DNA from: a virus
Direction: 5' to 3' (one strand)
DNA length: 64,000 nt
IMG/VR virus record: IMGVR_UViG_3300012983_000048
Shown: one piece after another, positions 1 to 64,000 of the stretch
Position numbering within the stretch: the first letter of the stretch is position 1
How the letters are laid out: each line of letters starts with the position of its first letter
Translations under genes and position numbers: made by a program
Notes under the pieces: model-generated
Seen by the model: the letters and a program-made list of their open reading frames with translations, nothing else
The model's database searches: none
Told to the model about the DNA's origin: nothing

Positions 1-158
1 TTATTGTTAATATTGGATATTGATTTTAAATTTGAACATTCAGCAAATGCATATGATATTGAATTTCCTTTCCATACTACATTATTACAATCAATATGTT
101 CAATTAATTGATTATTTTGAAATGTTGTTGATGTTAAAAATGTTTGTCTTGTCTTCAT
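1..158 (-). CDS. BspA-like LRR protein, N-terminal fragment (gene runs off the window start)
   Basis: ATG at 158..156 is preceded by a GAGGGG SD. Minus-strand translation MKTRQTFLTSTTFQNNQLIEHIDCNNVVWKGNSISYAFAECSNLKSISNIN stays open to position 1. The YAFAECSNLKSI unit matches the LRR repeats of the next gene. Confidence 0.45.
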   Translation of the reverse strand, partial: MKTRQTFLTSTTFQNNQLIEHIDCNNVVWKGNSISYAFAECSNLKSISNINN

Positions 159-160
159 TG

Positions 161-1360
161 TTACCCCTCAAACCCAGTTGATGGAACAACAACACTTGTA
201 TTGGTTCCAATATATTTTATTAACTCTGTTTTATAATTTGATGTTCTTGTTTCATATTCACTTAAATTTATATCTACGACATCTTCAGGTATTTGTGGAA
301 GTTGAGATGTTAAAATGTCTTTAATGTATACACCATCATATGTTCCATATCCATCATATCCTGCATCAATAAAAGACTTTAATGTCAATGATTGTGAACC
401 ATTTGTGTGATTTATTAATATATTATTTGATGTATCTATTGAATATGTTGATGTATTTGAATATGATTCAACAATGATTTCTGTTTTTGATTCATTGAAT
501 TGAATATTCTTGATGTTATCATTTATAGAACCGTTTTGGTAATAAACTTGTGCTGAATTTTTGAAACATTTTATATAAATTGAATCATAACCATAATCAG
601 AACTATAACAATATAGAGTTTCAGCATAATCATTTGTAAAATTAAATGGAATGTATATATTTTTTATTTGAGAAGTTCCATTAAATATATTTTTACAATC
701 TAAAACTTTGTCAGAAAGTATGTAAATATCTCCACTAACATTAATACATCCCTCAAATGTTCCATATAAATCTGTTACTGATGCTGGTATGTTTGGAATA
801 GATGTTATATTATCACAATATGCATATGTTCCTCTTAAGCACTCAATATTTGTTGGATATGTGATAACACCATTAATATTTTTACAAAGTGCATAGGTTT
901 GTGTCATATCTGATACACTATTTGGTATTGTTGGAAATGATGTTAAATTAGAACAATTATAAAATGTAGATTGCAAATTGGTTATATTTTCTGGAATTGT
1001 TGGTGTATATGTTAATGAATGGCAATCTGCAAAACAACCAACAATGTTTGTTACACTATTTGGTATTGTTGGTGCAACATTCAAATTGTTACAACCACAA
1101 AATGTATAACTCATATTTGATACATTTGATGGAATTTCCGGGCATTTTGTTAAATTTGAACAATTATAAAAAGTGTAACTTAAATTTATAACATCATTTG
1201 AAATGTTATGAACCTCTTTAAGGTTATAACAATTGCTGAAACTATATTCCATAGAGTCATTTTCCCATGGAATATTCATTGTATCAACAGAAACTATATT
1301 TGAATTGTTTCTAAAAGTAGTTGGAGATGCAAGTATTTCTTTTGCTAATGTTATTGCCAT
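161..1360 (-). CDS. BspA-type leucine-rich-repeat protein (LRR_5-like), probable receptor-binding/adhesin
   Basis: 399-aa ORF. About 9 tandem 22-24 aa repeats of the form NxxxMxYTFxxCxNLxxxPxIPxSVTN (for example NLSYTFYNCSNLTKCPEIPSNVSNMSYTFCGCNNLNVAPTIPNSVTNIVGCFADCHSL), typical of BspA-like LRR. The C-terminus LIKYIGTNTSVVVP is shared with the upstream small ORF. Confidence 0.65.
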   Translation of the reverse strand: MAITLAKEILASPTTFRNNSNIVSVDTMNIPWENDSMEYSFSNCYNLKEVHNISNDVINLSYTFYNCSNLTKCPEIPSNVSNMSYTFCGCNNLNVAPTIPNSVTNIVGCFADCHSLTYTPTIPENITNLQSTFYNCSNLTSFPTIPNSVSDMTQTYALCKNINGVITYPTNIECLRGTYAYCDNITSIPNIPASVTDLYGTFEGCINVSGDIYILSDKVLDCKNIFNGTSQIKNIYIPFNFTNDYAETLYCYSSDYGYDSIYIKCFKNSAQVYYQNGSINDNIKNIQFNESKTEIIVESYSNTSTYSIDTSNNILINHTNGSQSLTLKSFIDAGYDGYGTYDGVYIKDILTSQLPQIPEDVVDINLSEYETRTSNYKTELIKYIGTNTSVVVPSTGFEG

Positions 1361-1363
1361 TTA

Positions 1364-1615
1364 TCACCCCATTAAAACAGGCATAATCACGTTTGTTTCG
1401 GAACCTATATATTTTGTTAATGTTACAATATTATCTTCATTTGTAAATTCATAATCAATAATATCTACTTCAACCGGAATTAACTCTAAATCAACTAAAA
1501 GTCTTTTATTTCCGGTAATTGTTTCAATACCGGATTCTTCTTCATATCCATCACAATATACTCTCCATCGGACAGTAGTTCCATTCGGAACAACAATAGA
1601 TTTCTCCATATACAT
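1364..1615 (-). CDS. hypothetical small protein, co-transcribed with the LRR gene
   Basis: 83-aa ORF. Its stop lies 3 nt before the start of ORF 161..1360. Contains LTKYIGSETNVIMP, matching the C-terminal motif of the LRR protein. Confidence 0.45.
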   Translation of the reverse strand: MYMEKSIVVPNGTTVRWRVYCDGYEEESGIETITGNKRLLVDLELIPVEVDIIDYEFTNEDNIVTLTKYIGSETNVIMPVLMG

Positions 1616-1693
1616 TCTCCTACATTATATTTTTATTTATGTTCTTTTGAGTGGTAAATAATTGTATAAATAATTCTATATATGGAGAAATAA
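1616..1693. promoter_or_regulatory. divergent intergenic region with putative promoters (TTGAGT ... TGTATAAAT) between the minus 1615 gene and the plus 1694 gene
   Basis: AT-rich 78-nt gap between divergently oriented starts. A -35/-10-like TTGAGT(1647) and TGnTATAAA(1663-1670) and an RBS GGAGAAATAAATG are visible. Spacing is imperfect. Confidence 0.25.
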
Positions 1694-2053
1694 ATGCCAA
1701 TAAGATTAGGTACCACATTAAAAATCAACAATGATAGATTGAATGTAATATATACAGATTTGTATAATAAATTAAATAGTTCAAAATCATGGAAAAATAC
1801 AATTAATAATGATGAAATTGTTTATACAACACAATATCCACAAATAGGTAACAATATATATGATAATTGTGATTTGAAAGTAAAAACAATTATTAAGAGA
1901 GTTGTAGGTGATAATACTATTGTTGGTGAAAATGGTATGATTTATGTTTTGAATGACAAAAATAGCATATCATTTAATAAAATACCACAAGAATCATATA
2001 ATGAACCTATTATGCTTGGTCATTTATTGGAATTATTAAAAGAAACAGAATAA
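1694..2053 (+). CDS. hypothetical protein
   Basis: 119-aa ORF with RBS GGAGAAATAAATG. No recognisable motif. Confidence 0.45.
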   Translation: MPIRLGTTLKINNDRLNVIYTDLYNKLNSSKSWKNTINNDEIVYTTQYPQIGNNIYDNCDLKVKTIIKRVVGDNTIVGENGMIYVLNDKNSISFNKIPQESYNEPIMLGHLLELLKETE

Positions 2054-2065
2054 GAGAGATTATAA

Positions 2066-2665
2066 ATGGCAAATACTGAGAATACAACAAATTTACAAAT
2101 AAATGTGTTATCAAAAGAGCAATATGATTCTTTAACAACAAAAAATTTAAATGAAATCTATGTGGTTAAAGAAGACTTAAATGATACAGACTTTTCTGTA
2201 TCAAGTAGAACATATGCAGATGTTGGTAGAAATGCTGTAATTATTAGTAATGAAGAACCAAGTGTAGAAAAATCAAAAATATGGATAAATCCAGATGGTG
2301 ATATGGCTGCAATTTCACCAGCTGATACAGATTTAAGTAATATTACAAGTGTTGCAAAAACAAAAATTTCATCATTGATTGTTCCTGATTATAATTCAGG
2401 TGAAACAATTGATGAAATAACAGGACAAACATTTGTTGCACCAATGAATGGTTTTATTTATGTTCGTGTAAGTAATGGTGGTATTATTAGATTTAAACCA
2501 TCAGAGTCATCACCTGTGATTATATTAGAATTGTGGGCAGGTGAAAATCAATCATATACAACAACAATAATGATTGGAAAAAATGATAGTGTGTATATTG
2601 ATGAAAGAAGTTCTGGAACAGTTCAATTATCATTCTATCCATTTAAAGGAGAAGTAGATGAGTAA
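2066..2665 (+). CDS. hypothetical tail-associated protein
   Basis: 199-aa ORF with RBS AGAGAG. Its N-terminus (LQINVLSKEQYDSLTTKNLNEIYVV) is paralogous to the N-terminus of ORF 8966..9871 (LTNINMMTKEKFDSLTSIDDSQLYAV). Confidence 0.5.
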   Translation: MANTENTTNLQINVLSKEQYDSLTTKNLNEIYVVKEDLNDTDFSVSSRTYADVGRNAVIISNEEPSVEKSKIWINPDGDMAAISPADTDLSNITSVAKTKISSLIVPDYNSGETIDEITGQTFVAPMNGFIYVRVSNGGIIRFKPSESSPVIILELWAGENQSYTTTIMIGKNDSVYIDERSSGTVQLSFYPFKGEVDE

Positions 2666-2999
2666 GATGTGGGCAATAATAACAAATACAAGAACAAAAA
2701 AATGTAAAGTTGGATTAGGTAATAATGTAGAACTTTATAAAAAAAGAGGTATGCAATTATTAGATGTTGAACAATCTTATAATGGTAATTGGTATATAAA
2801 AGGTTATGCACCATTAAGTGGTTACACACCAAATAATGAAAAAAGAATATTTGAATTGAAAAAAGAATTAAAAAGTTATGATTATATTGGTGTTAAAATA
2901 GCAACAGGTTGTGCAACAATTGATGATTATAAAGATGAAATAGAACGTTGTGAAGAAATTAGAAATGAAATAAGAATTTTAGAAAAAGTGGGTGGTTAA
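2658..2999 (+). CDS. hypothetical protein
   Basis: 113-aa ORF overlapping the upstream stop. No motif recognised. Confidence 0.45.
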   Translation: MSKMWAIITNTRTKKCKVGLGNNVELYKKRGMQLLDVEQSYNGNWYIKGYAPLSGYTPNNEKRIFELKKELKSYDYIGVKIATGCATIDDYKDEIERCEEIRNEIRILEKVGG

Positions 3000-3002
3000 C
3001 AT

Positions 3003-4136
3003 ATGCCAAAAATTAAGTATAATAGTGGAAACAATTGGGTTGATTTACAAAACAATTTAAAAGCAACTGAAACAACAGATGGTGTATCAAAAATAGCAAC
3101 ATCAGAAATGGTTAGTCAAGGAATTGATGATTATACATATATAACACCAAAAAAATTGAGAGAAGTTGTTAATACATTACCAATTGAAAATATGGTTGTA
3201 CATAAAGCAGGTAATGAATCAATTACTGGATTAAAAACATTTAGAGGAACAGATAATGGTGTTGGTGTTGTTGCATTAAATAGTACATCCACTGGAATTA
3301 ATGACACAGTATCAGATAATCCATATTTTGGAAAAATTGACATTACAGATAAAAATGATATTTCTGTTGGTGTTTTGGGATTTGTAAGAGGTATAGATGA
3401 TACAAAATTGTATAATTCTGCTAAATTAGAAATAGCAAGTAATAATGGGGTTTTTACACCAATTCCATTAGAAATAAGATTTTATGATAATGGTGATATA
3501 ATTGCATATGCACCAACCACAAAAGCAGATGCAAAAGATAATGAAATAGCAACAGCAGGTTGGGTATTAACAAAATTAAGTGAAGAAACATCAGCAAGAA
3601 CAGAGGCTGAAACACAACTACAATCACAAATAACATCAAATACAAATAGTATAACAAATATCAATGCAAGCATTTTGGGTATAAATGGTGATATTTCTGG
3701 AATTAATAATAGTATAACAAATATAAATGGTGATATTACTGAATTAAATAAAGATATTACAGATATAAACACAGAATTGGGAAATAAGCAGGCAACCTTA
3801 ACATCTGAACAACTTGCCGCCGTTAACAGTGGTGTTACATCATCAACACTTGAACAAATTGCATCAAATACATCAAATATAGCAACAAAAGCAGACCAAC
3901 TAACAACATATACAAAAGATGAAGTTGATGGATTGATTGATAATATTACTATTGATGAAACAAATATAGTTCATAAAAGTGGTAATGAAACAATTGATGG
4001 AACAAAAACATTTACTTCAAGTCCAAATGTTCCTACTGTTAGTGATTTATCGGATTCATCACAAAGTGTTGCATCAACAGCATTTGTTCAAAATGTTGTA
4101 AATAATAATAAATTAACAATAACATATGTGGAATAG
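3003..4136 (+). CDS. tail fibre protein (coiled-coil shaft with conserved fibre motifs)
   Basis: 377 aa. Two copies of the phage-fibre signature VHKAGNESITGLKTF / VHKSGNETIDGTKTFTSSPNVPTVSD...ASTAFVQN. Heptad-like repeats ITNINASILGINGDISGINNSITNINGDITELNKDITDIN. Confidence 0.65.
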   Translation: MPKIKYNSGNNWVDLQNNLKATETTDGVSKIATSEMVSQGIDDYTYITPKKLREVVNTLPIENMVVHKAGNESITGLKTFRGTDNGVGVVALNSTSTGINDTVSDNPYFGKIDITDKNDISVGVLGFVRGIDDTKLYNSAKLEIASNNGVFTPIPLEIRFYDNGDIIAYAPTTKADAKDNEIATAGWVLTKLSEETSARTEAETQLQSQITSNTNSITNINASILGINGDISGINNSITNINGDITELNKDITDINTELGNKQATLTSEQLAAVNSGVTSSTLEQIASNTSNIATKADQLTTYTKDEVDGLIDNITIDETNIVHKSGNETIDGTKTFTSSPNVPTVSDLSDSSQSVASTAFVQNVVNNNKLTITYVE

Positions 4137-4139
4137 ATA

Positions 4140-7100
4140 ATGAATTTAAGAGATTATGTATTTGCAAGAAAAATCAATGGACAAACAAGATTGTTTTCAT
4201 TTAAACAAAAGTTGAACTCATCAACAGGTGGGTTTAAACATTTTTGTCTTAAAGGTAAATACTTAACCTCATTCATTAGAATCAAAGCAACACCATCAAC
4301 TGCAACTATTTCAATTGTTTCTGATAATTGTATTCAAAAAGGTAATACAATGATAGTTCCAATTGGTAACACTGTATATGTTACTGTTGAAAATGATGAT
4401 TATTTGACACAAGAGTTTGAATTTGTTGCAGGAAAAGAGGATTATTATTTAGATATTGGATTGGATTTATCTGCTGAGTTTGTATTAAGGGTTGATACAA
4501 CAAAGAATGTTTCTAATACAAATGATAATACATTTATTGTTCCATTTACAAGTGGAACATATTCTGAATTATCAGATGATTCAATTAATATAGATTGGGG
4601 TGATGGAAATAATACAACAATTGAAAATGGTGTCTTTACACAAGAAAATTGTTCTCATATATATAGTAATCCTGGTTCTTATGATATTTCTATTACATCA
4701 TCAAGTGATAAAATACCTGCATTATCATTTAATGATAATTATAGTTCAATAAACAATAATAACTTAAAACTTGTGGAAATTAAAAGTCCATTGGTTCCGA
4801 TGATTGGAACTAATGGAGAATTGGAAACAAATTTACCAAATTTGTTTGGTGGTTGTTCTAATTTATCATCTATTGTTGAGGATATTTTTAAATATAATCA
4901 TCAGATTAAAAATATTTCTGGTTGTTTTGAAGGTTGTAATTCATTATTAACAATACCAGAAAATATATTAATATATACACCAAATATTATAAATGTATCA
5001 TATATGTTCAATAATTGTGATGGTATAGAGGAAGTTCCATTTGGTTTATTAACATCAATAACAACTTTAAGAAACTGTGAAAGTATGTTTAATAATTGTG
5101 ATAATTTAAAAATAATACCAAATGGATTATTTTCAACAAATAAAACTATAACAAACTTCACAAAATGTTTTGAAAATTGTAAAAATTTAACAATTAATCC
5201 AAATATATTTGGTGATGATTATACATATCTTTCTGATATAAATGGAATAAACTTCTCAAATATGTTTTATAGAGAACAATTTGATGGAACCGATTGTGGG
5301 TCAGCACCAGAAATATATAAGTTGGATTATAATGAACTTGGTGGTTCTATAAACTGCTTTGGTGGTATTGGTAACGAAGGATTATTAAACTATTGGGATA
5401 TACCACATACTTGGGGTGGTCCAGAAAAAATAGAATTAACAATGGATTTAGAACCAAATGATGTGAATGCCATATTATATGATTATGATTTATTTGAATT
5501 GCCTTATTATAAAGATGAAGGTTGGAATAGAGTTCAAGTAAATACAACACCTAATGATGCTTCGGTAAATGTTGTTCATGCATTAAATGGATATCCAGAT
5601 GAATATCAACAAAATGTTATTTTTAGTAGAAATCCAGGGGTGATTTATAATGGTGTGGCAAGTGGATTTACATCAACAGAATATTTAAAACTGCCACAAA
5701 CAATACCAAATTGTTCTAAAATAGAATTTGGTGGGAAATTTAAATGCAATGCTACATCTGGTGTTAGATGTATTTTTGAATTATCAAAAAATAATTGGAC
5801 TGGGTTTAATATTGCTATTCATGATGATTTATTAAGACTTTGGTGTTCAAGTAGTAGTAGTAAAATTACTCAATTAACAAAAGACAAATATTATTGGTTT
5901 AAATGTGTATGTGATACAAGTGGTAATAAACTATATATATCAACTGATGGGATAAATTATGTTGAAGATGTTGTTCAAACCACAAATGAGTTTTCTTCAT
6001 ATGTTGATTCTATTGTATATATTGGTATAAGAGGATATAATAAAAGTGAAGTATTTACTGATGGACATATAGATTTAAATGAATGTTATATAAAAATAGA
6101 TGACAGTTTGTGGTGGGATTGTCATGATTTAAATTCCAATGTGGTTTCAGCAAATAACACTAAGAAAGAATTTAGTAGTGGATCATATTATATTAATTTA
6201 AGTGGTGGTGAATATGATGTTATAGTTGTTGGTGCCGGTGGTGGTGGTTCTGGTTGTTCTAAACACTCTGATGGTGCAAGTGGTGCATCTGGAGCTGCAT
6301 TTGTAGGTAAAGTAAACATACCAAAAGGCATTTATAAAATAACAGTTGGTGCAGGTGGCACTGGAACTCCTAGAATGGATTGGAGTCGCGGTGGAACGGG
6401 TGGTAGTTCATCAATTGGTGATGTAATAATTGCTGGTGGTGGAACTGGTGGTGCATTGGATGCATCAGGTGGAACTGGTGGAACTTTGACATTAAATACT
6501 CAACCATTATCATATACTGTTAAATCAAATGGTAATAATGGTGCAGGTGGTTATGGTTGGGGACAAACATCTACAGTTGCATCTCCATATGGTTCTTATG
6601 GTTATGGTGGTTATGGTGGTGCTTGTGATTGGCAAGGTGGTGGAACTGGTGGTAATGGATATATAAGTATTTCCGGTTTATTTGAATTAAATTCATTTAC
6701 AGTCGAAAAGATTGGTTTTTGGAACAATGATGGTATAATTAGTGGATTTACAACTTCTAATTATATTAAACATGCATCATCTATTGGAACAATAACATCA
6801 TTTGAACAAGTTATGAAAGTAACAACAACAACAGATATAACAACACGACAAACAATTTGTGCGGGTGATGCATATTTGGGATTGGGATCATTTATGATAA
6901 TTGATGGTAAAATAAAATTATATGCATCATCAGATGGAACGACAAATGATATTGCTGGAACAGATGGAACTTTAAGTACATTAGATGTATTACCAAATAC
7001 TGAATATTATGTAAAATATCATTGGAATGGAACAGATTATAAAATTGATTTATCAACAAATGGTATAGATTATGTCAACTATATATCAATATCAAAAAAC

Positions 7101-8528
7101 ATTTCACCCAAATTTAATGGTGTGGTTGGTATTGGGACAGATACAGGTGCATCAAACCAATATCCATGGTTTGGCATGATTGATATATCAAAATCATATA
7201 TTAAAATAAATGGTCAATTGTGGTGGAACAATAAAACAAATACTTATAAATATTGGGATGAAAAGTATATCCAAAATTATAGCATTAATGGTACAATGCT
7301 TTCTGTTGAGAATGGTATTGCAAAAGGATTTAATGAAACCAATTATTTGTTATTACCACAATTATTTACCCCAGGAAACTCTAAATGGGAAATAGTATTG
7401 AAATTTAATATTTCTTCATTTAATACAACATCTACATGGATAAATTTATTTGGTAATGGTAATACAACAGATAGAACAGCTGGGATACATATTTTTTATA
7501 ATACATCAGGAAGTATTCGTGTTGAGGCATGTACACTTGGTGCATCATCATGGAATATAATGAATGTCTCTGGAACAACCATATTGACAACAAACAAAGA
7601 TTATTGGGTTAAAGTTCAATATACAGGAACACAATACATTGTCTATATATCTACAGATGGAATTACATATAATCAAGAAGCAAGTGTATCATCATCAGAA
7701 GTAATTGGAGCTTCAGCAACACAATCATTGGGTATTAGTGTATCACACCCAACTTTATATCATAATGGAATCATATATTTAAATGAATCATATATTAAAA
7801 TAGATGATGAAATTTGGTGGGATGGTAAACAATATAACAAGGTTGGATATTATGATAGTAATGGTATATTAACCGGCATAAATGCAACAAATTATATAAC
7901 ATTAAAAAATCAATTTAATCCTTCAACATCACCATGGGAAGTTGGATTAAAATTCAATACTGGTTCAGATTTTTCAACATCCAAATATCCATTTGGATGT
8001 ACAAATGCAGATAATGGGGTTTTATTTGGTTGGGATGTAAATGGTGTTGCAAGACTGTGGGTTTCAAGCGATGGTTCAAGTTGGAATGTTGTGAATAGTT
8101 CATATACTGGTAATTATGCAATGTCATTAAATACTGAATACTATGCAAAAATTATATTTGATGGTAAAAGATATACAACTTTATTATCAAAAGATGGTAA
8201 GACATGGAGATATGGAACACGTGTTGATTCAACAGTTGCCGTCCGTCATTGTACATTCCATTTGGGTGCAGCATGGGATAGATCATCTTCACATTTGCCA
8301 ACCAATGGATATATTGATTTGAATGAATGTTATATCAATATTAATGGTGTAAGATGGTGGGATTGTATTAATAAAGATACATCAAATTATGCTGTAAATA
8401 TTAAAGATAAAGAATTTTTAACATTACAAAATTCAAAAGTTTTAATAAATGTATCAAAAAATGGTTATAATGATAATACTAAATATTATACAATTGCAGA
8501 TGATACAACATTAAATATATCATTATAG
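4140..8528 (+). CDS. giant multidomain receptor-binding / tail fibre protein (PEGA-like N-term, BspA-LRR, Gly-rich segment, 4x LamG/ConA-like repeats)
   Basis: 1462-aa uninterrupted ORF immediately after the fibre gene. BspA-LRR units at roughly aa 230-380 (NISGCFEGCNSLLTIPENI..VSYMFNNCDGIEEVP..CESMFNNCDNLKIIPNGLF). A Gly-rich block (GAGGGGSGCSKHSDGASGASGAAF..GGTGGTLTLN..GYGGYGGACDWQGGGTGGNGY). Four ~180-aa repeats, each ending in (N/S)E(C/S)YIKI(D/N)xxxWWD/N. Confidence 0.75.
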   Translation: MNLRDYVFARKINGQTRLFSFKQKLNSSTGGFKHFCLKGKYLTSFIRIKATPSTATISIVSDNCIQKGNTMIVPIGNTVYVTVENDDYLTQEFEFVAGKEDYYLDIGLDLSAEFVLRVDTTKNVSNTNDNTFIVPFTSGTYSELSDDSINIDWGDGNNTTIENGVFTQENCSHIYSNPGSYDISITSSSDKIPALSFNDNYSSINNNNLKLVEIKSPLVPMIGTNGELETNLPNLFGGCSNLSSIVEDIFKYNHQIKNISGCFEGCNSLLTIPENILIYTPNIINVSYMFNNCDGIEEVPFGLLTSITTLRNCESMFNNCDNLKIIPNGLFSTNKTITNFTKCFENCKNLTINPNIFGDDYTYLSDINGINFSNMFYREQFDGTDCGSAPEIYKLDYNELGGSINCFGGIGNEGLLNYWDIPHTWGGPEKIELTMDLEPNDVNAILYDYDLFELPYYKDEGWNRVQVNTTPNDASVNVVHALNGYPDEYQQNVIFSRNPGVIYNGVASGFTSTEYLKLPQTIPNCSKIEFGGKFKCNATSGVRCIFELSKNNWTGFNIAIHDDLLRLWCSSSSSKITQLTKDKYYWFKCVCDTSGNKLYISTDGINYVEDVVQTTNEFSSYVDSIVYIGIRGYNKSEVFTDGHIDLNECYIKIDDSLWWDCHDLNSNVVSANNTKKEFSSGSYYINLSGGEYDVIVVGAGGGGSGCSKHSDGASGASGAAFVGKVNIPKGIYKITVGAGGTGTPRMDWSRGGTGGSSSIGDVIIAGGGTGGALDASGGTGGTLTLNTQPLSYTVKSNGNNGAGGYGWGQTSTVASPYGSYGYGGYGGACDWQGGGTGGNGYISISGLFELNSFTVEKIGFWNNDGIISGFTTSNYIKHASSIGTITSFEQVMKVTTTTDITTRQTICAGDAYLGLGSFMIIDGKIKLYASSDGTTNDIAGTDGTLSTLDVLPNTEYYVKYHWNGTDYKIDLSTNGIDYVNYISISKNISPKFNGVVGIGTDTGASNQYPWFGMIDISKSYIKINGQLWWNNKTNTYKYWDEKYIQNYSINGTMLSVENGIAKGFNETNYLLLPQLFTPGNSKWEIVLKFNISSFNTTSTWINLFGNGNTTDRTAGIHIFYNTSGSIRVEACTLGASSWNIMNVSGTTILTTNKDYWVKVQYTGTQYIVYISTDGITYNQEASVSSSEVIGASATQSLGISVSHPTLYHNGIIYLNESYIKIDDEIWWDGKQYNKVGYYDSNGILTGINATNYITLKNQFNPSTSPWEVGLKFNTGSDFSTSKYPFGCTNADNGVLFGWDVNGVARLWVSSDGSSWNVVNSSYTGNYAMSLNTEYYAKIIFDGKRYTTLLSKDGKTWRYGTRVDSTVAVRHCTFHLGAAWDRSSSHLPTNGYIDLNECYININGVRWWDCINKDTSNYAVNIKDKEFLTLQNSKVLINVSKNGYNDNTKYYTIADDTTLNISL
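5640..8375 (+). repeat. four tandem in-frame ~540-nt repeats encoding LamG/ConA-like lectin modules inside the giant ORF
   Basis: Repeat openers GFTSTEYLKLPQ / GFTTSNYIKHAS / GFNETNYLLLPQ / GINATNYITLKNQ. Repeat closers NECYIKIDDSLWWDCHDLN / SKSYIKINGQLWWNNKTN / NESYIKIDDEIWWDGKQYN / NECYININGVRWWDCINKD. Confidence 0.6.
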
Positions 8529-8536
8529 GAGTATGT

Positions 8537-8935
8537 ATGATAAGAAAAAAATTAACAGGTAGAAAAAATACATCAGCATCATACTTAATTTATAATGATA
8601 AAGATGGTTATAAAATTGGCAATTTAATTTGGGATAAAACAAAAACAGAATTACTTACATTATATGCATATACAACCTTAACAATAAATGTCAATCCTTC
8701 TGATGCAAAAATAACATTTGATGCAGGTGAATATAAACAAAATGGAAACAGTATATCTGTTCCAATTGGAACTGAAGTAAATTATAAAATTGAAAGAGAT
8801 GGTTATGTTCCTATTGAAAGAAGATTGATTATGACATCAGATACTGAATTAAATATTGATTTAATTGAGCTTGTAACTATTACAATAGAACCAACCCCAT
8901 CAAATGCTATTGTAACTATAACATTTATTGAATAA
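8537..8935 (+). CDS. small PEGA/Ig-like beta-sandwich domain protein (tail-associated)
   Basis: 132 aa. VNPSDAKITFDAGEYKQNGNSISVPIGTEVNYKIERDGYVPIERRLIMTSDTELNIDLIE matches the module also seen in ORFs 4140 (N-term), 36426 (-) and 41452 (twice). Confidence 0.5.
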   Translation: MIRKKLTGRKNTSASYLIYNDKDGYKIGNLIWDKTKTELLTLYAYTTLTINVNPSDAKITFDAGEYKQNGNSISVPIGTEVNYKIERDGYVPIERRLIMTSDTELNIDLIELVTITIEPTPSNAIVTITFIE

Positions 8936-8965
8936 ATAATTTATATAATAACTTAGAGGTAAATT

Positions 8966-9871
8966 ATGGCAGATACAAAAGTTGAATTGACTAATATTAA
9001 TATGATGACAAAAGAAAAATTTGATTCATTGACATCAATTGATGATAGTCAATTGTATGCTGTTGAATTTCCATTTGCAGATGAAGATTTAGTTCATACA
9101 AAATATGATGAAACAATTGGTGGAGCAAAAACATTTTTAAATAATGTTTATAGAAAATCATCAATTAATTCAAATAAAGATACTACACGTTCTGCCAATA
9201 CATATATGGCATTTACTTTTGTTGATAAAAATGGTTCTCCATCTGGATATATTGAAGAAGCATATGTAAATGATGGTAGCAGATACTTTAATATTGTTGT
9301 GAGGAATAGCGAAGATACAGGTGTCGAGGTTCCATTTCGAATTATTACCCCTGTTTATGGTTCTAATTCACCATCATATGTAAATTGTTCAGGAACATGG
9401 AATTTTAGTTCAACAATTCAAGGAACTGCTTATAGAGCATTATGGGGAGACTTGGCAGAATATTATAAATCTGATAACAACTACCCAAAAGGAACACTGG
9501 TTCAATTTGGTGGTGAAAAAGAAATAACAATTGCAACGGAAGAAGTTAATGCAGTAATTACATCAGAACCAGGATTTATATTAAATACACAAGATTCATT
9601 TAATGATGAATCATCACAAGCAATAGCATTGGTTGGTAAAGTTCCAGTAAGAGTTATTGGAAAATGTCATAAGTTTGATAGATTGGTATTATCAAACATT
9701 CCTGGTGTTGCTATATCTTATGATAGCATTGATGAAAATGATGAATCATTGGATATGCATAGAAATACTTATACAGGTATGAATTCAAATATTATAGCAA
9801 GAGCATTAGAAGAAAAAACATCAGATGAGGAAGGACTTATTATCTGTACAGTTAAATTTGACATTATGTAG
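8966..9871 (+). CDS. hypothetical tail-associated protein (N-terminal paralog of ORF 2066)
   Basis: 301 aa with RBS AGAGG. The N-terminal 40 aa align with ORF 2066..2665. Confidence 0.5.
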   Translation: MADTKVELTNINMMTKEKFDSLTSIDDSQLYAVEFPFADEDLVHTKYDETIGGAKTFLNNVYRKSSINSNKDTTRSANTYMAFTFVDKNGSPSGYIEEAYVNDGSRYFNIVVRNSEDTGVEVPFRIITPVYGSNSPSYVNCSGTWNFSSTIQGTAYRALWGDLAEYYKSDNNYPKGTLVQFGGEKEITIATEEVNAVITSEPGFILNTQDSFNDESSQAIALVGKVPVRVIGKCHKFDRLVLSNIPGVAISYDSIDENDESLDMHRNTYTGMNSNIIARALEEKTSDEEGLIICTVKFDIM

Positions 9872-9925
9872 AAACTATTGTATTATATTCTATAATGATA
9901 AAATTTAACTGAGGAGATATATTAA

Positions 9926-10558
9926 GTGAAGACTATTATGGTGGATTTTGATGATACAATTGTATCACTTAGTGAAATGTTTTGTGATAGATGGAATCAA
10001 TGGGTTACATTAAACCATGATGATTATTTAGATACAACCTTAAGATTGAGATTGGAAAATATCACACAATATAATTATACAGATAGTATCTATGAATTTT
10101 ATAAGAAAAAAGACACACTTATGGAATATCAATATATTTCATCTATTGTTGACAAATTTATGGATAAAATCTTCTTTGATACAACATTTTATGATAATTC
10201 TTATCTAGCAAATGATTGTAATAAAATATTTGAATTATTAAGAACTGATTTCAAAGATTATTATAAAGTATTGCATACAAAGAATGCTTCAATGAATATG
10301 ATTATATCTAAATCAAATTTTATTAAAAAATGTCAAGAAGAAAAAATAGTTGATTTTTCAATTTTTGATAAGATATTATTTGAATTGGAAATGAATGACA
10401 ATCCAAAAGATACAAATATGTATGATGTTATTATTGATGATTCACCAAAAAACATTGAGTATTTTTTAAACAATAACAAAGATGGTAAAGTTTATATGCC
10501 ACTAAAACCATTTAATAAACATTTGCATAATAGTGATACAAGGATTATAACACTATGA
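9926..10558 (+). CDS. HAD-superfamily hydrolase, possibly 5'(3')-deoxyribonucleotidase-like
   Basis: GTG start 9 nt after GAGGAG. N-terminal HAD motif I MKTIMVDFDDTIV (DxDxT). First gene of the long plus-strand operon. Confidence 0.45.
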   Translation: MKTIMVDFDDTIVSLSEMFCDRWNQWVTLNHDDYLDTTLRLRLENITQYNYTDSIYEFYKKKDTLMEYQYISSIVDKFMDKIFFDTTFYDNSYLANDCNKIFELLRTDFKDYYKVLHTKNASMNMIISKSNFIKKCQEEKIVDFSIFDKILFELEMNDNPKDTNMYDVIIDDSPKNIEYFLNNNKDGKVYMPLKPFNKHLHNSDTRIITL

Positions 10559-10944
10559 TAAAAGATAATGAAACATTGAACCAAAGAAGAAAATTATCAT
10601 ATATGATAAATGTTTGGGATGATGTTTCATTACCATATACAATTGATTATGATAATATAATAAACAATGTTATTAAATTTTTTGAGACAGAATCTGAATT
10701 AGTATATCCTGCTAAATCATATTTTGTAGCAATTGTTTATGCTAAATGTTTGGAAAAATATTTTAGCATACCATTCTATGAGTCATTAGATTATGAGGAT
10801 TTATTATTTGATGACAAATATTTTGTGAAATATTCTAATAATAATGATGTATATGATAAAATTATTGAAAAAATTGGTGATATATGGCAATATAAATCAA
10901 TAGATAAAACAGTTGAATATTTTAAAAAAGAGTTTTTAATATGA
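10555..10944 (+). CDS. hypothetical protein
   Basis: 129-aa ORF overlapping its neighbours by 4 nt on each side (translational coupling). Confidence 0.45.
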   Translation: MIKDNETLNQRRKLSYMINVWDDVSLPYTIDYDNIINNVIKFFETESELVYPAKSYFVAIVYAKCLEKYFSIPFYESLDYEDLLFDDKYFVKYSNNNDVYDKIIEKIGDIWQYKSIDKTVEYFKKEFLI

Positions 10945-11738
10945 AAACCATATATGCAATACCAACATATAATTGTAATTTAAATTGTCCTCATTGTGAT
11001 ATACACAAAAGAAAAATACAATTTGATGAAGAAAAATTTATGGAAACACTAATTGATATACATGCAGATAGCATTGTCTTATTTGGTGGTGAACCTTTTT
11101 TAAATAAAGATGTCCTTAAAAAATGTATAGAAACAAATAAAATTAACAGCATATCCACAAATTTATTATTATTAGATAATGACATATTTAACTTAATACA
11201 AGAATATAATATATCATTAGCAACATCATGGAATCCAAAGAGATTTACAACAGAACAATACAAACTATGGTTGAATAATTTATCTAAATTTAAAAATACA
11301 AATACACCAATAGATGTGTTAATAACAATGACAAATGATTTGATAACAATGAGTGATGAAAGATTATTAAAAATATTATCTGATATTGATTATTTGGAAT
11401 CTGTTGATGGTATAGTGTTTGAGCATTTATTAGATAATAACCTTGATAATTTATTTCACCAAAGATGTGATGAGTGGTTATGTAAAATACACAATTTATG
11501 GAAATTTAAATTAAAAAATGTTATTGAAGAACGAGTTTTAAATTGGAATAATGATTGTTCAGATATATGGACATTAGAACCAACAGGTGAATTAAGATTT
11601 GGTTGCCCACAATACATAGGAAGAAAGATTGTTGATAAATGTTTAACATGTGAATTGGTTTCAAAATGCAAACCATGTATGTTACAAAAACATTGTAGTT
11701 TTCCAAAGAAATTATATGAGGTATTAGGCAATGGTTAG
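10941..11738 (+). CDS. radical SAM protein with C-terminal Cys cluster (SPASM/twitch-like), singleton type
   Basis: CNLNCPHC (Cx3Cx2C) at aa 12-19. GGEPFL SAM-binding motif. C-terminal CPQY..CLTCELVSKCKPCMLQKHC. Confidence 0.7.
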   Translation: MKTIYAIPTYNCNLNCPHCDIHKRKIQFDEEKFMETLIDIHADSIVLFGGEPFLNKDVLKKCIETNKINSISTNLLLLDNDIFNLIQEYNISLATSWNPKRFTTEQYKLWLNNLSKFKNTNTPIDVLITMTNDLITMSDERLLKILSDIDYLESVDGIVFEHLLDNNLDNLFHQRCDEWLCKIHNLWKFKLKNVIEERVLNWNNDCSDIWTLEPTGELRFGCPQYIGRKIVDKCLTCELVSKCKPCMLQKHCSFPKKLYEVLGNG

Positions 11739-12795
11739 TTCAGCAATTGATTGTGTTTTGTTTGATATGTGTAATTTAAATTGCAAACATTGTTTTCAAC
11801 AACACAATGTATTTAAATTCAATAAGGATAAAATTGATGAGTTTGTTTATCATATAGATAAAACAATTAGTGATGATATTAAAACCAAATCTATATCAAC
11901 TGTTTTATTATCATTGAGAGGTGGGGAGTTATTCCAGGATAGTTTAGGTGATGATGTATTTGGTCTATATAAACAAATGATAGAAAATATAAATTTTTTA
12001 TGCAAGACAAAATATCCATTAATTAATATTAAATATCATTTTATGACTAATGGAATATATAATAATATTGATAGAGTTGTTGATTTTATTCAATCAGTAA
12101 ATGGTGTCATGACATTATCATATGATCCAATTGGAAGATTTAAAACAGATAAACAATTAGAATTGTTTTATAGAAATTATGAAATTCTTAAAGAGAAAAA
12201 ATTGATAAAAAATATAGCAATAACATTGACAAAGGATTCTATTATAGAATATATTAAGAATAAAAATTTATTAAAACAGTTTTATCAGACAGATATTGAT
12301 ATAAATTATTATATACCAACAATGAATGGATTTGATTTACCATCAGATGATGATATATTTGATTTTTATAAATTTTTATTAGATAATGATATATTTAATG
12401 TGTTATATGTACAAAATATTTTAAACAGTTATATATATGGAACTCCAATTGGTCCAATTTGTTTATGTGATAATACTACTATTATATACAATAACAATTC
12501 ATATAGAAGTTGTAATGTTTATATACCAAATTATAAATTGAGTGACTTTTATGATGATACAAATATAAAAGATTTAGATGCTGTTGAATCAATAAAGAAA
12601 CAAGGTTTAAAGAAAAGAAATTGCATAATGTGTGAATATTATAAAAACTGTTCATATTATTGTTGGATGATGTTGTGTTATAGAAAATTTAAAATGTCAG
12701 AATGTCCCCATAAACGTATATATAAATATATTGAAAATAATTCAAAGATAATAGAAAACTTTAAAATATGGAAAAACACAAATGATATTAAATAA
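11731..12795 (+). CDS. radical SAM/SPASM-like protein, sub-family A (member 1 of 4 tandem)
   Basis: CNLNCKHC. LRGGELFQD. Tail RNCIMCEYYKNCSYYCW..ECPHKRI. Overlaps the previous ORF by 8 nt. Confidence 0.7.
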   Translation: MVSSAIDCVLFDMCNLNCKHCFQQHNVFKFNKDKIDEFVYHIDKTISDDIKTKSISTVLLSLRGGELFQDSLGDDVFGLYKQMIENINFLCKTKYPLINIKYHFMTNGIYNNIDRVVDFIQSVNGVMTLSYDPIGRFKTDKQLELFYRNYEILKEKKLIKNIAITLTKDSIIEYIKNKNLLKQFYQTDIDINYYIPTMNGFDLPSDDDIFDFYKFLLDNDIFNVLYVQNILNSYIYGTPIGPICLCDNTTIIYNNNSYRSCNVYIPNYKLSDFYDDTNIKDLDAVESIKKQGLKKRNCIMCEYYKNCSYYCWMMLCYRKFKMSECPHKRIYKYIENNSKIIENFKIWKNTNDIK

Positions 12796-13882
12796 CATTT
12801 ATCATAAAGAGTATGAAACTAATCTTGGAATTGATTGTATATTGTGGGAACAATGTAATAATAATTGTCTTCATTGTTTTCAACAACATTTAAAACAAGA
12901 TATTGATATAAATTTTTTAAAGACTCTTCCACCAATATTATTAAAAGATATTGATGATGAAATTATAAAAAGAAAAGTATCAAATATAAAATTATCATTG
13001 AGGGGTGGGGAGTTATTCCAGGATAGTTTAGGTGATGAATATTTTACAGAATATGAAAATATTATATCTTATATAAGACATAATTTATCTAATAAGTATC
13101 CAAATATAACAGTAAATTTTGATGTTATTTCAAATGGATTGTTTAAAAAAGTAGATAGATTTATTGATTTTGTTAAGAAGACAAATTGTAAAGTGTCATT
13201 ATCATATGATCCATATGGTAGATTATTTACACAAAAACAAAAAGATGTATTTTTAAATGTATATAATATATTAAATGAAAGTGGATATTTACGTGATATA
13301 TCAATTACACTAACAAAACCTTGTATTCAGCATTATATAAATGGAGATAGTGATTTAGAAATGTTTAGAAAGTGTGATGATATTGATATAAATTATTATA
13401 TACCAAATAAAAATTGGAAATTTTTATTACCAAGTGATGATGATTTATATAATTTTTTCAAATGGTTGGTTGATAATAATTATTTTAATGTTGCATATAT
13501 ACAAAATTTAATAAAAAGTATTATAAACAAAGATTACAGACCAAACAGAAGTTGTTCTTGTAATAATAGAATTATACACAACAAAGGCATCAAAACAACT
13601 AAATGTTCTGAATATATGGGTGGTATGGATGCTAAAGATTTTTATGGTGATGCTTTTGAAACAATGACAGAAGATAATTTTAATATTATTTCTGCATCTA
13701 TTGGTGTTAAAAAAAGAGGTTGCCAAATGTGTAAATATTATGATAAATGTCAAATGTGTTGTTGGTCCTCATTTAATTTTAAACATTATGAAGTTGGGGA
13801 ATGTCCCCATAAAAGAATTACCGAATATATAATAAACAATCAACAAATTATAGAAAGATTTAGGAATACTATTAATGACTGA
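12782..13882 (+). CDS. radical SAM/SPASM-like protein, sub-family A (2 of 4)
   Basis: CNNNCLHC. LRGGELFQD. GCQMCKYYDKCQMCCW..ECPHKRI. Shares a 43/44-nt near-identical tract with ORF 11731. Confidence 0.7.
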   Translation: MILNNIYHKEYETNLGIDCILWEQCNNNCLHCFQQHLKQDIDINFLKTLPPILLKDIDDEIIKRKVSNIKLSLRGGELFQDSLGDEYFTEYENIISYIRHNLSNKYPNITVNFDVISNGLFKKVDRFIDFVKKTNCKVSLSYDPYGRLFTQKQKDVFLNVYNILNESGYLRDISITLTKPCIQHYINGDSDLEMFRKCDDIDINYYIPNKNWKFLLPSDDDLYNFFKWLVDNNYFNVAYIQNLIKSIINKDYRPNRSCSCNNRIIHNKGIKTTKCSEYMGGMDAKDFYGDAFETMTEDNFNIISASIGVKKRGCQMCKYYDKCQMCCWSSFNFKHYEVGECPHKRITEYIINNQQIIERFRNTIND

Positions 13883-15020
13883 ACTTTTAACTTATCCAAA
13901 TTGGTCATATAAAACACCATTTATACCATTTTATAAAGATCCAACCCTTTATGAAATATCTTGTCTTTTATTTGAAAGATGTAATTTAAAATGTAAGTTT
14001 TGTTTTGAAGGTCATAGAAACAATAAAATAGATGTTGATTATATAAGAAAAATACCAAATCTAATAATTGATAACTTCAAAGAAGAATATAAGAAATATA
14101 ACAATATCAAAGAAGTTAATATAATGCTTTGGGGTGGAGAGTTATTTTTTGATGCATTACCTGACTCATTATTTGATGAATATAAGTTGTTGGTAGATAA
14201 TTTTAGAGAGTTATTTAGTGAATCATTTCCAAATATAAAAATTAGATTTTCATGGTTATCAAATGGGGTTTTTACTAAATGGGAAAGAGTGAAAGATATA
14301 ATTGAATATTCTAATGGTATAATTAATTTCTCATATGATCCAATTGATAGGTTTGGTTCATATAAACAAAAGGAATTAATGCTAGAAAATTCTAAAAGAT
14401 TTTATGAATTTGGTTTGAGTGAAGTTGTGTCTATAACACTAACAAAACAAAATATTAATGAATTCATATCAAACACAACAGATATAAACACCATGATGTC
14501 AACCATTGATGTTAATTTTTATATACCAAATAAAAATTGGGAAGAACTAATGCCAACAGATGATGATATATTTAATTTCTTTAAATGGGCATTAGATAAT
14601 AGATTGTTTCATATTAAAGTTATAGAGAAATTAATTTGGTATTATACAACCGAATATATTCAAAGACACTGTGATTGTAAAAGTTGTTCTCAATTAACAT
14701 ATGGTGAATGGAGTGTTGATTGTGCTAAACGAAGTTCTGAACTCCCAACAGAAATGTTTTTTGGTGAATATGCTAATATAATAAATGAAGAAAATAGTAA
14801 TGATATTAAGGTGTCATTGGGTATTAAAAAAAGAGGTTGCCAACTGTGTAAATATTATGATAGATGCCAAATGCCTTGTTGGATAAGTATGGTATTTAGT
14901 GAATATAAAACAACAAGATGCCCATATGAGAAAGCATATGAATATATTGAAATTAATAAAGATATATTATATGATTATATGAATTGGTGTGGTAAGGAAA
15001 TAAAATGTTTAGTAAAATAA
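13875..15020 (+). CDS. radical SAM/SPASM-like protein, sub-family A (3 of 4)
   Basis: CNLKCKFC. LWGGELFFD. GCQLCKYYDRCQMPCW..RCPYEKA. Carries 104-nt and 50-nt tracts identical to ORF 15005. Confidence 0.7.
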   Translation: MTELLTYPNWSYKTPFIPFYKDPTLYEISCLLFERCNLKCKFCFEGHRNNKIDVDYIRKIPNLIIDNFKEEYKKYNNIKEVNIMLWGGELFFDALPDSLFDEYKLLVDNFRELFSESFPNIKIRFSWLSNGVFTKWERVKDIIEYSNGIINFSYDPIDRFGSYKQKELMLENSKRFYEFGLSEVVSITLTKQNINEFISNTTDINTMMSTIDVNFYIPNKNWEELMPTDDDIFNFFKWALDNRLFHIKVIEKLIWYYTTEYIQRHCDCKSCSQLTYGEWSVDCAKRSSELPTEMFFGEYANIINEENSNDIKVSLGIKKRGCQLCKYYDRCQMPCWISMVFSEYKTTRCPYEKAYEYIEINKDILYDYMNWCGKEIKCLVK

Positions 15021-16120
15021 ATTTAGCAAAACAAGATAAAATACATAATGATAATAAGTTTGGTATTGATTGCCTTTTATTTGAAAGGTGTAATTTAAAA
15101 TGTAAGTTTTGTTTAGAAGAACATTCAAATAATAATATTGATTATGATTATATAAGAAAAATACCATATGATATTGTTGATAGAATGAAGGAAGAAATAA
15201 AAACACATAAAGATATCAAAGAAGTTAATATTAGATTATGGGGTGGAGAATTATTTTTTGATGCATTGCCTGACACATTATTTGATGAATATAAGTTGCT
15301 GGTGGATAACTTTAGAAAGTTATTTAGAAAAGATTTGAATGATGTTAATGTAACATTTTCTTGGATTTCTAATGGTGTTTTTACTAAATGGGAAAGAGTG
15401 AAAGATATAATTGAATATTCTAATGGGTTTATAGGATTTAGTTATGATCCAATTGATAGATATTCATCAGACACACAAAAAGAAATGTTTTTTAAAACAG
15501 TAGAATATTTTTATAATAATGACTTATTAAGTGATATATCAATCACATTGACAAAGAGAACAATTAATTGTTATATTAGTGGTAATAGTGATATTGAAAA
15601 GTTAAGAAAATATAAAAAGTTTGATGTTAATTTTTATATACCAAATAAAAATTGGGAAGAACTAATGCCAACAGATGATGATATATTTAATTTCTTTAAA
15701 TGGGCATTAGATAATAGATTGTTTGGTATATATGATATAGAAAAACTTGTTATGACATCAATGAATACTTCAAAAACAATTGGTAGAACCTGTAATTGTG
15801 ATAAACATTTATCACATTGTAAAAATTGTGTAACATATAATTGTGTTAAAAGTTCAACAATATTTGGAAATGATATGTTTTATGCTAATGAAACACAAAA
15901 CATTACAGAAGATTCTGTTTCAAATATTAAAGCATCATTGGGTATATTAAAAAGAGGTTGTTTAACTTGTAAATATTATGGTTCATGCTCAATGCCTTGT
16001 TGGACATCTATATTGTTTAAACATTATAAAATATCAGAATGTCCATATAAGAAAGCACATGATTATATAACAAACAACAAACACATAATAGAGAAATATA
16101 ATGAATACAAAAAATCTTAA
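15005..16120 (+). CDS. radical SAM/SPASM-like protein, sub-family A (4 of 4)
   Basis: CNLKCKFC. LWGGELFFD. GCLTCKYYGSCSMPCW..ECPYKKA. Confidence 0.7.
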   Translation: MFSKINLAKQDKIHNDNKFGIDCLLFERCNLKCKFCLEEHSNNNIDYDYIRKIPYDIVDRMKEEIKTHKDIKEVNIRLWGGELFFDALPDTLFDEYKLLVDNFRKLFRKDLNDVNVTFSWISNGVFTKWERVKDIIEYSNGFIGFSYDPIDRYSSDTQKEMFFKTVEYFYNNDLLSDISITLTKRTINCYISGNSDIEKLRKYKKFDVNFYIPNKNWEELMPTDDDIFNFFKWALDNRLFGIYDIEKLVMTSMNTSKTIGRTCNCDKHLSHCKNCVTYNCVKSSTIFGNDMFYANETQNITEDSVSNIKASLGILKRGCLTCKYYGSCSMPCWTSILFKHYKISECPYKKAHDYITNNKHIIEKYNEYKKS

Positions 16121-16985
16121 TTTATCTATTATACCATTATATCATTGTAATATGAATTGTGATTATTGTTATTTGGGTAATATGAAAAATGATAAAACCA
16201 TATTATCATTAAAAACACTTGATGAAAAAATTGCTGAATTATTACACAATGGTTATGATTTTTCACATATTTCAATATATGGTGGTGAAATAAGTTTATT
16301 AGATAAAAAATATCTTGATAATCTAATATATTTAATTAGAAAATGGGAAATAAATGTAACAACAAATTTGACAAATGATTGGATTATAGATTATTGTAAA
16401 AATAATAATATTCATATAAATGTATCATTAAATGAGGAAAGAAGCAATTATGAATATGTTTTAAAAAAAATAAAAAACATTGATTGTTCAATAACATCTG
16501 TTGTTCTTCCATCATTATTAGAAAAAGATATTAATAGTGTGTTAGAATTTTATAATTTGCTTGGTAAAAACGTTTATTTTTTGGAGTATAACCCGTCAAT
16601 ATATTGTAATAAGTATGATATATCAACAAAAGATTTTATTATATTTTTAAAGAATATTATAAATGAATATAATAAGGGTGACTATTGTTTTGATATAGAA
16701 AATATGAAATATTTAAATGATGATGAATACAATCCAACACAAAGTGGGTTTGTATTTATATTGCCAAATGGAAATTATGGGACAGTTGAATATAAAGATT
16801 CAATAGAACATTTAGTTGAGTTTGAATCAATCAATGAGTGGGAAAAGTATATTGTTAAAGAAAGAAAAGATTATTTAAAAAATTGTTGTTTATGTGAATT
16901 TTTTGATAAGTGTAAAGCAGAGCATTTAAAAACATTTTCAAAACCTTATTGCTCTGGTTTATATGATATTATTAAAAATAAATAA
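16101..16985 (+). CDS. radical SAM protein with short Cys tail
   Basis: CNMNCDYC at aa 16-23. IYGGEISLL. C-terminal CCLCEFFDKCKAEH..YCSG. Confidence 0.65.
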   Translation: MNTKNLNLSIIPLYHCNMNCDYCYLGNMKNDKTILSLKTLDEKIAELLHNGYDFSHISIYGGEISLLDKKYLDNLIYLIRKWEINVTTNLTNDWIIDYCKNNNIHINVSLNEERSNYEYVLKKIKNIDCSITSVVLPSLLEKDINSVLEFYNLLGKNVYFLEYNPSIYCNKYDISTKDFIIFLKNIINEYNKGDYCFDIENMKYLNDDEYNPTQSGFVFILPNGNYGTVEYKDSIEHLVEFESINEWEKYIVKERKDYLKNCCLCEFFDKCKAEHLKTFSKPYCSGLYDIIKNK

Positions 16986-17012
16986 TTGTATAATTTATTA
17001 TAAGGATTAAAG

Positions 17013-17732
17013 ATGGGTGTAACACAAAATCAAAAAATACAAAAAGTTACAGCAAATAATATAGTTGGTGCAATAACTGATTTTAATACAAATGTATTAA
17101 CAAAAGCATATAATCAAGCAACATACCATAGTGGTAATGTTCCAAAATTTTCTGGAACAGCAAATATTGGTTCAAATAATGTTGGGAGTGTTGGTTTTAC
17201 TAATCCAGCAGCATTACCATCAAATCAAATGTTGTCCAAAAGTGTTCCATCTTTAACATTATCTGATACTACTATATCTGCATCATCACTTTGGTCTCAG
17301 ATGTTAACAATGACACGAGCATTAAATAAGATTAGAAAATTTACATCAACATGGTATCATAGACAATTTACAACAGTAAACGATGATGCAAACTCATCTG
17401 ATCCAAATGGTGGTTCATTAATTAATAAAGGTTCAGTTTCAGGGACATGTGTTATAAATGCATCTTTCCCGGCAGTTCCAACAGCATCAAATGCATTAGG
17501 TGGTTCATCAACTTCTTGGGAAAGGAGTGGTACAACCTCAATAACATTGAATCCAAGTAGTGCCCTAACAACAAATGCCCAAATAACAGCTGGAAATATG
17601 AACACAACAATTACAAATTGTTATAATACATGGTATAATACTTGTATATCTGCAAACACATTGACATACAATTTATATACATGCCATTTAAATTGTCATG
17701 GTAATTGTTATGGAACAAGATCAAGGAGATAA
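17013..17732 (+). CDS. Ser/Thr/Asn-rich protein with Cys-rich C-terminal tail, a candidate radical-SAM substrate
   Basis: 239 aa with RBS AAGGA. Low-complexity S/T/N-rich body. The last 40 aa are ITNCYNTWYNTCISANTLTYNLYTCHLNCHGNCYGTRSRR (5 Cys). No enzymatic motif. Sits in the middle of the radical-SAM array. Confidence 0.5.
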   Translation: MGVTQNQKIQKVTANNIVGAITDFNTNVLTKAYNQATYHSGNVPKFSGTANIGSNNVGSVGFTNPAALPSNQMLSKSVPSLTLSDTTISASSLWSQMLTMTRALNKIRKFTSTWYHRQFTTVNDDANSSDPNGGSLINKGSVSGTCVINASFPAVPTASNALGGSSTSWERSGTTSITLNPSSALTTNAQITAGNMNTTITNCYNTWYNTCISANTLTYNLYTCHLNCHGNCYGTRSRR

Positions 17733-18460
17733 TGATGTTAAATAGTGGATTACCATATAGTGATGAAATATTAAACAAACCAATGGATGAACATTTAATT
17801 GTTGATATGTCTGATATTAAGTTTGATGGCATATTAATGTCTCAATATGCAAATATATCTATAATTTATTTAAGAAATACAGATTTAAAAAATATAAAAC
17901 TTGATTTTACAAAATCAGATTATGATTTTAAGTGTGATATGTTAAAGCAATATTTAATTGGTGATATTGAATATCAAATTGTTGAATTAGATGATACTTG
18001 GTTAAAAATCTTGGGAATGTATTATAATACATCATATAATACAAATGATTGTATATTGACAGATGATGAAATGAAGAAATTTATAGAAGATAATGAAAAA
18101 TTAATTATAGATGTTTTAACATTTTGTTTTTCATTACCATTATATCCATTATCAAGGTTAGATATGGTTGAAGAAGATAAATTTACTTTTGATGATGTAA
18201 CACATATTTGTGGTAAACCATTTAATAGTAATATTTGTAACTTGATTAAAAATGAGTGTTTTATGTTATTATTTGATAATAATGATATATCTATTAAACC
18301 ACATTTTTATGATGATATATTTACAGAATCAAACAATAAATTATTTGAATGTGTATCTAAATATACACCATTTACAGCATTATTATATGGGATGAGTAGT
18401 GGTGATGGATGGAAAGAATTTAGTAAAGGTTTAGCAGAATATGTTGATGGGGTAAATTAA
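17732..18460 (+). CDS. hypothetical protein
   Basis: The ORF track starts at 17705, but AGGAG at 17724-17728 followed by ATGATG at 17732 is the likelier start, overlapping the upstream stop as TAATG. Confidence 0.45.
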   Translation: MMLNSGLPYSDEILNKPMDEHLIVDMSDIKFDGILMSQYANISIIYLRNTDLKNIKLDFTKSDYDFKCDMLKQYLIGDIEYQIVELDDTWLKILGMYYNTSYNTNDCILTDDEMKKFIEDNEKLIIDVLTFCFSLPLYPLSRLDMVEEDKFTFDDVTHICGKPFNSNICNLIKNECFMLLFDNNDISIKPHFYDDIFTESNNKLFECVSKYTPFTALLYGMSSGDGWKEFSKGLAEYVDGVN

Positions 18461-18461
18461 T

Positions 18462-19499
18462 ATGCATAATGCTTTGAGTTTGGATATTTTAAAAGAAGAT
18501 ATCAGATATAATGATGACATTGAATATGATGTTGGTGATGATATATATCAACCAATTGTTGAAAGAGAACGAGGGAATATTGAAGATGAACTTGGTGAAA
18601 ACCCTTCATTGCCTGCATATGATAGGTATATTGTTGAAAAACTTGGTTTATCAGAATATTCACCAAAAATAATTACAGAAGATATACCATTGGAAACAAA
18701 TGATTTATCATATATTACTTCAATATCAACAAATGATTATTATGATTTTAATAATGAAATACTTAAAGATTTTCAAAATATCAAAATCTTTACAGAAGAT
18801 CCAATGGATGAAGAAACCTATAATTTATTAATACACGAAAGATATGATGGTATAAGATATTATGCACAAACAGATACCCTTGTTATTCCTGCACCAATTA
18901 AAAAGCATATAGATGATGGTGAAACTGTAAAAGCAAAAGTAACATTATATAATATGGATATGGCAACAGTAAAACATCAAATATTTAAATATCCATCTGA
19001 ACAATATATAAAACCAAAGGTTGAATTCCAATATTTACCAAAAACAGTAAAATGGAGTAAATTAACAGAAGAAAAGTTTGGTGAATTTACATATAAAGAT
19101 AATCCAAATTTTACAACTACATATTTATATAAAAATATGCCACGAGAATATTTAAAACAAATGGTTTATGAAACCGAGGTTTTAACATATGATTTGACTG
19201 ACAAAGCATATTATTGTCATGCAAATGCAAATTTTACAAAAGCAAGTCTGTTGGTTAAAGATTGTGTTGAGAATGGATTAAAGAGAGTTATACAGTTGAA
19301 ATTAACACCAGATGGTGTTTTGAGACCATACTATTCTAATAAAAGAATATTATCGGCATTATATACAAATGTTCCTACAATACCCGTTTGTATTATGATG
19401 AATACAACATATTTGGGAACATATGATTTATATTACAATCCACCAGTGAATAAAGATTTAATTAATAAATTAGTAAACCCACACATAACAATTTTATAA
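18462..19499 (+). CDS. hypothetical protein
   Basis: 345-aa ORF starting 2 nt after the previous stop. No motif recognised. Confidence 0.45.
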   Translation: MHNALSLDILKEDIRYNDDIEYDVGDDIYQPIVERERGNIEDELGENPSLPAYDRYIVEKLGLSEYSPKIITEDIPLETNDLSYITSISTNDYYDFNNEILKDFQNIKIFTEDPMDEETYNLLIHERYDGIRYYAQTDTLVIPAPIKKHIDDGETVKAKVTLYNMDMATVKHQIFKYPSEQYIKPKVEFQYLPKTVKWSKLTEEKFGEFTYKDNPNFTTTYLYKNMPREYLKQMVYETEVLTYDLTDKAYYCHANANFTKASLLVKDCVENGLKRVIQLKLTPDGVLRPYYSNKRILSALYTNVPTIPVCIMMNTTYLGTYDLYYNPPVNKDLINKLVNPHITIL

Positions 19500-19503
19500 A
19501 AGC

Positions 19504-20403
19504 ATGAGCATCATTGATAGAATTAAAATAGCATCAACAAGTATTGATTTATCTTGTAGTAATTTACCAACAGCAGTAAAATTGGAATTATCTGGTGTTT
19601 GCAATCATAAATGTTATTATTGTGTTGTTCCAACATTAAAAGGTTTGAAGAAGTTTATGCCTATTGATGTGGTTAATAAAACAATTGAAGAAATTAGAAG
19701 ATTAAATATAAAAGAAATTGGTTTATTTCATATGGGTGAGGGAACTTTACATCCACAATTTTGTGAAATAATTGATATAATACTTAATGGTTGTAATTCA
19801 AAGTTGTTTATAACAACTAATGGAACAAGAATAGATGAATTAAAATATTTGGTAAAAAATAACATACAATCAATTAAATTTTCATTAAATGGGTATAATA
19901 AAGAAACACACTTAAAAGCAACAGGTGTTGATACATTTGATAAAATAATAGAAAATATAAAATTGCTTATTAAATATAGAAATGATATAATATCATCAAC
20001 AGAAATATCTGCATCATCAATCTTCTACAATAATACAGAACAAGATGATTTTGTTGATAAAATGTCAAAAATTGTTGATAATTATTATTTTACTGAGATA
20101 TATTCTCATGCTGATAAAGTTATAAACAAATACATAGATTTAACAAATAATCCAAGAATTATTAATGGATTGTGTGGAAATATACCATGCTATGGTATGT
20201 ATAATTTATGTCATATAAAGACAAATGGTGATGTAAATTTGTGTAGGTGGGGAGTGGATGATGAGTTTGTTATTGGTAATATTATGGAAACTCCATTGGA
20301 TGAACTATGGTTTTCTGAAAAAGCAATGAATTTGAGAAATGAATCACTTGCAGGTAAATTAAAAACATGTAACATTTGCACGGGTATAAAAAATGGAATA
20401 TAA
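19504..20403 (+). CDS. radical SAM/SPASM-like protein
   Basis: CNHKCYYC. HMGEGTLHP. C-terminal CGNIPCYG..CHIKTNGDVNLCRWG..CNICTG. Confidence 0.65.
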   Translation: MSIIDRIKIASTSIDLSCSNLPTAVKLELSGVCNHKCYYCVVPTLKGLKKFMPIDVVNKTIEEIRRLNIKEIGLFHMGEGTLHPQFCEIIDIILNGCNSKLFITTNGTRIDELKYLVKNNIQSIKFSLNGYNKETHLKATGVDTFDKIIENIKLLIKYRNDIISSTEISASSIFYNNTEQDDFVDKMSKIVDNYYFTEIYSHADKVINKYIDLTNNPRIINGLCGNIPCYGMYNLCHIKTNGDVNLCRWGVDDEFVIGNIMETPLDELWFSEKAMNLRNESLAGKLKTCNICTGIKNGI

Positions 20404-21379
20404 TATATATCTTAAATTAACTAATGGGTGTCAACTTAAATGTGAGCATTGTTATAATGAAATAATGATGAATCATAATCATATGAAAGAAGATGTTTTG
20501 GAAGATGTATTAATCTGGTTAAAAGAATTTTGCAACAAACACCCAAATGATGATATAAATGTCACATTACATGGTGGAGAACCTACCCTATATGATTTAG
20601 ATAAAATTTTATATATTATTGAATCAGTAAATGAAACAAATATAATGTGGGAAATAACAACAAATCTTGTTTATGAATTGACAGATAAACATATTCAAAT
20701 TTTTAAAAAGATGCATAAATCATTTATAAAAACATCTTGGGATTATAAAATAAGGTTTAATGAAGAACAAGAAGAATTGTGGTTGAATAATGTTAGAAAA
20801 CTCAAATCTATTGGTATAGAAGTTCAACCAATTGTTTGTTTGACAAAACAACTTATAAAAGATTTAAACCCAAATTATATTTTTGATATGTTTTCAAATC
20901 TTGGACTCAAATATTTTAATTTTGAAAGAATTACATCAACTGGTAGAGCAGATGTAAATGATGTGAGACCAAACAATTCTGATTTAGATAAATGGTTATT
21001 AGATGCATTTAAAATATATGAGAATACAAAATTTTATATACCATTATTTAGTGGAGTTAAAGAAGGGATTAAGGGGAATTTGATTGGTTGTAGGAGAAGA
21101 CAATGTATGAGAACTGTTACAACCATAAATCCTAATGGAACAATCTCTAGTTGTCCAAATATGGCAAATATTTCATATGGAACATTAAAAACCATTGATG
21201 AAAACAAGAAAAAAATGCTATATAATTTTGAAGATAATAAAAATATTGGTTGTTTGTGTTGTAAATATTTTAAACAATGTAATGGTGATTGTTGTCAATT
21301 ACAATGGGATAACACAGGTTGTCCAGGAATGTTATCAATATATAAATATTTGGAGTTAAAAAATGGAATTAGTAATTAA
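20393..21379 (+). CDS. radical SAM/SPASM-like protein, sub-family B (paralog of 26026)
   Basis: CQLKCEHC. LHGGEPTLYD. CRRRQCMRTV..SSCPNM..CLCCKYFKQCNGDCCQLQWDNTGCPGM. Confidence 0.7.
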   Translation: MEYNIYLKLTNGCQLKCEHCYNEIMMNHNHMKEDVLEDVLIWLKEFCNKHPNDDINVTLHGGEPTLYDLDKILYIIESVNETNIMWEITTNLVYELTDKHIQIFKKMHKSFIKTSWDYKIRFNEEQEELWLNNVRKLKSIGIEVQPIVCLTKQLIKDLNPNYIFDMFSNLGLKYFNFERITSTGRADVNDVRPNNSDLDKWLLDAFKIYENTKFYIPLFSGVKEGIKGNLIGCRRRQCMRTVTTINPNGTISSCPNMANISYGTLKTIDENKKKMLYNFEDNKNIGCLCCKYFKQCNGDCCQLQWDNTGCPGMLSIYKYLELKNGISN

Positions 21380-22301
21380 ACCAACAAGAGCATGTAATTT
21401 CCATTGTTCATTTTGTTCTTCTAATTTGATTCCAAATAAAGTATTGGAGTCGGATAAGGTTATTAGTTTTTTAAAAGAATTTCCAGAAACAAAAAGTATA
21501 ATTGTTAATGGTGGTGATCCATTAATGATGAAACCACAATTCTATTATGATATTATTGAACACATAAGAAGTGAAAAACTAAATTGTATTATATCTTTTA
21601 CAACAAACTTATGGGATTGGTATATTAACACAGATAAATGGGATGATTTGTTTAGACAACCCGAGATTGGTATATGCACATCTTTTCAATATGGAAATGG
21701 ACGGATAAAACCAAATTATACATTATTTACAGAAGATGATTTTTTAAAAATATTTTATAAATTTGAGGAATTATATAATGAAAAATTGACATTTGTTAGT
21801 GTTGTTACAAATGAAAATGCTGGATATGCAATTGATAATGTTAAATTGGCAAAAAAACTTGGAACAGAATGTAAATTAAATCCTGCCGTTAAATCTGGGA
21901 GACAAGGGTATCACTATCCATTGGATAAAATGTATGATATATACTTACAATTATTTGAAACTGATGACTTATATAAATATGAATCAAATTGTTTAAATTT
22001 AATAAATTTCTTTAATAATAGAGATACAACATGTCCATTATCAAACAGAACATGTTATAAAAATATAAAATGTATGGGTCCAGATGGTAATATGTCAACA
22101 TGTCCATCCCTTGATGATGATTATATATATGATTCATATCAGTATAAAATAATAAAGAATGAATGTTATATGTGTGAGTTTTTTAATATTTGTAATGGAT
22201 GTATGAAAAGAGTTCATGATTTAAAGGATGATACATATGATTGTTATAATTTAAAAAACACATTAATGTGTATAAAAAATATTTGTAATAACATAAAATA
22301 A
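21363..22301 (+). CDS. radical SAM/SPASM-like protein
   Basis: CNFHCSFC at aa 11-18. VNGGDPLMM. CPLSNRTCYKNIKCMGPDGNMSTCPSL..CYMCEFFNICNGCMK. Confidence 0.65.
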   Translation: MELVIKPTRACNFHCSFCSSNLIPNKVLESDKVISFLKEFPETKSIIVNGGDPLMMKPQFYYDIIEHIRSEKLNCIISFTTNLWDWYINTDKWDDLFRQPEIGICTSFQYGNGRIKPNYTLFTEDDFLKIFYKFEELYNEKLTFVSVVTNENAGYAIDNVKLAKKLGTECKLNPAVKSGRQGYHYPLDKMYDIYLQLFETDDLYKYESNCLNLINFFNNRDTTCPLSNRTCYKNIKCMGPDGNMSTCPSLDDDYIYDSYQYKIIKNECYMCEFFNICNGCMKRVHDLKDDTYDCYNLKNTLMCIKNICNNIK

Positions 22302-22334
22302 CCAGTAATAAATATACTTATAAGAGGTAAATTA

Positions 22335-23027
22335 ATGATTGAAAAATATGACGAACAGCAATTAAAAGAATTATTAAATGGTGAAGATATTGATATCAAT
22401 TTTTCTGATTCTATTTCAGAAGAAGATTTGGTCAAATCATTATCATATATATATGATTATGAAAATTCTTTAGATATTATTCCAAATATAAGAGTTTTAT
22501 TAAAGGGAATTAATATTGATAAATTATCGGTTGCAATTAAATACTCCTTAGATAGAGAAGATTTAAAAGATCCATTAATGTTATTAAATATTATGAATTT
22601 GATTAAAAGTGGATTAAAACTTAATGAATATTTCTTTAAAGATGAAAACATTTATATTTCATCTATTACTGATTTGTTAAATTTGAAATTAAAAATTAAA
22701 AATGAACTAGAAGCATTTATTCAAAAAATGAGTATTCATTTTATTGCATTGTTTAAATCATATAACAAATTAACATTTACTCCATTAGATAAACACATTC
22801 AATTACCTAACATTTATAGAAATTTGTTTTTATCAAGTGATTTATTAACATTATCTGGTATATTTTCATTGAGTAAACCATTTAATACTGATGAATGTGT
22901 TTATATTGAAAATTCTTGTACCATTATATCTCAATTATTAATGAAGAGTTCAATTGGTATTAGTTTATTGAGTGATTTTTTAAGGAATGAAGATGACAAT
23001 AGAAGTAGGGAAGAAGATAACATATAA
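22335..23027 (+). CDS. hypothetical protein
   Basis: 230 aa with RBS AGAGG. No motif recognised. Confidence 0.45.
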   Translation: MIEKYDEQQLKELLNGEDIDINFSDSISEEDLVKSLSYIYDYENSLDIIPNIRVLLKGINIDKLSVAIKYSLDREDLKDPLMLLNIMNLIKSGLKLNEYFFKDENIYISSITDLLNLKLKIKNELEAFIQKMSIHFIALFKSYNKLTFTPLDKHIQLPNIYRNLFLSSDLLTLSGIFSLSKPFNTDECVYIENSCTIISQLLMKSSIGISLLSDFLRNEDDNRSREEDNI

Positions 23028-23595
23028 AGATTTGGCAGATAAAATATATGAATTAATAATCAATAAATGTGATAATATTGATAAAACTATTCCTATAAAT
23101 GGTCAAACATATACAATATCTTCAACAAGTAAAACAAAATGTACATTAACTATTAATGATAATAAGCTTGTTCCTATAAGTGCATCAGTTGTTAAAACAC
23201 AACTTGATTCATTTTTATCTTCAAGGGGTATAAAATCAAAAGAAAATGAAGTTATTACATTTAAAGGTATGATGAATTTTTATGCAAATATCTCATCCTT
23301 TTTATCTGCAAAGATGGTTTTGGTTGGATCAAGTTTTAGGGGTGAAAAATATGTAATTTATAATGCAAGTGCAACTAATTATACAAGTGTTCAAACTGCA
23401 TTAAAAGATAAGAATTATACAAAAGCACAAATAGAAACAGATGTTAATTCATTATTAAATGCAATTAACTCAACATCAAAAGTATTTTATCCCGCAACAA
23501 CTATTACTTATACATGTTCATCAAGTAGTTCAAGTTCATCAAGTAGTTCTTGTTCATCAAGTAGTTCAATGTTTATAGCATATATGGAAATATAA
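22987..23595 (+). CDS. hypothetical protein with C-terminal poly-Ser/Cys tract
   Basis: 202 aa ending TCSSSSSSSSSSSCSSSSSMFIAYMEI. The N-terminus ITYKDLADKIYELIINKCDN is paralogous to the next ORF. An alternative start MTIEVG lies at 22993. Confidence 0.45.
   Translation: MKMTIEVGKKITYKDLADKIYELIINKCDNIDKTIPINGQTYTISSTSKTKCTLTINDNKLVPISASVVKTQLDSFLSSRGIKSKENEVITFKGMMNFYANISSFLSAKMVLVGSSFRGEKYVIYNASATNYTSVQTALKDKNYTKAQIETDVNSLLNAINSTSKVFYPATTITYTCSSSSSSSSSSSCSSSSSMFIAYMEI
23521..23570 (+). repeat. coding TCA/AGT serine-codon microsatellite (tcatcaagtagttcaagttcatcaagtagttcttgttcatcaagtagttca)
   Basis: A 16-17-nt unit tcatcaagtagttc(a/t) repeated about 3 times. Encodes the Ser18 tract with two Cys. 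Confidence 0.6.
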
Positions 23596-24161
23596 TGATA
23601 AGTGGAAATATAACATATAAAAATATTACAGATAAAATCCTTGCTTTTATCAATAATAATTGTCAAAATGTTGGTAGTAAATATGATAGTATGGATGCAT
23701 GTTTTAAATCATATGATACAGGAAATTTTAAAATTCCGGGTTCTAAAAATGCACTAATAAGATTTTATTTAACCAATAATAAGGTTGAAAGAAAAGAAAC
23801 AAGTAATGTTAATAGTGATTTTGAGAACTTTTTAAAGAATATTGGTGTTTATAATAAATTGAATCAACAAATATTAGATGGAGAATTATATCATTTGATT
23901 AATAATATGGTTGGGTTTTGTATAGAAAATTTAAAATTTTCTATAAGTCAATATTCATCAAAGAAATATCTAATATATACAGGTGGAGTATTATCACTAC
24001 CCACTTCATTATACCATACAATTGGTGATGAAAAAACAGACAGAATTGATGCTAAAGATGTCAATGATATCTTTACTATTATTATGGATAAGTTACATAA
24101 TAAAATTAGAGTCATCCCTGTTGAATATACTGCTTCTTTAAAAGATCCATATACAGAATAG
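23595..24161 (+). CDS. hypothetical protein (paralog of ORF 22987, without the poly-Ser tail)
   Basis: MISGNITYKNITDKILAFINNNCQN aligns with MKMTIEVGKKITYKDLADKIYELIINKCDN. TAATG overlap with the upstream gene. Confidence 0.45.
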   Translation: MISGNITYKNITDKILAFINNNCQNVGSKYDSMDACFKSYDTGNFKIPGSKNALIRFYLTNNKVERKETSNVNSDFENFLKNIGVYNKLNQQILDGELYHLINNMVGFCIENLKFSISQYSSKKYLIYTGGVLSLPTSLYHTIGDEKTDRIDAKDVNDIFTIIMDKLHNKIRVIPVEYTASLKDPYTE

Positions 24162-24223
24162 ATAAAGATTAAATATTGTCATTAATATTAAATTATTATA
24201 TAATATCTCAAAAGGAGAAATAT

Positions 24224-25105
24224 ATGGTATGTAAACCTGTTTATGAATTTTTACTTTGGGATAATTGTAATAATAATTGTAAATTTTGTTTTCAAAGAAA
24301 GAATGGAATTATTCTGTCTCCATTGAATAAAATAAAATCTTTAAATTGTGTGTTAGAATTTTTAGATTCTAATGATTATGTAAATGGCAGTCATGTTTTA
24401 TTAGTTGGTGGTGAAATTTTTGATGAATCTAACCTTTTGATTATTAATGATTACGTAAATTTTTTTGAGAAAATTGTTGATAAAATGAACAGCAACAGTA
24501 TTGATTTATTATACATCAATACAAATTTATTGTATAACAATATGGGAATTTTAAATAAATTATTATCTCTTATTGATTATGATAACTTATGGGATAGGTT
24601 AAAATTTACAACATCATATGACTTAGAAGGTAGATTCTCAACAAAAGAAAAAGAAACCTTATTTTTGACAAATCTTAAATATGTAAAAAATACATATCCA
24701 AAATGTAATATAGTAGTCAACACAATATTAACAAAACAAACATGTGAAAAAATTTTAAACAATGTATTTAATCCAAAAGATTTTTGTGATGAATATAATT
24801 GTGATATAAATCTTATACCATATATTGTTTATACAGAAGAATTATCAGCAACAAGAGAACAAATATTTTCAACCTTAATTAAAGTTAATGAATTAATACC
24901 AAATTATTTTAATAGATATGTTGATAATTTTAGTTTAAAACAGGATAAATTATTATACAAGTATGATAATAAAAAACAATCTTTAACATTTGTATCATGT
25001 GATAATATGGAATGTGGTCATTCACAAAATTTTAAATTATATTCTAGTGATAACAGATGTTTTATATGTGATTTAATAGAATTATCTAAATTGTTTGGAG
25101 AATAA
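24224..25105 (+). CDS. radical SAM protein, sub-family C (1 of 4; motif at extreme N-terminus)
   Basis: AAGGAG 6 nt before ATG at 24224. MVCKPVYEFLLWDNCNNNCKFCFQ. LVGGEIFDE. C-terminal CDNMECGHSQN..CFICD. Confidence 0.65.
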   Translation: MVCKPVYEFLLWDNCNNNCKFCFQRKNGIILSPLNKIKSLNCVLEFLDSNDYVNGSHVLLVGGEIFDESNLLIINDYVNFFEKIVDKMNSNSIDLLYINTNLLYNNMGILNKLLSLIDYDNLWDRLKFTTSYDLEGRFSTKEKETLFLTNLKYVKNTYPKCNIVVNTILTKQTCEKILNNVFNPKDFCDEYNCDINLIPYIVYTEELSATREQIFSTLIKVNELIPNYFNRYVDNFSLKQDKLLYKYDNKKQSLTFVSCDNMECGHSQNFKLYSSDNRCFICDLIELSKLFGE

Positions 25106-25106
25106 G

Positions 25107-26024
25107 ATGAATAACTTTATACAATATGAATTATGGAAAGATTGTTCAAATGGTTGTAAATTCTGCTTTAATAAAGGACAAAAAGATTTAGATAAAATTG
25201 AATCATTAAATTTTGTAATTGATAAGTTAGATGATACAGAAGTTAATGAGTATAATGAAATAGGATTTATTGGTGGTGAGTTTTTTGATAGTCAATTGGA
25301 TAATAAGAATGTAAGACAATTGTTTTATAGATTATTTGATAAATGTATTGACAAAATTAAAAATAATAAAATTAATAAATTGTATATAACAACTGCTTTA
25401 TTGTTTGATATGAATAAACATTTGATACCATTTTTAAATTATTTAAATGATAAAGGTGTATTGGAAAATGTTTTACTTTGTACATCATATGATTTGAAAT
25501 ATAGATTTCATACTAGTGATAGAAAACATATGTGGGAATCTAATATGAAATTATTAAATTATGTATTTCCAAAATTAAGATTGCATACAGAAACAATTGT
25601 TTCTGGATTCTTTATTGAGTCAGTATTGAATGGTGAGTTTAGTATAACAGATTTTTGTAAAGAATATAATACACACATTGATTATATTGAACCCGGTTCT
25701 GGATTTTATTATTATGATAAGAAAGAATGTTCAAAAGATATGCCAGATTTCTTTCCTACAAAAGATAGGTTTATAGAATTTTTATACAAAGTTGCAATAG
25801 AAAATAGAGAAATAGATTTAGATACATTTATATCACCTAATGTTAGGTCTGATAAGATATATTGTAATTATAATGGTAAACGATATATAATGTCTAATAG
25901 AAGAAAAACTAATATGACAATATCTTTTACTGATATGGATGTAAAATATGAAACTGGTTTATTGGATTCTAATGATAAGATGTTAGAAATAGTTAAACAA
26001 GTAAAACAAATGTGTGGTGAATAA
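25107..26024 (+). CDS. radical SAM protein, sub-family C (2 of 4)
   Basis: GGAG then ATG at 25107 (the track's TTG at 25095 is less likely). MNNFIQYELWKDCSNGCKFCFNKG. FIGGEFFDS. Confidence 0.6.
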   Translation: MNNFIQYELWKDCSNGCKFCFNKGQKDLDKIESLNFVIDKLDDTEVNEYNEIGFIGGEFFDSQLDNKNVRQLFYRLFDKCIDKIKNNKINKLYITTALLFDMNKHLIPFLNYLNDKGVLENVLLCTSYDLKYRFHTSDRKHMWESNMKLLNYVFPKLRLHTETIVSGFFIESVLNGEFSITDFCKEYNTHIDYIEPGSGFYYYDKKECSKDMPDFFPTKDRFIEFLYKVAIENREIDLDTFISPNVRSDKIYCNYNGKRYIMSNRRKTNMTISFTDMDVKYETGLLDSNDKMLEIVKQVKQMCGE

Positions 26025-26025
26025 A

Positions 26026-27036
26026 ATGGATAAACATATAACTATTGTCTTAACTAATAAATGTAATTTAAAATGCAAACATTGTTTTGCAATCAGAAAT
26101 ACCACATCAATGTCAATGGATATATTGGAAAAAACAATTACATATCTAATTAATGAGGCAAATAACAATCCAAGTAATAGATATTTAATTGAATTTTTTG
26201 GTGGAGAGATTGGTTTATATGACCCAAATATACTATCTATTATGATAGATTACATGAGAGATAATGTTATTAATAATAATGTTGAAATATATGCACAATC
26301 AAATTTAGTATATAATTTAACAGATGAATGGTTAAATTTATTCAAAAAAATGGATTATTTGGATACATCATATGATTATTCTATTAGATTCTCAAATGAA
26401 CAACAAAGAGAATTATGGTTTAATAATGTTAGAAAAATAACATCTAATGGTATAGAATTGTCTTGTGTCATTACTATTACAAAAGATGTGGTAGAAAATT
26501 TAACACCCAGAGCATTATTTGATATAATGTTAGGATTGGGTATTAAAAAAATAGAATTAGAAAGGTTATTCCCACCATTAAAACCAATGGTAGAATATGA
26601 TAATGGTAATATTGTAGCAACAAACAGAGATGTTGATAAATGGATGTTTGATGCTTATCTTTTGTATGAAAAATTAAAGGATGTTGGTGTATATGTTGAA
26701 ACATTTAATTGTATGGAAGAATCAATATGTGGTAATAATTATTATGAGCATAGTAGGTGTTGCCAAGAAAACAATTTAACATTTTTACCAAATGGTGATG
26801 TATCACAATGTTTTGTAACATCAGTTAAACCATTTTTCAATATATTAAACCCAAATAATAAAAATATGGACATATACAATGAAAATGTTTTATTTGAGAA
26901 GAAATTAAATGATGGTTGTAGAGATTGTCCATATTTAAAATATTGTAGGGGTGATTGTTGTATGATGAAATGGGATTCAACTGGTTGTCCTACACCAAAA
27001 TTAATTTATGAATATCTTTTGACCAAGGGAGAATAA
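26026..27036 (+). CDS. radical SAM/SPASM-like protein, sub-family B
   Basis: ATG at 26026 just after the upstream stop. CNLKCKHC. FFGGEIGLYD. CMEESICGNNYYEHSRCCQEN..GCRDCPYLKYCRGDCCMMKWDSTGCPTP. Confidence 0.7.
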   Translation: MDKHITIVLTNKCNLKCKHCFAIRNTTSMSMDILEKTITYLINEANNNPSNRYLIEFFGGEIGLYDPNILSIMIDYMRDNVINNNVEIYAQSNLVYNLTDEWLNLFKKMDYLDTSYDYSIRFSNEQQRELWFNNVRKITSNGIELSCVITITKDVVENLTPRALFDIMLGLGIKKIELERLFPPLKPMVEYDNGNIVATNRDVDKWMFDAYLLYEKLKDVGVYVETFNCMEESICGNNYYEHSRCCQENNLTFLPNGDVSQCFVTSVKPFFNILNPNNKNMDIYNENVLFEKKLNDGCRDCPYLKYCRGDCCMMKWDSTGCPTPKLIYEYLLTKGE

Positions 27037-27716
27037 TGTTTTTTAAAAATTGTCCATTTTGTAATGAAAATGTTGATTATGTATATAATTCAGATGATAA
27101 ATTATATACTATAAAATGCAATGGTTGTTCAAAAAATGGAATAATTGTGTCTATTTCAAATAATGATTTAACAGAATTACAAAATAAATGGAATAAGAGA
27201 GTATTTGATGATGTGTTATTAAATGATACAGAATATAGTATAAAAATGTTATCATTTTTTAATGGAACATTAAAAAACAAAGAAGATATATCAATATTTA
27301 GAACCGATAAGTATCATAAAGAATTTGATTCATTTAATATATCAGAAGATATATTTGGTTATATGGTTATGCCAAATGGAGATGTTATAATTTGTGATGA
27401 TGAACACTCAAAAGAATTATTAAAATATTTGGGTATTGATGATGAGTTAAATACAGATGAAATAATAAGTATTGCAGTATCATGTGGTATAATTAGAATT
27501 TCTAAACAAGCAAAATGTTTAATGTTTGATTTAGTTCCTAATAAAATAAATAAAACCCAAATAACATCATTGATTAAATTTTTGGTGGAAAATAGTGATA
27601 AATTAAATTATATAAAAACATTTTGTGTATATAAAAATGGTGGAACATGTGCTAGAGATATAGAAGTATTAGATACATTAAATGATTTAATATTATATTT
27701 AGATGGGATAAAATGA
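27036..27716 (+). CDS. Cys4 zinc-ribbon protein, hypothetical
   Basis: N-terminus MFFKNCPFCNE..(15 aa)..CNGCSKNG (CxxC-x17-CxxC). Remainder uncharacterised. Embedded between radical-SAM genes. Confidence 0.45.
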   Translation: MFFKNCPFCNENVDYVYNSDDKLYTIKCNGCSKNGIIVSISNNDLTELQNKWNKRVFDDVLLNDTEYSIKMLSFFNGTLKNKEDISIFRTDKYHKEFDSFNISEDIFGYMVMPNGDVIICDDEHSKELLKYLGIDDELNTDEIISIAVSCGIIRISKQAKCLMFDLVPNKINKTQITSLIKFLVENSDKLNYIKTFCVYKNGGTCARDIEVLDTLNDLILYLDGIK

Positions 27717-27717
27717 T

Positions 27718-28662
27718 ATGATAGAAAATAATTTTCAGCATTGTTGCCAATATGGTGTATGGCCAAATTGTTGTAATAATTGTGATTTTTGTTTGAGAGA
27801 AGAAAGAGAATTTCTTACTAAAAAATTACAATTAAGAAATTTAGATATGATAAAGAAAAATATTGATGTTTTGGATTGGAAGAATAAATTTAGTTATGGT
27901 ATATCTTTATTGGGTGGTGAATTATATTATATTAAAGACAAAGAACTACAAGAATCATTTTTAGAATTAATTGATATAATCATTGAAAAAATTCTCAAAG
28001 TATCTACAAATCCTGGTTGCAGATATTCTACTGTAACAAATGGATTATATGAACCAACTTTTTTATATAAAGTTATTGATAAAATTGTTGATGCTGTGGG
28101 TGTTGGTAAAATTGATGTAAATTTTTCATATGATTTTAAATATAGATATAAAAGTGAAGAAGATTCCAAATTGGTATTAAAGAACATTAATGATTTCCAT
28201 AATAGATATAATTATTGTGTTGGGGTTCAAATGATTTTAACACAGTATTTAATTAATATGTGGAAAGATGGTAAATTTGATGTAAATGAATTTATGAATA
28301 ATGAAATTCCAGGCAATATGTTGTGTTTATTATATCCACATCCAATTAAAACTGGAAAACCATTAGATGATTTTTTCTTTAATAGAGATGATTTCTTGGA
28401 GTTTATTATGTATTTAAAAGAAGAACGATATGAAGTATATGAATCATTCTTACATTCAACTAAGAATTCTTGTTCTTTTAAATATACAGGTTTGAAAGGA
28501 AAAAATTGGTCAAATGATCCATATGAACAACCAGTATTAACTGATGGAAAGGAAATAATAAACGAAGAATGTGGTCATTCAATATTATATAAATGTTATT
28601 CTGATTGTGATAACTGTATGTTATGTGATTTAATGTTATTAGATGGTGAGGTGTATTTATGA
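27718..28662 (+). CDS. radical SAM protein, sub-family C (3 of 4)
   Basis: CCQYGVWPNCCNNCDFCLRE (Cx3Cx2C plus two extra Cys). LLGGELYYI. C-terminal CGHSILYKCYSDCDNCMLCD. Confidence 0.6.
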   Translation: MIENNFQHCCQYGVWPNCCNNCDFCLREEREFLTKKLQLRNLDMIKKNIDVLDWKNKFSYGISLLGGELYYIKDKELQESFLELIDIIIEKILKVSTNPGCRYSTVTNGLYEPTFLYKVIDKIVDAVGVGKIDVNFSYDFKYRYKSEEDSKLVLKNINDFHNRYNYCVGVQMILTQYLINMWKDGKFDVNEFMNNEIPGNMLCLLYPHPIKTGKPLDDFFFNRDDFLEFIMYLKEERYEVYESFLHSTKNSCSFKYTGLKGKNWSNDPYEQPVLTDGKEIINEECGHSILYKCYSDCDNCMLCDLMLLDGEVYL

Positions 28663-29636
28663 GAGGAAAACAATTGCAATTTGAACTTTGGCAAGAGTGT
28701 AATAGTAGATGTAAGTTCTGTTATTTAGCACATGATAATTGTTATACATCAGATAAAATCAAAATAGATTCTATAAAGATGGCATATGATAAAATATCTG
28801 ATTTATCATTATATCCAGAATATTCTACTATATCATATTTGGGTGGTGAATTTTTTCAAGGTCAAATGAAATCAAAAGAAGTAAAAGAAGAGTTTATGAA
28901 CCTTATAGATAAAACCGTTTGGTTGTTAAATAATGAATATATAGATACTGTGTGGATATATGCAACATTAACTATTGGTGATCAAAAAGATTTATATGAA
29001 ACCCTTGAAAAATTTAAGGGTCATAAAGGTAATCTTTGGATATTAACATCATATGATACAATTGGTAGATTTCATACAAAAAAGATGGAAGATAATTGGT
29101 CATATCATATGAAACAAATTCATAAATTATATCCAGATATTTTATTTAATATTACAACAATATTAACAGGGGATTTAATTGACAAGTATTTAAATGATGA
29201 GATTAATTTTGAAAAGATGATGGAAGAATACCATACAAAATTTTTCTTTAAACAATGTGGTAATCCATATATACATAAAACAAAACAAGATATGAATAAT
29301 GTTTTGCCAAATTTCTTTCCTACTAGACAAAAGTTTTTAGATTTTCTTATTAAATTTAAACAGCAAGAATCACCAGAAATGTGGGATAAATTATTTAATA
29401 TTTATTATAGAGCAGATAATTTATATAGAAACTTTAATGATGAAAATGAACATATGGTTGAGTTTGTAAGAGATAAAGACACTTCCATTGAACATTCAAA
29501 ATATTTAGAAGATCCAAGTTTATTAAATACAGTAATATTACCATGTGGTCATATGAATTCATATCAAGCATATATTGATACAGATGATTGTGTTTTATGT
29601 GATAGACAGATGATAGAGGAAATGTGTGGTGACTAA
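28659..29636 (+). CDS. radical SAM protein, sub-family C (4 of 4)
   Basis: LQFELWQECNSRCKFCYLAH. YLGGEFFQG. C-terminal LPCGHMNSYQAYIDTDDCVLCD. Confidence 0.6.
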   Translation: MRGKQLQFELWQECNSRCKFCYLAHDNCYTSDKIKIDSIKMAYDKISDLSLYPEYSTISYLGGEFFQGQMKSKEVKEEFMNLIDKTVWLLNNEYIDTVWIYATLTIGDQKDLYETLEKFKGHKGNLWILTSYDTIGRFHTKKMEDNWSYHMKQIHKLYPDILFNITTILTGDLIDKYLNDEINFEKMMEEYHTKFFFKQCGNPYIHKTKQDMNNVLPNFFPTRQKFLDFLIKFKQQESPEMWDKLFNIYYRADNLYRNFNDENEHMVEFVRDKDTSIEHSKYLEDPSLLNTVILPCGHMNSYQAYIDTDDCVLCDRQMIEEMCGD

Positions 29637-30153
29637 TATTGTTAATAAAGATGATATTGTAAAATTGGTTGTAAGTCCAATTAATTTGGATGAAATACAA
29701 ATTTTAAATAATAGAGATATATATATTAAACCAAATGAATCAATTGAATATAACACAGGTATATACATAGATTGTGGTGGAAATGAAAATGTATTTGTTA
29801 AACACGATATAAAAGAATATCCAATGATTATTATTGAGTGTTGCAGATATTGTGATGATTCATCAAATAATTGTGAAATTATATTACCAATTACAAATAT
29901 TTCTAATAATGAAATTATTATCAAAGAAAATACACGAATTGCAATTATATATAATACTTTAAAACAAAAATTTGATAATAAAGAATCAAAAAGAGTTGTG
30001 TATGATAATGATGATATAGTTGTATTGGATAATGGTGAAAATAGAATTAAAAATTTAGAATTTACTATATCTTCTGAAAATGAATCAAGATTAATAATAG
30101 ATTTTGAAAAGGATATATATAAAAATCCATTAATGTATAATAATGTTGAATAA
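29626..30153 (+). CDS. hypothetical protein (start uncertain, GTG)
   Basis: 175-aa ORF. Only a GTG start at 29626 overlaps the upstream gene. Contains a CCRYCDD..NNC Cys patch. No confident motif. Confidence 0.35.
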   Translation: MVTNIVNKDDIVKLVVSPINLDEIQILNNRDIYIKPNESIEYNTGIYIDCGGNENVFVKHDIKEYPMIIIECCRYCDDSSNNCEIILPITNISNNEIIIKENTRIAIIYNTLKQKFDNKESKRVVYDNDDIVVLDNGENRIKNLEFTISSENESRLIIDFEKDIYKNPLMYNNVE

Positions 30154-30163
30154 AGGATAAAAT

Positions 30164-31177
30164 ATGAATAATATAGTAGAATGGTGGTTAAATGCAGGAA
30201 GATTAAATGATATGGAAATGTTTATTCTTTCCAATACAAGAAGTGAAGATGCTATTTTATATTCTGATAAAGAATATAAAAAAATGGAATCTGAATATTT
30301 TAATAGAATGCCTTTTAGTAACATATCATCTAAAACACATAATATCATGTTTGATACTTGTGCTACAAATCATATTAAAAATTTATTCAAAAAATATGTT
30401 AATGAAGATACATTAGTAATAACATCAATGAATGAACATAATAATGTAAAAGAATTGGTTAATAATTGTAATAATAAACTAATATTAAATCATTATAAAG
30501 ATATTATCACATTAAATGTTGATACTATTGTAACAGAGTGTAAAAAATATAAGAAAGCATTTATATATATTATTGGAACACAAATATCTTCTGGTGAGAT
30601 AACACCACAATTATTTTATGAAACATTGAAGAAACAATTGGTAATTAATAATATTGAACACATTATGGTTTTGGATGATGTTCAAGGAATGTTTATGGTT
30701 CCAAGAGATTATTCAATATTTGATTATGTGGTTGGAACTGCTCATGCATTAATTGAGGGTTATGATATGGGTATTTTAATTAGTAGAAATAATGATTTTG
30801 GAATTAAAGCAATAAATTGGGGTTATGATTATTTAGAATTGTTAGATATAATGTTAAAAAGAAAGGATTTATTGAATAGTTTTACACAAGTAATGACACA
30901 ATATTTTCATTATGATTTGATTAAATATGGATTTTCATTATTTCAAAATACTGCACCACATATATTTGCAATAAAGACAAATGGTATGGAATTTACAGAA
31001 GAAATGCATTCCTTATTAGATAACTATTGTATAAGATTAGAGGGTATTGGTAATGATTATGTTCCAAATATATTCATAAGAATGAGAGCACAACAATATA
31101 TAAAATTTCCGGAGACATGTATTGATGGATTAAAAGTTCTACATAATTTGTTGGAAGAGATAAAGGATAGTAAATAA
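30164..31177 (+). CDS. PLP-fold protein resembling class-V aminotransferase/cysteine-desulfurase, apparently lacking the Schiff-base Lys
   Basis: FDTCATNHIKNLFKKYVNEDTLVITSMNEHNNV resembles NifS/IscS TSGATE..N..IITS..EH.SV. The region that aligns to S-G-H-K of desulfurases reads GTAHALIEG (Lys replaced by Ala). Alignment done from memory only. Confidence 0.3.
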   Translation: MNNIVEWWLNAGRLNDMEMFILSNTRSEDAILYSDKEYKKMESEYFNRMPFSNISSKTHNIMFDTCATNHIKNLFKKYVNEDTLVITSMNEHNNVKELVNNCNNKLILNHYKDIITLNVDTIVTECKKYKKAFIYIIGTQISSGEITPQLFYETLKKQLVINNIEHIMVLDDVQGMFMVPRDYSIFDYVVGTAHALIEGYDMGILISRNNDFGIKAINWGYDYLELLDIMLKRKDLLNSFTQVMTQYFHYDLIKYGFSLFQNTAPHIFAIKTNGMEFTEEMHSLLDNYCIRLEGIGNDYVPNIFIRMRAQQYIKFPETCIDGLKVLHNLLEEIKDSK

Positions 31178-31178
31178 T

Positions 31179-31994
31179 ATGGAAAATAAACAACAATTTA
31201 ATACTTGGAAATCATTGGTTGAAGATATAGAAATAAAAACTCAATTAGATTGTTTAAGAATAATTGAATTAAATATTTCTAATGTTTGTAATTTAAAATG
31301 CAGTTTCTGTCCTCAATCACATGGTTGGAAAACAAATAAAGAAATATTTATGGGATTACATACAGTTAAAGAGATATGCAAACAATTGAATGAAATTGAT
31401 TATAAAGGGTTTGTCTGTATTGCTGGGTGGGGAGAACCATCAACAAATCCAAATTTTTATGAAATTGTTGATATATTAAAATCTTTTAATCCACAGATTG
31501 TTACTAATGGAAAATTATTGGATAAAGATGTTTGGGAAAAAATAACAAAAATTGCACAAATAAAAGTATCTGTTCATGATTGGTCTAATATACAATGGTT
31601 TAAAAATAAATTCCAAAATACAAATGCTTGGTATAGAAATCATGATGTAAATAATCCACAAATGAATTTATATAATAGGGGTGGTTATTTAAATAAACCA
31701 ATAGAAAGAATATATAAAGAGTGTTATTTACCATTTTATAAAATTGCAATTGATGTTGATGGGAAATACATACAATGTGAAGCAGATTGGGAGTGTAAAT
31801 CTGAAACAGAAAATAGTATTTGGAATACACATATAGAAAATTATTTTGTCAATAAATGTGATATTGTTAGAGAAAAAATGTTATCAGAAAATAAAAGACA
31901 ATCATTTAATTGTTGTAAGGATTGTGACATTGATGGTAGATTATATGGTAAAAAATTTGTAGATTTTTGGATTAATAATGTTAAAGAGAAATGA
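31179..31994 (+). CDS. radical SAM protein (short, minimal Cys tail)
   Basis: ISNVCNLKCSFCPQSH at aa 33-48. CIAGWGEPSTNP. C-terminal SFNCCKDCDIDG. Confidence 0.65.
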   Translation: MENKQQFNTWKSLVEDIEIKTQLDCLRIIELNISNVCNLKCSFCPQSHGWKTNKEIFMGLHTVKEICKQLNEIDYKGFVCIAGWGEPSTNPNFYEIVDILKSFNPQIVTNGKLLDKDVWEKITKIAQIKVSVHDWSNIQWFKNKFQNTNAWYRNHDVNNPQMNLYNRGGYLNKPIERIYKECYLPFYKIAIDVDGKYIQCEADWECKSETENSIWNTHIENYFVNKCDIVREKMLSENKRQSFNCCKDCDIDGRLYGKKFVDFWINNVKEK

Positions 31995-32868
31995 ATATGT
32001 AAAGAAAATATATGGTTTGTCAGCACAAAATGAACCAGGTAATGATTGTGTTGTATCTTGTAATGTAAGACAATATCCAGATATGTATTATATATATGAG
32101 AAATTTGGTAATTATTTCAATGTAGAGAGTAATACATTCTTCTTATCAAATGGTTGTGAAAATGCCATTAAAAATGTTTTATTAGCAATTAAACCAAAAA
32201 CAATGTGTTGGTGTATCCCTACTTGGGGTATGATGGATGTTTATTGTGAGGCATTGGATATTAAACCATTAAAAAAAGAATTTAAATATGATAATATAAA
32301 ATCTGAATTTATTACACCAAATTTATCTGATATAAAGTGTGATTGTTTATATACAAATTGCGGATTTACAAATTATTTTAAATATAATTTTAACACAATG
32401 GAATTATATAACAGTAATTTTAATTATAATATTTGTGATATAACATATCAGAATATTGAACAAATGAAATCATCCATACAAACATTGAAACAAAATCCTA
32501 AAAATATTATCATTGGATCATTTGATAAATTGGTTGGGTGTGGGTTAAGACTTGGGTTTGCTATATATTCAAAAGAATTACATGATAGAATGTCATTACA
32601 AAGGGAACAATTTATAAATTCATGTGCATTTGAATGGTTTATGAATACTGATTTTAATATTAGTAAAAATCAATATATTTCTAAATTAAAGAATATAAAA
32701 AATATTCATACTATAAATGATAATTTTATAACAGTTGTTGGAAATATTGATACAACAATTCCATGTGTTCATTTTAATGTTGATGGTTATGATTTCACAA
32801 GATTTGGTATTCCAAATAATTATAATGAATATTCTGAATTAAAATATATCATTGAAAATGAGAAATAA
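31978..32868 (+). CDS. class I/II PLP aminotransferase, HisC-like
   Basis: IYGLSAQNEPGND resembles LdsNENPygp. YPDMYY..LSNGCENAI..CWCIPTWGMMDVYCEAL resembles YPD..GNGSdE.i..P.F.mY...a...G. GSFDKLVGCGLRLGFAIY resembles SLSKafgLAGLRiGYai, with a Lys present. Last gene of the plus-strand operon. Confidence 0.5.
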   Translation: MLKRNEYVKKIYGLSAQNEPGNDCVVSCNVRQYPDMYYIYEKFGNYFNVESNTFFLSNGCENAIKNVLLAIKPKTMCWCIPTWGMMDVYCEALDIKPLKKEFKYDNIKSEFITPNLSDIKCDCLYTNCGFTNYFKYNFNTMELYNSNFNYNICDITYQNIEQMKSSIQTLKQNPKNIIIGSFDKLVGCGLRLGFAIYSKELHDRMSLQREQFINSCAFEWFMNTDFNISKNQYISKLKNIKNIHTINDNFITVVGNIDTTIPCVHFNVDGYDFTRFGIPNNYNEYSELKYIIENEK

Positions 32869-33642
32869 TTATTTTGTTCTTCTCCAAACATTTATAACAT
32901 ATGCAGGTGGTTGAACTGTATCAGAGTTTCCATAAATTGGATTTGAACGAGAAGCATCAAATAGAGTTTGGGCATCATTTGAACCATTATCAACATCGTT
33001 ACCACCTCTCTTAATTCCAGAAGAACCATTATAAAAAGAACCTGTTTTATTCTGTGCCCAAACATGATATTCAAAACCACCAGTAATATTTGGTAATCCT
33101 GCATCTATTGTTGTATTGGCATTGCTTCCATCACCCGTCCATAGTGCTTTATTACTTGTAACTAATTCCCAAGTAGAGTTTGGGATTATAGTCATCATTG
33201 GGCATGTTGTTTGTGTTCCAAAATATAATGAACCAATTGGATATATTGTTTCCAATAATGTTAATATTTTACTTGAAAACATATTATCAAATTCAGATAA
33301 GTCTGGTTGAATAGAAACAATTTCATATCTTTTAATATAAGATATTGAATAATGTATATTAGATTCAATTTCATTTTCTAAAATAACTTTTAAACCATCT
33401 TCTGATAATGTATATAATGATGGTAAAATAATAGTATTTCCAATATTAACTGAAAGTATTTGATTTGGATAATCCAATTTAATTCCATCCAATGGTAATT
33501 CATTTGTATTATTACTTGTTAAACCATTTATAATATTAACTGATGCATATGATTTTGATTCAATTTCTGAATCAATATATTCTTCTATTTGATCTTTATT
33601 AATAGAACCTGCTACTATTTTACCACCATGTCTAATACTCAT
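32869..33642 (-). CDS. short tail fibre protein with C-terminal phage tail-collar-like domain
   Basis: N-terminus MSIRHGGKIVAG matches the other fibre paralogs. The C-terminus LWTGDGSNANTTIDAGLPNITGGFEYHVWAQ..NSDTVQPPAYVINVWRRT resembles the tail-collar (PF07484-like) ending tvrP..alnyiI. The stop abuts the convergent plus-strand stop (taa|tta). Confidence 0.55.
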   Translation of the reverse strand: MSIRHGGKIVAGSINKDQIEEYIDSEIESKSYASVNIINGLTSNNTNELPLDGIKLDYPNQILSVNIGNTIILPSLYTLSEDGLKVILENEIESNIHYSISYIKRYEIVSIQPDLSEFDNMFSSKILTLLETIYPIGSLYFGTQTTCPMMTIIPNSTWELVTSNKALWTGDGSNANTTIDAGLPNITGGFEYHVWAQNKTGSFYNGSSGIKRGGNDVDNGSNDAQTLFDASRSNPIYGNSDTVQPPAYVINVWRRTK

Positions 33643-33662
33643 TAAAAATCCTTATTTTTTGT

Positions 33663-34121
33663 TTATAAATTTGAAGTTGATTGTAGGTCATTAATTTCCT
33701 CAGGTAATGTATCTTCAATATTGATATATGGATTATCAGCACGAATTTCATCTTTCTTTGCTAACCAAGTGTTTTTAGCTTCAATGGTTCGTTCATCTGT
33801 TTCACCATAACGAGCTAATGCTTCATCATAATCAAGCTTTAAAGGGTCAGCTTGTTCTGTAAATAAAGATTGACGTGTTTGACGGATTTGCTCATTATAA
33901 ACTTCTACTGGAATATAAGTTTTAAGCAGGAACTCCCCTTGATAGTGTTCGTATTCGTCAACTGAGTGTTCCGTATCCTCAATGACTTCATCATAAACTA
34001 AACAAGGAAAATGGTCTTTCGGATTAAATGATATAGTTTTAGATACATTATCATAAGTAACTTCAACTTCTTTCTTTTCGCAAATTGCTATGATTTTATT
34101 GTCTTTAATTGCTTTAAACAT
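33663..34121 (-). CDS. hypothetical protein (possible fibre assembly/chaperone)
   Basis: 152-aa acidic protein directly downstream of the 708-aa fibre gene, 1-nt start/stop overlap. Confidence 0.4.
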   Translation of the reverse strand: MFKAIKDNKIIAICEKKEVEVTYDNVSKTISFNPKDHFPCLVYDEVIEDTEHSVDEYEHYQGEFLLKTYIPVEVYNEQIRQTRQSLFTEQADPLKLDYDEALARYGETDERTIEAKNTWLAKKDEIRADNPYINIEDTLPEEINDLQSTSNL

Positions 34122-36247
34122 TATTCTATTTCTCCTTCTGTGTAAATGAATCTGAAAACCTCAACGGTTGATATTGTTCCATTATATACCAAATACACTT
34201 CATCACCCTTTTTAACACGAACACTTACATCTGTCCCTCTAGAACCTAAAGTTCCCCCATCAGCAATATTGCTTGCACTTCTGTTTCTTAAATAAAAATA
34301 ATTTCCAGATGTTCCAACAAGTCTGGTATAATAATAACCACTTGCTGGTGCTATATAAGTCGCACCGTTAGCCCCTAAAGTCAAATCAATATATCTATTT
34401 GAAGGTGCTCCCAGTCCCGACAACCAAGATGTGTCGTTTCTGTCAACTGCTTGAAAGGTGGTTTTTAGTATGACTGATGTGATTTTGCCAGAATCAAGAG
34501 AAATAGAACCTATACTTATAGCCATACTAGTAAATAAATCTGATTTAAAATTATTTATTTTGATGTCATATCCTTGTGTAACTACACCTTCTGGATATAT
34601 AACAGAAAATGAATAATTTGGTCTGTTTGGACTAAATAGTAATAAACAATCACTTATCGAATAAGAACTGGCAAAAGTTCTAGTAATAACATTTTGAGAT
34701 ACATACTCAATATTTCTCAAAGTTCCGTCTGCATTTCTTCCGTTCGGAATTAAACCTTTAACACCTGGAAGTGCAAAGACTGTTGACCCGATATACCCAA
34801 ATCCATTAAATACTTGGTCTATGGAAGTTATTGTTCCTGAATTTCGTGACACAGAACAGATTGGAAAAGATAAATTTGTATGTGTTTCTGTTGAGTCAGA
34901 ATACCTACTTATAACATTTGTGTCCGTGTTGTAAATAAAACCACTAGTTGGTGCCGTCGTTCCTGATACCGAATAAGACCAAACCTCTGCTACTAATTCA
35001 GTACCACTAGAATTTACACAAATACCAAGTTGTGTGGAAGCTGAGCCATAGTTTCCAATACTCAAATCATTATTGATGTTAATAATATTCCCATTAGCAT
35101 CATATACTTTACTTCCAGCCTTTAAAGTCAATGTTCCATCAACTAATTCCAACTTAATATCCTGTGGAATTTCTGTAATACAATTAGTAATTTGATTTGT
35201 TGTTAAATGGTTTTTTGAAATTTCATCTAATTGTGTTTGAACATTACTTGATATACCAGATAAATGACTCAATTCAGTTGCAGTAACTGAAGATGTTGTT
35301 CCATATCCAGAATCATTAGTTATCAACACTTGATTCGCAGCTTGTCCAGAAACGTTCAGCGAAATGGTTGCTGACGACCATACATTGTCAGACGTTACAA
35401 CTACCCGTGTTGCATACATTCCATTCAATAGATTAATGAATCTAATCACACTCGTTGTTATCTGAACTAACGGAAACAGATACTCACCGAATTTGCAATA
35501 ACAGACCTTACCTGCATTATAAGCCGCTGATATTTCAGAATATGTTGTAGTATTATAAGTAGCTATAAAAACTTCTTTTGCAGAAACATCATTATCAAAA
35601 TCATTATCATCTGTGATATAACATATCCATTCAGGATGTTGATTTTCAATATCCTGTTCTTGATACTCTGATAATGTTCCAACCCAATCATAATTAACAA
35701 TTCCTTTATTTCTTTCAACTACACCATTTACTTGTAAATTATTATCATCATTGTATGAAATTGATGTATTATCAACAGTTGTTTCGGTATAGTTTGACAT
35801 TATAGAATCTATCAAATCCATATTTTGAATTGATAATCCTAATGATTGAATATTAATAGATGTTGGATAATTATCTATATTAGTAACAATACCAATCATT
35901 AATGCTTGAATATTATTTCTATCTGATACTGTTCCATATACATATCCAATATCACCTACTTTGATTCCTTCAACATCAAAATTTGGGTTGTAAGATGTTG
36001 ATACATTTGTGGATGCATATTGTTTCCATTGTTCATATGTCCAATTTCTTGTTCCAACTTTATATGCACCACTTGTTGAAAAGTTTGAAATAGCATTTTG
36101 AACAAACTCTGTATTTGCAATTTGTTTGCTATTATCTCCAACAGTTGCTGTTGGAACAGTTGGTGTTCCTGTAAATGATGTAGAATCTAATAATTTTTCT
36201 ACATCTGGCATTCCTGCTAATAAACTTGAACCATATTTAATTGACAT
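34121..36247 (-). CDS. large tail fibre / baseplate-associated protein
   Basis: 708 aa. N-terminus MSIKYGSSLLAGMPDVEKLL..TGTPTVPTATVGDNSKQIANTEFVQNAI is a fibre attachment-like signature. Long S/T/N-rich beta-rich body. Confidence 0.55.
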   Translation of the reverse strand: MSIKYGSSLLAGMPDVEKLLDSTSFTGTPTVPTATVGDNSKQIANTEFVQNAISNFSTSGAYKVGTRNWTYEQWKQYASTNVSTSYNPNFDVEGIKVGDIGYVYGTVSDRNNIQALMIGIVTNIDNYPTSINIQSLGLSIQNMDLIDSIMSNYTETTVDNTSISYNDDNNLQVNGVVERNKGIVNYDWVGTLSEYQEQDIENQHPEWICYITDDNDFDNDVSAKEVFIATYNTTTYSEISAAYNAGKVCYCKFGEYLFPLVQITTSVIRFINLLNGMYATRVVVTSDNVWSSATISLNVSGQAANQVLITNDSGYGTTSSVTATELSHLSGISSNVQTQLDEISKNHLTTNQITNCITEIPQDIKLELVDGTLTLKAGSKVYDANGNIININNDLSIGNYGSASTQLGICVNSSGTELVAEVWSYSVSGTTAPTSGFIYNTDTNVISRYSDSTETHTNLSFPICSVSRNSGTITSIDQVFNGFGYIGSTVFALPGVKGLIPNGRNADGTLRNIEYVSQNVITRTFASSYSISDCLLLFSPNRPNYSFSVIYPEGVVTQGYDIKINNFKSDLFTSMAISIGSISLDSGKITSVILKTTFQAVDRNDTSWLSGLGAPSNRYIDLTLGANGATYIAPASGYYYTRLVGTSGNYFYLRNRSASNIADGGTLGSRGTDVSVRVKKGDEVYLVYNGTISTVEVFRFIYTEGEIE

Positions 36248-36425
36248 AATTGTTTCCTGTATCTATTATAAAATATTATATAGATATTTATGGGTTTTTA
36301 ATTATGTTATATTTCTTATTTTGTTTCTAACCATTCATCATATTCTAATGGGTTTATTAACCACCAATTTTCTGTATCTGTATAATTTAATAGATATTTT
36401 CTATAAGTAGCAATATTTTCTCTTT

Positions 36426-37331
36426 CTATAAAGACTCACCAGTCTTCACATTTATGTTCATACTTTTCTGAATCGTAGTAGTTGATGCACGAGTTGTTTC
36501 ACCACCACCATTTGTACTCATGTATCTACATTCATAATTGGATTCGGTTGACGATATTACACTTCTTATGGTTGTCCAAGGTGTCAAAATTATAGACTTG
36601 TTCAAAACATAATTCTCTGGAAGATACAATATTTGATAAAGGTCATGACTGCTAGTGAATTTGAAAAATTTAACACCCCCCAACGTTATATAATCACTTT
36701 CAGAAACCTTTGTGTATATAATTTCTCCAATCGAACCATCATATTCACTCGTAGTAATGCATTTAATTGAACCACCATCGTAATTATTGTAAGTTATTTG
36801 AGGAGCTGATAAAAGAAAATATGACAATGCTACCCGTTCACCCCAATCAGATGACTCTGTACCTGTAACATACCCACTAGTGTATTGCCCATTTGATGGG
36901 GTTTCTACATTAAAAACTTGTGCACCAGCTGAATATGATGGGTAATAGGTCACATCAACGAGATATTTAAACGTAAAATACCCATATGTTTCTTTTAAAT
37001 AAACTTGGTTACATGATAACAATTTGACATCTTCCTCCAACACCACATTAAGTGTTGTATTCTTATTTACAACAACTGTTCCACTCTTAGTAATGTAACC
37101 ATCAAGACTTACTTCATAACTAACCTCAGTTCCTTCTAAAATAGTTGCACTATTTGTAACCTTACCATTGATTATAACTTTTGCATTACTTGGTGTTGGA
37201 TTAATTGTGAATATATAAAATATTTCAGCATTCCAAATCAATGATGAACCCTTATATATTTTTGTTATATTAGTTGAACCTTTATATACTTTTGTTATAT
37301 TAGTTGAACCTTTGTATAATTTAAATGCCAT
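36426..37331 (-). CDS. tail protein with PEGA-like beta-sandwich module
   Basis: Tandem N-terminal duplication FKLYKGSTNITKVYKGSTNITKIYKGSS. PEGA-like segment INPTPSNAKVIINGKVTNSATILEGTEVSYEVSLDGYITKSGTVVVNKNTTLNVVLEE. Confidence 0.5.
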   Translation of the reverse strand: MAFKLYKGSTNITKVYKGSTNITKIYKGSSLIWNAEIFYIFTINPTPSNAKVIINGKVTNSATILEGTEVSYEVSLDGYITKSGTVVVNKNTTLNVVLEEDVKLLSCNQVYLKETYGYFTFKYLVDVTYYPSYSAGAQVFNVETPSNGQYTSGYVTGTESSDWGERVALSYFLLSAPQITYNNYDGGSIKCITTSEYDGSIGEIIYTKVSESDYITLGGVKFFKFTSSHDLYQILYLPENYVLNKSIILTPWTTIRSVISSTESNYECRYMSTNGGGETTRASTTTIQKSMNINVKTGESL

Positions 37332-37335
37332 ATTA

Positions 37336-38613
37336 TTACCCCGTTACAAAATAATATGTATTAGAATCAGGATTTGCTGGCAATGCTGATACAACCTGTA
37401 TTGATGATTTATCAAGTTTTAAATTCAAAGCATTTTGAGTTGCAGTTGATATTGGTTTATTAACATCACTTGTATTATCTACATTTCCAAGACCGACTTG
37501 TGCTTTTGTAACACTATGTGGATTGTTTTTATCATCTGTATGTGATGTTAAATCACTTGAATTTGCTTTTGATGAAATAGCAGAATCTATATTTGATTTG
37601 ACAAAAGATGTTGTTGCAATCTCGGTTGAATTACTTGATAACTGTGGATTTGGTGCAGATGTAGTAATTGTTCCATTTTTATCAATAGAAATTGATATTG
37701 AACTAGTTATATCTGTTCCATCATCCTTTAATGCTCTTACATTTATTTGATGTATTGATGTTCCATCTGGTGTATAACTTATAGTCGAAAATCCAATATA
37801 GTTTCCATTTTTATCAACAACTCCTGTTGGATAATATGTTTTTTTATATTGAGGTAATGTAGAAGAATCTAAAGATGTGTCTTTGTTTAAAAATAAATCC
37901 TTATATGTCTCTTTATCTGTTTCTGTTGAAAGAACACCTTTTGGTGAAGTATTGAATGTTTTTGTTCCATTAATTGTTTCATCACCACTTCTATGAACTA
38001 ATGTATTTTCATCAATGTTATCTACCCATAATATTTTTGTTCCATCATTTGATAATATTTTTCCACTATTACCATCTAAATCTGGTATGAAATCATCATC
38101 AGCATCATCTGTAATGTTATAAATCCAATTATCATTAATTGTTGTTAATGATTTGTATTCATCTTTTGAACCAACCCACATTTTAACAACTTTATTTTTA
38201 TTTTGTTCAATGATTGCAACAGTTTGTAATTTATCATTGGAATTAGTTGTAATGGTTGATTCATCTGGTTTTTTGAATGTTTCTGTCCAATATGCTGTTT
38301 CACCATCAGTTGTTAATAATTTATCACTATTACCTTCTTGTGTAGGTAATGATTCGAAATTTTCCAAAGATTTATCAACATAATTTTTTACAGAATTATC
38401 AACATATTTTTTATTTGTTATTTGTAAATCATTTGATTGTTCTGTTAGTTCAGGAACTAATGGCATACCAGAAAAGTTTGGTGAATTTAATGGTGCTTTG
38501 TTTGCCAATTTACTAACCAAATCAGCTTGGTTGTCAATAGCACCCTCAATACTACCCCAAGCAGAATTGTTTGTAGATGATGCTATTAATTCTTTACCTT
38601 TTCTAATTGACAT
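37336..38613 (-). CDS. tail fibre protein
   Basis: MSIRKGKELIASS N-terminus. VHRSGDETINGTKTFNTSPKG. NNPHSVTKAQVGLGNVDNTSDVNKPIS, the classic tail-fibre repeat. Confidence 0.65.
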   Translation of the reverse strand: MSIRKGKELIASSTNNSAWGSIEGAIDNQADLVSKLANKAPLNSPNFSGMPLVPELTEQSNDLQITNKKYVDNSVKNYVDKSLENFESLPTQEGNSDKLLTTDGETAYWTETFKKPDESTITTNSNDKLQTVAIIEQNKNKVVKMWVGSKDEYKSLTTINDNWIYNITDDADDDFIPDLDGNSGKILSNDGTKILWVDNIDENTLVHRSGDETINGTKTFNTSPKGVLSTETDKETYKDLFLNKDTSLDSSTLPQYKKTYYPTGVVDKNGNYIGFSTISYTPDGTSIHQINVRALKDDGTDITSSISISIDKNGTITTSAPNPQLSSNSTEIATTSFVKSNIDSAISSKANSSDLTSHTDDKNNPHSVTKAQVGLGNVDNTSDVNKPISTATQNALNLKLDKSSIQVVSALPANPDSNTYYFVTG

Positions 38614-38623
38614 TTATTTCCCC

Positions 38624-39235
38624 TTATCCATATAAAAATTCACCAACATTAGTACTGTTATAATTCATTGTTCCATTTACTATATCATACATACAAGGTC
38701 TATTTTGATTAGTTAAAATTGGAACATAATGTCTAACCAAATTATTATTTACCCAAAATTTTGCACCAAAAATTTTTAATTTTCCTGTATATCCACTACC
38801 ACTTGTTGCAAATAATCCAAATTCTACATCACTTGTTGATGAACCTGTTCTTATAATTGTTTTATCATTGACAGTCAATGTTGCATCAGCATCTCTTCTT
38901 TCAAAAATTACAGTATGTCTATCAGTTGCTAAAACTCCATCAATATATTGACCACCACCAAGTTCAAATTTATCATTTGCATCTTTACCAAAATATTGTG
39001 CTTGTGTTAATGATTGACCTATTAAATTTCTTGATGTAGATGAATCAAATTGTAAATCAATTTCTGCTTTATATTTTCCATTAATACCTGTTAAAATGTT
39101 TTGATTACCATCGCTATACAAATAATTCAGAACAGTATGTGTCAATACCAATGTTGATTTTTTATCATTGGTTTTTATTGTGTATTTCTTTTTAACACCA
39201 TTTGATATAGATACTAATATATTTTTTAAGCTCAT
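38624..39235 (-). CDS. tail fibre-associated protein
   Basis: 203-aa ORF with MSLKNIL N-terminus, between two fibre genes with 10-14 nt spacers. Confidence 0.45.
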   Translation of the reverse strand: MSLKNILVSISNGVKKKYTIKTNDKKSTLVLTHTVLNYLYSDGNQNILTGINGKYKAEIDLQFDSSTSRNLIGQSLTQAQYFGKDANDKFELGGGQYIDGVLATDRHTVIFERRDADATLTVNDKTIIRTGSSTSDVEFGLFATSGSGYTGKLKIFGAKFWVNNNLVRHYVPILTNQNRPCMYDIVNGTMNYNSTNVGEFLYG

Positions 39236-39249
39236 GTGTAATAAAATCC

Positions 39250-40815
39250 TTACCAGTATTTAATAGTAGCAGTTGTTTGTAATCCATTTACCCATTTTTG
39301 ACTTGTTTCATCATATATTAATGTCTGCCCGGATTTTGCATCTGTAATATTTGTGTCATCCATTTCAGCAATATTACAAATATCTCTAACAATTGACCAA
39401 ATGAGTGATGCACCATTATTTGATAAAAACTTTTTGTTATCATTGTTTGTAATCTGAATTGTATTTTGTTTTTTTGATAAACCGGACTGAACAAATGCAG
39501 TTGATGCAGCTTTTGTTGAATTATCTGTATCACTAACAGTAGGAACATTTGGACTTGAAGTAAATGTTTTTGTTCCACCAACTGTTTCATCACCACTTCT
39601 ATGAACAACATTTGTTGATAATGTTGGATCATTTACCCAACCTTGTGATGCAGCAATTGTTGATGTAGTATTATTGGTTGTTTCACCAAGTGGAACAGTT
39701 ACATATGCCTTGTTTTCTGCCTTATCATAAACAACATCAACAGATGCAACCTCAATAGCATTGTCATCAGCAATAGATAAAGAAATATAATTACTTGCAT
39801 CAGATGAAGAACTTGTAATTGATGAAATAGATACACCATCAGAATTTTGAATGTCTAATATTTCACCATCATTTTGAGATATAATTGTTTGGGTGAAAGT
39901 TTTTGTTCCTGTAATTGTTTCATTGTTATCAATATTTACAAATCTATCATCTGCTTCTTCTTTGGTATATGATGCAGAGTCAGAACCAATATATTCAAAT
40001 GCTTTTGTTGTTGCATTCCAACGATAATATGATTGACGACCTTGATGATTTTCATCTGCCAATACTTTGATGATATCATTATCAGATATATATTGATTAT
40101 TATAATTTTCTAATTCAGCAGCAGAACCAACAATATCAACAACGTCTTTTCTTGCATTAATAGCATCAATTTGTTCTTGTAAGTGTGAATCTTCTGAAAC
40201 TCTTTGGTCATGTTCACTATTAATTGCTGAAACCAAATTTGTTTTTGTTAAATCTTGATTTAAGTCTGTTAATTTACCTTCAACACTAATTGCTCTGTCA
40301 GATTCTACTTTTAAATTTGTAGCAATTTGTTTAGGGGTTGCTATAATCTGTTTATCGGTTGGTGTTGATAAATCATTTACAGATTTTATTAACACTTCAC
40401 TATCTGAAGCATATCTTGATACACCATATGAATCATGGTTGATATCAAAATCTGTATCAGATGTTGATTCTTTAATATTTGTATTATCTGCTTTTTTTAT
40501 AGAAATTTTGAAATCATTTGAATTTATTTCTGTTTCTGTTTCTGTAATAATTGGTGTGTCAAAAGAATATGTTTTAACATAATCCCAACATTCAACACCA
40601 TTTTTTATATGTCTATAAAAGACTCTACCAAATGGTTCTGTTCCAATTCTTGTATCGGTTTCATCTAAAATTTCTAATTTTGTTTGAATATATATATCAC
40701 CAACTTTACCAATATCTAATGTTGGTTCAAAATCTCCATAAAATATTGTAATACCATCATTACCAATAGTAAAATATTTGTTTAATGTACCTGCTAAATC
40801 ATAAATTGATGCCAT
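39250..40815 (-). CDS. tail fibre protein
   Basis: 521 aa. VHRSGDETVGGTKTFTSSPNVPTVSDTDNSTKAASTAFVQSGL is nearly identical in motif to the C-terminus of ORF 3003. Coiled-coil segment LQEQIDAINARKDV. Confidence 0.65.
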   Translation of the reverse strand: MASIYDLAGTLNKYFTIGNDGITIFYGDFEPTLDIGKVGDIYIQTKLEILDETDTRIGTEPFGRVFYRHIKNGVECWDYVKTYSFDTPIITETETEINSNDFKISIKKADNTNIKESTSDTDFDINHDSYGVSRYASDSEVLIKSVNDLSTPTDKQIIATPKQIATNLKVESDRAISVEGKLTDLNQDLTKTNLVSAINSEHDQRVSEDSHLQEQIDAINARKDVVDIVGSAAELENYNNQYISDNDIIKVLADENHQGRQSYYRWNATTKAFEYIGSDSASYTKEEADDRFVNIDNNETITGTKTFTQTIISQNDGEILDIQNSDGVSISSITSSSSDASNYISLSIADDNAIEVASVDVVYDKAENKAYVTVPLGETTNNTTSTIAASQGWVNDPTLSTNVVHRSGDETVGGTKTFTSSPNVPTVSDTDNSTKAASTAFVQSGLSKKQNTIQITNNDNKKFLSNNGASLIWSIVRDICNIAEMDDTNITDAKSGQTLIYDETSQKWVNGLQTTATIKYW

Positions 40816-40918
40816 AGTTTAATCCTATATTAAATCTTATATATGATTATTTATTAAATGATAATTGACATAGATGCTGATATAAATATGTTAAAAATAG
40901 TAATGGAGAAATATTATA

Positions 40919-41446
40919 ATGGCAAGCAAATCAAAAACAAAGGGTAAATCAGGAGAACGTGAGGTATGCAAAATATTTGCAGAAGTATTTGGTGGTTCTT
41001 GGATGCGAACACCAACGAGCGGTGCATTTACTGGTGGTAAAAATTTGTTTAGAGCAAAAACATTATCTGAATCACAACTATTAAATAATACAAATGATAT
41101 TGTTCCACCAGATGAATATAAAAATTGTTCATTAGAAGTTAAATCATATAGTGATTTTGAATTTCATCATTTATATAGAGAAGATGGTAATAAAACATTG
41201 AATAAATGGATTGACCAAGTATTTGAATCAGGTATTGATATGGAAAAATCTTTTCCAATGATTTGTATGAAGTTTAATAGAATTGGTTGGTTTTGTTGTG
41301 TTTGGGGTAATAAGTTAGATGAAATTGATTATAACAAATTAAATCATACCAAGTTTGTTTATGATGATAATGTGTATTATGTTTTTGAATTAAATGCATT
41401 TATAAATACTTTTAAAGAAGAATTAAAAGAAAAATTTAAAGGATAA
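40919..41446 (+). CDS. Holliday-junction resolvase, archaeal Hjc-like PD-(D/E)xK nuclease
   Basis: KGKSGEREVCKIFAEVFGG..RTPTSGAF..VPPDEY..SLEVKSYSD fits the Hjc pattern kG...ERel...G..v.R...SG...D...iEvKS. Confidence 0.5.
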   Translation: MASKSKTKGKSGEREVCKIFAEVFGGSWMRTPTSGAFTGGKNLFRAKTLSESQLLNNTNDIVPPDEYKNCSLEVKSYSDFEFHHLYREDGNKTLNKWIDQVFESGIDMEKSFPMICMKFNRIGWFCCVWGNKLDEIDYNKLNHTKFVYDDNVYYVFELNAFINTFKEELKEKFKG

Positions 41447-41451
41447 TTGTC

Positions 41452-42117
41452 ATGGCAGCAGCAAAGGGTGATTTTGTCTTATTTGTATATCCATCAACAA
41501 TACAAGATATAACTATTATTGCAACACCAATAAGTACTCCATCAACAAAAATATATACTTTCACACTTTCTGATGGTGAATTATCCAGTGATGGATCATA
41601 TTTAATATTTGGTCCAGATGATCTTGATACTTTGGGGACTTGGGAATTTGAAATAAGTTCAACTGGATATAAATCTATTAAAACACAATATACTTTCCTT
41701 GAAACATCAAATTTTTTCTTAGATGTTGTGTTAGAACCAAACCCATCAACACATACATTTATGGTTAAAGAGGGTGAACCAATAAAATATATTGTTATGA
41801 GAGATGGTTATAAAACAATTGAAGAAACAGTTACTTTAACAAGTGATATGACAATTGATATTGTTATGGAGAAAGATGGTCCGTTGTATGCATGTTACAC
41901 AATGGATCAAATTTATTTTGAGTATGCTAAATTGCCACTAAATAGTGACACTACAATTTATTGCAACTCTTCTAGTAGAGAGACGCTTGCGACTAGTGTT
42001 TCAGATTTAGATGTGTATGAGGGTGTTGTTTTGTGGAATACATTAACAGAAGATGTTGCTATAGATTCGAAAGGCAAAACGTGGGATAGAATTTCAATTT
42101 ACGATTTATACGAATAG
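41452..42117 (+). CDS. protein with two PEGA-like beta-sandwich modules
   Basis: FVLFVYPSTIQDITIIATPISTPSTKIYTFTLSDGE.. and LEPNPSTHTFMVKEGEPIKYIVMRDGYKTIEETVTLTSDMTIDIVME. Confidence 0.45.
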   Translation: MAAAKGDFVLFVYPSTIQDITIIATPISTPSTKIYTFTLSDGELSSDGSYLIFGPDDLDTLGTWEFEISSTGYKSIKTQYTFLETSNFFLDVVLEPNPSTHTFMVKEGEPIKYIVMRDGYKTIEETVTLTSDMTIDIVMEKDGPLYACYTMDQIYFEYAKLPLNSDTTIYCNSSSRETLATSVSDLDVYEGVVLWNTLTEDVAIDSKGKTWDRISIYDLYE

Positions 42118-42185
42118 TAGTTATAAATGACGGAATTTAATTATGAAGATATTAGTTGTGATGTTAACTTTATGTTAGAACCAAA

Positions 42186-42701
42186 CTAATAACATAACAT
42201 AATATTTGTTACATTACCATAGTGTATTAAATCACCACTTACATCTCTTTTAACAGTAATTTCTTTATTACTCATTGGAATAGAATCATCACTATTAACA
42301 TTTTGAGAACATGTCCCTTGAGTTAAATGATAATTTATTTCAACTGGTGTTTTAATAATGTTTAAATAATCCCTATCCATTTTTGCTTTTAACCAAGTAT
42401 ATGAACCCCTAATGTTTACAAATGTATTATCCATACATTCATTTATAACACCCAGGTGATTAAATTCTAAGTAATCAGTATCTTTTCCAATTGGAATGAT
42501 TGCCCAATCATCATCTGTTGGATTTATTTTAAGAGAACCATATATATAAATTCTTCCAGTGAAATTTTTTGTATGAATGGAAATCGTATTTAATCTATCA
42601 TTTGTTTCATTTATATAATAACCAATTGCTTTAACTGGTTCTCCTTCAACAGATATTTCACCTGAACAATTTGGTAATAATGTTAAATTTTGTCTAATCA
42701 T
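42186..42701 (-). CDS. hypothetical baseplate-module protein
   Basis: 171-aa ORF 10 nt downstream of the next minus gene. No motif. Confidence 0.4.
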   Translation of the reverse strand: MIRQNLTLLPNCSGEISVEGEPVKAIGYYINETNDRLNTISIHTKNFTGRIYIYGSLKINPTDDDWAIIPIGKDTDYLEFNHLGVINECMDNTFVNIRGSYTWLKAKMDRDYLNIIKTPVEINYHLTQGTCSQNVNSDDSIPMSNKEITVKRDVSGDLIHYGNVTNIMLCY

Positions 42702-42710
42702 ATAATTTCC

Positions 42711-43427
42711 TTATTCATCCCACTCTGAACCATCATTAGTTGGTTCAAATGCATCCTCTTTTGTTAAATCCCCTCTTTGACGCATTTCTTCCATACCATT
42801 TAAAGAGACATCTGTTTCTGTAATTCCTGTTTTGTTTGGTTTTAATTGACCTCTTGGAACATTTGGCATATCTTCATATATTATGCGACAAAATACTCTC
42901 ATTGAGTGTGAATCAATATACATATGGTCTATATAAAAATATGAAGGATTTTTTGTATTTGCCCAAAAACAATAATGGTCGCCTTTTTTAAAATAATTTG
43001 TATTTAATATTTTTTGATCTTCTTCACAAACTTCAGCTTTATTTTCTCTTAAGAAACATTCATTAAATTCTTCACCTGTTGTTTCAGGTTCTTCATTTTT
43101 ATCTACATGAATTGGTGTGAATTTTTCATCTAATTCTTGTTCTGAAACAGTTTTATATACTAAATTCCAAGGTGCACCAGTTATAGGAGATGTTATTTCA
43201 TATAATTGTGGTTCTATGATTCCCGGAACATTAAATTTTTTAATAATCTTTTCAATTGTCCATACATCTTTATCAGCATCATGGTTTCTATAAAAAGTGT
43301 CACCAACATGATATTTTGAGTCTTCTAATGGTGAATTATTTTCATTTAAAATATCAAAAAACTGCTGTTTTGAAAGTTTTCTTGATGAACCTTTTTTCCT
43401 TGACTCAAATATTTTTTCTAATCTCAT
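42711..43427 (-). CDS. hypothetical baseplate-module protein
   Basis: The track ORF extends to 43556, but AAGGA then ATG at 43427 (MRLEKIFESRKK) avoids overlap with the gp25-like gene that ends at 43439. Confidence 0.4.
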   Translation of the reverse strand: MRLEKIFESRKKGSSRKLSKQQFFDILNENNSPLEDSKYHVGDTFYRNHDADKDVWTIEKIIKKFNVPGIIEPQLYEITSPITGAPWNLVYKTVSEQELDEKFTPIHVDKNEEPETTGEEFNECFLRENKAEVCEEDQKILNTNYFKKGDHYCFWANTKNPSYFYIDHMYIDSHSMRVFCRIIYEDMPNVPRGQLKPNKTGITETDVSLNGMEEMRQRGDLTKEDAFEPTNDGSEWDE

Positions 43428-43438
43428 TACATAATCCT

Positions 43439-43828
43439 TTATATTAATGGCATAGTTCCATTTGATATATATTCTTTTGCGGTTTCCTCTGTTATTGGTA
43501 TTATCCATTCTTCTGGGACATCTCCCATATATGAAACAACAATGGTGAATGACCAACCTTTATCTATTTCAGTGGCACTTATGTCTTGTAATGATAAAAA
43601 TTCATTATTATCAATAATATTTGTTAATTCTTCTATAATAGTTGATTTAACAGCATTGTTTTTATATTGAAAAATTCTACTTAATATAGTAGAACCAAAC
43701 TCTGGATCCCAATCACATTCACCTTTTTGTGTATATATTTCCATTAATAAATCATGTTTTACTAATTCTTTATCTTGTAAAACTTCCCATTTATCATTTT
43801 GTGTTGTATATCCTTGTAATATTGGCAT
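43439..43828 (-). CDS. baseplate wedge protein, gp25/GPW lysozyme-like fold
   Basis: 129 aa. ..LLMEIYTQKGECDWDPEFGSTILSRIFQYKNN..IIEELTNIID resembles the GPW_gp25 consensus (GE..P.FGs.l...lF...n......i...I.). Confidence 0.55.
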   Translation of the reverse strand: MPILQGYTTQNDKWEVLQDKELVKHDLLMEIYTQKGECDWDPEFGSTILSRIFQYKNNAVKSTIIEELTNIIDNNEFLSLQDISATEIDKGWSFTIVVSYMGDVPEEWIIPITEETAKEYISNGTMPLI

Positions 43829-43928
43829 TTGTATTCCTAAATATTGTTATAAAATTATTTATGAGAAAATATTATTGAAAAATAGTATTTTGTATGAAAT
43901 AATCTATATTAAAATATAAGGAGTAGTC

Positions 43929-44348
43929 ATGGAAAAATTAAATGTTTTTGTATATGGTAGTTTGAAAAAAGGATTTTCAAACCATTATGTAATGAAATTA
44001 GCAAAAGGTGAGTATATTGATGGTGGTGTCTCATCAGATTCAAAATTCACCATGTGTGGTGTTGGAAACTCTTTTCCAGGTTTATTATCTGGAACAGGAA
44101 AATTTAGTGGTGAAGTTTATTCTGTTCCAAAAGAATCAATTTCATATCATTTAGATATGTTAGAGGGTTATCCAGATTTTTATAATAGATGTTCGATAAA
44201 GGTGACATTGAATACATCAAATGATGAAGTTGATGCATTAGTATATTATTTGTCTGATGATTATGTTAAAAATTATGGTGAAAAATTATTATTGAATTCT
44301 CCGAGAATTTCATATACAAATAATGTATATACTTGGAATCAATTATAA
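43929..44348 (+). CDS. gamma-glutamyl cyclotransferase / AIG2-like family protein
   Basis: VFVYGSLKKGFSNHYVM (YGTL.RG motif) and LDMLEGYPDFYNRCSIKV (LEG..YxR catalytic Glu region). Confidence 0.55.
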   Translation: MEKLNVFVYGSLKKGFSNHYVMKLAKGEYIDGGVSSDSKFTMCGVGNSFPGLLSGTGKFSGEVYSVPKESISYHLDMLEGYPDFYNRCSIKVTLNTSNDEVDALVYYLSDDYVKNYGEKLLLNSPRISYTNNVYTWNQL

Positions 44349-44362
44349 GAGGAAAAACATTA

Positions 44363-45367
44363 ATGAAAGTAGTTTTATTTAGTGATATTCACTTTGGTGA
44401 AAAATCAAACTCTGATATACATAATCAACATTGTTTAGAGTTTTTACAATTTGTAAATGATTGGTGTGATGATAATTTAATAGATGATTTTACAACAATA
44501 TTTTTGGGAGATTGGTTTCATAATAGAAACTCAATCAATGTAAAGACATTGAATTATGGGAAAGAGGGTCTGATTAAACTATCAAATATTGGTTCCGAAC
44601 AATATATTTTGGTTGGAAATCATGATTTATATTATTTAGATAGGAGAGATAGTCATTCAATTATTATTCCAGATGAAGCAACAGGAATTAATGTTATTGA
44701 TGAACCAACAATGATTGATGATATGCTTTTATGTCCTTGGTTATTAAAAGATGAATCATTAAAAGAACTTATTCAAGAACACAACCCAAAATATGTGTTT
44801 GGGCATTTTGAATTACCATCATTTCCATTAAATCAAATGGTTAAATATCCGGGTGAATTTAATCCATTTGATTACCAAGGACCATTGAGAATTATGAGTG
44901 GTCATTTCCATACAAGAAGTGAAAAAACAAATATTACTTATATTGGTAATTGTTTTTCACATAATTTTTCTGATAAGAATGATTGGCATAATAAAGGATT
45001 TGCAGTATTAGATACACAAACAAATGAAATTCAATATGTTGAATGGAATAATGCACCAAAATATTGTTATACAAGTGTATCTGAACTTGGTAATGTAAAG
45101 TTTGAAAACAATATGTATATGAAAATTTTAAATGATATTAATTTAGACCAAGATAATGTCAATAAACTATATGATGGTTTAATGCAGAGTGGTAATGTTG
45201 TAGAATGTCATATTATAACAAATGAGTTGGAGATTAGTGGTGATTCAGAATCTGTTGAAATAGAATCTCTTGGTAATGTTAATGATATTATTCCAGAATT
45301 GTTAAATAAGGCAGAAATTAATAATATTAATAATCAAAAACTTATAACAATTTATAATAATTTATAA
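44363..45367 (+). CDS. SbcD/Mre11-like metallophosphoesterase nuclease subunit (T4 gp47-like)
   Basis: AGAGG then ATG at 44363. MKVVLFSDIHFGEK. LGDWFHNR. LVGNHDLYY. GHFELPSF..GHFH, the calcineurin-like motifs I-V in order. Confidence 0.7.
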   Translation: MKVVLFSDIHFGEKSNSDIHNQHCLEFLQFVNDWCDDNLIDDFTTIFLGDWFHNRNSINVKTLNYGKEGLIKLSNIGSEQYILVGNHDLYYLDRRDSHSIIIPDEATGINVIDEPTMIDDMLLCPWLLKDESLKELIQEHNPKYVFGHFELPSFPLNQMVKYPGEFNPFDYQGPLRIMSGHFHTRSEKTNITYIGNCFSHNFSDKNDWHNKGFAVLDTQTNEIQYVEWNNAPKYCYTSVSELGNVKFENNMYMKILNDINLDQDNVNKLYDGLMQSGNVVECHIITNELEISGDSESVEIESLGNVNDIIPELLNKAEINNINNQKLITIYNNL

Positions 45368-45376
45368 CATATGTCA

Positions 45377-45405
45377 TTGACGATTAAAAAATACTGTGAT
45401 ATATT
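45377..45405 (+). promoter_or_regulatory. sigma70-like promoter TTGACG-N17-TGaTATATT
   Basis: Lies in the intergenic gap before ORF 45433 (RBS AAAGGAGAG). Confidence 0.4.
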
Positions 45406-45432
45406 ATATTTGTTAAAGAAAGGAGAGATAAA

Positions 45433-45651
45433 ATGGTAAAAGAACTAAATACACCTGAATTAAAATGGAATTATAAAGATTGTAGGATTGAATTATCTAT
45501 TAATAGACTACGTTATAAAGTATATAATGATAAAAATCAAGTTGTTGCAATGGGTGTTAGTTATAATGGTAAAAAATATACAAAAGATGACATTCATGCA
45601 GAACTTGAAAGAAATAAAGAAAGAAGAATTTATGAAAATGTAATCTGTTGA
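45433..45651 (+). CDS. hypothetical small protein
   Basis: 72-aa ORF with a strong RBS AAAGGAGAGATAAAATG. Confidence 0.45.
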   Translation: MVKELNTPELKWNYKDCRIELSINRLRYKVYNDKNQVVAMGVSYNGKKYTKDDIHAELERNKERRIYENVIC

Positions 45652-45655
45652 TTGG

Positions 45656-45940
45656 TTGTGTATAATGATAAATGATGAACTTACAAATGAATGTGGAACA
45701 TGTTTTGAAACAATTATGAATTATATAATGTGTTCTGAAGATTGTATAGATTATAAAATATGCCTTGAAAACTGTTTAATTTATAATTTATTTCAATGGG
45801 TATTGTTTATTATTCTTATTTTATATCCTTCTGTATGGTTTATTGATTATTTCATGTATAGAGGATTTAGATATGGAAGTGAAGAAGAAAAAGAACAAAA
45901 AAAGAAGAAAAAGAAGAAAAGAAGAAAAAAATTGAAATAG
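45656..45940 (+). CDS. small membrane protein with polybasic C-terminal tail
   Basis: One hydrophobic helix WVLFIILILYPSVWFIDYF followed by EEEKEQKKKKKKKRRKKLK, encoded by a near-homopurine tract 45878..45935. Confidence 0.35.
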   Translation: MCIMINDELTNECGTCFETIMNYIMCSEDCIDYKICLENCLIYNLFQWVLFIILILYPSVWFIDYFMYRGFRYGSEEEKEQKKKKKKKRRKKLK

Positions 45941-46215
45941 GACATATTATTAAATGGGAAGTATTAACAATTGTTTATGAGAAATAAAATATGAGAGGTA
46001 ATATATATGATTTTTTATGAGGAAATAAATCCATTTTTATGTTTTTTTAAAATTCCCTGTATTTTGATAACCATTATTATATTTATAATAGGTTTTTATA
46101 TTGAGGAGAATAGTGTAATAGAACCATATTATATAGCATTTGTATGGTCTTGGTTGTTTCAGTGTTTTTCATATACTTTTTTTTGTTTAGAAGATTTATA
46201 ATAATATATATTTGC

Positions 46216-46244
46216 TTGACATTTATTTTTATATATGGTAATAT
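46216..46244 (+). promoter_or_regulatory. strong sigma70-like promoter TTGACA-N17-TGgTAATAT (extended -10)
   Basis: Perfect -35 at 46216..46221, 17-nt spacer, TG-extended -10 at 46236..46244. RBS AAAGGAGAT and ATG 46268 follow. Confidence 0.55.
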
Positions 46245-46267
46245 ATCTACATTGAAAGGAGATTGAT

Positions 46268-46534
46268 ATGAAAACATATTACTATAAAAACAAAGAATTT
46301 AATGTCTATGATGAAAAAGAAATATATGAAATGTGCATTAAAACAATGCCAGATTCACTGGTTACAATTCAAGTAAGGAATGGTACACGTTCAAGTATGT
46401 GTCCTTATATTACAAGAAAAAATTGTATTTATATGGGTTTAACAGCAGATTGTAAATCAGCAATTTTTGTTAAGGGTAAGAGAAAGTACATATTAAGATT
46501 TGAGCGAGTTATCAACATCATTAAGGAAAACTAA
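46268..46534 (+). CDS. hypothetical small protein
   Basis: 88 aa. Promoter-proximal. Stop is 3 nt before the ligase start. Confidence 0.45.
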   Translation: MKTYYYKNKEFNVYDEKEIYEMCIKTMPDSLVTIQVRNGTRSSMCPYITRKNCIYMGLTADCKSAIFVKGKRKYILRFERVINIIKEN

Positions 46535-46537
46535 ATT

Positions 46538-48544
46538 ATGACAGAACAAATTATTATTGATATTTTAAAAAAAGCATCTGATTGCTATTATAATACAGCA
46601 GACTATTATTGTATGTCAGAAGATGAAGTAAATTGCATTGTGCAAAATTTGCACATTCCTTGCCAAAATGATGTAACAGATGCTATGTATGATGAAATCT
46701 ATTCAAGAGCAAAAGCATTATATTCGACCAATCCTTTTTTCCTTTCTGTTGGGTCGGAAGTTCGTGGGGATAAGGTAAAATTACCTATCCCCCTCGGAAG
46801 TATGGTTGAAGTAAAACTTGGAGAAATACAAAATTGGTTAAATCCAGGACATTATTGTATTTCTGATAAATTAGATGGTATATCTTGTTTATTAGCATAT
46901 GAAAATGGTAAATTGAAAATTGCATATACTCGTGGCAATGGGTTTGAAGGACAAGATATTACAAGACATATCTTGAAAATGACTTATTGCCCAAAAGAGT
47001 TAACTGAAAGTTTTACTGGATATATACGTGGTGAAATTATTATTCCAAAGGATAATATTCAAAAATGCATTGGCGAATTGAGGGAAGAAATTGGTAAAGA
47101 ATATAAAAATGGCAGAAATCTTTGTGCAGGTCAATTAAATGCAAAAGAATGTGCAGATTCTTTTGTCAAATGTGTTCATTTTGTTGCATATTATATTGAT
47201 GGATGGAAAGAAGAAACACATAAGATGTTTGATAAATTAACATTATTGGGGTTTGAAAGTGCCAAATATAGAATCTCAAATAACTTGTTTATTACTGATG
47301 AATATTTGACAAAAATTTTACAAAATGTAAAACTAAATGGTGATTATGAATGTGATGGTATTATTATTACACAAGATGTGATTGATGAGGAACACCAAGG
47401 ATTTGAAACATCTTCATTAAATCCAAAAGCATCAAGAAAATTTAAAATTAGTGGATTGGATGAAACTTTTGTTTCAACAATTGAAAACATTACATGGCAA
47501 ATTTCAAAAGATTTCTTATTGAAACCAGTAATTAATATTACACCAACAGACCATAATGGTGTAACAATATCAAATATTAGTGGGAATAATTATAAATTTC
47601 TTATTGATAATGATTTGAGAATTGGTACTGTCATTAAGGGGAAAAGGTCTGGTGATGTTATTCCACAATATGTTGAGACAATTGAAAAATCTACTAGGAA
47701 AGAAGACCCATATAACTTAAACCAATTTGGTATTGAAATAGGTAGAGATGGTGTTGAGTTAGTATTTTTAGGAACAGAAGATACAAACCCAGAATTATGT
47801 GTTGAAGCATATACTCAAAAGACTCTATATTTTTGTAATAAGTTGGGTGTTGAATTTGGTGGATATGGTAACATTAAGAAACTAATGGAAGAAACTAGAG
47901 ATTATAGATTTCCATATCAACACTTATGTACATTACCTAAAGAAGTGTTTGAATCTGCAATTGGTGTTAATGGTGTTAAGTTTTATAATTCTTTACATGA
48001 AAAACTTATCAGAGCAACCCCTTGCCAATTATGTGATGCTTGTGGAGTATTTGGTAGAGGTATTGGTGAATTGAAACTTCAAAAAATTGTTGATAATTAT
48101 GATGAATTACCAAATGATTATACAAAAGTAATTACTACAGATGGTTGGGCAGAAAAAACAACAGAACAATATATTAGTAATTATCTTAATTATATTGATA
48201 TGGTTGAATTTTTTCAAAGAAATAATATGTGGAAAGGATTTGAAACAATTAAGACATCAACAAAATATTCAAATGTAAAGGTGGTATTTACTGGTGTTAG
48301 AAATGCTGAGTTAGAACAAAGTATTAGAATTAATGGTGGAAAAGTATTGACATCATTTACAAAAGAGTGTAATTTAGTTATTGCAAAAGACCCAATGTCA
48401 TCATCCGGTAAATTAAAGAAAGCAAGAGAAAATGGTGTAGAAATTATTTCATTGGTTGATGCACTAAACAGGTTTGAAAAAGTGGAGAAAGAAGTTGTTC
48501 CATTAGAAAAATTGGATAATCCATTAGCAAAAGTATTACGGTAA
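46538..48544 (+). CDS. ligA: NAD-dependent DNA ligase (LigA-like)
   Basis: Adenylation motif ISDKLDGISC (KxDG). Cys cluster PCQLCDACG. C-terminal BRCT-like VFTGVRNAELEQSIRINGGKVLTSFTKECNLVIAKDP..GKLKKARENGVEII. Confidence 0.75.
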   Translation: MTEQIIIDILKKASDCYYNTADYYCMSEDEVNCIVQNLHIPCQNDVTDAMYDEIYSRAKALYSTNPFFLSVGSEVRGDKVKLPIPLGSMVEVKLGEIQNWLNPGHYCISDKLDGISCLLAYENGKLKIAYTRGNGFEGQDITRHILKMTYCPKELTESFTGYIRGEIIIPKDNIQKCIGELREEIGKEYKNGRNLCAGQLNAKECADSFVKCVHFVAYYIDGWKEETHKMFDKLTLLGFESAKYRISNNLFITDEYLTKILQNVKLNGDYECDGIIITQDVIDEEHQGFETSSLNPKASRKFKISGLDETFVSTIENITWQISKDFLLKPVINITPTDHNGVTISNISGNNYKFLIDNDLRIGTVIKGKRSGDVIPQYVETIEKSTRKEDPYNLNQFGIEIGRDGVELVFLGTEDTNPELCVEAYTQKTLYFCNKLGVEFGGYGNIKKLMEETRDYRFPYQHLCTLPKEVFESAIGVNGVKFYNSLHEKLIRATPCQLCDACGVFGRGIGELKLQKIVDNYDELPNDYTKVITTDGWAEKTTEQYISNYLNYIDMVEFFQRNNMWKGFETIKTSTKYSNVKVVFTGVRNAELEQSIRINGGKVLTSFTKECNLVIAKDPMSSSGKLKKARENGVEIISLVDALNRFEKVEKEVVPLEKLDNPLAKVLR

Positions 48545-48560
48545 AAATGAAAGGAGCTAT

Positions 48561-49448
48561 ATGCAATATAATATTAAAAAAATGGAAGAAACATTATTAG
48601 ATGTTTCAAAATTGTGGCAATATGAAACATGGATTGAAAGAAAATATTCTAATTCAAATGTAAGATTAATGTTTGATGGTATTGGAAAGCACACAGAATT
48701 ACTATCTTGCCAATTAACTGGATTTGTTGGTAGTGGTTCAGGTGGTATGGGATTTGATTTAATTGATTATGAAACAAAAAAAGTATTAGAAATCAAATCA
48801 TGTTGTACAATTCAAAATGCTACATGTAATATATGTGGAAAAAAGTTTAACCATATTTTTTATAATAAATGTCCTCATTGCCAATCTGATGATTTCAAAA
48901 TACCATTTGATAGCAGGTTTTCAATTAATTCAACAGAAACATTAAATCAACTTGAGGAAGGTGTTTTTAATGGTTTGTTGATGCACTGCATAACATTGAT
49001 TAAATATACAAATACTTCTGTTTCTGTTAATATCAAAACTTATTTAATTGATTTTAATGATGATGAATTGAAAACGATTAAAAAAGACTATTTTATTAAA
49101 CAATCAGAAAACGGAAAACAAGCAACTTGTAATTTGTTACCAAATAAGTATGATTTTTATAAACTATGTCCAACTATGATTTGTTCATATGATGTTGAAT
49201 TTGATTTTATGGATTTGACTAAAGAACCCATAATTATAAAAAATAATGTTGAAAATGAATTAAGAGTTCCAATAGATGTTATTGATAATAGGGATATTGA
49301 AAAATTCAAGAGTCTTGAAACATATGATGAAACAACCAACACTGTTTTGTGTAAAGATTTTACATTACATTTTGGTTATAAGAAAAAGACACATGGAAAA
49401 GTTAGAGGAAATACTAGAAAAAAACTATATGAAACTCTAAATCAGTAA
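48561..49448 (+). CDS. putative PD-(D/E)xK nuclease with zinc ribbon, candidate restriction endonuclease partner of the downstream MTase
   Basis: GMGFDLIDYETKKVLEIKSCC has the D-x10-E-x-K arrangement. CNICGKKFNHIFYNKCPHCQ zinc ribbon. Lies 73 nt upstream of the MTase on the same strand. Confidence 0.4.
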   Translation: MQYNIKKMEETLLDVSKLWQYETWIERKYSNSNVRLMFDGIGKHTELLSCQLTGFVGSGSGGMGFDLIDYETKKVLEIKSCCTIQNATCNICGKKFNHIFYNKCPHCQSDDFKIPFDSRFSINSTETLNQLEEGVFNGLLMHCITLIKYTNTSVSVNIKTYLIDFNDDELKTIKKDYFIKQSENGKQATCNLLPNKYDFYKLCPTMICSYDVEFDFMDLTKEPIIIKNNVENELRVPIDVIDNRDIEKFKSLETYDETTNTVLCKDFTLHFGYKKKTHGKVRGNTRKKLYETLNQ

Positions 49449-49521
49449 GTGATTTAATATTGAAATTATTTATGTAATGATATATTATTAAACAAATTGG
49501 ATTTTTTGTAAGGATATTTTT

Positions 49522-50571
49522 ATGGCAAACTTGGGAAATAAAACAGATTTTAACAAAACATATGTTAATTTATCAAAAGAAATTCTTGATGAAATGAAAA
49601 AATCAAATGCATGTTTTGATTATTATATGGATAATGACTATGTAATGATTAATGGAGAATGTATTACTGTCATGAAATTTCTTATTAACAAAGGTGTCCA
49701 AGTTAATCATATCCTTACAGATATTCCATATGGAACAGTTCAAGGATTATCATTAGAGGGATGGAAGAAAAAGGGATATGTTCCAAATTGGGATGTAAGA
49801 ATAAATCCATATGAAATGCTTGAATGTTGTTTCTATATATCAAAATCAAATAGCAATTTAATGTTATTCTCACAAGAACCAAATACATATGATATATTCA
49901 AGGCAAATGAAGAATTTCAAAAATATGTATTATCAAATAAAATGATATGGGAAAAAAATAATCATGCAAATAGTTTTGCAGCAAAGACAACACCTGTTAA
50001 TATGTATGAAGAAATACTTTTGTTTAGAAAATCTTTAGATGAAACTAATTCAGTTGAACTAAGAACTTATTTCAAAAATATGTTGGATTATATAGGTGTT
50101 TCAAAAAAAGAAGTAATGAATCAGCTTGGTCAAGGACTTGATCATTGCTTTAGATATGCTAACAGAACATTTTATATTCCAACCGAAAAAAATTATAATG
50201 CTCTAATAGAAACATATGGTATTGATAAAATGGTTGGGTTTATACCATATTCAGACCTTAAAAATATGTGGAAACAAGAAAATGACATCATATTTAATAT
50301 TCCAAGTGGGCAAAATTTGGTTAGAAATGTATTTCAATTTAAAAAGGATTTAAATAATATACATCCTACACAGAAACCAGTGGCATTATTAGAAGAATTA
50401 TTGTCAATCTTTACAAGAGAACATGATATTGTGTTAGATTTTACATCAGGAAGTGGTTCAACAGGAATTGCCTGCTTAAATAAAAATAGAAAATTTATAG
50501 GAATTGAATTGGATGAAACTTTTTACAAAGAATCAATTAAGTGGTATAATGAAGTAAGTAATAATAGATAA
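49522..50571 (+). CDS. DNA methyltransferase, beta-class N6-adenine/N4-cytosine (N6_N4_Mtase family)
   Basis: Motif IV variant ILTDIPYG comes first, motif I HPTQKPVALLEELLSIFT..VLDFTSGSGSTGIAC last, which is the beta-class order. Confidence 0.7.
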   Translation: MANLGNKTDFNKTYVNLSKEILDEMKKSNACFDYYMDNDYVMINGECITVMKFLINKGVQVNHILTDIPYGTVQGLSLEGWKKKGYVPNWDVRINPYEMLECCFYISKSNSNLMLFSQEPNTYDIFKANEEFQKYVLSNKMIWEKNNHANSFAAKTTPVNMYEEILLFRKSLDETNSVELRTYFKNMLDYIGVSKKEVMNQLGQGLDHCFRYANRTFYIPTEKNYNALIETYGIDKMVGFIPYSDLKNMWKQENDIIFNIPSGQNLVRNVFQFKKDLNNIHPTQKPVALLEELLSIFTREHDIVLDFTSGSGSTGIACLNKNRKFIGIELDETFYKESIKWYNEVSNNR

Positions 50572-50601
50572 TGCTTGAAGTGAATAAATTTAGATAATTA
50601 A

Positions 50602-51156
50602 TTGGTAAATATTTTTAAAAAAGAATTACAATATGGAGATATTATGGAAGAAACACAAGTTAAAAGAGGTCGTGGAAGACCAAAAAAGGTAAAAGAACAA
50701 ACTTATGAAACAAAGGTTGTTAAAGCAACAGAAGAAATTACAATGGATGACATTTCAAATGCAATGAAAGAAATTGTAAATGAAAAAATGCACGAGGCTG
50801 GTATTATTCAAAAAGATGAACAAAAACCAATTAAAGAACCATCATATAATATTGATGAACAATACTATAAATCATTTATTATGAATGATGATTCTAATAA
50901 TATTGATGAAGTTACATATGAGTGGCAACCAATATATAATGTTTTGACTAGAATGTATGAGTGTAGTGAAGAAAATTATTTAAATGTCAAATATGATGGT
51001 AAAACTGATTCAATTTATGTTAATTTAGATAAAAAAATTTATAAATCAGAAGAAACAGAACTTTCAAAAATTAAAATGTCATTATGTAGTGATGCAATAA
51101 AATATAATATGAAAGTTTCTGATGATAGAATTATTATTCATATTGAAAAGAAATAA
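50602..51156 (+). CDS. AT-hook-containing acidic protein, putative DNA-binding
   Basis: N-terminus EETQVKRGRGRPKKVKEQ contains the GRP AT-hook core. The remainder is acidic. Confidence 0.4.
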   Translation: MVNIFKKELQYGDIMEETQVKRGRGRPKKVKEQTYETKVVKATEEITMDDISNAMKEIVNEKMHEAGIIQKDEQKPIKEPSYNIDEQYYKSFIMNDDSNNIDEVTYEWQPIYNVLTRMYECSEENYLNVKYDGKTDSIYVNLDKKIYKSEETELSKIKMSLCSDAIKYNMKVSDDRIIIHIEKK

Positions 51157-51174
51157 TTTAATTGACTATATATT

Positions 51175-51211
51175 AAACCTGATGTATGATTATATCAGGT
51201 TTAATTTTTTA
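51175..51211 (+). terminator. rho-independent terminator-like hairpin AAACCTGAT-N10-ATCAGGTTT then AATTTTTT
   Basis: 9-bp perfect stem and a T-run. Follows the stop of ORF 50602..51156. Confidence 0.4.
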
Positions 51212-51225
51212 TAGGGACAAATTTA

Positions 51226-53337
51226 ATGAAACTTGAATTTATAGAATTGAAATTAAAAAACTTTTTATCATTTGGTAATGTTGAGCAAGTAATTAAGTTA
51301 AATACTAATCCATATACTATTATCACAGGATTTAACAAAGATATTTCTAATGATGATAGTGGTAATAAAAATGGGGTAGGTAAATCCACAATATTCAATG
51401 CTTTGCACTATGCATTGTTTGGGAGAGCAATTGGTAATAAAGTTACATTACCAAATTTAGTTAATAACATTAATAAAAAACATATGGAAGTTTCATTAAC
51501 TTTCAAAAAGAATGATGTATTGTATACAATTGAAAGAGGTAGAAGCCCAAACTATTTAAGATTCTATAAGGATGAAGAAGAAATCACTGATGAATCATTG
51601 GGTGATTCAAGAGATACACAGTCTGTTATTGAAGAAATAATTGGAATGAATGAAGAATTGTTTAACCAAACAGTTATGTTATCTTGTGGTGTTCCAATTT
51701 TTATGAATCAATCAACATCAAATCAAAAACTTATCATTGAAAAAGTTTTGGGGGTTGATGTTATTACAGATAAAATTAATAAATTGAAAGAAGTTATTAA
51801 AGAAACAAAGAATAACATTAATAATGAAGAATTTAAAATAACTACATTAAAAAATCAACAAGAAACTCTTAAAAATGATTATGAAAATCAAATTACAAAA
51901 TATAAACAACAAAAGAAATTGTGGTATGATATACAAGAAACTGAAATTAAATCCATTAAAGAACAAATAGATAAATTGAAATCTATTGATTATGATAAAG
52001 AATTAAGATTGATTAATGAAACAAAAGATTATTTGGACAATCTTTCTAAATGGCAAAATAATGAAAAAACTAAACAGGGTTTGATTTCATCTATCAACAG
52101 AGAACAACAAATGTTGGAAAATATTAATAAGCAAATTAATGCCATTGATTCTATTGATTTTGATAAAGAATTGGAAATTATTAATTATAATGAAGATTTG
52201 AAGAAGAAAGAAGAAGAATATAAAAATCAACTTTTAGTTAAACAGCAATTAAAGAATAGATACAATGAATTGTCTAATGGTTATATTACATTGGGTAATG
52301 AGAAGAAAAAGGTTCAAGAAAAGATTGAAAAATATCAAAGTAATTTATGTCCTACATGTGGTCAGGTATTAGATAAAGAAAAAGCAGAACAAGAAGTTAA
52401 TAAATTGACAATTGAAATGCAACATTATGATTCTGCTATGCACCAAGTAGATATTGAAATATTGGAAACAAATGCTAAATTATCTGATTGTGTTGAAGAT
52501 GGAAAGATGTTTGATTATCAACAAGGAAGATATAGTAATATTGAATTATTGAACATTGATAAAAATAAATCATCAGAATTAAATGCATCTAAATTGGAAA
52601 TTGTTGGTAGAATCAATGAATTAAATACTGAATTGCGTGCATATGATATGGAAAAACCAACTGAACCATCTGAATATTCACAATTTATGACTATTAATGA
52701 ATATTATGAATCAAAGTCATCAATGGATGGGTTGAATAATGAGTTGAACACTGTTAAAACACAAATAGAACCATATAGTAAGTTAATTAGTGAATTGGAA
52801 TCAAAGTTGAAATCTATTGAACCAATTGATGAGTCATTATTGAAGGATATGTTAAATGAACAAGAGCATAATAATGTATTATTAAAGTTATTAAATGCAC
52901 CAAACTCTTATATCAGACAATCAATTTTGGATAAATCCTTGTCATATTTAAACACAAAGATTAAACAATATTTAGAACAACTTGGTTCAACAATTTCTGT
53001 TAAATTTAATTCAGATATGACAATTGATATGAGAAGAAGAGGGTTGGATTTAGGATATGTATCCAGTGGTGAAGAAGGAAGAATTGCAATTGCCTTGACA
53101 TTGGCATTTAGAGATACTTGGGAAAGTTTATCTGGAATTGAATGTAATTTATTAATGGTTGATGAACTATTAGATAAAATTGGATTGGATGTTAATGGTA
53201 AGCAAATGATGGTTAAATGTTTGAGGCATATACCAAATAGAAACATATTCTTGGTATCACATGATGTTGAGATAAACACACAGGGGAATAAAATATTAAC
53301 AATTGTAAAAGAAAAAAATTTTAGTAATGTAGAATAA
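51226..53337 (+). CDS. SbcC/Rad50-like recombination ATPase (T4 gp46-like)
   Basis: Walker A GNKNGVGKSTIFNAL. Long coiled coil with a central zinc-hook NLCPTCGQ. ABC signature SSGEEGRIAIALTLAF. Walker B LLMVDELLD. Confidence 0.75.
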   Translation: MKLEFIELKLKNFLSFGNVEQVIKLNTNPYTIITGFNKDISNDDSGNKNGVGKSTIFNALHYALFGRAIGNKVTLPNLVNNINKKHMEVSLTFKKNDVLYTIERGRSPNYLRFYKDEEEITDESLGDSRDTQSVIEEIIGMNEELFNQTVMLSCGVPIFMNQSTSNQKLIIEKVLGVDVITDKINKLKEVIKETKNNINNEEFKITTLKNQQETLKNDYENQITKYKQQKKLWYDIQETEIKSIKEQIDKLKSIDYDKELRLINETKDYLDNLSKWQNNEKTKQGLISSINREQQMLENINKQINAIDSIDFDKELEIINYNEDLKKKEEEYKNQLLVKQQLKNRYNELSNGYITLGNEKKKVQEKIEKYQSNLCPTCGQVLDKEKAEQEVNKLTIEMQHYDSAMHQVDIEILETNAKLSDCVEDGKMFDYQQGRYSNIELLNIDKNKSSELNASKLEIVGRINELNTELRAYDMEKPTEPSEYSQFMTINEYYESKSSMDGLNNELNTVKTQIEPYSKLISELESKLKSIEPIDESLLKDMLNEQEHNNVLLKLLNAPNSYIRQSILDKSLSYLNTKIKQYLEQLGSTISVKFNSDMTIDMRRRGLDLGYVSSGEEGRIAIALTLAFRDTWESLSGIECNLLMVDELLDKIGLDVNGKQMMVKCLRHIPNRNIFLVSHDVEINTQGNKILTIVKEKNFSNVE

Positions 53338-53391
53338 ATTTTATGGTGTTCAATCTATGAACACCATAAAATTTAAATATTGGTTTTTTTA
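53338..53391 (+). terminator. rho-independent terminator: 16-bp perfect hairpin AATTTTATGGTGTTCA/TGAACACCATAAAATT followed by a T7 run
   Basis: Begins immediately after the SbcC stop. Stem 53338..53353 / 53359..53374, T-run 53384..53390. Confidence 0.55.
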
Positions 53392-53435
53392 TAAACCCAA
53401 TATATAAATATTGTCATAAAAGATATGGAGAATAT

Positions 53436-54053
53436 ATGAAAATATCATCATTCTATTTAAGTGATATAACCAAATATGAAGATATATCTGAATATATGTA
53501 TACTGTTATAAAAGATAGATATTATGGTATTGGTGTGAATTCCATATCAATAAGTAGATTAGTATCAACAATTAAAAAAGTATTGAGAACATATATCAGA
53601 TTGAGATATGGAAAGACAATAACCATTATTGCATTATTACCACGAATTGATGAAAAAATAATTGGGAATACAAATATAAACAATAATATAGTAAAACTTA
53701 GATTAAACTATGATGTTATCACATCTATATTAAATGGTTGTTATGATGATTTAAAAAATTATATTAATGAAATATTAGAACAAATGGATATGGAATTAAC
53801 ATCAAACAATAAGTTTAGGTTTATAAATTATTTAACACTTCAAATATCTATGTTGGCATATATATGTTCTAATGAATTAAAGATGATATATACATCTAAT
53901 ATGTTGAGAGATATGATAATAAAAAAAGATTGTTGGATTAAATTATCACAACAATCTTCTGTATTCAAAGATTATTATTTAGCATATATGGAAACAAATG
54001 ATAATAAAGCACTATTTTATTCATTTTTAAAGGAATTATCTAAAGTTATTTAA
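53436..54053 (+). CDS. hypothetical protein
   Basis: 205-aa ORF with RBS GGAGAATATATG. No motif. Confidence 0.45.
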   Translation: MKISSFYLSDITKYEDISEYMYTVIKDRYYGIGVNSISISRLVSTIKKVLRTYIRLRYGKTITIIALLPRIDEKIIGNTNINNNIVKLRLNYDVITSILNGCYDDLKNYINEILEQMDMELTSNNKFRFINYLTLQISMLAYICSNELKMIYTSNMLRDMIIKKDCWIKLSQQSSVFKDYYLAYMETNDNKALFYSFLKELSKVI

Positions 54054-55762
54054 CCATATATGTGAAAACCGATACCTTTTGATCTTGTTTCTAATTTAAC
54101 ATTTCCCTCAAAATGTGCAGGATATTGAACTGACCATTCATAATTAAATGTTGAACTATTTAATTTTGGCAATGAATTTATTTGTGCAAAGTCATATTTT
54201 TGTCTATTTAAAATTCCCATTACAATATTTGTTACATTAAAGTGTGTATTAACAAAATTACAGAATTCTGTTCTTATATCATTTTTTCCAGGCAATGTTA
54301 TGTTCATGCCAAACAATTTGCCTCTTTTTAAAATTGTTTCTATTGCTTTAACATGGCGTGTTGGTGGTAAACCACCAAAAAGAAGGATTATACTTATCTC
54401 TGTTGGAGAATCATTAAACATTTCAATACCATATTGAGAGCAATTTTGTTTTATAAATGATTTGATATTTTCTTCTAAATCATTACCAACAAGTAAATCA
54501 TTAATATTTTTTGTAAAAACGTGTCCACGAGTCTTAAATTTATCTCTCTTTTGGTCATAAACTCTTGTTTCTTTATCAAACAATAATCTAAATATAGAAA
54601 TTAAAGATGCTTGTGATCCATGACCATTTAATCCACCCTTTGTTGATATACCAATTTTTTTATATTTTCCATCAGATGGAATTGCAACTTCCGAGTCAAC
54701 TAATTCACCACCAATTGAGGTATCAAATGATATTAAACCTTTTTTAAATACACTATCATCACCAAAAATGTAATTAAGTATTTCTTTAGATGTTTTAGAA
54801 CCCTCTTTACCCCATTTAATTGAATTATCCATAGATAAGAACACCAATGGAGATAATAATTCTGGTGGATATACACTTAATAATTTATCTAGTTCATGTA
54901 AATTGATTTTTGATGTATCAATATTATATTTTGAACCAAGTGAATTTTTATCTAGTTCAATTTTATCACTTGCCTTGTTTGATATTGAGTTTTCTAATGC
55001 AACGTGCAAGACATCACAAGCAACTGTAAATAGGTTTTCTTCATCATTTACATATGCAGTTTTTTGCCAATTGATTAATGATGATTCTGCTTTTTGTTTG
55101 GTTGCATTTATAGATCTAAAAATATTATCACCAATCATATCTTGAACTTTAAATTGGACACTTGATTTTTTTATAAATTTTGGGTCTTGTATTCCCTTGT
55201 TATCATCTGTTTTTTCAATATCTGTATTTTGTAATCTTGAAGATTTATTATATATATCTTTTGCTAATTGACTATCAAAGTTATCAAAAGAGTTATTATT
55301 TGTTTTTGTTGTATTTCTTTTGTTTAATCCAAGATTAGTTATTAATTTAGAACAATAATTATCTACATCTTTATAAGGTAACCATTTACCATTGATGAGA
55401 GTTATTATTTCTGAATATGTTTTTTTAAAAAAATATTCTTTGGATATATCAAATTTACATGTTGTTCGTTTTGTATCATAGGACAGAGTATAAACATTAA
55501 ATGTATAATCACATATATATTCATTGTTTCTTTTTTCATTACCATCATAATCACGGGTAAATTGACATCTTCTTTCAATATAAAAAGATGTGTGAGTGTC
55601 ATCCCCACTAACCCACATACCATTATCATCTTGTTTAACTGGTAAATTACCATATCTCATTGTTGATAAGAAATCACGAAGAATATTATTGTGTTCTTCT
55701 ATATCATTATTTTCTTTAATCAATGATTTTGTTAAATAGTTTTTATATCCAAATTTTTCCAT
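54050..55762 (-). CDS. hypothetical large protein (570 aa), minus-strand orphan
   Basis: Uninterrupted 570-aa ORF convergent with the upstream plus gene (4-nt overlap). No confident domain call. Confidence 0.5.
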   Translation of the reverse strand: MEKFGYKNYLTKSLIKENNDIEEHNNILRDFLSTMRYGNLPVKQDDNGMWVSGDDTHTSFYIERRCQFTRDYDGNEKRNNEYICDYTFNVYTLSYDTKRTTCKFDISKEYFFKKTYSEIITLINGKWLPYKDVDNYCSKLITNLGLNKRNTTKTNNNSFDNFDSQLAKDIYNKSSRLQNTDIEKTDDNKGIQDPKFIKKSSVQFKVQDMIGDNIFRSINATKQKAESSLINWQKTAYVNDEENLFTVACDVLHVALENSISNKASDKIELDKNSLGSKYNIDTSKINLHELDKLLSVYPPELLSPLVFLSMDNSIKWGKEGSKTSKEILNYIFGDDSVFKKGLISFDTSIGGELVDSEVAIPSDGKYKKIGISTKGGLNGHGSQASLISIFRLLFDKETRVYDQKRDKFKTRGHVFTKNINDLLVGNDLEENIKSFIKQNCSQYGIEMFNDSPTEISIILLFGGLPPTRHVKAIETILKRGKLFGMNITLPGKNDIRTEFCNFVNTHFNVTNIVMGILNRQKYDFAQINSLPKLNSSTFNYEWSVQYPAHFEGNVKLETRSKGIGFHIYG

Positions 55763-55796
55763 AATTTTTCCTTGAATGATATAAAATATTTATACT

Positions 55797-55830
55797 AAAA
55801 AAGGTTCAATGGTTAATTGAACCTTTTTAA
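55797..55830 (-). terminator. hairpin AAAAAGGTTCAAT-ggtt-AATTGAACCTTTTT, bidirectional terminator-like
   Basis: 13-bp stem flanked by A/T runs on both sides. Lies between the Hsp20 stop (55847) and the 570-aa gene start (55762). Confidence 0.45.
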
Positions 55831-55846
55831 AAATAAAAGATATTTC

Positions 55847-56350
55847 TTATTTAATTTCAACAAATGATGATTTAATAGTTGTTGGTTCTTTTTTTCTAAA
55901 TTCAATGATTAAACAACCATCTTCATAAGTTGCACCAACTAATTCTAAATCTTTAGAAATAGTTTTTGTAATTTTGAAGTTTCTTTCAGCAATACCTAAT
56001 CTAATATTTTTTCTAGTGCCATTGGCAACTTTTTCTTCAACGGTTTTATCTTTAACATTTGATACTGTTAAGATATTTTCATCATCAAAAGAAACTCTAA
56101 TGTTTTCTTTTTTAATACCTGCTAATGCAAATTTAATAAATGTATGTGTTTCTTTGTGTAAGTCTGCATTTTTATCTTTTTGTTTAAATACATTTACATC
56201 TTCTGTATAAATGTCATATGGTGGGAAACCCATATCCATTTTTGTATTCATTGCAGCATCCATTTCACTAAACAAATTATCAAAACCAATGAATCTATCT
56301 GTTAATTTTGTAAATTGTGGAATTTCAAATAAACTTAATGCTTTATTCAT
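55847..56350 (-). CDS. small heat-shock protein, Hsp20/alpha-crystallin family
   Basis: 167 aa. ACD-like core HTFIKFALAGIKKENIRVSFDDENILTVS.. and C-terminal VGATYEDGCLIIEFRKKEP (G-x-L-x-I). Confidence 0.55.
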   Translation of the reverse strand: MNKALSLFEIPQFTKLTDRFIGFDNLFSEMDAAMNTKMDMGFPPYDIYTEDVNVFKQKDKNADLHKETHTFIKFALAGIKKENIRVSFDDENILTVSNVKDKTVEEKVANGTRKNIRLGIAERNFKITKTISKDLELVGATYEDGCLIIEFRKKEPTTIKSSFVEIK

Positions 56351-56446
56351 CTTTTTTCTCCTTATATTTAAGCAAGTTATTGAATGAAATAACCCTTACT
56401 GGCATTATTTCAGCTTTTATTTATGTGACATAATAGTAATTTTTTA

Positions 56447-56476
56447 ACTTGACAATAGAATTTTTATGTGATATAT
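56447..56476 (+). promoter_or_regulatory. sigma70-like promoter TTGACA-N18-TGaTATATT
   Basis: Upstream of RBS AAGGAGATAAGAATG (ATG 56506). Confidence 0.4.
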
Positions 56477-56505
56477 TTCTTAATGTTAATAAAAAGGAGA
56501 TAAGA

Positions 56506-56724
56506 ATGACTTTTGGATTATTTTTCGTTTTACTAACAATTTTTATTTTAATTTTTGCATTTTTGAGGTATAAAATATTTGTTGATAATATGTTCTTCAA
56601 TAATGAATTAAGAAAAGATAAGGAATTGTTGGGAATGTATGAGGATTATTTGGAGTTCAAGACTAAATATCCTGATTTTGAGAAAAAAATTAAATTGGTT
56701 AAAAAATATATGGAGAAGAAATAA
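56506..56724 (+). CDS. small single-pass membrane protein (possible NfeD-like partner of the SPFH protein)
   Basis: Start reassigned to the ATG after AAGGAG. MTFGLFFVLLTIFILIFAFL TM helix. ATGA overlap with the SPFH gene. Confidence 0.45.
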   Translation: MTFGLFFVLLTIFILIFAFLRYKIFVDNMFFNNELRKDKELLGMYEDYLEFKTKYPDFEKKIKLVKKYMEKK

Positions 56725-57878
56725 TGTTAAAAGAAGTTATGTTAGTGTCTGGGGTTGCTGGTGCAATTATTCTTGGTATTTGTTCGGCTCAATTGTTTGA
56801 GACAAACACATTTGGAAACTATCAGGTAAAACAAGCTGCAGTTTCTGGTGAAATCACTGTAAAGAATGATGCTGGTTTATATTGGCAAGGGTTTGGTTCA
56901 ATTACCACATATCCTATTTCAGAAGATGTGGATTTTGAAACCGAGAATTTGGAAGTTAGATTCAATGATGGTTCTGTTGCAAAGGTTAAGGGAACAGTAA
57001 AATTTAGACTTCCATCTAATCCTGAAAAGCAAAAAGAACTTCACAGAGATTATGCAACATATGAAAATGTTGAAAGAGATTTGATTATTAGAAATGTTGG
57101 TGAAGCACTTTCAAATACAGCAACATTTATGGTTGCAGAAGATTCTTATGCCGCTGGTCGTGCTGTATTCTCTGATTTAGCAATGCAACAATTAAAAGAA
57201 GGTATTTTCAAAACTTCTACAAAAACAGTTGATGTAATTGATACAGATGGTACAAAGTTTAAAAAGAAAGAAATTCGCATTGTTTATGATGCAGAGGGAA
57301 AACCAGAAATTCAGAAAGAATCTACACTTAAATATTATGGTATTGAAGTTGTTCAATTTGTAGTAAATGATTTTAAGTATGATGAAAAAATTGAAGATTT
57401 GATTGCTCGTAAGAAAGATGCTGAACAAAACAAAGTTGTAGCAATGGCAAATGCTGAAAAAGCAAAGCAAGATGCAATTACTGCTGAGGAACAAGGTAAA
57501 GCAAGAGTTGCAGAAGCAAAAGCAAAAGCAGAAGTTGAAAAAATTACAGCAGTTGTAGAAGCTCAAAAGAAAGCAGAAGTTGCTAAATTAGAAGCTGAAC
57601 AAGCAAAATATGAGGCACAAAAAATTGCTGAAAAGGGTAAAGCAGAAGCAGAAGTTGCTAAACAAAAAGTTATTGCAGGTCTTACTCCCCTTGAAAAAGC
57701 AACTATTGAAAAAGAAACACAAATTGGTGTTGCTGCTGAGTTGGCCAAAGTGAAATTCCCTGAAACAATGGTAATTTCTGGTGGTAATGGAATATCAGGT
57801 GGGGCAAATCCTTTTGATGCAGTTGGATTAAAAGCACTATATGATTTGTCTAAACAAATGTCCAATGATAAAATGTAA
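56724..57878 (+). CDS. SPFH/band-7 (prohibitin/flotillin-like) domain membrane protein
   Basis: N-terminal TM LVSGVAGAIILGICSAQLF. SPFH-like core. Ala/Glu/Lys-rich coiled coil AKAKAEVEKITAVVEAQKKAEVAKLEAEQAKYEAQKIAEKGKAEAEVAKQ. Confidence 0.55.
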   Translation: MLKEVMLVSGVAGAIILGICSAQLFETNTFGNYQVKQAAVSGEITVKNDAGLYWQGFGSITTYPISEDVDFETENLEVRFNDGSVAKVKGTVKFRLPSNPEKQKELHRDYATYENVERDLIIRNVGEALSNTATFMVAEDSYAAGRAVFSDLAMQQLKEGIFKTSTKTVDVIDTDGTKFKKKEIRIVYDAEGKPEIQKESTLKYYGIEVVQFVVNDFKYDEKIEDLIARKKDAEQNKVVAMANAEKAKQDAITAEEQGKARVAEAKAKAEVEKITAVVEAQKKAEVAKLEAEQAKYEAQKIAEKGKAEAEVAKQKVIAGLTPLEKATIEKETQIGVAAELAKVKFPETMVISGGNGISGGANPFDAVGLKALYDLSKQMSNDKM

Positions 57879-57884
57879 TAAGTA

Positions 57885-57913
57885 GGGGGATTTTATATCC
57901 CCCAAAATTTTTG
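57885..57913 (+). terminator. rho-independent terminator GGGGGAT-tttat-ATCCCCC then AAAATTTTT
   Basis: GC-rich 7-bp stem in an AT-rich genome, 7 nt after the SPFH stop. Confidence 0.5.
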
Positions 57914-57933
57914 AAATAAATATTAATATTATT

Positions 57934-58254
57934 ATGACAAAAGAAGAAATATTAAATTTTGCAAAAGAACACAAAGTAAAACTATCAGTAACTTGGTGGG
58001 ATGATGAAATTTGGTTAAATAAAATTATTGTTCCAAAATCACAAAGAGGAAAAGGTTTTGGTGGAAAAATCATTAAAATGTTAAAAAAGTATGTTGATGA
58101 TAAGGGAATCCCATTAAAACTATTGGCAGATTCTTGTTATGGAACAGAATTAAATAAGTTAAAAAGTATATATAGATCTCTTGGATTTGAAGAATATAAA
58201 GAGGGAAAGAAAAAAAGTAATAATTATATGGCATATAATTTAAAAAAGGATTGA
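57934..58254 (+). CDS. GNAT-family N-acetyltransferase
   Basis: 106 aa. VPKSQRGKGFGGKIIKMLKKYVDD matches the acetyl-CoA binding motif A (Q/RxxGxG/A). Confidence 0.45.
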   Translation: MTKEEILNFAKEHKVKLSVTWWDDEIWLNKIIVPKSQRGKGFGGKIIKMLKKYVDDKGIPLKLLADSCYGTELNKLKSIYRSLGFEEYKEGKKKSNNYMAYNLKKD

Positions 58255-58279
58255 CAATATAAAAAGCATCTGTTATAAT
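58251..58279 (+). promoter_or_regulatory. strong sigma70-like promoter TTGACA-N17-TGtTATAAT
   Basis: Consensus -35 and -10 with TG extension, perfect 17-nt spacing. Upstream of ORF 58303. Confidence 0.55.
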
Positions 58280-58302
58280 AAATGCTATGAAAGGTCAGTA
58301 TT

Positions 58303-58605
58303 ATGAATAAAATTAATATATTTTTAGATGATTGCAGAATTACTCCACAAGGTTTTAATAGAACATATACTGTTGAAGAAACAATTAGTATGTTAAAACA
58401 TTTTGAAGGAAGAGTTGGCATATTGTCATTGGATAATGATTTAGGTGATGGATTATTAGAAGGACAAGAGGTTGCAAAATGGATTGAAGAAGAACATTTT
58501 GTTAATGGTTATCAACTTCCCTTAAAGATAATTCCACACACAATGAATCCGGTTGCAAGAAAAAATATGCAAACTATTATTGACATATTGTATAGAAAGG
58601 GTTAA
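58303..58605 (+). CDS. hypothetical protein
   Basis: 100-aa ORF following the consensus promoter. Confidence 0.4.
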   Translation: MNKINIFLDDCRITPQGFNRTYTVEETISMLKHFEGRVGILSLDNDLGDGLLEGQEVAKWIEEEHFVNGYQLPLKIIPHTMNPVARKNMQTIIDILYRKG

Positions 58606-58609
58606 ATAT

Positions 58610-58975
58610 ATGAAATATAAGATAAAAAGATTTTTTCAACGTCTATTTAGGGGTTGGGATGATTCTGAAACATGGGATATACATTATAATTTTTTATTAT
58701 GGTTGCAACCAAGATTGGAACGCTTTATTAAACTAACTAATGGATATCCAATGCATTATAATTCATATAATGAATGGATAGATGAATTAAAGAGAAGGAA
58801 TGCTCAATTAAAGTTAGTTATTGAATACTATTATGATGAATATAATTTTCCAAACACATCATATTCTGATAAAAAGGATGATGACATCATGTGTGTTAGA
58901 ATGAATTCGTATTATAAATTTCAGACAGATTTTATTAAATGGTTCTCTGAAAATATTAATTATTTATGGTGGTAA
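58610..58975 (+). CDS. hypothetical protein
   Basis: Start moved to ATG 58610 (AAGGG RBS) after the upstream stop. The track's 58553 start overlaps ORF 58303. Confidence 0.4.
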   Translation: MKYKIKRFFQRLFRGWDDSETWDIHYNFLLWLQPRLERFIKLTNGYPMHYNSYNEWIDELKRRNAQLKLVIEYYYDEYNFPNTSYSDKKDDDIMCVRMNSYYKFQTDFIKWFSENINYLWW

Positions 58976-59056
58976 AAGTGTTATAAACTTATTTTTGCTA
59001 TTTTGACAAATATATATTATTATATAAAGTGTTCAGTAAGATAAGGAGATAGCGAA

Positions 59057-59548
59057 ATGAACGAAAACAGTGGATTTTTATATAAACTTAATTGGGATAA
59101 TGAATTTAGTGTAAGATTTAATATTGAAAATGAGTCATTAACTCACATTCCAAATAATATTTTTAGTGTGGAATTACCGGAAATTGCTGCCGAAGATATG
59201 ACATCTGATGAAATAGATAGAACATTAAAAATAACATTACGTTCAACAACTAATGGTTTGGTTGAAAAAGAAATGTTTGGTATTTTATTTAGAAAAATGT
59301 TTGATGTCGACATTTCATTATCTAATCCAAATATTATTTCTTGGAAATATAAGTCTTGTATTCTTGAAAAAATTGGATTTTCACCATTGATAGGAAGAAA
59401 ATCAAGATCAAACCCATTTAATTTTACATTATACATTAAGGTTGGACAAATTGTTTATAATGGAGATAATACAATCATTGAGTTTGGTAACCCATCTGCA
59501 TATGATTCATATACACCAATTGATGAAAAACAAGAAGGAGAACAATAA
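59057..59548 (+). CDS. hypothetical protein
   Basis: 163 aa with RBS AAGGAGATAGCGAAATG. Confidence 0.45.
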   Translation: MNENSGFLYKLNWDNEFSVRFNIENESLTHIPNNIFSVELPEIAAEDMTSDEIDRTLKITLRSTTNGLVEKEMFGILFRKMFDVDISLSNPNIISWKYKSCILEKIGFSPLIGRKSRSNPFNFTLYIKVGQIVYNGDNTIIEFGNPSAYDSYTPIDEKQEGEQ

Positions 59549-60045
59549 TGATGGAATATGTAGTTTCACAATCCACTGATGATGCATTCATTGTTACAAT
59601 TTTAAATGGTGATTATAAAGGTGTCGTTGTAAAAATTATTGATTTACAATTTGATGAAACGGGTGAATTGACATTTGATATTGAACTTCCAACTAATAAA
59701 ACAGAATTATTTACAGATGATGTATTTAAGGAAGAAATTGGTAAAGTTGTTGGAGAAATTGTCAAGAAATCTATTGATGCCTTATATAAAACACAAGAAG
59801 ATATTGCTAAAATAGAAGAACATGTTGGTGAAATATTGAAAAAACATGATGTATCCATTGATAAAGATATCTTATTAATTGAAAAATTTATGTTAAAAGG
59901 ATTTTTATTAAAGATTGAAACAGAAGATAATAATGATAAGTATATTGCTGTTGATATCAAAGAGAATAGATTCTATGATTTAGAAAATGACAATGATTTT
60001 AATGTAGTAAGACGGAAAGTTTTTCAAAATATTATATTAAATTAA
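59548..60045 (+). CDS. hypothetical acidic protein
   Basis: 165 aa with ATGATG overlap onto the upstream stop. Confidence 0.45.
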   Translation: MMEYVVSQSTDDAFIVTILNGDYKGVVVKIIDLQFDETGELTFDIELPTNKTELFTDDVFKEEIGKVVGEIVKKSIDALYKTQEDIAKIEEHVGEILKKHDVSIDKDILLIEKFMLKGFLLKIETEDNNDKYIAVDIKENRFYDLENDNDFNVVRRKVFQNIILN

Positions 60046-60056
60046 ATAAATTGAAT

Positions 60057-60088
60057 GGGTAGGAAATGGTTTCCTACCCATTTTTAAC
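60057..60088 (+). terminator. rho-independent terminator GGGTAGGAAA-tgg-TTTCCTACCC then ATTTTTAA
   Basis: 10-bp perfect stem 12 nt after the stop at 60045. Confidence 0.55.
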
Positions 60089-60126
60089 ATAAATAATCAT
60101 ATAGTATAATAATATAGGAATTAAAT

Positions 60127-60648
60127 ATGAATTTGTTTATTTTGTCTCAATATAAATTAATACAAGAATTATATAAAGATGATACATTTTTAGATACTTT
60201 AATCAATGTTGATGATTTTTTTGATATACTAAATCTGTATGTTTATCCAAATTGGTTAGATTGTGAAGTAGTTGAAGTTAAATTTCTCAAATATTTTACA
60301 TCTATTAAATTAAAATCACCATATAATAAAATGCCACATCCAAGGGGGGCAGTATTATTGACAAAATATGATTGTCAGGTAAAATATAAAGAAACACATG
60401 AATATGTTGTAAAAGAAGTTAATAATATTAATGACACATATGTTGATGAAAAATCAGGTGAAAGGAAACCAAAAGTAGAAAAGAAGAAAGTTTGGATTGT
60501 TGACATATTAATACCAAATAAACACATTATCAATGATGAAATTTATGATTTAGATGGTGCACAAGAAAAAATCCATGATGAACAAGAAATTGAAGAAGAT
60601 ATGGAGAATGCTATCACCAATAATTCTGAAGGAGAAATGAATGCCTAA
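60127..60648 (+). CDS. hypothetical protein
   Basis: 173 aa with an acidic C-terminus. Confidence 0.45.
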   Translation: MNLFILSQYKLIQELYKDDTFLDTLINVDDFFDILNLYVYPNWLDCEVVEVKFLKYFTSIKLKSPYNKMPHPRGAVLLTKYDCQVKYKETHEYVVKEVNNINDTYVDEKSGERKPKVEKKKVWIVDILIPNKHIINDEIYDLDGAQEKIHDEQEIEEDMENAITNNSEGEMNA

Positions 60649-61570
60649 TATGGTTAATGATATGAAATATAATATTGGTGATATAGTATATATACCATCA
60701 AAACATATAGATGGGGAAATTGTTGACATTGTAAATACAAATCAGTATAGAATATCAACAAAAAATGGATTAATATTATCACCAGAATCAATGATTGAAT
60801 TAGTTAGTAATGAATACAAAGAAATAAATGAATCAACAGTATATGAGGGCAAATTAATGAAATATGCAAAAGATTTTTTTAAAAAAATGAAATTAAGAAA
60901 AAATTTAAATGAATCATTAAGGCAATCAGATTTAGAATATCTTGTATCACCATATGTTTCTATTGATCAATATACATCAAAATTATCAGAAGATAATATA
61001 ACAATTGCATTTTTTTGTAATGAAAGAGATGTTGCCAAAGATTTATCAGATTTTTTGGAAAAAATGTATGTTATGGAAATAAGAGACATTGAAGTATCTG
61101 AATCATTGACTGAAGATAACAAATACATTTTATATGTTGAATTTGATAGAAATCAACAGTTTCCAAAGATATTGGTAGATATATTGGATTCTATTAATTT
61201 TTTGATTAATAAAGATATTGATGATTGGGATTTTAAATCATTTAATATGGAAGAAAAACAGAAAGTAAGTGTTGACAAAATCAGACAATATGTAAGATTA
61301 TCACCAATAGTTGATAGTGATAATAATAAAAATGATAAGGTAGAAGAAACAGTTGAGTATAAGTTGAATAATATATCTCGCAAATATTTAGATGAGGGTT
61401 ATATGTCATTGGATGATTTTGATAAAGTATTAGAAACATCAGACATAGATATGGGTTTATCATTAGATAAAGATGTATTGGAATATAATTTTCCAAATTC
61501 AACTATTATTATGACAGAAACACATGCATATATAGTTAATGATGATGTCAAAAAACTAAGGATGTTATAA
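60641..61570 (+). CDS. hypothetical protein
   Basis: 309 aa overlapping its neighbours by 8 nt and 1 nt. Confidence 0.45.
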   Translation: MPNMVNDMKYNIGDIVYIPSKHIDGEIVDIVNTNQYRISTKNGLILSPESMIELVSNEYKEINESTVYEGKLMKYAKDFFKKMKLRKNLNESLRQSDLEYLVSPYVSIDQYTSKLSEDNITIAFFCNERDVAKDLSDFLEKMYVMEIRDIEVSESLTEDNKYILYVEFDRNQQFPKILVDILDSINFLINKDIDDWDFKSFNMEEKQKVSVDKIRQYVRLSPIVDSDNNKNDKVEETVEYKLNNISRKYLDEGYMSLDDFDKVLETSDIDMGLSLDKDVLEYNFPNSTIIMTETHAYIVNDDVKKLRML

Positions 61571-61977
61571 TGACATTAACTTTATTGAGGAAATTTTTAC
61601 CATGGATTTTAATAATACTATTGGGTGTTGTAATTTATGGTGGATTTAGATATTATGCTAATAAGGTTGAGGAATTAACAATTTCTAATACAACCTTACA
61701 AACACAATTATCACAAGTTAATACAAATTATTCTACCCTGCAAAATATGTATAGTATTAGTATAAAACAATATGAGGAATTGCAAAAGAGTCAAAAAGAA
61801 TCCTTAGAATATGTTTCAGAATTAAAACAGAAACTTACAGAGTTGAATTTTAGAGAAGAATATGGTAAAGATAAAGAAGCATTATTAATAAACATAAATG
61901 ATTATGAGAAATGTTATTCAAAAAATGTGATAAAAGACCCATCATACAAATGTTATGGAGAAAAGAATGTCAAGTAA
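61570..61977 (+). CDS. membrane-anchored coiled-coil protein
   Basis: N-terminal TM FLPWILIILLGVVIYGGF then heptad-rich LQTQLSQVNTNYSTLQNMYS..ELQKSQKESLEYVSELKQKLTEL. Confidence 0.4.
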   Translation: MTLTLLRKFLPWILIILLGVVIYGGFRYYANKVEELTISNTTLQTQLSQVNTNYSTLQNMYSISIKQYEELQKSQKESLEYVSELKQKLTELNFREEYGKDKEALLININDYEKCYSKNVIKDPSYKCYGEKNVK

Positions 61978-64000
61978 AACATTATATATTATCAGGGGTG
62001 TTCCTGGTTCAGGTAAATCAACATTAGCACATCAATTAACAAAAAATGTTGTTGAAACAGATGATTTTATGATGGTTGATGGTGAGTATAAGTATGATAA
62101 AGATAAAGTATATGCTTGTCATAAGAAATGTTATAATAAAGTATTGGATTATATGGCACATGGTGTTACACCAATTGCTGTTGCTAATACATTTATTAAA
62201 AAGAAAGATTATAAACCATACGTTGATTTAGCAAAAGAATTTGAATATAATGTTGAAATAAAAGTTTGTAAGGGTGATTATAAAAATGTTCATAATGTTC
62301 CACAGGACAGAGTTGAACAGATGAAAAGTAAGTTTCAAGAAAGCATTAATTCAATTTTGGAAATGAATGGTGATGTTGGAATTACTGAAACAATAGAAAA
62401 TAAAAAACAATTAAATATTAATGATAATTTTAAGAAATGGTTTGGAAATTCAAAAAGTATCAATGAATCTTTTGTAAAAAATCCATTTACTAATGAAGTT
62501 GAATGTTATTATTCTAAATCAGAATCAGAAGTTAAACAAATTGTTAAAAATTTATTTAAAGATATACCGGTTAGAATATTATATGATTTTAAAAATGAAG
62601 TATATATTTTTGGAAATGCTAATGATAAAATTCATATACAATTATTAGAAATAATGAATTCCTATGGTAAATTTAGATATCCATCATCAGAAGAAAAAAT
62701 GTATGAATATATGGACAAATATTGTGCTATGTTTAAAATCATTAATACAAATGATTATAAATCATATTCTCGTTCAGATGGGTACAAAATGGGTATTATT
62801 GGTAAATTAGATACTGATATGTATGTAATTTTAAGAGATAATACACTTGCTATTGAACGTTCAAGTATTACTGGTAAATTTGTTCCCGATGAATTGGTTA
62901 AATGTAAAAAAGTTCCTATGTTACAAAATGTTAAATTTGTTAATTATGATATTAGAGGAACAATATTAAAGAGTAAAGAACAATTGCCACAAAATTTGGT
63001 TAATGAATCATTTGAACCAAAATTAAATGATAACTTTTGGAAATGGTTTGGTAATAGTAAATGTGTAGATAAAAATGGCAATCCAAAAGTCTTTATACAC
63101 CGTTCAAATGCCAAGTTTAATGCATTTGATAAATCTAAAATTGGTCAAAGAGATTATGGTTGGTATGGTAAGGGATTCTATTTTGGTTCTGCAAAACAAA
63201 AAGATTATAAATTATATGGAAAACATGTTTATAAATGTTTTTTAAGAATTGAAAATCCATTTTATTATAATGAGTTTTTTAGAAGTTATACACCAGATGA
63301 TTATCAAAAAATTGTTGGATATAATAAACTTGGTATATTAACACCACAAGAATCAGACTTTCTTAAAAAATATATGGTTGCATATAACCATTTTGATTTT
63401 AATGTGAAATTAAAGAAAGTTCCACAAAAAGTAAAAGGTTATAATGGAAAAGTATATGATTCATTTTATTGGGTTGCTCAATATAATGGTAAAACTACTA
63501 AAACAGACCCAGATAAAAATCCAGATTATAATACAGAGGATTATGCTAAAGAGATGTTTTGGAGAGAACATTATGGGAAACATATTGAAAAGATAAAAGA
63601 AATAAATCGTGAATGTTATAAAACTCGTATGGATAAGATGTCCAATAGTATTAGAAATATGGGTTATGATGGTATTATTAATGCTGATGAGTATGTTGTA
63701 TTTGAACCAACACAAATTAAGTCTGTTAAAAACAATGGTAATTGGTCATTAGAAGTAGATAATATTAATGAGGAAAAAGAAGTTATTGAAGAAAGACTTT
63801 TCCCAGAAATATCTGATAGAAAATATAATGAATTATTATGGTTTACATCACCAAATATGACAGCAAATGCTTATACCAAATTCTTTGGTAAAGAAATGAT
63901 TGCTGATAGAATCCCAGCAAAATATTTAGTTACACTTTCATCTAATGATATTTCTTTAAAAGACTTGGTTGAAAAACATAGAAAATTATATAATGCTAAA
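61967..64000 (+). CDS. P-loop kinase (AAA_33/PNK-like) fused to PARP-like ADP-ribosyltransferase-fold domain(s); 3'-partial (open to window end)
   Basis: Manual translation in frame 2 from ATG 61967 has no stop through 64000 (at least 678 aa); it is absent from the ORF track because it has no stop. N-terminus MSSKTLYIIRGVPGSGKSTLAHQL (Walker A). Downstream FIHRSNAKFNAFDKSKIGQRDYGWYGKGFYFGSAKQ resembles the PARP catalytic H-G-S ... GKGIYFA..SKS region. Internal duplication NDNFKKWFGNSKSI / NDNFWKWFGNSKCV. Confidence 0.55.
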   Translation, partial: MSSKTLYIIRGVPGSGKSTLAHQLTKNVVETDDFMMVDGEYKYDKDKVYACHKKCYNKVLDYMAHGVTPIAVANTFIKKKDYKPYVDLAKEFEYNVEIKVCKGDYKNVHNVPQDRVEQMKSKFQESINSILEMNGDVGITETIENKKQLNINDNFKKWFGNSKSINESFVKNPFTNEVECYYSKSESEVKQIVKNLFKDIPVRILYDFKNEVYIFGNANDKIHIQLLEIMNSYGKFRYPSSEEKMYEYMDKYCAMFKIINTNDYKSYSRSDGYKMGIIGKLDTDMYVILRDNTLAIERSSITGKFVPDELVKCKKVPMLQNVKFVNYDIRGTILKSKEQLPQNLVNESFEPKLNDNFWKWFGNSKCVDKNGNPKVFIHRSNAKFNAFDKSKIGQRDYGWYGKGFYFGSAKQKDYKLYGKHVYKCFLRIENPFYYNEFFRSYTPDDYQKIVGYNKLGILTPQESDFLKKYMVAYNHFDFNVKLKKVPQKVKGYNGKVYDSFYWVAQYNGKTTKTDPDKNPDYNTEDYAKEMFWREHYGKHIEKIKEINRECYKTRMDKMSNSIRNMGYDGIINADEYVVFEPTQIKSVKNNGNWSLEVDNINEEKEVIEERLFPEISDRKYNELLWFTSPNMTANAYTKFFGKEMIADRIPAKYLVTLSSNDISLKDLVEKHRKLYNAK

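Follow-up and report, generated by a model that had tools for sequence, protein, structure and literature searches.

A phage protein family with a conserved C-terminal Cys-His repeat as a candidate substrate of co-encoded radical-SAM/SPASM enzymes

Known maturation systems and the phage module

HXS is a bacterial anti-phage system in which the radical-SAM (rSAM) proteins HxsB and HxsC, together with the small protein HxsD, mature HxsA (PMC13128918). Maturation acts on basic H-x-S repeats, with a +8 Da change on SHRSS, and both the His and the Ser of the repeat are essential (PMC13128918). In a 64-kb stretch of phage DNA (the whole stretch is called the window here), ORF 17013-17732 on the plus strand encodes a protein that ends in a Cys-His repeat and lies among rSAM genes. 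We refer to it as the CH protein and to its relatives as the CH family. HXS is the closest characterised counterpart of this phage module. In HXS, rSAM enzymes mature a whole protein with basic-rich His-x-Ser repeats with the help of a small non-enzymatic partner, and the phage units likewise hold [H/Y]-x-[S/N]. HxsB is also the second-best NCBIfam match of the window rSAM 26014 (51 bits). However, HXS serves cellular defence, and its effector is periplasmic, carries a peptidoglycan-binding domain and undergoes N-terminal processing, whereas the CH protein is phage-encoded and, as judged from a homologue, virion-associated. The HXS repeat has a period of 3 and no Cys, whereas the phage tail has a period of 4, an invariant Cys and a C-terminal RxRR. 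The CH protein matched neither the HxsA model nor any other NCBIfam or Pfam family, its N-terminus is not hydrophobic on inspection, and it is not an HxsA-type protein. The best scores of the window rSAMs were 51 bits for HxsB (cutoff 370) and 24 bits for HxsC (cutoff 268), so they are not HXS orthologues.

Ranthipeptide, sactipeptide and SCIFF systems (PapB, CteB, SkfB-type) also combine SPASM rSAM enzymes with substrates that have Cys at regular intervals. Among the NCBIfam models, PapB gives the best or a near-best full-length match for the rSAMs in the '-1' orthogroup, which is named after its position in aquatic cassettes. The PapB-type scores of the phage rSAMs are 49-56 bits against a cutoff of 340, and comparison with curated maturases (SCIFF TIGR03974, PapB NF047865) gave 28-56 bits against cutoffs of 340-425. 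A substrate of the ranthipeptide type is a short peptide with leader and core that an RRE usually recognises and that later undergoes cleavage or export, whereas the phage candidate is a folded protein of 180-400 aa. A precursor of the SCIFF, sactipeptide or ranthipeptide kind (typically <~100 aa) was rejected for the CH protein, which has 239 aa and a conserved folded N-domain and matched 0 NCBIfam families.

Anaerobic sulfatase maturase (AnSME) and QhpD/QhpC resemble the phage enzymes in length (~300-370 aa), in a CX3CX2C motif at residues ~11-37, in a C-terminal SPASM domain, in the absence of an RRE and in having a protein as target. AnSME aligns with the phage rSAMs over the full length at 45-54 bits, and an N-terminal RRE extension is absent from these rSAMs, as in the protein-modifying AnSME. 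The sulfatase motif is C-x-P-x-R, and the last CH unit, C-x-x-x-R, has the same Cys-to-Arg spacing. However, the CH protein is neither a sulfatase nor an amine dehydrogenase subunit, and the phage module has three units and four enzymes. A sulfatase-maturase substrate in the strict sense was rejected: the spacing of 4 residues from the last Cys to the first Arg occurs in 73% of 208 unique tails, but P/A is replaced by G, S or N at +2, and there is no sulfatase domain.

Triceptide (three-residue cyclophane) systems include FxsA, with its 'FXSXX-COOH' end, and FxsB. They share with the CH tail an aromatic-x-Ser/Asn unit, placed at the extreme C-terminus in Fxs, and the swap of His for Tyr in CH tails fits an aromatic donor. 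They differ in that the matches of the phage rSAMs to FxsB, YhhB and XyeB are weak and N-terminal (23-46 bits), that a Cys precedes each CH unit and that the substrate is large. A CXXX-repeat or Cys-every-fifth RiPP was rejected on scores (TIGR04115, 22-36 bits against 350; CefB NF038107, 24-27 against 600) and because only 2-5 units are present, at the end of a large CH protein. The HK97-type capsid chainmail is another case of covalent particle stabilisation, and in SDS-PAGE the position of a CH homologue is far higher than its monomer mass would give. The HK97 links are autocatalytic isopeptides of the capsid, whereas the CH proposal involves dedicated radical enzymes, a baseplate/fibre protein and a putative link.

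The CH gene, its tail and its family

The gene, its signals and its two downstream partners are as follows.

17002..17006 (+): Shine-Dalgarno-like AAGGA, 6 nt before the ATG of the CH gene, read from the sequence
17013..17732 (+): gene of the CH-tail protein, an ATG ORF of 239 aa plus stop
17619..17645 (+): subfamily-specific Cys pair C203-x7-C211, within predicted helix 193-214
17682..17729 (+): family-defining C-terminal module, C224-H-L-N, C228-H-G-N, C232-Y-G-T, then R236-S-R-R-COOH
17732..18460 (+): +1 partner gene, cluster c18 (homologous to c5 / phrog_20767), likely start ATG 17732 or 17735
18462..19499 (+): +2 partner gene, cluster c20, in a conserved position; homology with the aquatic c6 not shown

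The encoded protein has a mass of ~25 kDa, and its tail reads ...TNCYNTWYNTCISANTLTYNLYTCHLNCHGNCYGTRSRR (also written ...NCYNTWYNTCISANTLTYNLYTCHLNCHGNCYGTRSRR). The earlier note had described a Ser/Thr/Asn-rich protein of 239 aa with a Cys tail, placed among rSAM genes and lacking an enzymatic motif. This description was confirmed, as T, N and S make up ~40% of the residues, rSAM genes lie on both sides of the ORF and searches of Pfam and NCBIfam gave no match. The same note had called the protein low-complexity, which does not agree with the AlphaFold2 model, an ordered alpha/beta domain at residues ~14-232 (pLDDT 80.5, pTM 0.77), nor with the conservation of the N-terminal ~200 aa in homologues. 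The predicted fold has no relative among solved structures. No hydrophobic stretch or signal peptide was seen when the N-terminus was inspected. A c-type cytochrome was considered, since CHxxCH formally holds CX3CH, but it was rejected because this phage protein, cytoplasmic or in the virion, lacks a signal peptide and any cytochrome match. A ferredoxin-like reading was rejected too, as there is no ferredoxin similarity.

The protein has 6 Cys in all, 5 of them within the last 37 residues, and the motif of the C-terminal Cys-His module occurs only once in the window. A word-indexed search found 21 full-length homologues with 43-98% identity, in which C203, C211, C224, H225, C228, R236, R238 and R239 are invariant. 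Therefore, the tail is not a chance feature. C232 alternates with Trp among these homologues, Trp being present in about half. A profile search of 1.8 billion cluster representatives (50% identity clusters) gave 133 clusters at E below 1e-3, and members of the family span 180-400 aa. The family signature is (C-[H/Y]-x-[S/N]) x3, then R-x-R-R at the C-terminus. Distant members often lack C203 and C211, and nearly all end in C-H-x-x-C-H-x-x-C-H...[S/G]-R-x-R-R-COOH. The homologues thus keep the Cys tail. The earlier idea of a five-Cys tail holds for the window protein, whereas family-wide only the three period-4 units and RxRR remain; C203 and C211 are specific to the subfamily, and the variability of C232 was noted above.

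Among the 208 unique tails, 161 have exactly three consecutive period-4 units (2-5 units per tail), and 39 have the C203/C211 pair. The position after the Cys (+1) is His in 95% and Tyr in 4%, so that one or the other is found in 99%. Position +2 is S, G, A, N or T in ~83%, the remainder being mostly L, D, Y and Q, and position +3 is Ser or Asn in 90%. In the aquatic subgroup, invariance is limited to three C-H pairs and the terminal RR. Within the family, conservation is highest in the C-terminal tail. Some aquatic cassettes (L104:~1-3000, L105:~1-3000) contain two tandem CH-tail genes with different tails, e.g. CHTSCHSSCHTSRGRR and CHASCHSSCHTSRGRR.

The stop codon of the CH gene shares bases with the ATG of the +1 gene (TAATG), with a second ATG 3 nt on (17723-17737), and the Shine-Dalgarno sequence of the +1 gene, AAGGAG (17723-17728), is formed by the last Arg codons of the RSRR tail. 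This arrangement points to translational coupling of the CH and +1 proteins. One could ask whether RxRR persists only because its codons provide the next gene with a ribosome-binding site. This was ruled out, because across the family the Arg codons of RxRR comprise 108 AGR and 36 CGN and all six are used; RxRR is therefore selected at the protein level. No T4-type late promoter TATAAATA is present upstream of the CH gene, and this motif is under-represented in the window (13 found, 29 expected). The 27 nt gap 5' of the gene contains an extended -10-like sequence, TGTATAAT, at 16988-16995, which may well be due to chance in DNA of 25% GC.

A scan of the genomes of 185,579 species gave 12 matches only. 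All were contigs of metagenome-assembled genomes (MAGs) carrying the same phage cassette, which indicates that the family is phage-borne. Cassette contigs were binned in bacterial MAGs such as L103 (USNF01000001.1, 'uncultured Gemella sp. UMGS1894', 208 kb) and the Bdellovibrio-like L095, L099 and L102, and these contigs are probably mis-binned genomes of jumbo or T4-like phages. The CH family is probably an undescribed, phage-specific family of folded proteins, and no account of it or of its gene module was found in the searchable literature.

Cassettes and rSAM/SPASM enzymes

The window phage is a tailed phage with genes for tail fibres, NAD ligase and SbcC, and the window contains no tRNA genes. 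Tail-fibre genes lie on both sides of the rSAM array, at 3003-8528 and 34121-40815. The other features of the array are listed below.

8966..9871 (+): c4, a cassette-associated protein assigned by cluster membership; its aquatic relatives are tail-fibre-like (PHROG tail-fibre matches, L075 homologue)
10555..10944 (+): c8, a small universal cassette protein (phrog_20737)
10941..16985 (+): six tandem rSAM genes upstream of the CH gene (10941, 11731, 12782, 13875, 15005, 16101)
19504..20403 (+): rSAM/SPASM gene outside the main paralogue cluster, by Pfam/NCBIfam and clustering
20393..22301 (+): rSAM/SPASM genes 20393 ('-1' orthologue) and 21363 ('+6' orthologue)
24176..29636 (+): further rSAM paralogues 24176, 25095, 26014, 27718 and 28659, with the Lar-like ORF 27036 between them

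Scans of IMG/VR gave 86 further loci. More than 200 IMG/VR loci were found overall, with 201 confirmed relatives for one subgroup alone. About 90 loci and the window were compared by calling ORFs and clustering them by BLASTP. A homologous rSAM cluster was present in all of them (361 proteins, 357 with an N-terminal CX3CX2C), and an rSAM gene lay directly upstream (-1) of the CH gene in 82 of the 90 loci. The genomic linkage is thus obligate. The +1 gene belonged to c5 or c18, two clusters that align together, in 84 loci, and the +2 gene to c6 or c20 in 77 loci. Contigs of close homologues have the order rSAM array, CH gene, ~240 aa gene and ~300-345 aa gene. In aquatic cassettes, a gp8-like baseplate wedge gene, a giant DUF4815 protein gene, c10, the fibre-like c4 and a cupin/JmjC gene (c7) are followed by an rSAM gene, the CH gene, c5, c6, further rSAM genes and c8. 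The further rSAM genes are interspersed with genes of 2OG-Fe(II) oxygenases and sometimes of a B12-binding rSAM. In the window as in the aquatic loci, the CH cassette therefore lies in a baseplate/tail-fibre region. The earlier note had selected the protein as the best candidate substrate or scaffold of the cluster. The protein has a very strong functional link with the rSAM genes, and its candidacy as a substrate is partly supported by the constant presence of the enzymes, by the -1 adjacency and by the conservation of the tail, but the candidate is a folded protein of 180-400 aa rather than a short SCIFF- or sactipeptide-like precursor or a low-complexity scaffold.

The model of c8 is all-alpha and without a significant structural neighbour, its winged-helix matches being sub-threshold. 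Neither c8 nor c5/c18 gave a consistent Pfam signal across members for an RRE/PqqD-like protein. Homologues of c8 are abundant on contigs of ~218 kb, which suggests a common gut jumbo-phage lineage.

About 15 ORFs of the window, between 10941 and 31994, have CX3CX2C at residues 11-37, and the window holds about 13-15 rSAM genes in total. Matches to PF04055 and PF13186 were found in the window rSAM genes. The enzymes combine the N-terminal CX3CX2C with a C-terminal SPASM domain, as rSAM/SPASM maturases do, and TIGR04085 (SPASM) scored 29-33 bits against a cutoff of 27 in window 26014, L075 8934 and RSL2 ORF067. They align over the full length with the SPASM maturases PapB, DynA, AnSME and TIGR04083, and none of them reaches an NCBIfam equivalog cutoff. 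By NCBIfam alignment the neighbours are SPASM-type peptide/protein maturases, and the enzyme class given in the earlier note was correct.

Orthogroups were defined by reciprocal best match between aquatic cassette positions and window genes. The '-1' orthogroup comprises window genes 20393 and 26014, the latter being a second copy with SPASM above the cutoff. The '+3' orthogroup comprises 11731, 12782, 13875 and 15005, the '+6' orthogroup 21363 and the '+7' orthogroup 16101. Four rSAM orthogroups are thus conserved from the aquatic phages to the window. Because all four have window counterparts, the window set appears to be the same four-enzyme core expanded by duplication. The four tandem rSAM paralogues at 11731-16120 (354-381 aa) have near-identical stretches, and 13875 and 15005 share identical 'LWGGELFFDALPD', 'LFDEYKLLVDNFR' and 'NGVFTKWERVKDIIEYSNG'. 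These stretches point to recent tandem duplication of one orthogroup.

The rSAM genes at 19504-20403 and within 31179-32868 lie outside the main cluster, with tungsten-cofactor maturase and spiro-SPASM as best weak matches, and an aminotransferase class I/II-like ORF (31978-32868) comes after the second. These outlying genes may form a pathway of their own where the array ends. The array also contains ORF 22987-23595 (+) of cluster c23, which encodes a poly-Ser protein of 202 aa that ends ...TTITYTC-S11-C-S5-MFIAYMEI. Its gut relatives (L006:1760-2413 (-), L007:2995-3675 (-)) have up to ~30 consecutive Ser followed by a conserved [M/T]FIAYM[D/E]I. A CH-family paralogue was ruled out for this protein (hhalign probability <1%); it may offer the expanded rSAM set a second substrate. 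Another ORF among the rSAM genes, 27036-27716 (226 aa), has an N-terminal match to the Lar-like (restriction alleviation) zinc ribbon PF14354 with an E value of 2e-4, below the cutoff.

The composition of the cassettes differs with their source, the label 'gut-type' being inferred from sample names only. Gut-type cassettes (n=9, window included) have a median of 7 rSAMs (5-13) and no cupin or 2OG oxygenase, whereas aquatic/soil cassettes (n=80) have medians of 4 rSAMs and 3 oxygenases (range 1-6), with at least one oxygenase in 80/80 and a B12-binding rSAM in 34/80. This comparison of gene content suggests that phages of anaerobes have put radical-SAM steps in the place of O2-dependent ones.

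Virion association and possible roles of the tail

Megablast of 12 kb against INPHARED matched no deposited phage, and in the same collection neither the window protein nor P0053 or P0115 gave a tblastn match. Cultured members were reached only via the +1 partner gene. These are Atu_ph07 gp170, which ends ...FCHSSCHASCHNSRSRR, and Ralstonia phage RSL2 ORF068, which ends ...VCHSSCHTSCHGSRGRR. Both belong to jumbo phages that carry the CH cassette, lie directly 3' of an rSAM gene and are annotated "hypothetical protein". Close copies occur in RSF1, FLC6, FLC8, S13, RsoM3USA and Phosso. In hhalign, the window subfamily matched the aquatic profile at 99.8% (E 3e-30), and the aquatic profile matched full-length gp170 at 99.4% (E 1e-21) and RSL2 ORF068 at 98.9% (E 4e-17). 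In a Foldseek search of BFVD with the window model, gp170 was the top match (E 3e-5).

Attai et al. (2018) found gp170 in Atu_ph07 virions with 8 unique peptides and 35% coverage, in a preparation that was PEG-purified only and in which some non-structural proteins were also detected (PMC6102473 Table S5). The rSAMs gp171, gp168 and gp165 and the +1 homologue gp169 are not listed in this virion proteome (PMC6102473 Table S5). The homologue of the CH protein is therefore present in particles at the purity of that preparation. We confirmed the gp170 numbering by computed masses, and the Atu_ph07 virion proteins cluster in CDS 170-215. The C-terminal tryptic peptide of gp170 comprises 30 of 296 aa, less than 35% coverage requires, and the N-domain is thus retained in the particle. 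Several combinations of peptides fit the coverage of 35.16%, so the coverage is uninformative on the C-terminal peptide itself. Although its mass is 31.89 kDa, gp170 was spread over gel bands 1-9 with its maximum in the top band, band 1, whereas the maximum lies in bands 7-8 or lower for other well-supported proteins of ~30 kDa and in band 2 for proteins of 117-137 kDa (PMC6102473 Table S5). Smearing of bands was common in this gel, and the loading buffer is described without reductant (PMC6102473). The only three Cys of gp170 all lie within the tail. The proteomes of PhiRP12/PhiRP31 were rejected as a further source, as their rSAM cluster is different and there is no obvious CH homologue; a paper on rSAM genes of cyanophage S-SCSM2R was set aside as well, the context being different, with an aminotransferase and an amidinotransferase.

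Taking these data together, we lean towards the explanation that ORF 17013 encodes a folded virion protein of the baseplate/tail-fibre module whose C-terminal repeat is the substrate of the co-encoded rSAM/SPASM maturases. Late in infection, the CH protein would fold, with the tail protruding after the last beta-strand. At least one of the four conserved rSAM orthogroups would then abstract H atoms and form covalent links that lie within the repeat units or start from them. Candidate links are Cys thioethers, His/Tyr-to-C-beta links of the cyclophane type, or both. The earlier note had named Cys-S-to-C-alpha thioethers, which are only one possible chemistry because His/Tyr and Ser/Asn are conserved as strongly as Cys. 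The non-virion partners c5/c18 and c8 might present the substrate. The modified tail could then stabilise the CH protein in the particle or staple it there.

It is also conceivable, though we regard it as unlikely, that the tail is a structural metal site (Zn, Fe or other), which in an oligomeric fibre or baseplate protein might follow the axis, and that the rSAMs have another target, such as a glycan, a small molecule or different structural proteins. Cys and His that do not vary are common ligands of metals, and the phage fibres and spikes T4 gp37, gp12 and gp5.4 use His/Cys metal sites, which sets a precedent. Such a site would also agree with a virion-associated homologue that runs as a high-mass, possibly SDS-resistant species, and with the fibre-like c4 and giant DUF4815 proteins in the same cassette. 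However, the intervening positions of the unit are constrained as well (+3 is S or N in 90%, and +2 one of five small residues in ~83%), His is exchanged for the aromatic Tyr and not for other ligand residues, and a regular helix with Cys i, i+4 and i+8 on one face is disfavoured by the small polar residues. A metal site leaves both the obligate -1 adjacency to one rSAM orthogroup and the invariant terminal RxRR unexplained. The limits on +1 (His/aromatic) and +3 (Ser/Asn), as read from the aligned tails, are more in keeping with recognition by an enzyme than with a simple metal site.

The layout of a modified C-terminal core beside SPASM maturases resembles RiPP clusters, and the best NCBIfam matches of the rSAMs are RiPP maturases. 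In a classical RiPP precursor, the ~200 aa N-domain would be the leader, and the C-terminal ~16-40 residues would be cleaved and released as a bioactive peptide. This is quite improbable, as no protease or exporter gene was found in the cassette, the N-domain of gp170 stays in the virion (35% coverage) and is a conserved fold, and the rSAMs have no RRE. The Cys/His tail might instead serve the phage rSAMs as an Fe-S scaffold, carrier or electron donor. The 15 rSAM enzymes imply a high Fe-S demand, Cys and His ligands are available, and the gene co-occurs with rSAMs in every locus. Nevertheless, the protein has no similarity to ferredoxin, flavodoxin, IscU, NifU or A-type carriers, only the three period-4 Cys are conserved, and the gene lies in a structural module with a homologue in the virion from which the rSAMs are absent; we give such a helper role very little credence. 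The metal site, the RiPP precursor and the Fe-S helper each explain less than a virion protein whose tail is modified by the rSAMs.

Papers on jumbo-phage genomes merely list cupin, rSAM and 2OG genes as accessory (PMC8066314, PMC11898562). The rSAM genes have been unexplained "accessory" genes of jumbo and T4-like phages since the Campylobacter and Ralstonia phage papers, and our analysis links them to one specific partner, namely a conserved virion protein whose C-terminal repeat is invariant. As a wider and still tentative picture, tailed phages of the gut, oceans, fresh water and soil might share a dedicated rSAM/SPASM pathway that cross-links a CH-tail virion protein (by thioether and/or His/Tyr cyclophane) and possibly staples it to other components of the particle. 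Such a pathway would mirror HXS, and anaerobic gut phages would have swapped the O2-dependent cupin/2OG oxygenases for extra rSAM paralogues. If this is true, it would be the first case of a radical cross-link that enzymes install in a virus particle. Should the tail be modified, rSAM/SPASM protein maturation would extend to virus particles, with a new substrate motif for enzymology, and the cassettes would offer a natural comparison of O2-dependent and O2-independent versions of one pathway. Modification of the tail might also provide a mechanistic link with HXS defence, which acts at DNA entry.

Follow-up and report, generated by a model that had tools for sequence, protein, structure and literature searches.

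The last radical-SAM gene of an operon in a jumbo phage is flanked by two genes of the PLP-dependent enzyme fold, and one of the two encoded proteins lacks the Schiff-base lysine. What does such a protein do, and does it act together with its neighbour? The window (the whole stretch of DNA that was analysed, 64,000 nucleotides of IMG/VR virus record IMGVR_UViG_3300012983_000048) comes from a low-GC jumbo phage and contains a 15-gene radical-SAM island. Three adjacent genes raise the question:

30164..31177, + strand: ORF-A, 337 aa, of the fold-type-I PLP fold (NifS/class-V-like) but lacking the Schiff-base lysine
31179..31994, + strand: BtrN-like twitch/SPASM radical-SAM dehydrogenase, 271 aa, starting 1 nt past the ORF-A stop
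31978..32868, + strand: ORF-B, 296 aa, a short class I/II PLP enzyme resembling HisC/CobD, its site intact

ORF-A and ORF-B are real genes, and both encode proteins with the fold-type-I PLP fold. The two reading frames lie where the initial annotation had placed them, and all peptide strings quoted in it are found in their translations.

Fold, family and cofactor pocket of ORF-A

As a single sequence, ORF-A has no match in Pfam, PHROGs, NCBIfam, PADLOC or the PDB (phmmer), nor is any match found by tblastn against 50,697 phage genomes. The predicted structure (AF2, pLDDT 95.5) has the large-domain/small-domain organization of the fold-type-I aminotransferases, and its Foldseek comparison with known folds gives a NifS-like match (E=5e-13). 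A profile built from 50 family sequences has one match only, the NifS-like 1ecx (E=0.013), which spans the EH and DxVQ motifs. The early description of ORF-A as an unusual class-V/NifS-like protein is thus borne out by profile and fold, and yet the gathering score of PF00266 is not reached by ORF-A and a single member of the 50 matches this family in a per-member Pfam scan (E=0.004).

Among 1.84 billion (1.84e9) protein representatives the family accounts for 238 matches at E<=1e-3, and its members occur in phage-like contigs only. The N-terminus forms a family-specific helical extension of 55 residues with a WW motif, and the long members, which were examined for domain fusions, carry uninformative extensions only. 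No description of the family or of the radical-SAM island was found in the literature on phage radical SAMs and lysine-less PLP proteins. ORF-A is the founder of a previously undescribed, small and discrete family.

The EH, D-x-V-Q and [ST]-x-H motifs of NifS/IscS/SufS (PF00266) are present in ORF-A in the same order and are accompanied by a probable C-terminal Arg, at 8-15% identity. The register against E. coli IscS, whose residues K206, C328 and H104 have described roles (PMC8300815), was taken from a weak hhalign alignment (E=0.05, probability 1%), which places H194 on H205, A195 on K206, H92 on H104, D171 on D180, Q174 on Q183 and T192 on S203; a motif-by-motif alignment made by hand agrees with it. 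The residue that follows [ST]-x-H is therefore Ala195 and not lysine. It is encoded at 30746-30748, next to H194 (30743-30745) and within GTAHALIEGY (30734-30763), whereas D171 is encoded at 30674-30676.

The Schiff-base column is occupied by residues other than Lys throughout the family. In 94 sequences its composition is A66/S19/V5/C3/G1 and in 214 full-length members A129/S57/V18/C4/N3/T2/G1, with Lys found in none of either set. As Lys is absent from this column in every relative examined, the Lys-to-Ala substitution that had been proposed for the single protein is confirmed, and it characterizes the family as a whole. The other positions of the pocket show the opposite pattern: among the 214 members D171 and H194 are found in 214, T192 in 213, H92 in 210 and R308 in 206, and position 174, aligned to a PLP ligand of IscS, is nearly invariant as Gln or His. 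As read from the alignment, the Asp, stacking His and Ser/Thr-x-His ligands of class V/NifS-like proteins are all present, and the retained pocket consists of the stacking His92, Asp171 at the pyridine nitrogen, Gln/His174 at O3', and the phosphate ligands Thr192 and His194. From its sequence pattern, R308 is probably the equivalent of IscS R354 and a putative α-carboxylate Arg.

In the 214 members every Lys or Cys column stays at or below 77%, no universally conserved Lys is found elsewhere in the protein, and the conservation of Cys columns reaches about 50% at most, so that the catalytic persulfide Cys on the mobile loop of a cysteine desulfurase (C328 in IscS) has no counterpart, while K206 of IscS is replaced by Ala, Ser or Val. 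The WW-motif extension and the exclusively phage-like range further set ORF-A apart from NifS/IscS/SufS. Lacking both the Schiff-base Lys and the catalytic Cys, ORF-A is neither a cysteine desulfurase nor a classical transaminase, and a role as Fe-S sulfur donor is ruled out for the same reason. A pseudogene or decaying gene is ruled out by the strong conservation across the family.

The core module around ORF-A

In related loci ORF-A is accompanied by a set of core genes; the genes listed below lie upstream of it in the window:

22335..23027, + strand: core protein of unassigned function, 230 aa, accompanying ORF-A in relatives by synteny; no Pfam or PHROG match
22987..23595, + strand: Ser/Cys-tailed protein, 202 aa, with the C-terminal end TCSSSSSSSSSSSCSSSSSMFIAYMEI; potential substrate of the module
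23595..24161, + strand: paralog of the N-terminal domain of the tail protein, 188 aa, without the Ser tail
24176..25105, + strand: core radical-SAM paralog 1, CNNNCKFC
25095..26024, + strand: core radical-SAM paralog 2, CSNGCKFC
27718..28662, + strand: core radical-SAM paralog 3, most highly conserved (relatives 50-73% identical), often adjoining ORF-A
28659..29636, + strand: core radical-SAM paralog 4, CNSRCKFC
29626..30153, + strand: ORF immediately upstream of ORF-A, 175 aa; absent from the related loci examined and without a significant family match

The tail protein is found in all 19 loci that bear the four core radical SAMs, and ORF-A in 18 of them; in the remaining one (L037) there is no ORF-A within 10 kb. 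Conversely, one ORF-A paralog (L016) has no radical-SAM neighbours. In two loci (L039 and L040) ORF-A paralogs stand in tandem, both copies being lysine-less. The Ser/Cys run of the tail protein comprises 20-35 residues at the C-terminus and, together with the terminal motif [FY]I[AVG]YM, is kept in every core locus. Searches by single proteins were less productive: the N-terminal domain of the tail protein found three close relatives only, and the 27718 protein alone recovered three loci only.

Among proteins of solved structure, the nearest relative of the four core radical SAMs is YydG (E=3.3e-8), the peptide epimerase of the epipeptide pathway, which acts on a ribosomal peptide; the viperins are close to them as well. 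The match to YydG is limited to the N-terminal 174 residues, and the phage paralogs possess a C-terminal CGH...CxxCD motif of their own; YydG is not known to have a PLP-fold partner or a substrate with a Ser/Cys run. On synteny, the tail protein is a candidate for the module's substrate. Against this role stands the resemblance of the core radical SAMs to viperins that modify nucleotides. The neighbours of ORF-A, namely radical SAMs of YydG type and the protein with the Ser/Cys tail, suggest the modification of a peptide or protein no less strongly than the hypermodification pathway proposed initially.

The ORF-B cassette and the question of pairing

ORF-B is HisC-like and keeps its lysine, as was first read from its signatures. 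K184 (codon 32527-32529, within GSFDKLVGCGLR at 32515-32550) and the site residues D154, Y157 and R191 show no variation across 38 sequences and align with HisC K214, D184, Y187 and R222. The match to PF00155 is a marginal pass (20.7 bits against a cutoff of 19.7), and 16 of the 38 family members are matched, the best at 7.8e-7. The family profile matches HisC (4.7e-5) and a CobD-like enzyme (9.9e-5), and the best 50 Foldseek matches of the model (pLDDT 93.9) are all of HisC/CobD type. Compared with HisC and CobD, ORF-B has the same fold and PLP-site Lys, Asp, Tyr and Arg, but it has some 60 residues fewer, as a phage gene it lies beside a radical-SAM dehydrogenase and not among his or cob genes, and its scores stay far below the equivalog cutoffs of both HisC (TIGR01141, 31.5 against 276.55 bits) and CobD (TIGR01140, 23.6 against 290.55 bits).

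The 31179 product matches BtrN (4m7s) over nearly its full length (phmmer, E=1.6e-12, residues 27-250 against 6-236). It has the CxxxCxxC motif (CNLKCSFC), NRGG, and four Cys aligned to BtrN positions 169, 187, 232 and 235, which we take to be the auxiliary-cluster ligands, and it is thus BtrN-like. BtrN oxidises DOIA to amino-DOI in a pathway that includes an aminotransferase (PMC9012708). By homology and gene linkage, the phage proteins could follow the same order as BtrN and BtrS/BtrR in the formation of butirosin 2-deoxystreptamine: the radical SAM would oxidise a secondary alcohol, probably of a small molecule, to a ketone, and ORF-B, with a normal Lys184 internal aldimine, would then turn the ketone into an amine. 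The butirosin aminotransferase belongs to the DegT/DnrJ/EryC1 family and not to the HisC-like family of ORF-B. Judged from its sequence, ORF-B may alternatively carry out CobD-type decarboxylase chemistry. ORF-B and its BtrN-like partner are in keeping with the proposal that an amino group is introduced by part of the operon.

The BtrN-like gene adjoins ORF-B in five of its seven contexts; in the other two (L021 and L023) ORF-B has no radical-SAM neighbour. In relatives the cassette is flanked by homologs of the gene at 18462 and of the following one:

19504..20403, + strand: SPASM radical-SAM gene, flanking the ORF-B/BtrN-like cassette in relatives L018, L019, L022 and L024

The same pair is carried by Synechococcus phage S-SCSM2R, in which a 299-aa PF00155 protein (1.6e-18) scores 35 bits against the ORF-B profile and there is no ORF-A within +/-7 kb. 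Apart from this cassette homolog, the sequenced-phage collection contains no match to the ORF-A or ORF-B family. ORF-B and the BtrN-like gene are therefore a mobile two-gene cassette, present also in an unrelated cyanophage.

Do ORF-A and ORF-B, then, act jointly around the terminal radical SAM on one amino moiety, for instance in DNA or nucleoside hypermodification? The three genes are tightly packed in the window (a 1-nt gap and a 17-nt overlap), and no promoter or terminator signal above chance is found between them. Synteny, however, largely refutes the joint model and leaves it highly improbable. ORF-B and the BtrN-like gene are missing from 19 of 19 ORF-A core loci, with ORF-B never within 10 kb, and ORF-A is missing from all ORF-B contexts other than this window (six of seven). 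In relatives the cassette sits elsewhere, between the homologs of 18462 and 19504, and in the cyanophage it stands without ORF-A. As the two do not co-occur outside this window, a functional A-B pair is rejected; the terminal radical-SAM gene, which had been seen as flanked by a pair, belongs with ORF-B and not with ORF-A. The HAD-like hydrolase at 9926, which had been invoked for the same pathway, rests on a sub-threshold NT5C match (17.9 against 24.8 bits).

Possible roles of ORF-A

Our best explanation is that two unrelated PLP-fold genes from different modules have come to lie side by side through genome rearrangement; taken as a whole, with the chemistry proposed for both modules, it is quite possible rather than probable. 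From the conservation of the pocket we infer that ORF-A most likely binds PLP or PMP non-covalently. By analogy with ColD, E1 and SpnQ, it would use the cofactor as an exchangeable co-substrate without an internal aldimine, and its substrate would be a carbonyl or amine intermediate delivered by the four YydG/viperin-like radical SAMs, which would themselves work on the protein with the long C-terminal Ser/Cys run. In its most specific form, in which ORF-A is a new class of PLP/PMP protein without internal aldimine that remodels the poly-Ser/Cys tail of a phage protein together with four radical SAMs, the proposal is speculative and rather unlikely. In this form, the Ser/Cys residues could first undergo oxidation or dehydration by radical chemistry and then be aminated with the help of PMP, or take part in some other exchange between carbonyl and amine.

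ColD, E1 and SpnQ are lysine-less PMP-dependent 3-dehydratases with a catalytic His at the Lys position (PMC8987622). The likeness to ORF-A lies in fold type I, in the missing Schiff-base Lys and, if our reading of its cofactor use is correct, in a non-covalent PMP co-substrate; in E1 and SpnQ, Fe-S and radical chemistry takes part as well. On the other hand, these enzymes belong to the sugar-aminotransferase branch (DegT/DnrJ/EryC1), whereas ORF-A is class-V-like with a non-catalytic Ala, Ser or Val. A ColD-type dehydratase is ruled out for ORF-A, as His never occurs at the Lys position in the 214 members and the nearest structures are of class V. Because Ala, Ser and Val offer no obvious substitute base, a PMP half-reaction would need another base, perhaps the invariant Y183, or water.

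Alternatively, ORF-A could be a catalytically dead pseudoenzyme or scaffold that holds the radical SAMs or their substrate, or helps in Fe-S loading, with no PLP chemistry, which we regard as a real if doubtful possibility. There is a natural precedent in the IscS of Archaeoglobus fulgidus, in which Asp replaces the PLP lysine, desulfurase activity is absent and the role in Fe-S assembly is structural (PMC7585200). Both proteins combine a NifS fold, the nearest one to ORF-A, with natural loss of the lysine and stand alongside Fe-S proteins, of which the phage must mature 15; the lack of an evident substitute base in ORF-A also agrees with a scaffold. The archaeal protein, however, relies on a conserved Cys as ligand and on IscU as partner. 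Neither has a counterpart here: a conserved Cys is missing from ORF-A, and the operon proteins gave no Pfam match to NifU/IscU and revealed no gene resembling IscU, NifU or SufE. Moreover, the residues under the strictest conservation in ORF-A, a feature that distinguishes it from the A. fulgidus protein, are the PLP-ligand-aligned D171, T192, H194 and H92, which is hard to square with a cofactor-free scaffold.

A distinctly unlikely alternative is that the PLP on ORF-A serves a partner radical SAM as a radical-stabilising handle, as if the chemistry of lysine-2,3-aminomutase were split between two proteins. The external aldimine would form directly between a free amino acid and the non-covalent PLP, and the neighbouring radical SAM would abstract the hydrogen atom, so that the acid/base lysine would not be needed. 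This could account for the loss of the Lys alone while Asp171 as electron sink, His92 as stacking residue and the putative α-carboxylate Arg308 are kept, and for the linkage of ORF-A to radical SAMs nearly everywhere, including the most divergent locus (L017) and excepting the orphan L016. Known aminomutases, however, carry PLP and the radical-SAM cluster on one polypeptide and keep the PLP lysine, which counts against a split system; no gene fusions were found among the long family members, and the model presupposes contact between ORF-A and a radical-SAM protein.

Least probable of all is a Schiff-base amine supplied in trans, with a partner or substrate Lys or an exogenous amine entering the pocket in the manner of the chemical rescue of Lys-to-Ala aminotransferase mutants: the aligned pocket is intact save for the Lys and the tandem paralogs suggest heterodimers, but both tandem copies are lysine-less, no Lys is universally conserved in the family, and the conserved C-terminus of the tail protein has none.

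Few features of PLP enzymology are as conserved as the Schiff-base lysine. In the ORF-A family, which is under clear purifying selection, the other aligned cofactor ligands are all kept and the lysine never is, which would make the family a natural experiment on an aldimine-free PLP scaffold; the family being small, cheap to express and provided with obvious partners, the question is directly testable. Through the ORF-B cassette, which gut jumbo phages share with a marine cyanophage, an amino-modified metabolite or surface structure could plausibly be made. If the most specific form of the proposal for ORF-A were true, jumbo phages would possess a previously unknown radical-SAM-plus-PLP system of post-translational modification.

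The ORF-A family and its cofactor pocket

ORF-A (30164-31177), the class-V-like protein of the two, is a PLP-fold protein invisible to sequence libraries: there was no match in Pfam, PHROGs, NCBIfam, PADLOC or PDB (phmmer), none by tblastn against 50,697 phage genomes, and a literature search found no paper describing the family. The PLP fold proposed in the initial annotation is recovered by both profile and structure searches, the 50-sequence profile giving a single PDB match, the Thermotoga NifS-like protein 1ecx (E=0.013), with 'EH' and 'D-x-V-Q' both inside the aligned region. ORF-A has 93 homologs when these are clustered at 90%; when 1.84 billion representatives were searched exhaustively with an HMM, only 238 reached E<=1e-3, 211 of them E<=1e-10. 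This is a small family with sharp limits, without gradation into canonical class-V enzymes.

In IscS, PLP is anchored by the lysine K206, the persulfide is carried by the cysteine C328, and H104 probably serves as a base (PMC8300815). When the ORF-A family is aligned with E. coli IscS by hhalign, H92 corresponds to H104, D171 to D180, Q174 to Q183, T192 to S203, H194 to H205 and A195 to K206; the alignment is statistically weak because its target is a single sequence, and its register agrees with that derived from motif logic. All 214 full-length members carry D171 and H194; T192 is kept by 213 of them, H92 by 210 and R308 by 206, and at position 174 the residue is either Gln or His. Ala (129), Ser (57), Val (18), Cys (4), Asn (3), Thr (2) and Gly (1) occupy the Schiff-base column, and Lys never does, so that the Lys-to-Ala substitution first read from the single sequence holds for a proper alignment. 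Elsewhere in these 214 sequences no Lys or Cys column exceeds 77%; therefore both a relocated Schiff-base lysine and a desulfurase cysteine are ruled out. Because the few invariant residues align to cofactor ligands while mean column identity is only 30%, conservation argues for a pocket that is still in use.

The core module around ORF-A

The window is low-GC DNA (22-32%). Its relatives are uncultured viral contigs of 38-314 kb and a few MAG contigs whose taxonomies disagree with one another, which makes the source an uncultured jumbo phage. The genes are arranged as follows:

~9926 to 32868, + strand: long operon of 28 ORFs
from 32869 onward, - strand: tail-fibre-like genes

The N-terminal CxxxCxxC radical-SAM motif occurs in 15 of the 28 operon ORFs, which include the paralog block 10941-16985, the SPASM enzymes 19504 and 26014 and four core paralogs; this island (9926-32868, +) is partly conserved, in rearranged form, in other jumbo-phage contigs (L006, L018, L022). 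A 1462-aa ORF (4140-8528, +) lies immediately upstream. Of the HAD-like hydrolase initially placed at the operon start (9926-10558, +), there remains only a sub-threshold Pfam match to NT5C (5'-nucleotidase; E=0.003, 17.9 vs 24.8 bits), which spans only the final 40 residues. The ATG of ORF-A is preceded at a spacing of 6 nt by a Shine-Dalgarno-like AAGGA, its stop is followed after 1 nt by the radical-SAM gene 31179-31994, and the latter overlaps ORF-B (31978-32868), the HisC-like gene, by 17 nt. ORF-A and ORF-B are both real ORFs as given in the initial annotation, and their translations contain all the peptides quoted there. Around these three genes promoter-like and terminator-like matches showed no excess over shuffled expectation.

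ORF-A and ORF-B had been regarded as a pair, a view that synteny does not bear out. When ORF-A loci were compared with all 28 operon proteins, the constant neighbours were homologs of 22335, 22987, 23595 and the radical-SAM paralogs 24176, 25095, 27718 and 28659, and no homologs of ORF-B or 31179 were found. Across about 19 independent loci with a 27718 homolog (ORF-A loci plus loci added from other searches), ORF-A is present in 18/19, the 22987-type protein in 19/19 and ORF-B in 0/19. The most compact core (L039, L040, L041) has the order 22335, the Ser/Cys-tailed protein, 23595, a set of radical SAMs (three or four) and ORF-A; the exceptions are L037, where the module lacks ORF-A, and L016, an orphan second ORF-A paralog. 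Some phages carry two paralogs (L001, L039, L040 and L015/L016, the last on the 314-kb IMGVR_UViG_3300013426_000013), all without Lys; the second copy stands in tandem within the module, as for the two Lys-less copies of L039 and L040, or, in L016, at a distance of 23 kb with no radical-SAM genes around it. Conversely, of seven distinct ORF-B contexts five have an adjacent BtrN-like gene and four a 19504-like SPASM radical SAM, and ORF-A is nearby in the window only. Homologs of 18462 and 19504 flank the ORF-B cassette in relatives; in the window the cassette has been relocated to the operon end, beside ORF-A.

Among solved structures, YydG, a peptide epimerase, comes closest to the profile of the four core radical-SAM paralogs (E=3.3e-8), followed by viperins (~1e-5). 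The ~200-aa protein encoded by 22987-23595 (+) has homologs in L001, L003-L015, L034, L035, L037 and L039-L041, and such a Ser/Cys-tailed protein occurs in every locus with core radical SAMs, in two copies in some; 23595-24161 is its tail-less paralog, and neither product matches Pfam or PHROG. Members of the family close with a stretch of 20-35 Ser/Cys and then the conserved heptapeptide [MTSL][FY]I[AVG]YM[DK]I at the C-terminus; these two features make the protein an obvious candidate substrate of the core module, and it seems to represent a novel type of precursor or substrate. Within the module, beside this gene, lies 26014-27036 (+), a radical-SAM/SPASM gene whose product could be a Ser/Cys-to-formylglycine type oxidase because of a nearly full-length match to TIGR03942 (anaerobic sulfatase-maturase; E=1.2e-14, below cutoff). 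The Lar-like restriction-alleviation zinc ribbon encoded by 27036-27716 (+; PHROG 599, 8.5e-7; PF14354, 1.8e-4, below cutoff) is flanked on both sides by radical-SAM genes.

ORF-B and the BtrN-like gene

ORF-B is an ordinary though divergent PLP enzyme of the HisC/CobD branch. It marginally passes the PF00155 cutoff (20.7 vs 19.7 bits), and 16 of 38 relatives match this model as well. Its family profile matches plant HisC at 4.7e-5 and a CobD-like decarboxylase at 9.9e-5. The best 50 PDB matches of its AlphaFold model (pLDDT 93.9) are all of the histidinol-phosphate aminotransferase or threonine-phosphate decarboxylase type (E~1e-13, TM~0.7). D154, Y157, K184 and R191, invariant across the family, align with D184, Y187, K214 and R222 of E. 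coli HisC, which upholds the initial assignment of a HisC-like protein with its lysine. HisC proper and CobD proper are both ruled out, ORF-B being ~60 residues shorter than HisC and scoring far under both equivalog cutoffs.

The neighbouring 31179 matches BtrN over nearly its whole length (E=1.6e-12). The two have in common the radical-SAM motif and an NRGG motif (around R152 in BtrN), and four Cys line up with BtrN 169, 187, 232 and 235, the auxiliary-cluster ligands. In butirosin biosynthesis BtrN oxidises 2-deoxy-scyllo-inosamine to an amino-ketone, and the pathway also has an aminotransferase (PMC9012708). An independent replicate of the gene pair is present in the T4-like Synechococcus phage S-SCSM2R, which carries, immediately after the gene for a 299-aa 'histidinol-phosphate/aromatic aminotransferase' (PF00155, 1.6e-18), a BtrN-like gene (8e-20); the 299-aa protein scores 35 bits with the ORF-B family profile, above any PDB HisC. 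Because of the BtrN match, the aminotransferase in BtrN's pathway and this replicate, the two genes most likely form a mobile cassette, in which 31179 would oxidise an alcohol to a ketone and ORF-B would transaminate that ketone. ORF-B could conceivably act as a CobD-like decarboxylase instead.

The short HisC-like gene, with or without a BtrN-like gene, recurs near tail-fibre or baseplate genes, as in S-SCSM2R (L026, PQ898602, 6070-7684), L023 (of the L021/L023 contexts) and the window (tail-fibre-like genes at 32869-36247, -); this may hint at surface-structure modification. Campylobacter phage CP20 (L025, MK408758, Firehammervirus) has a run of four radical-SAM genes, one BtrN-like (5162-9771), only distantly related to the window's array; the first is directly followed by a gene annotated 'glycine amidinotransferase', for which there is no Pfam match at E<=0.01.

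Possible roles of ORF-A

Confidence is high in the anatomy of ORF-A: its fold, conserved residues aligned to PLP ligands, the lack of both Lys and Cys, and its close linkage with radical-SAM genes. Tentatively, ORF-A would bind PLP or PMP non-covalently, without an internal aldimine, as an exchangeable co-substrate, and would act on an intermediate made by the radical SAMs. Natural precedents that likewise lack the lysine are the PMP-using ColD, E1 and SpnQ, although these carry a catalytic His at the lysine position (PMC8987622) and ORF-A does not. The chief competing reading is a scaffold without catalytic activity, on the pattern of A. fulgidus IscS, in which Asp replaces the PLP Lys (PMC7585200); that protein, however, relies on a conserved Cys together with an IscU partner, both absent for ORF-A, and a scaffold leaves unexplained why conservation in ORF-A is highest at the PLP-ligand positions. 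Less likely are a split role resembling that of an aminomutase and provision of the lysine in trans.

ORF-B and the BtrN-like gene both belong to known kinds of enzyme. What is new is ORF-A, a fold-type-I PLP scaffold from which the Schiff-base lysine has been lost family-wide.
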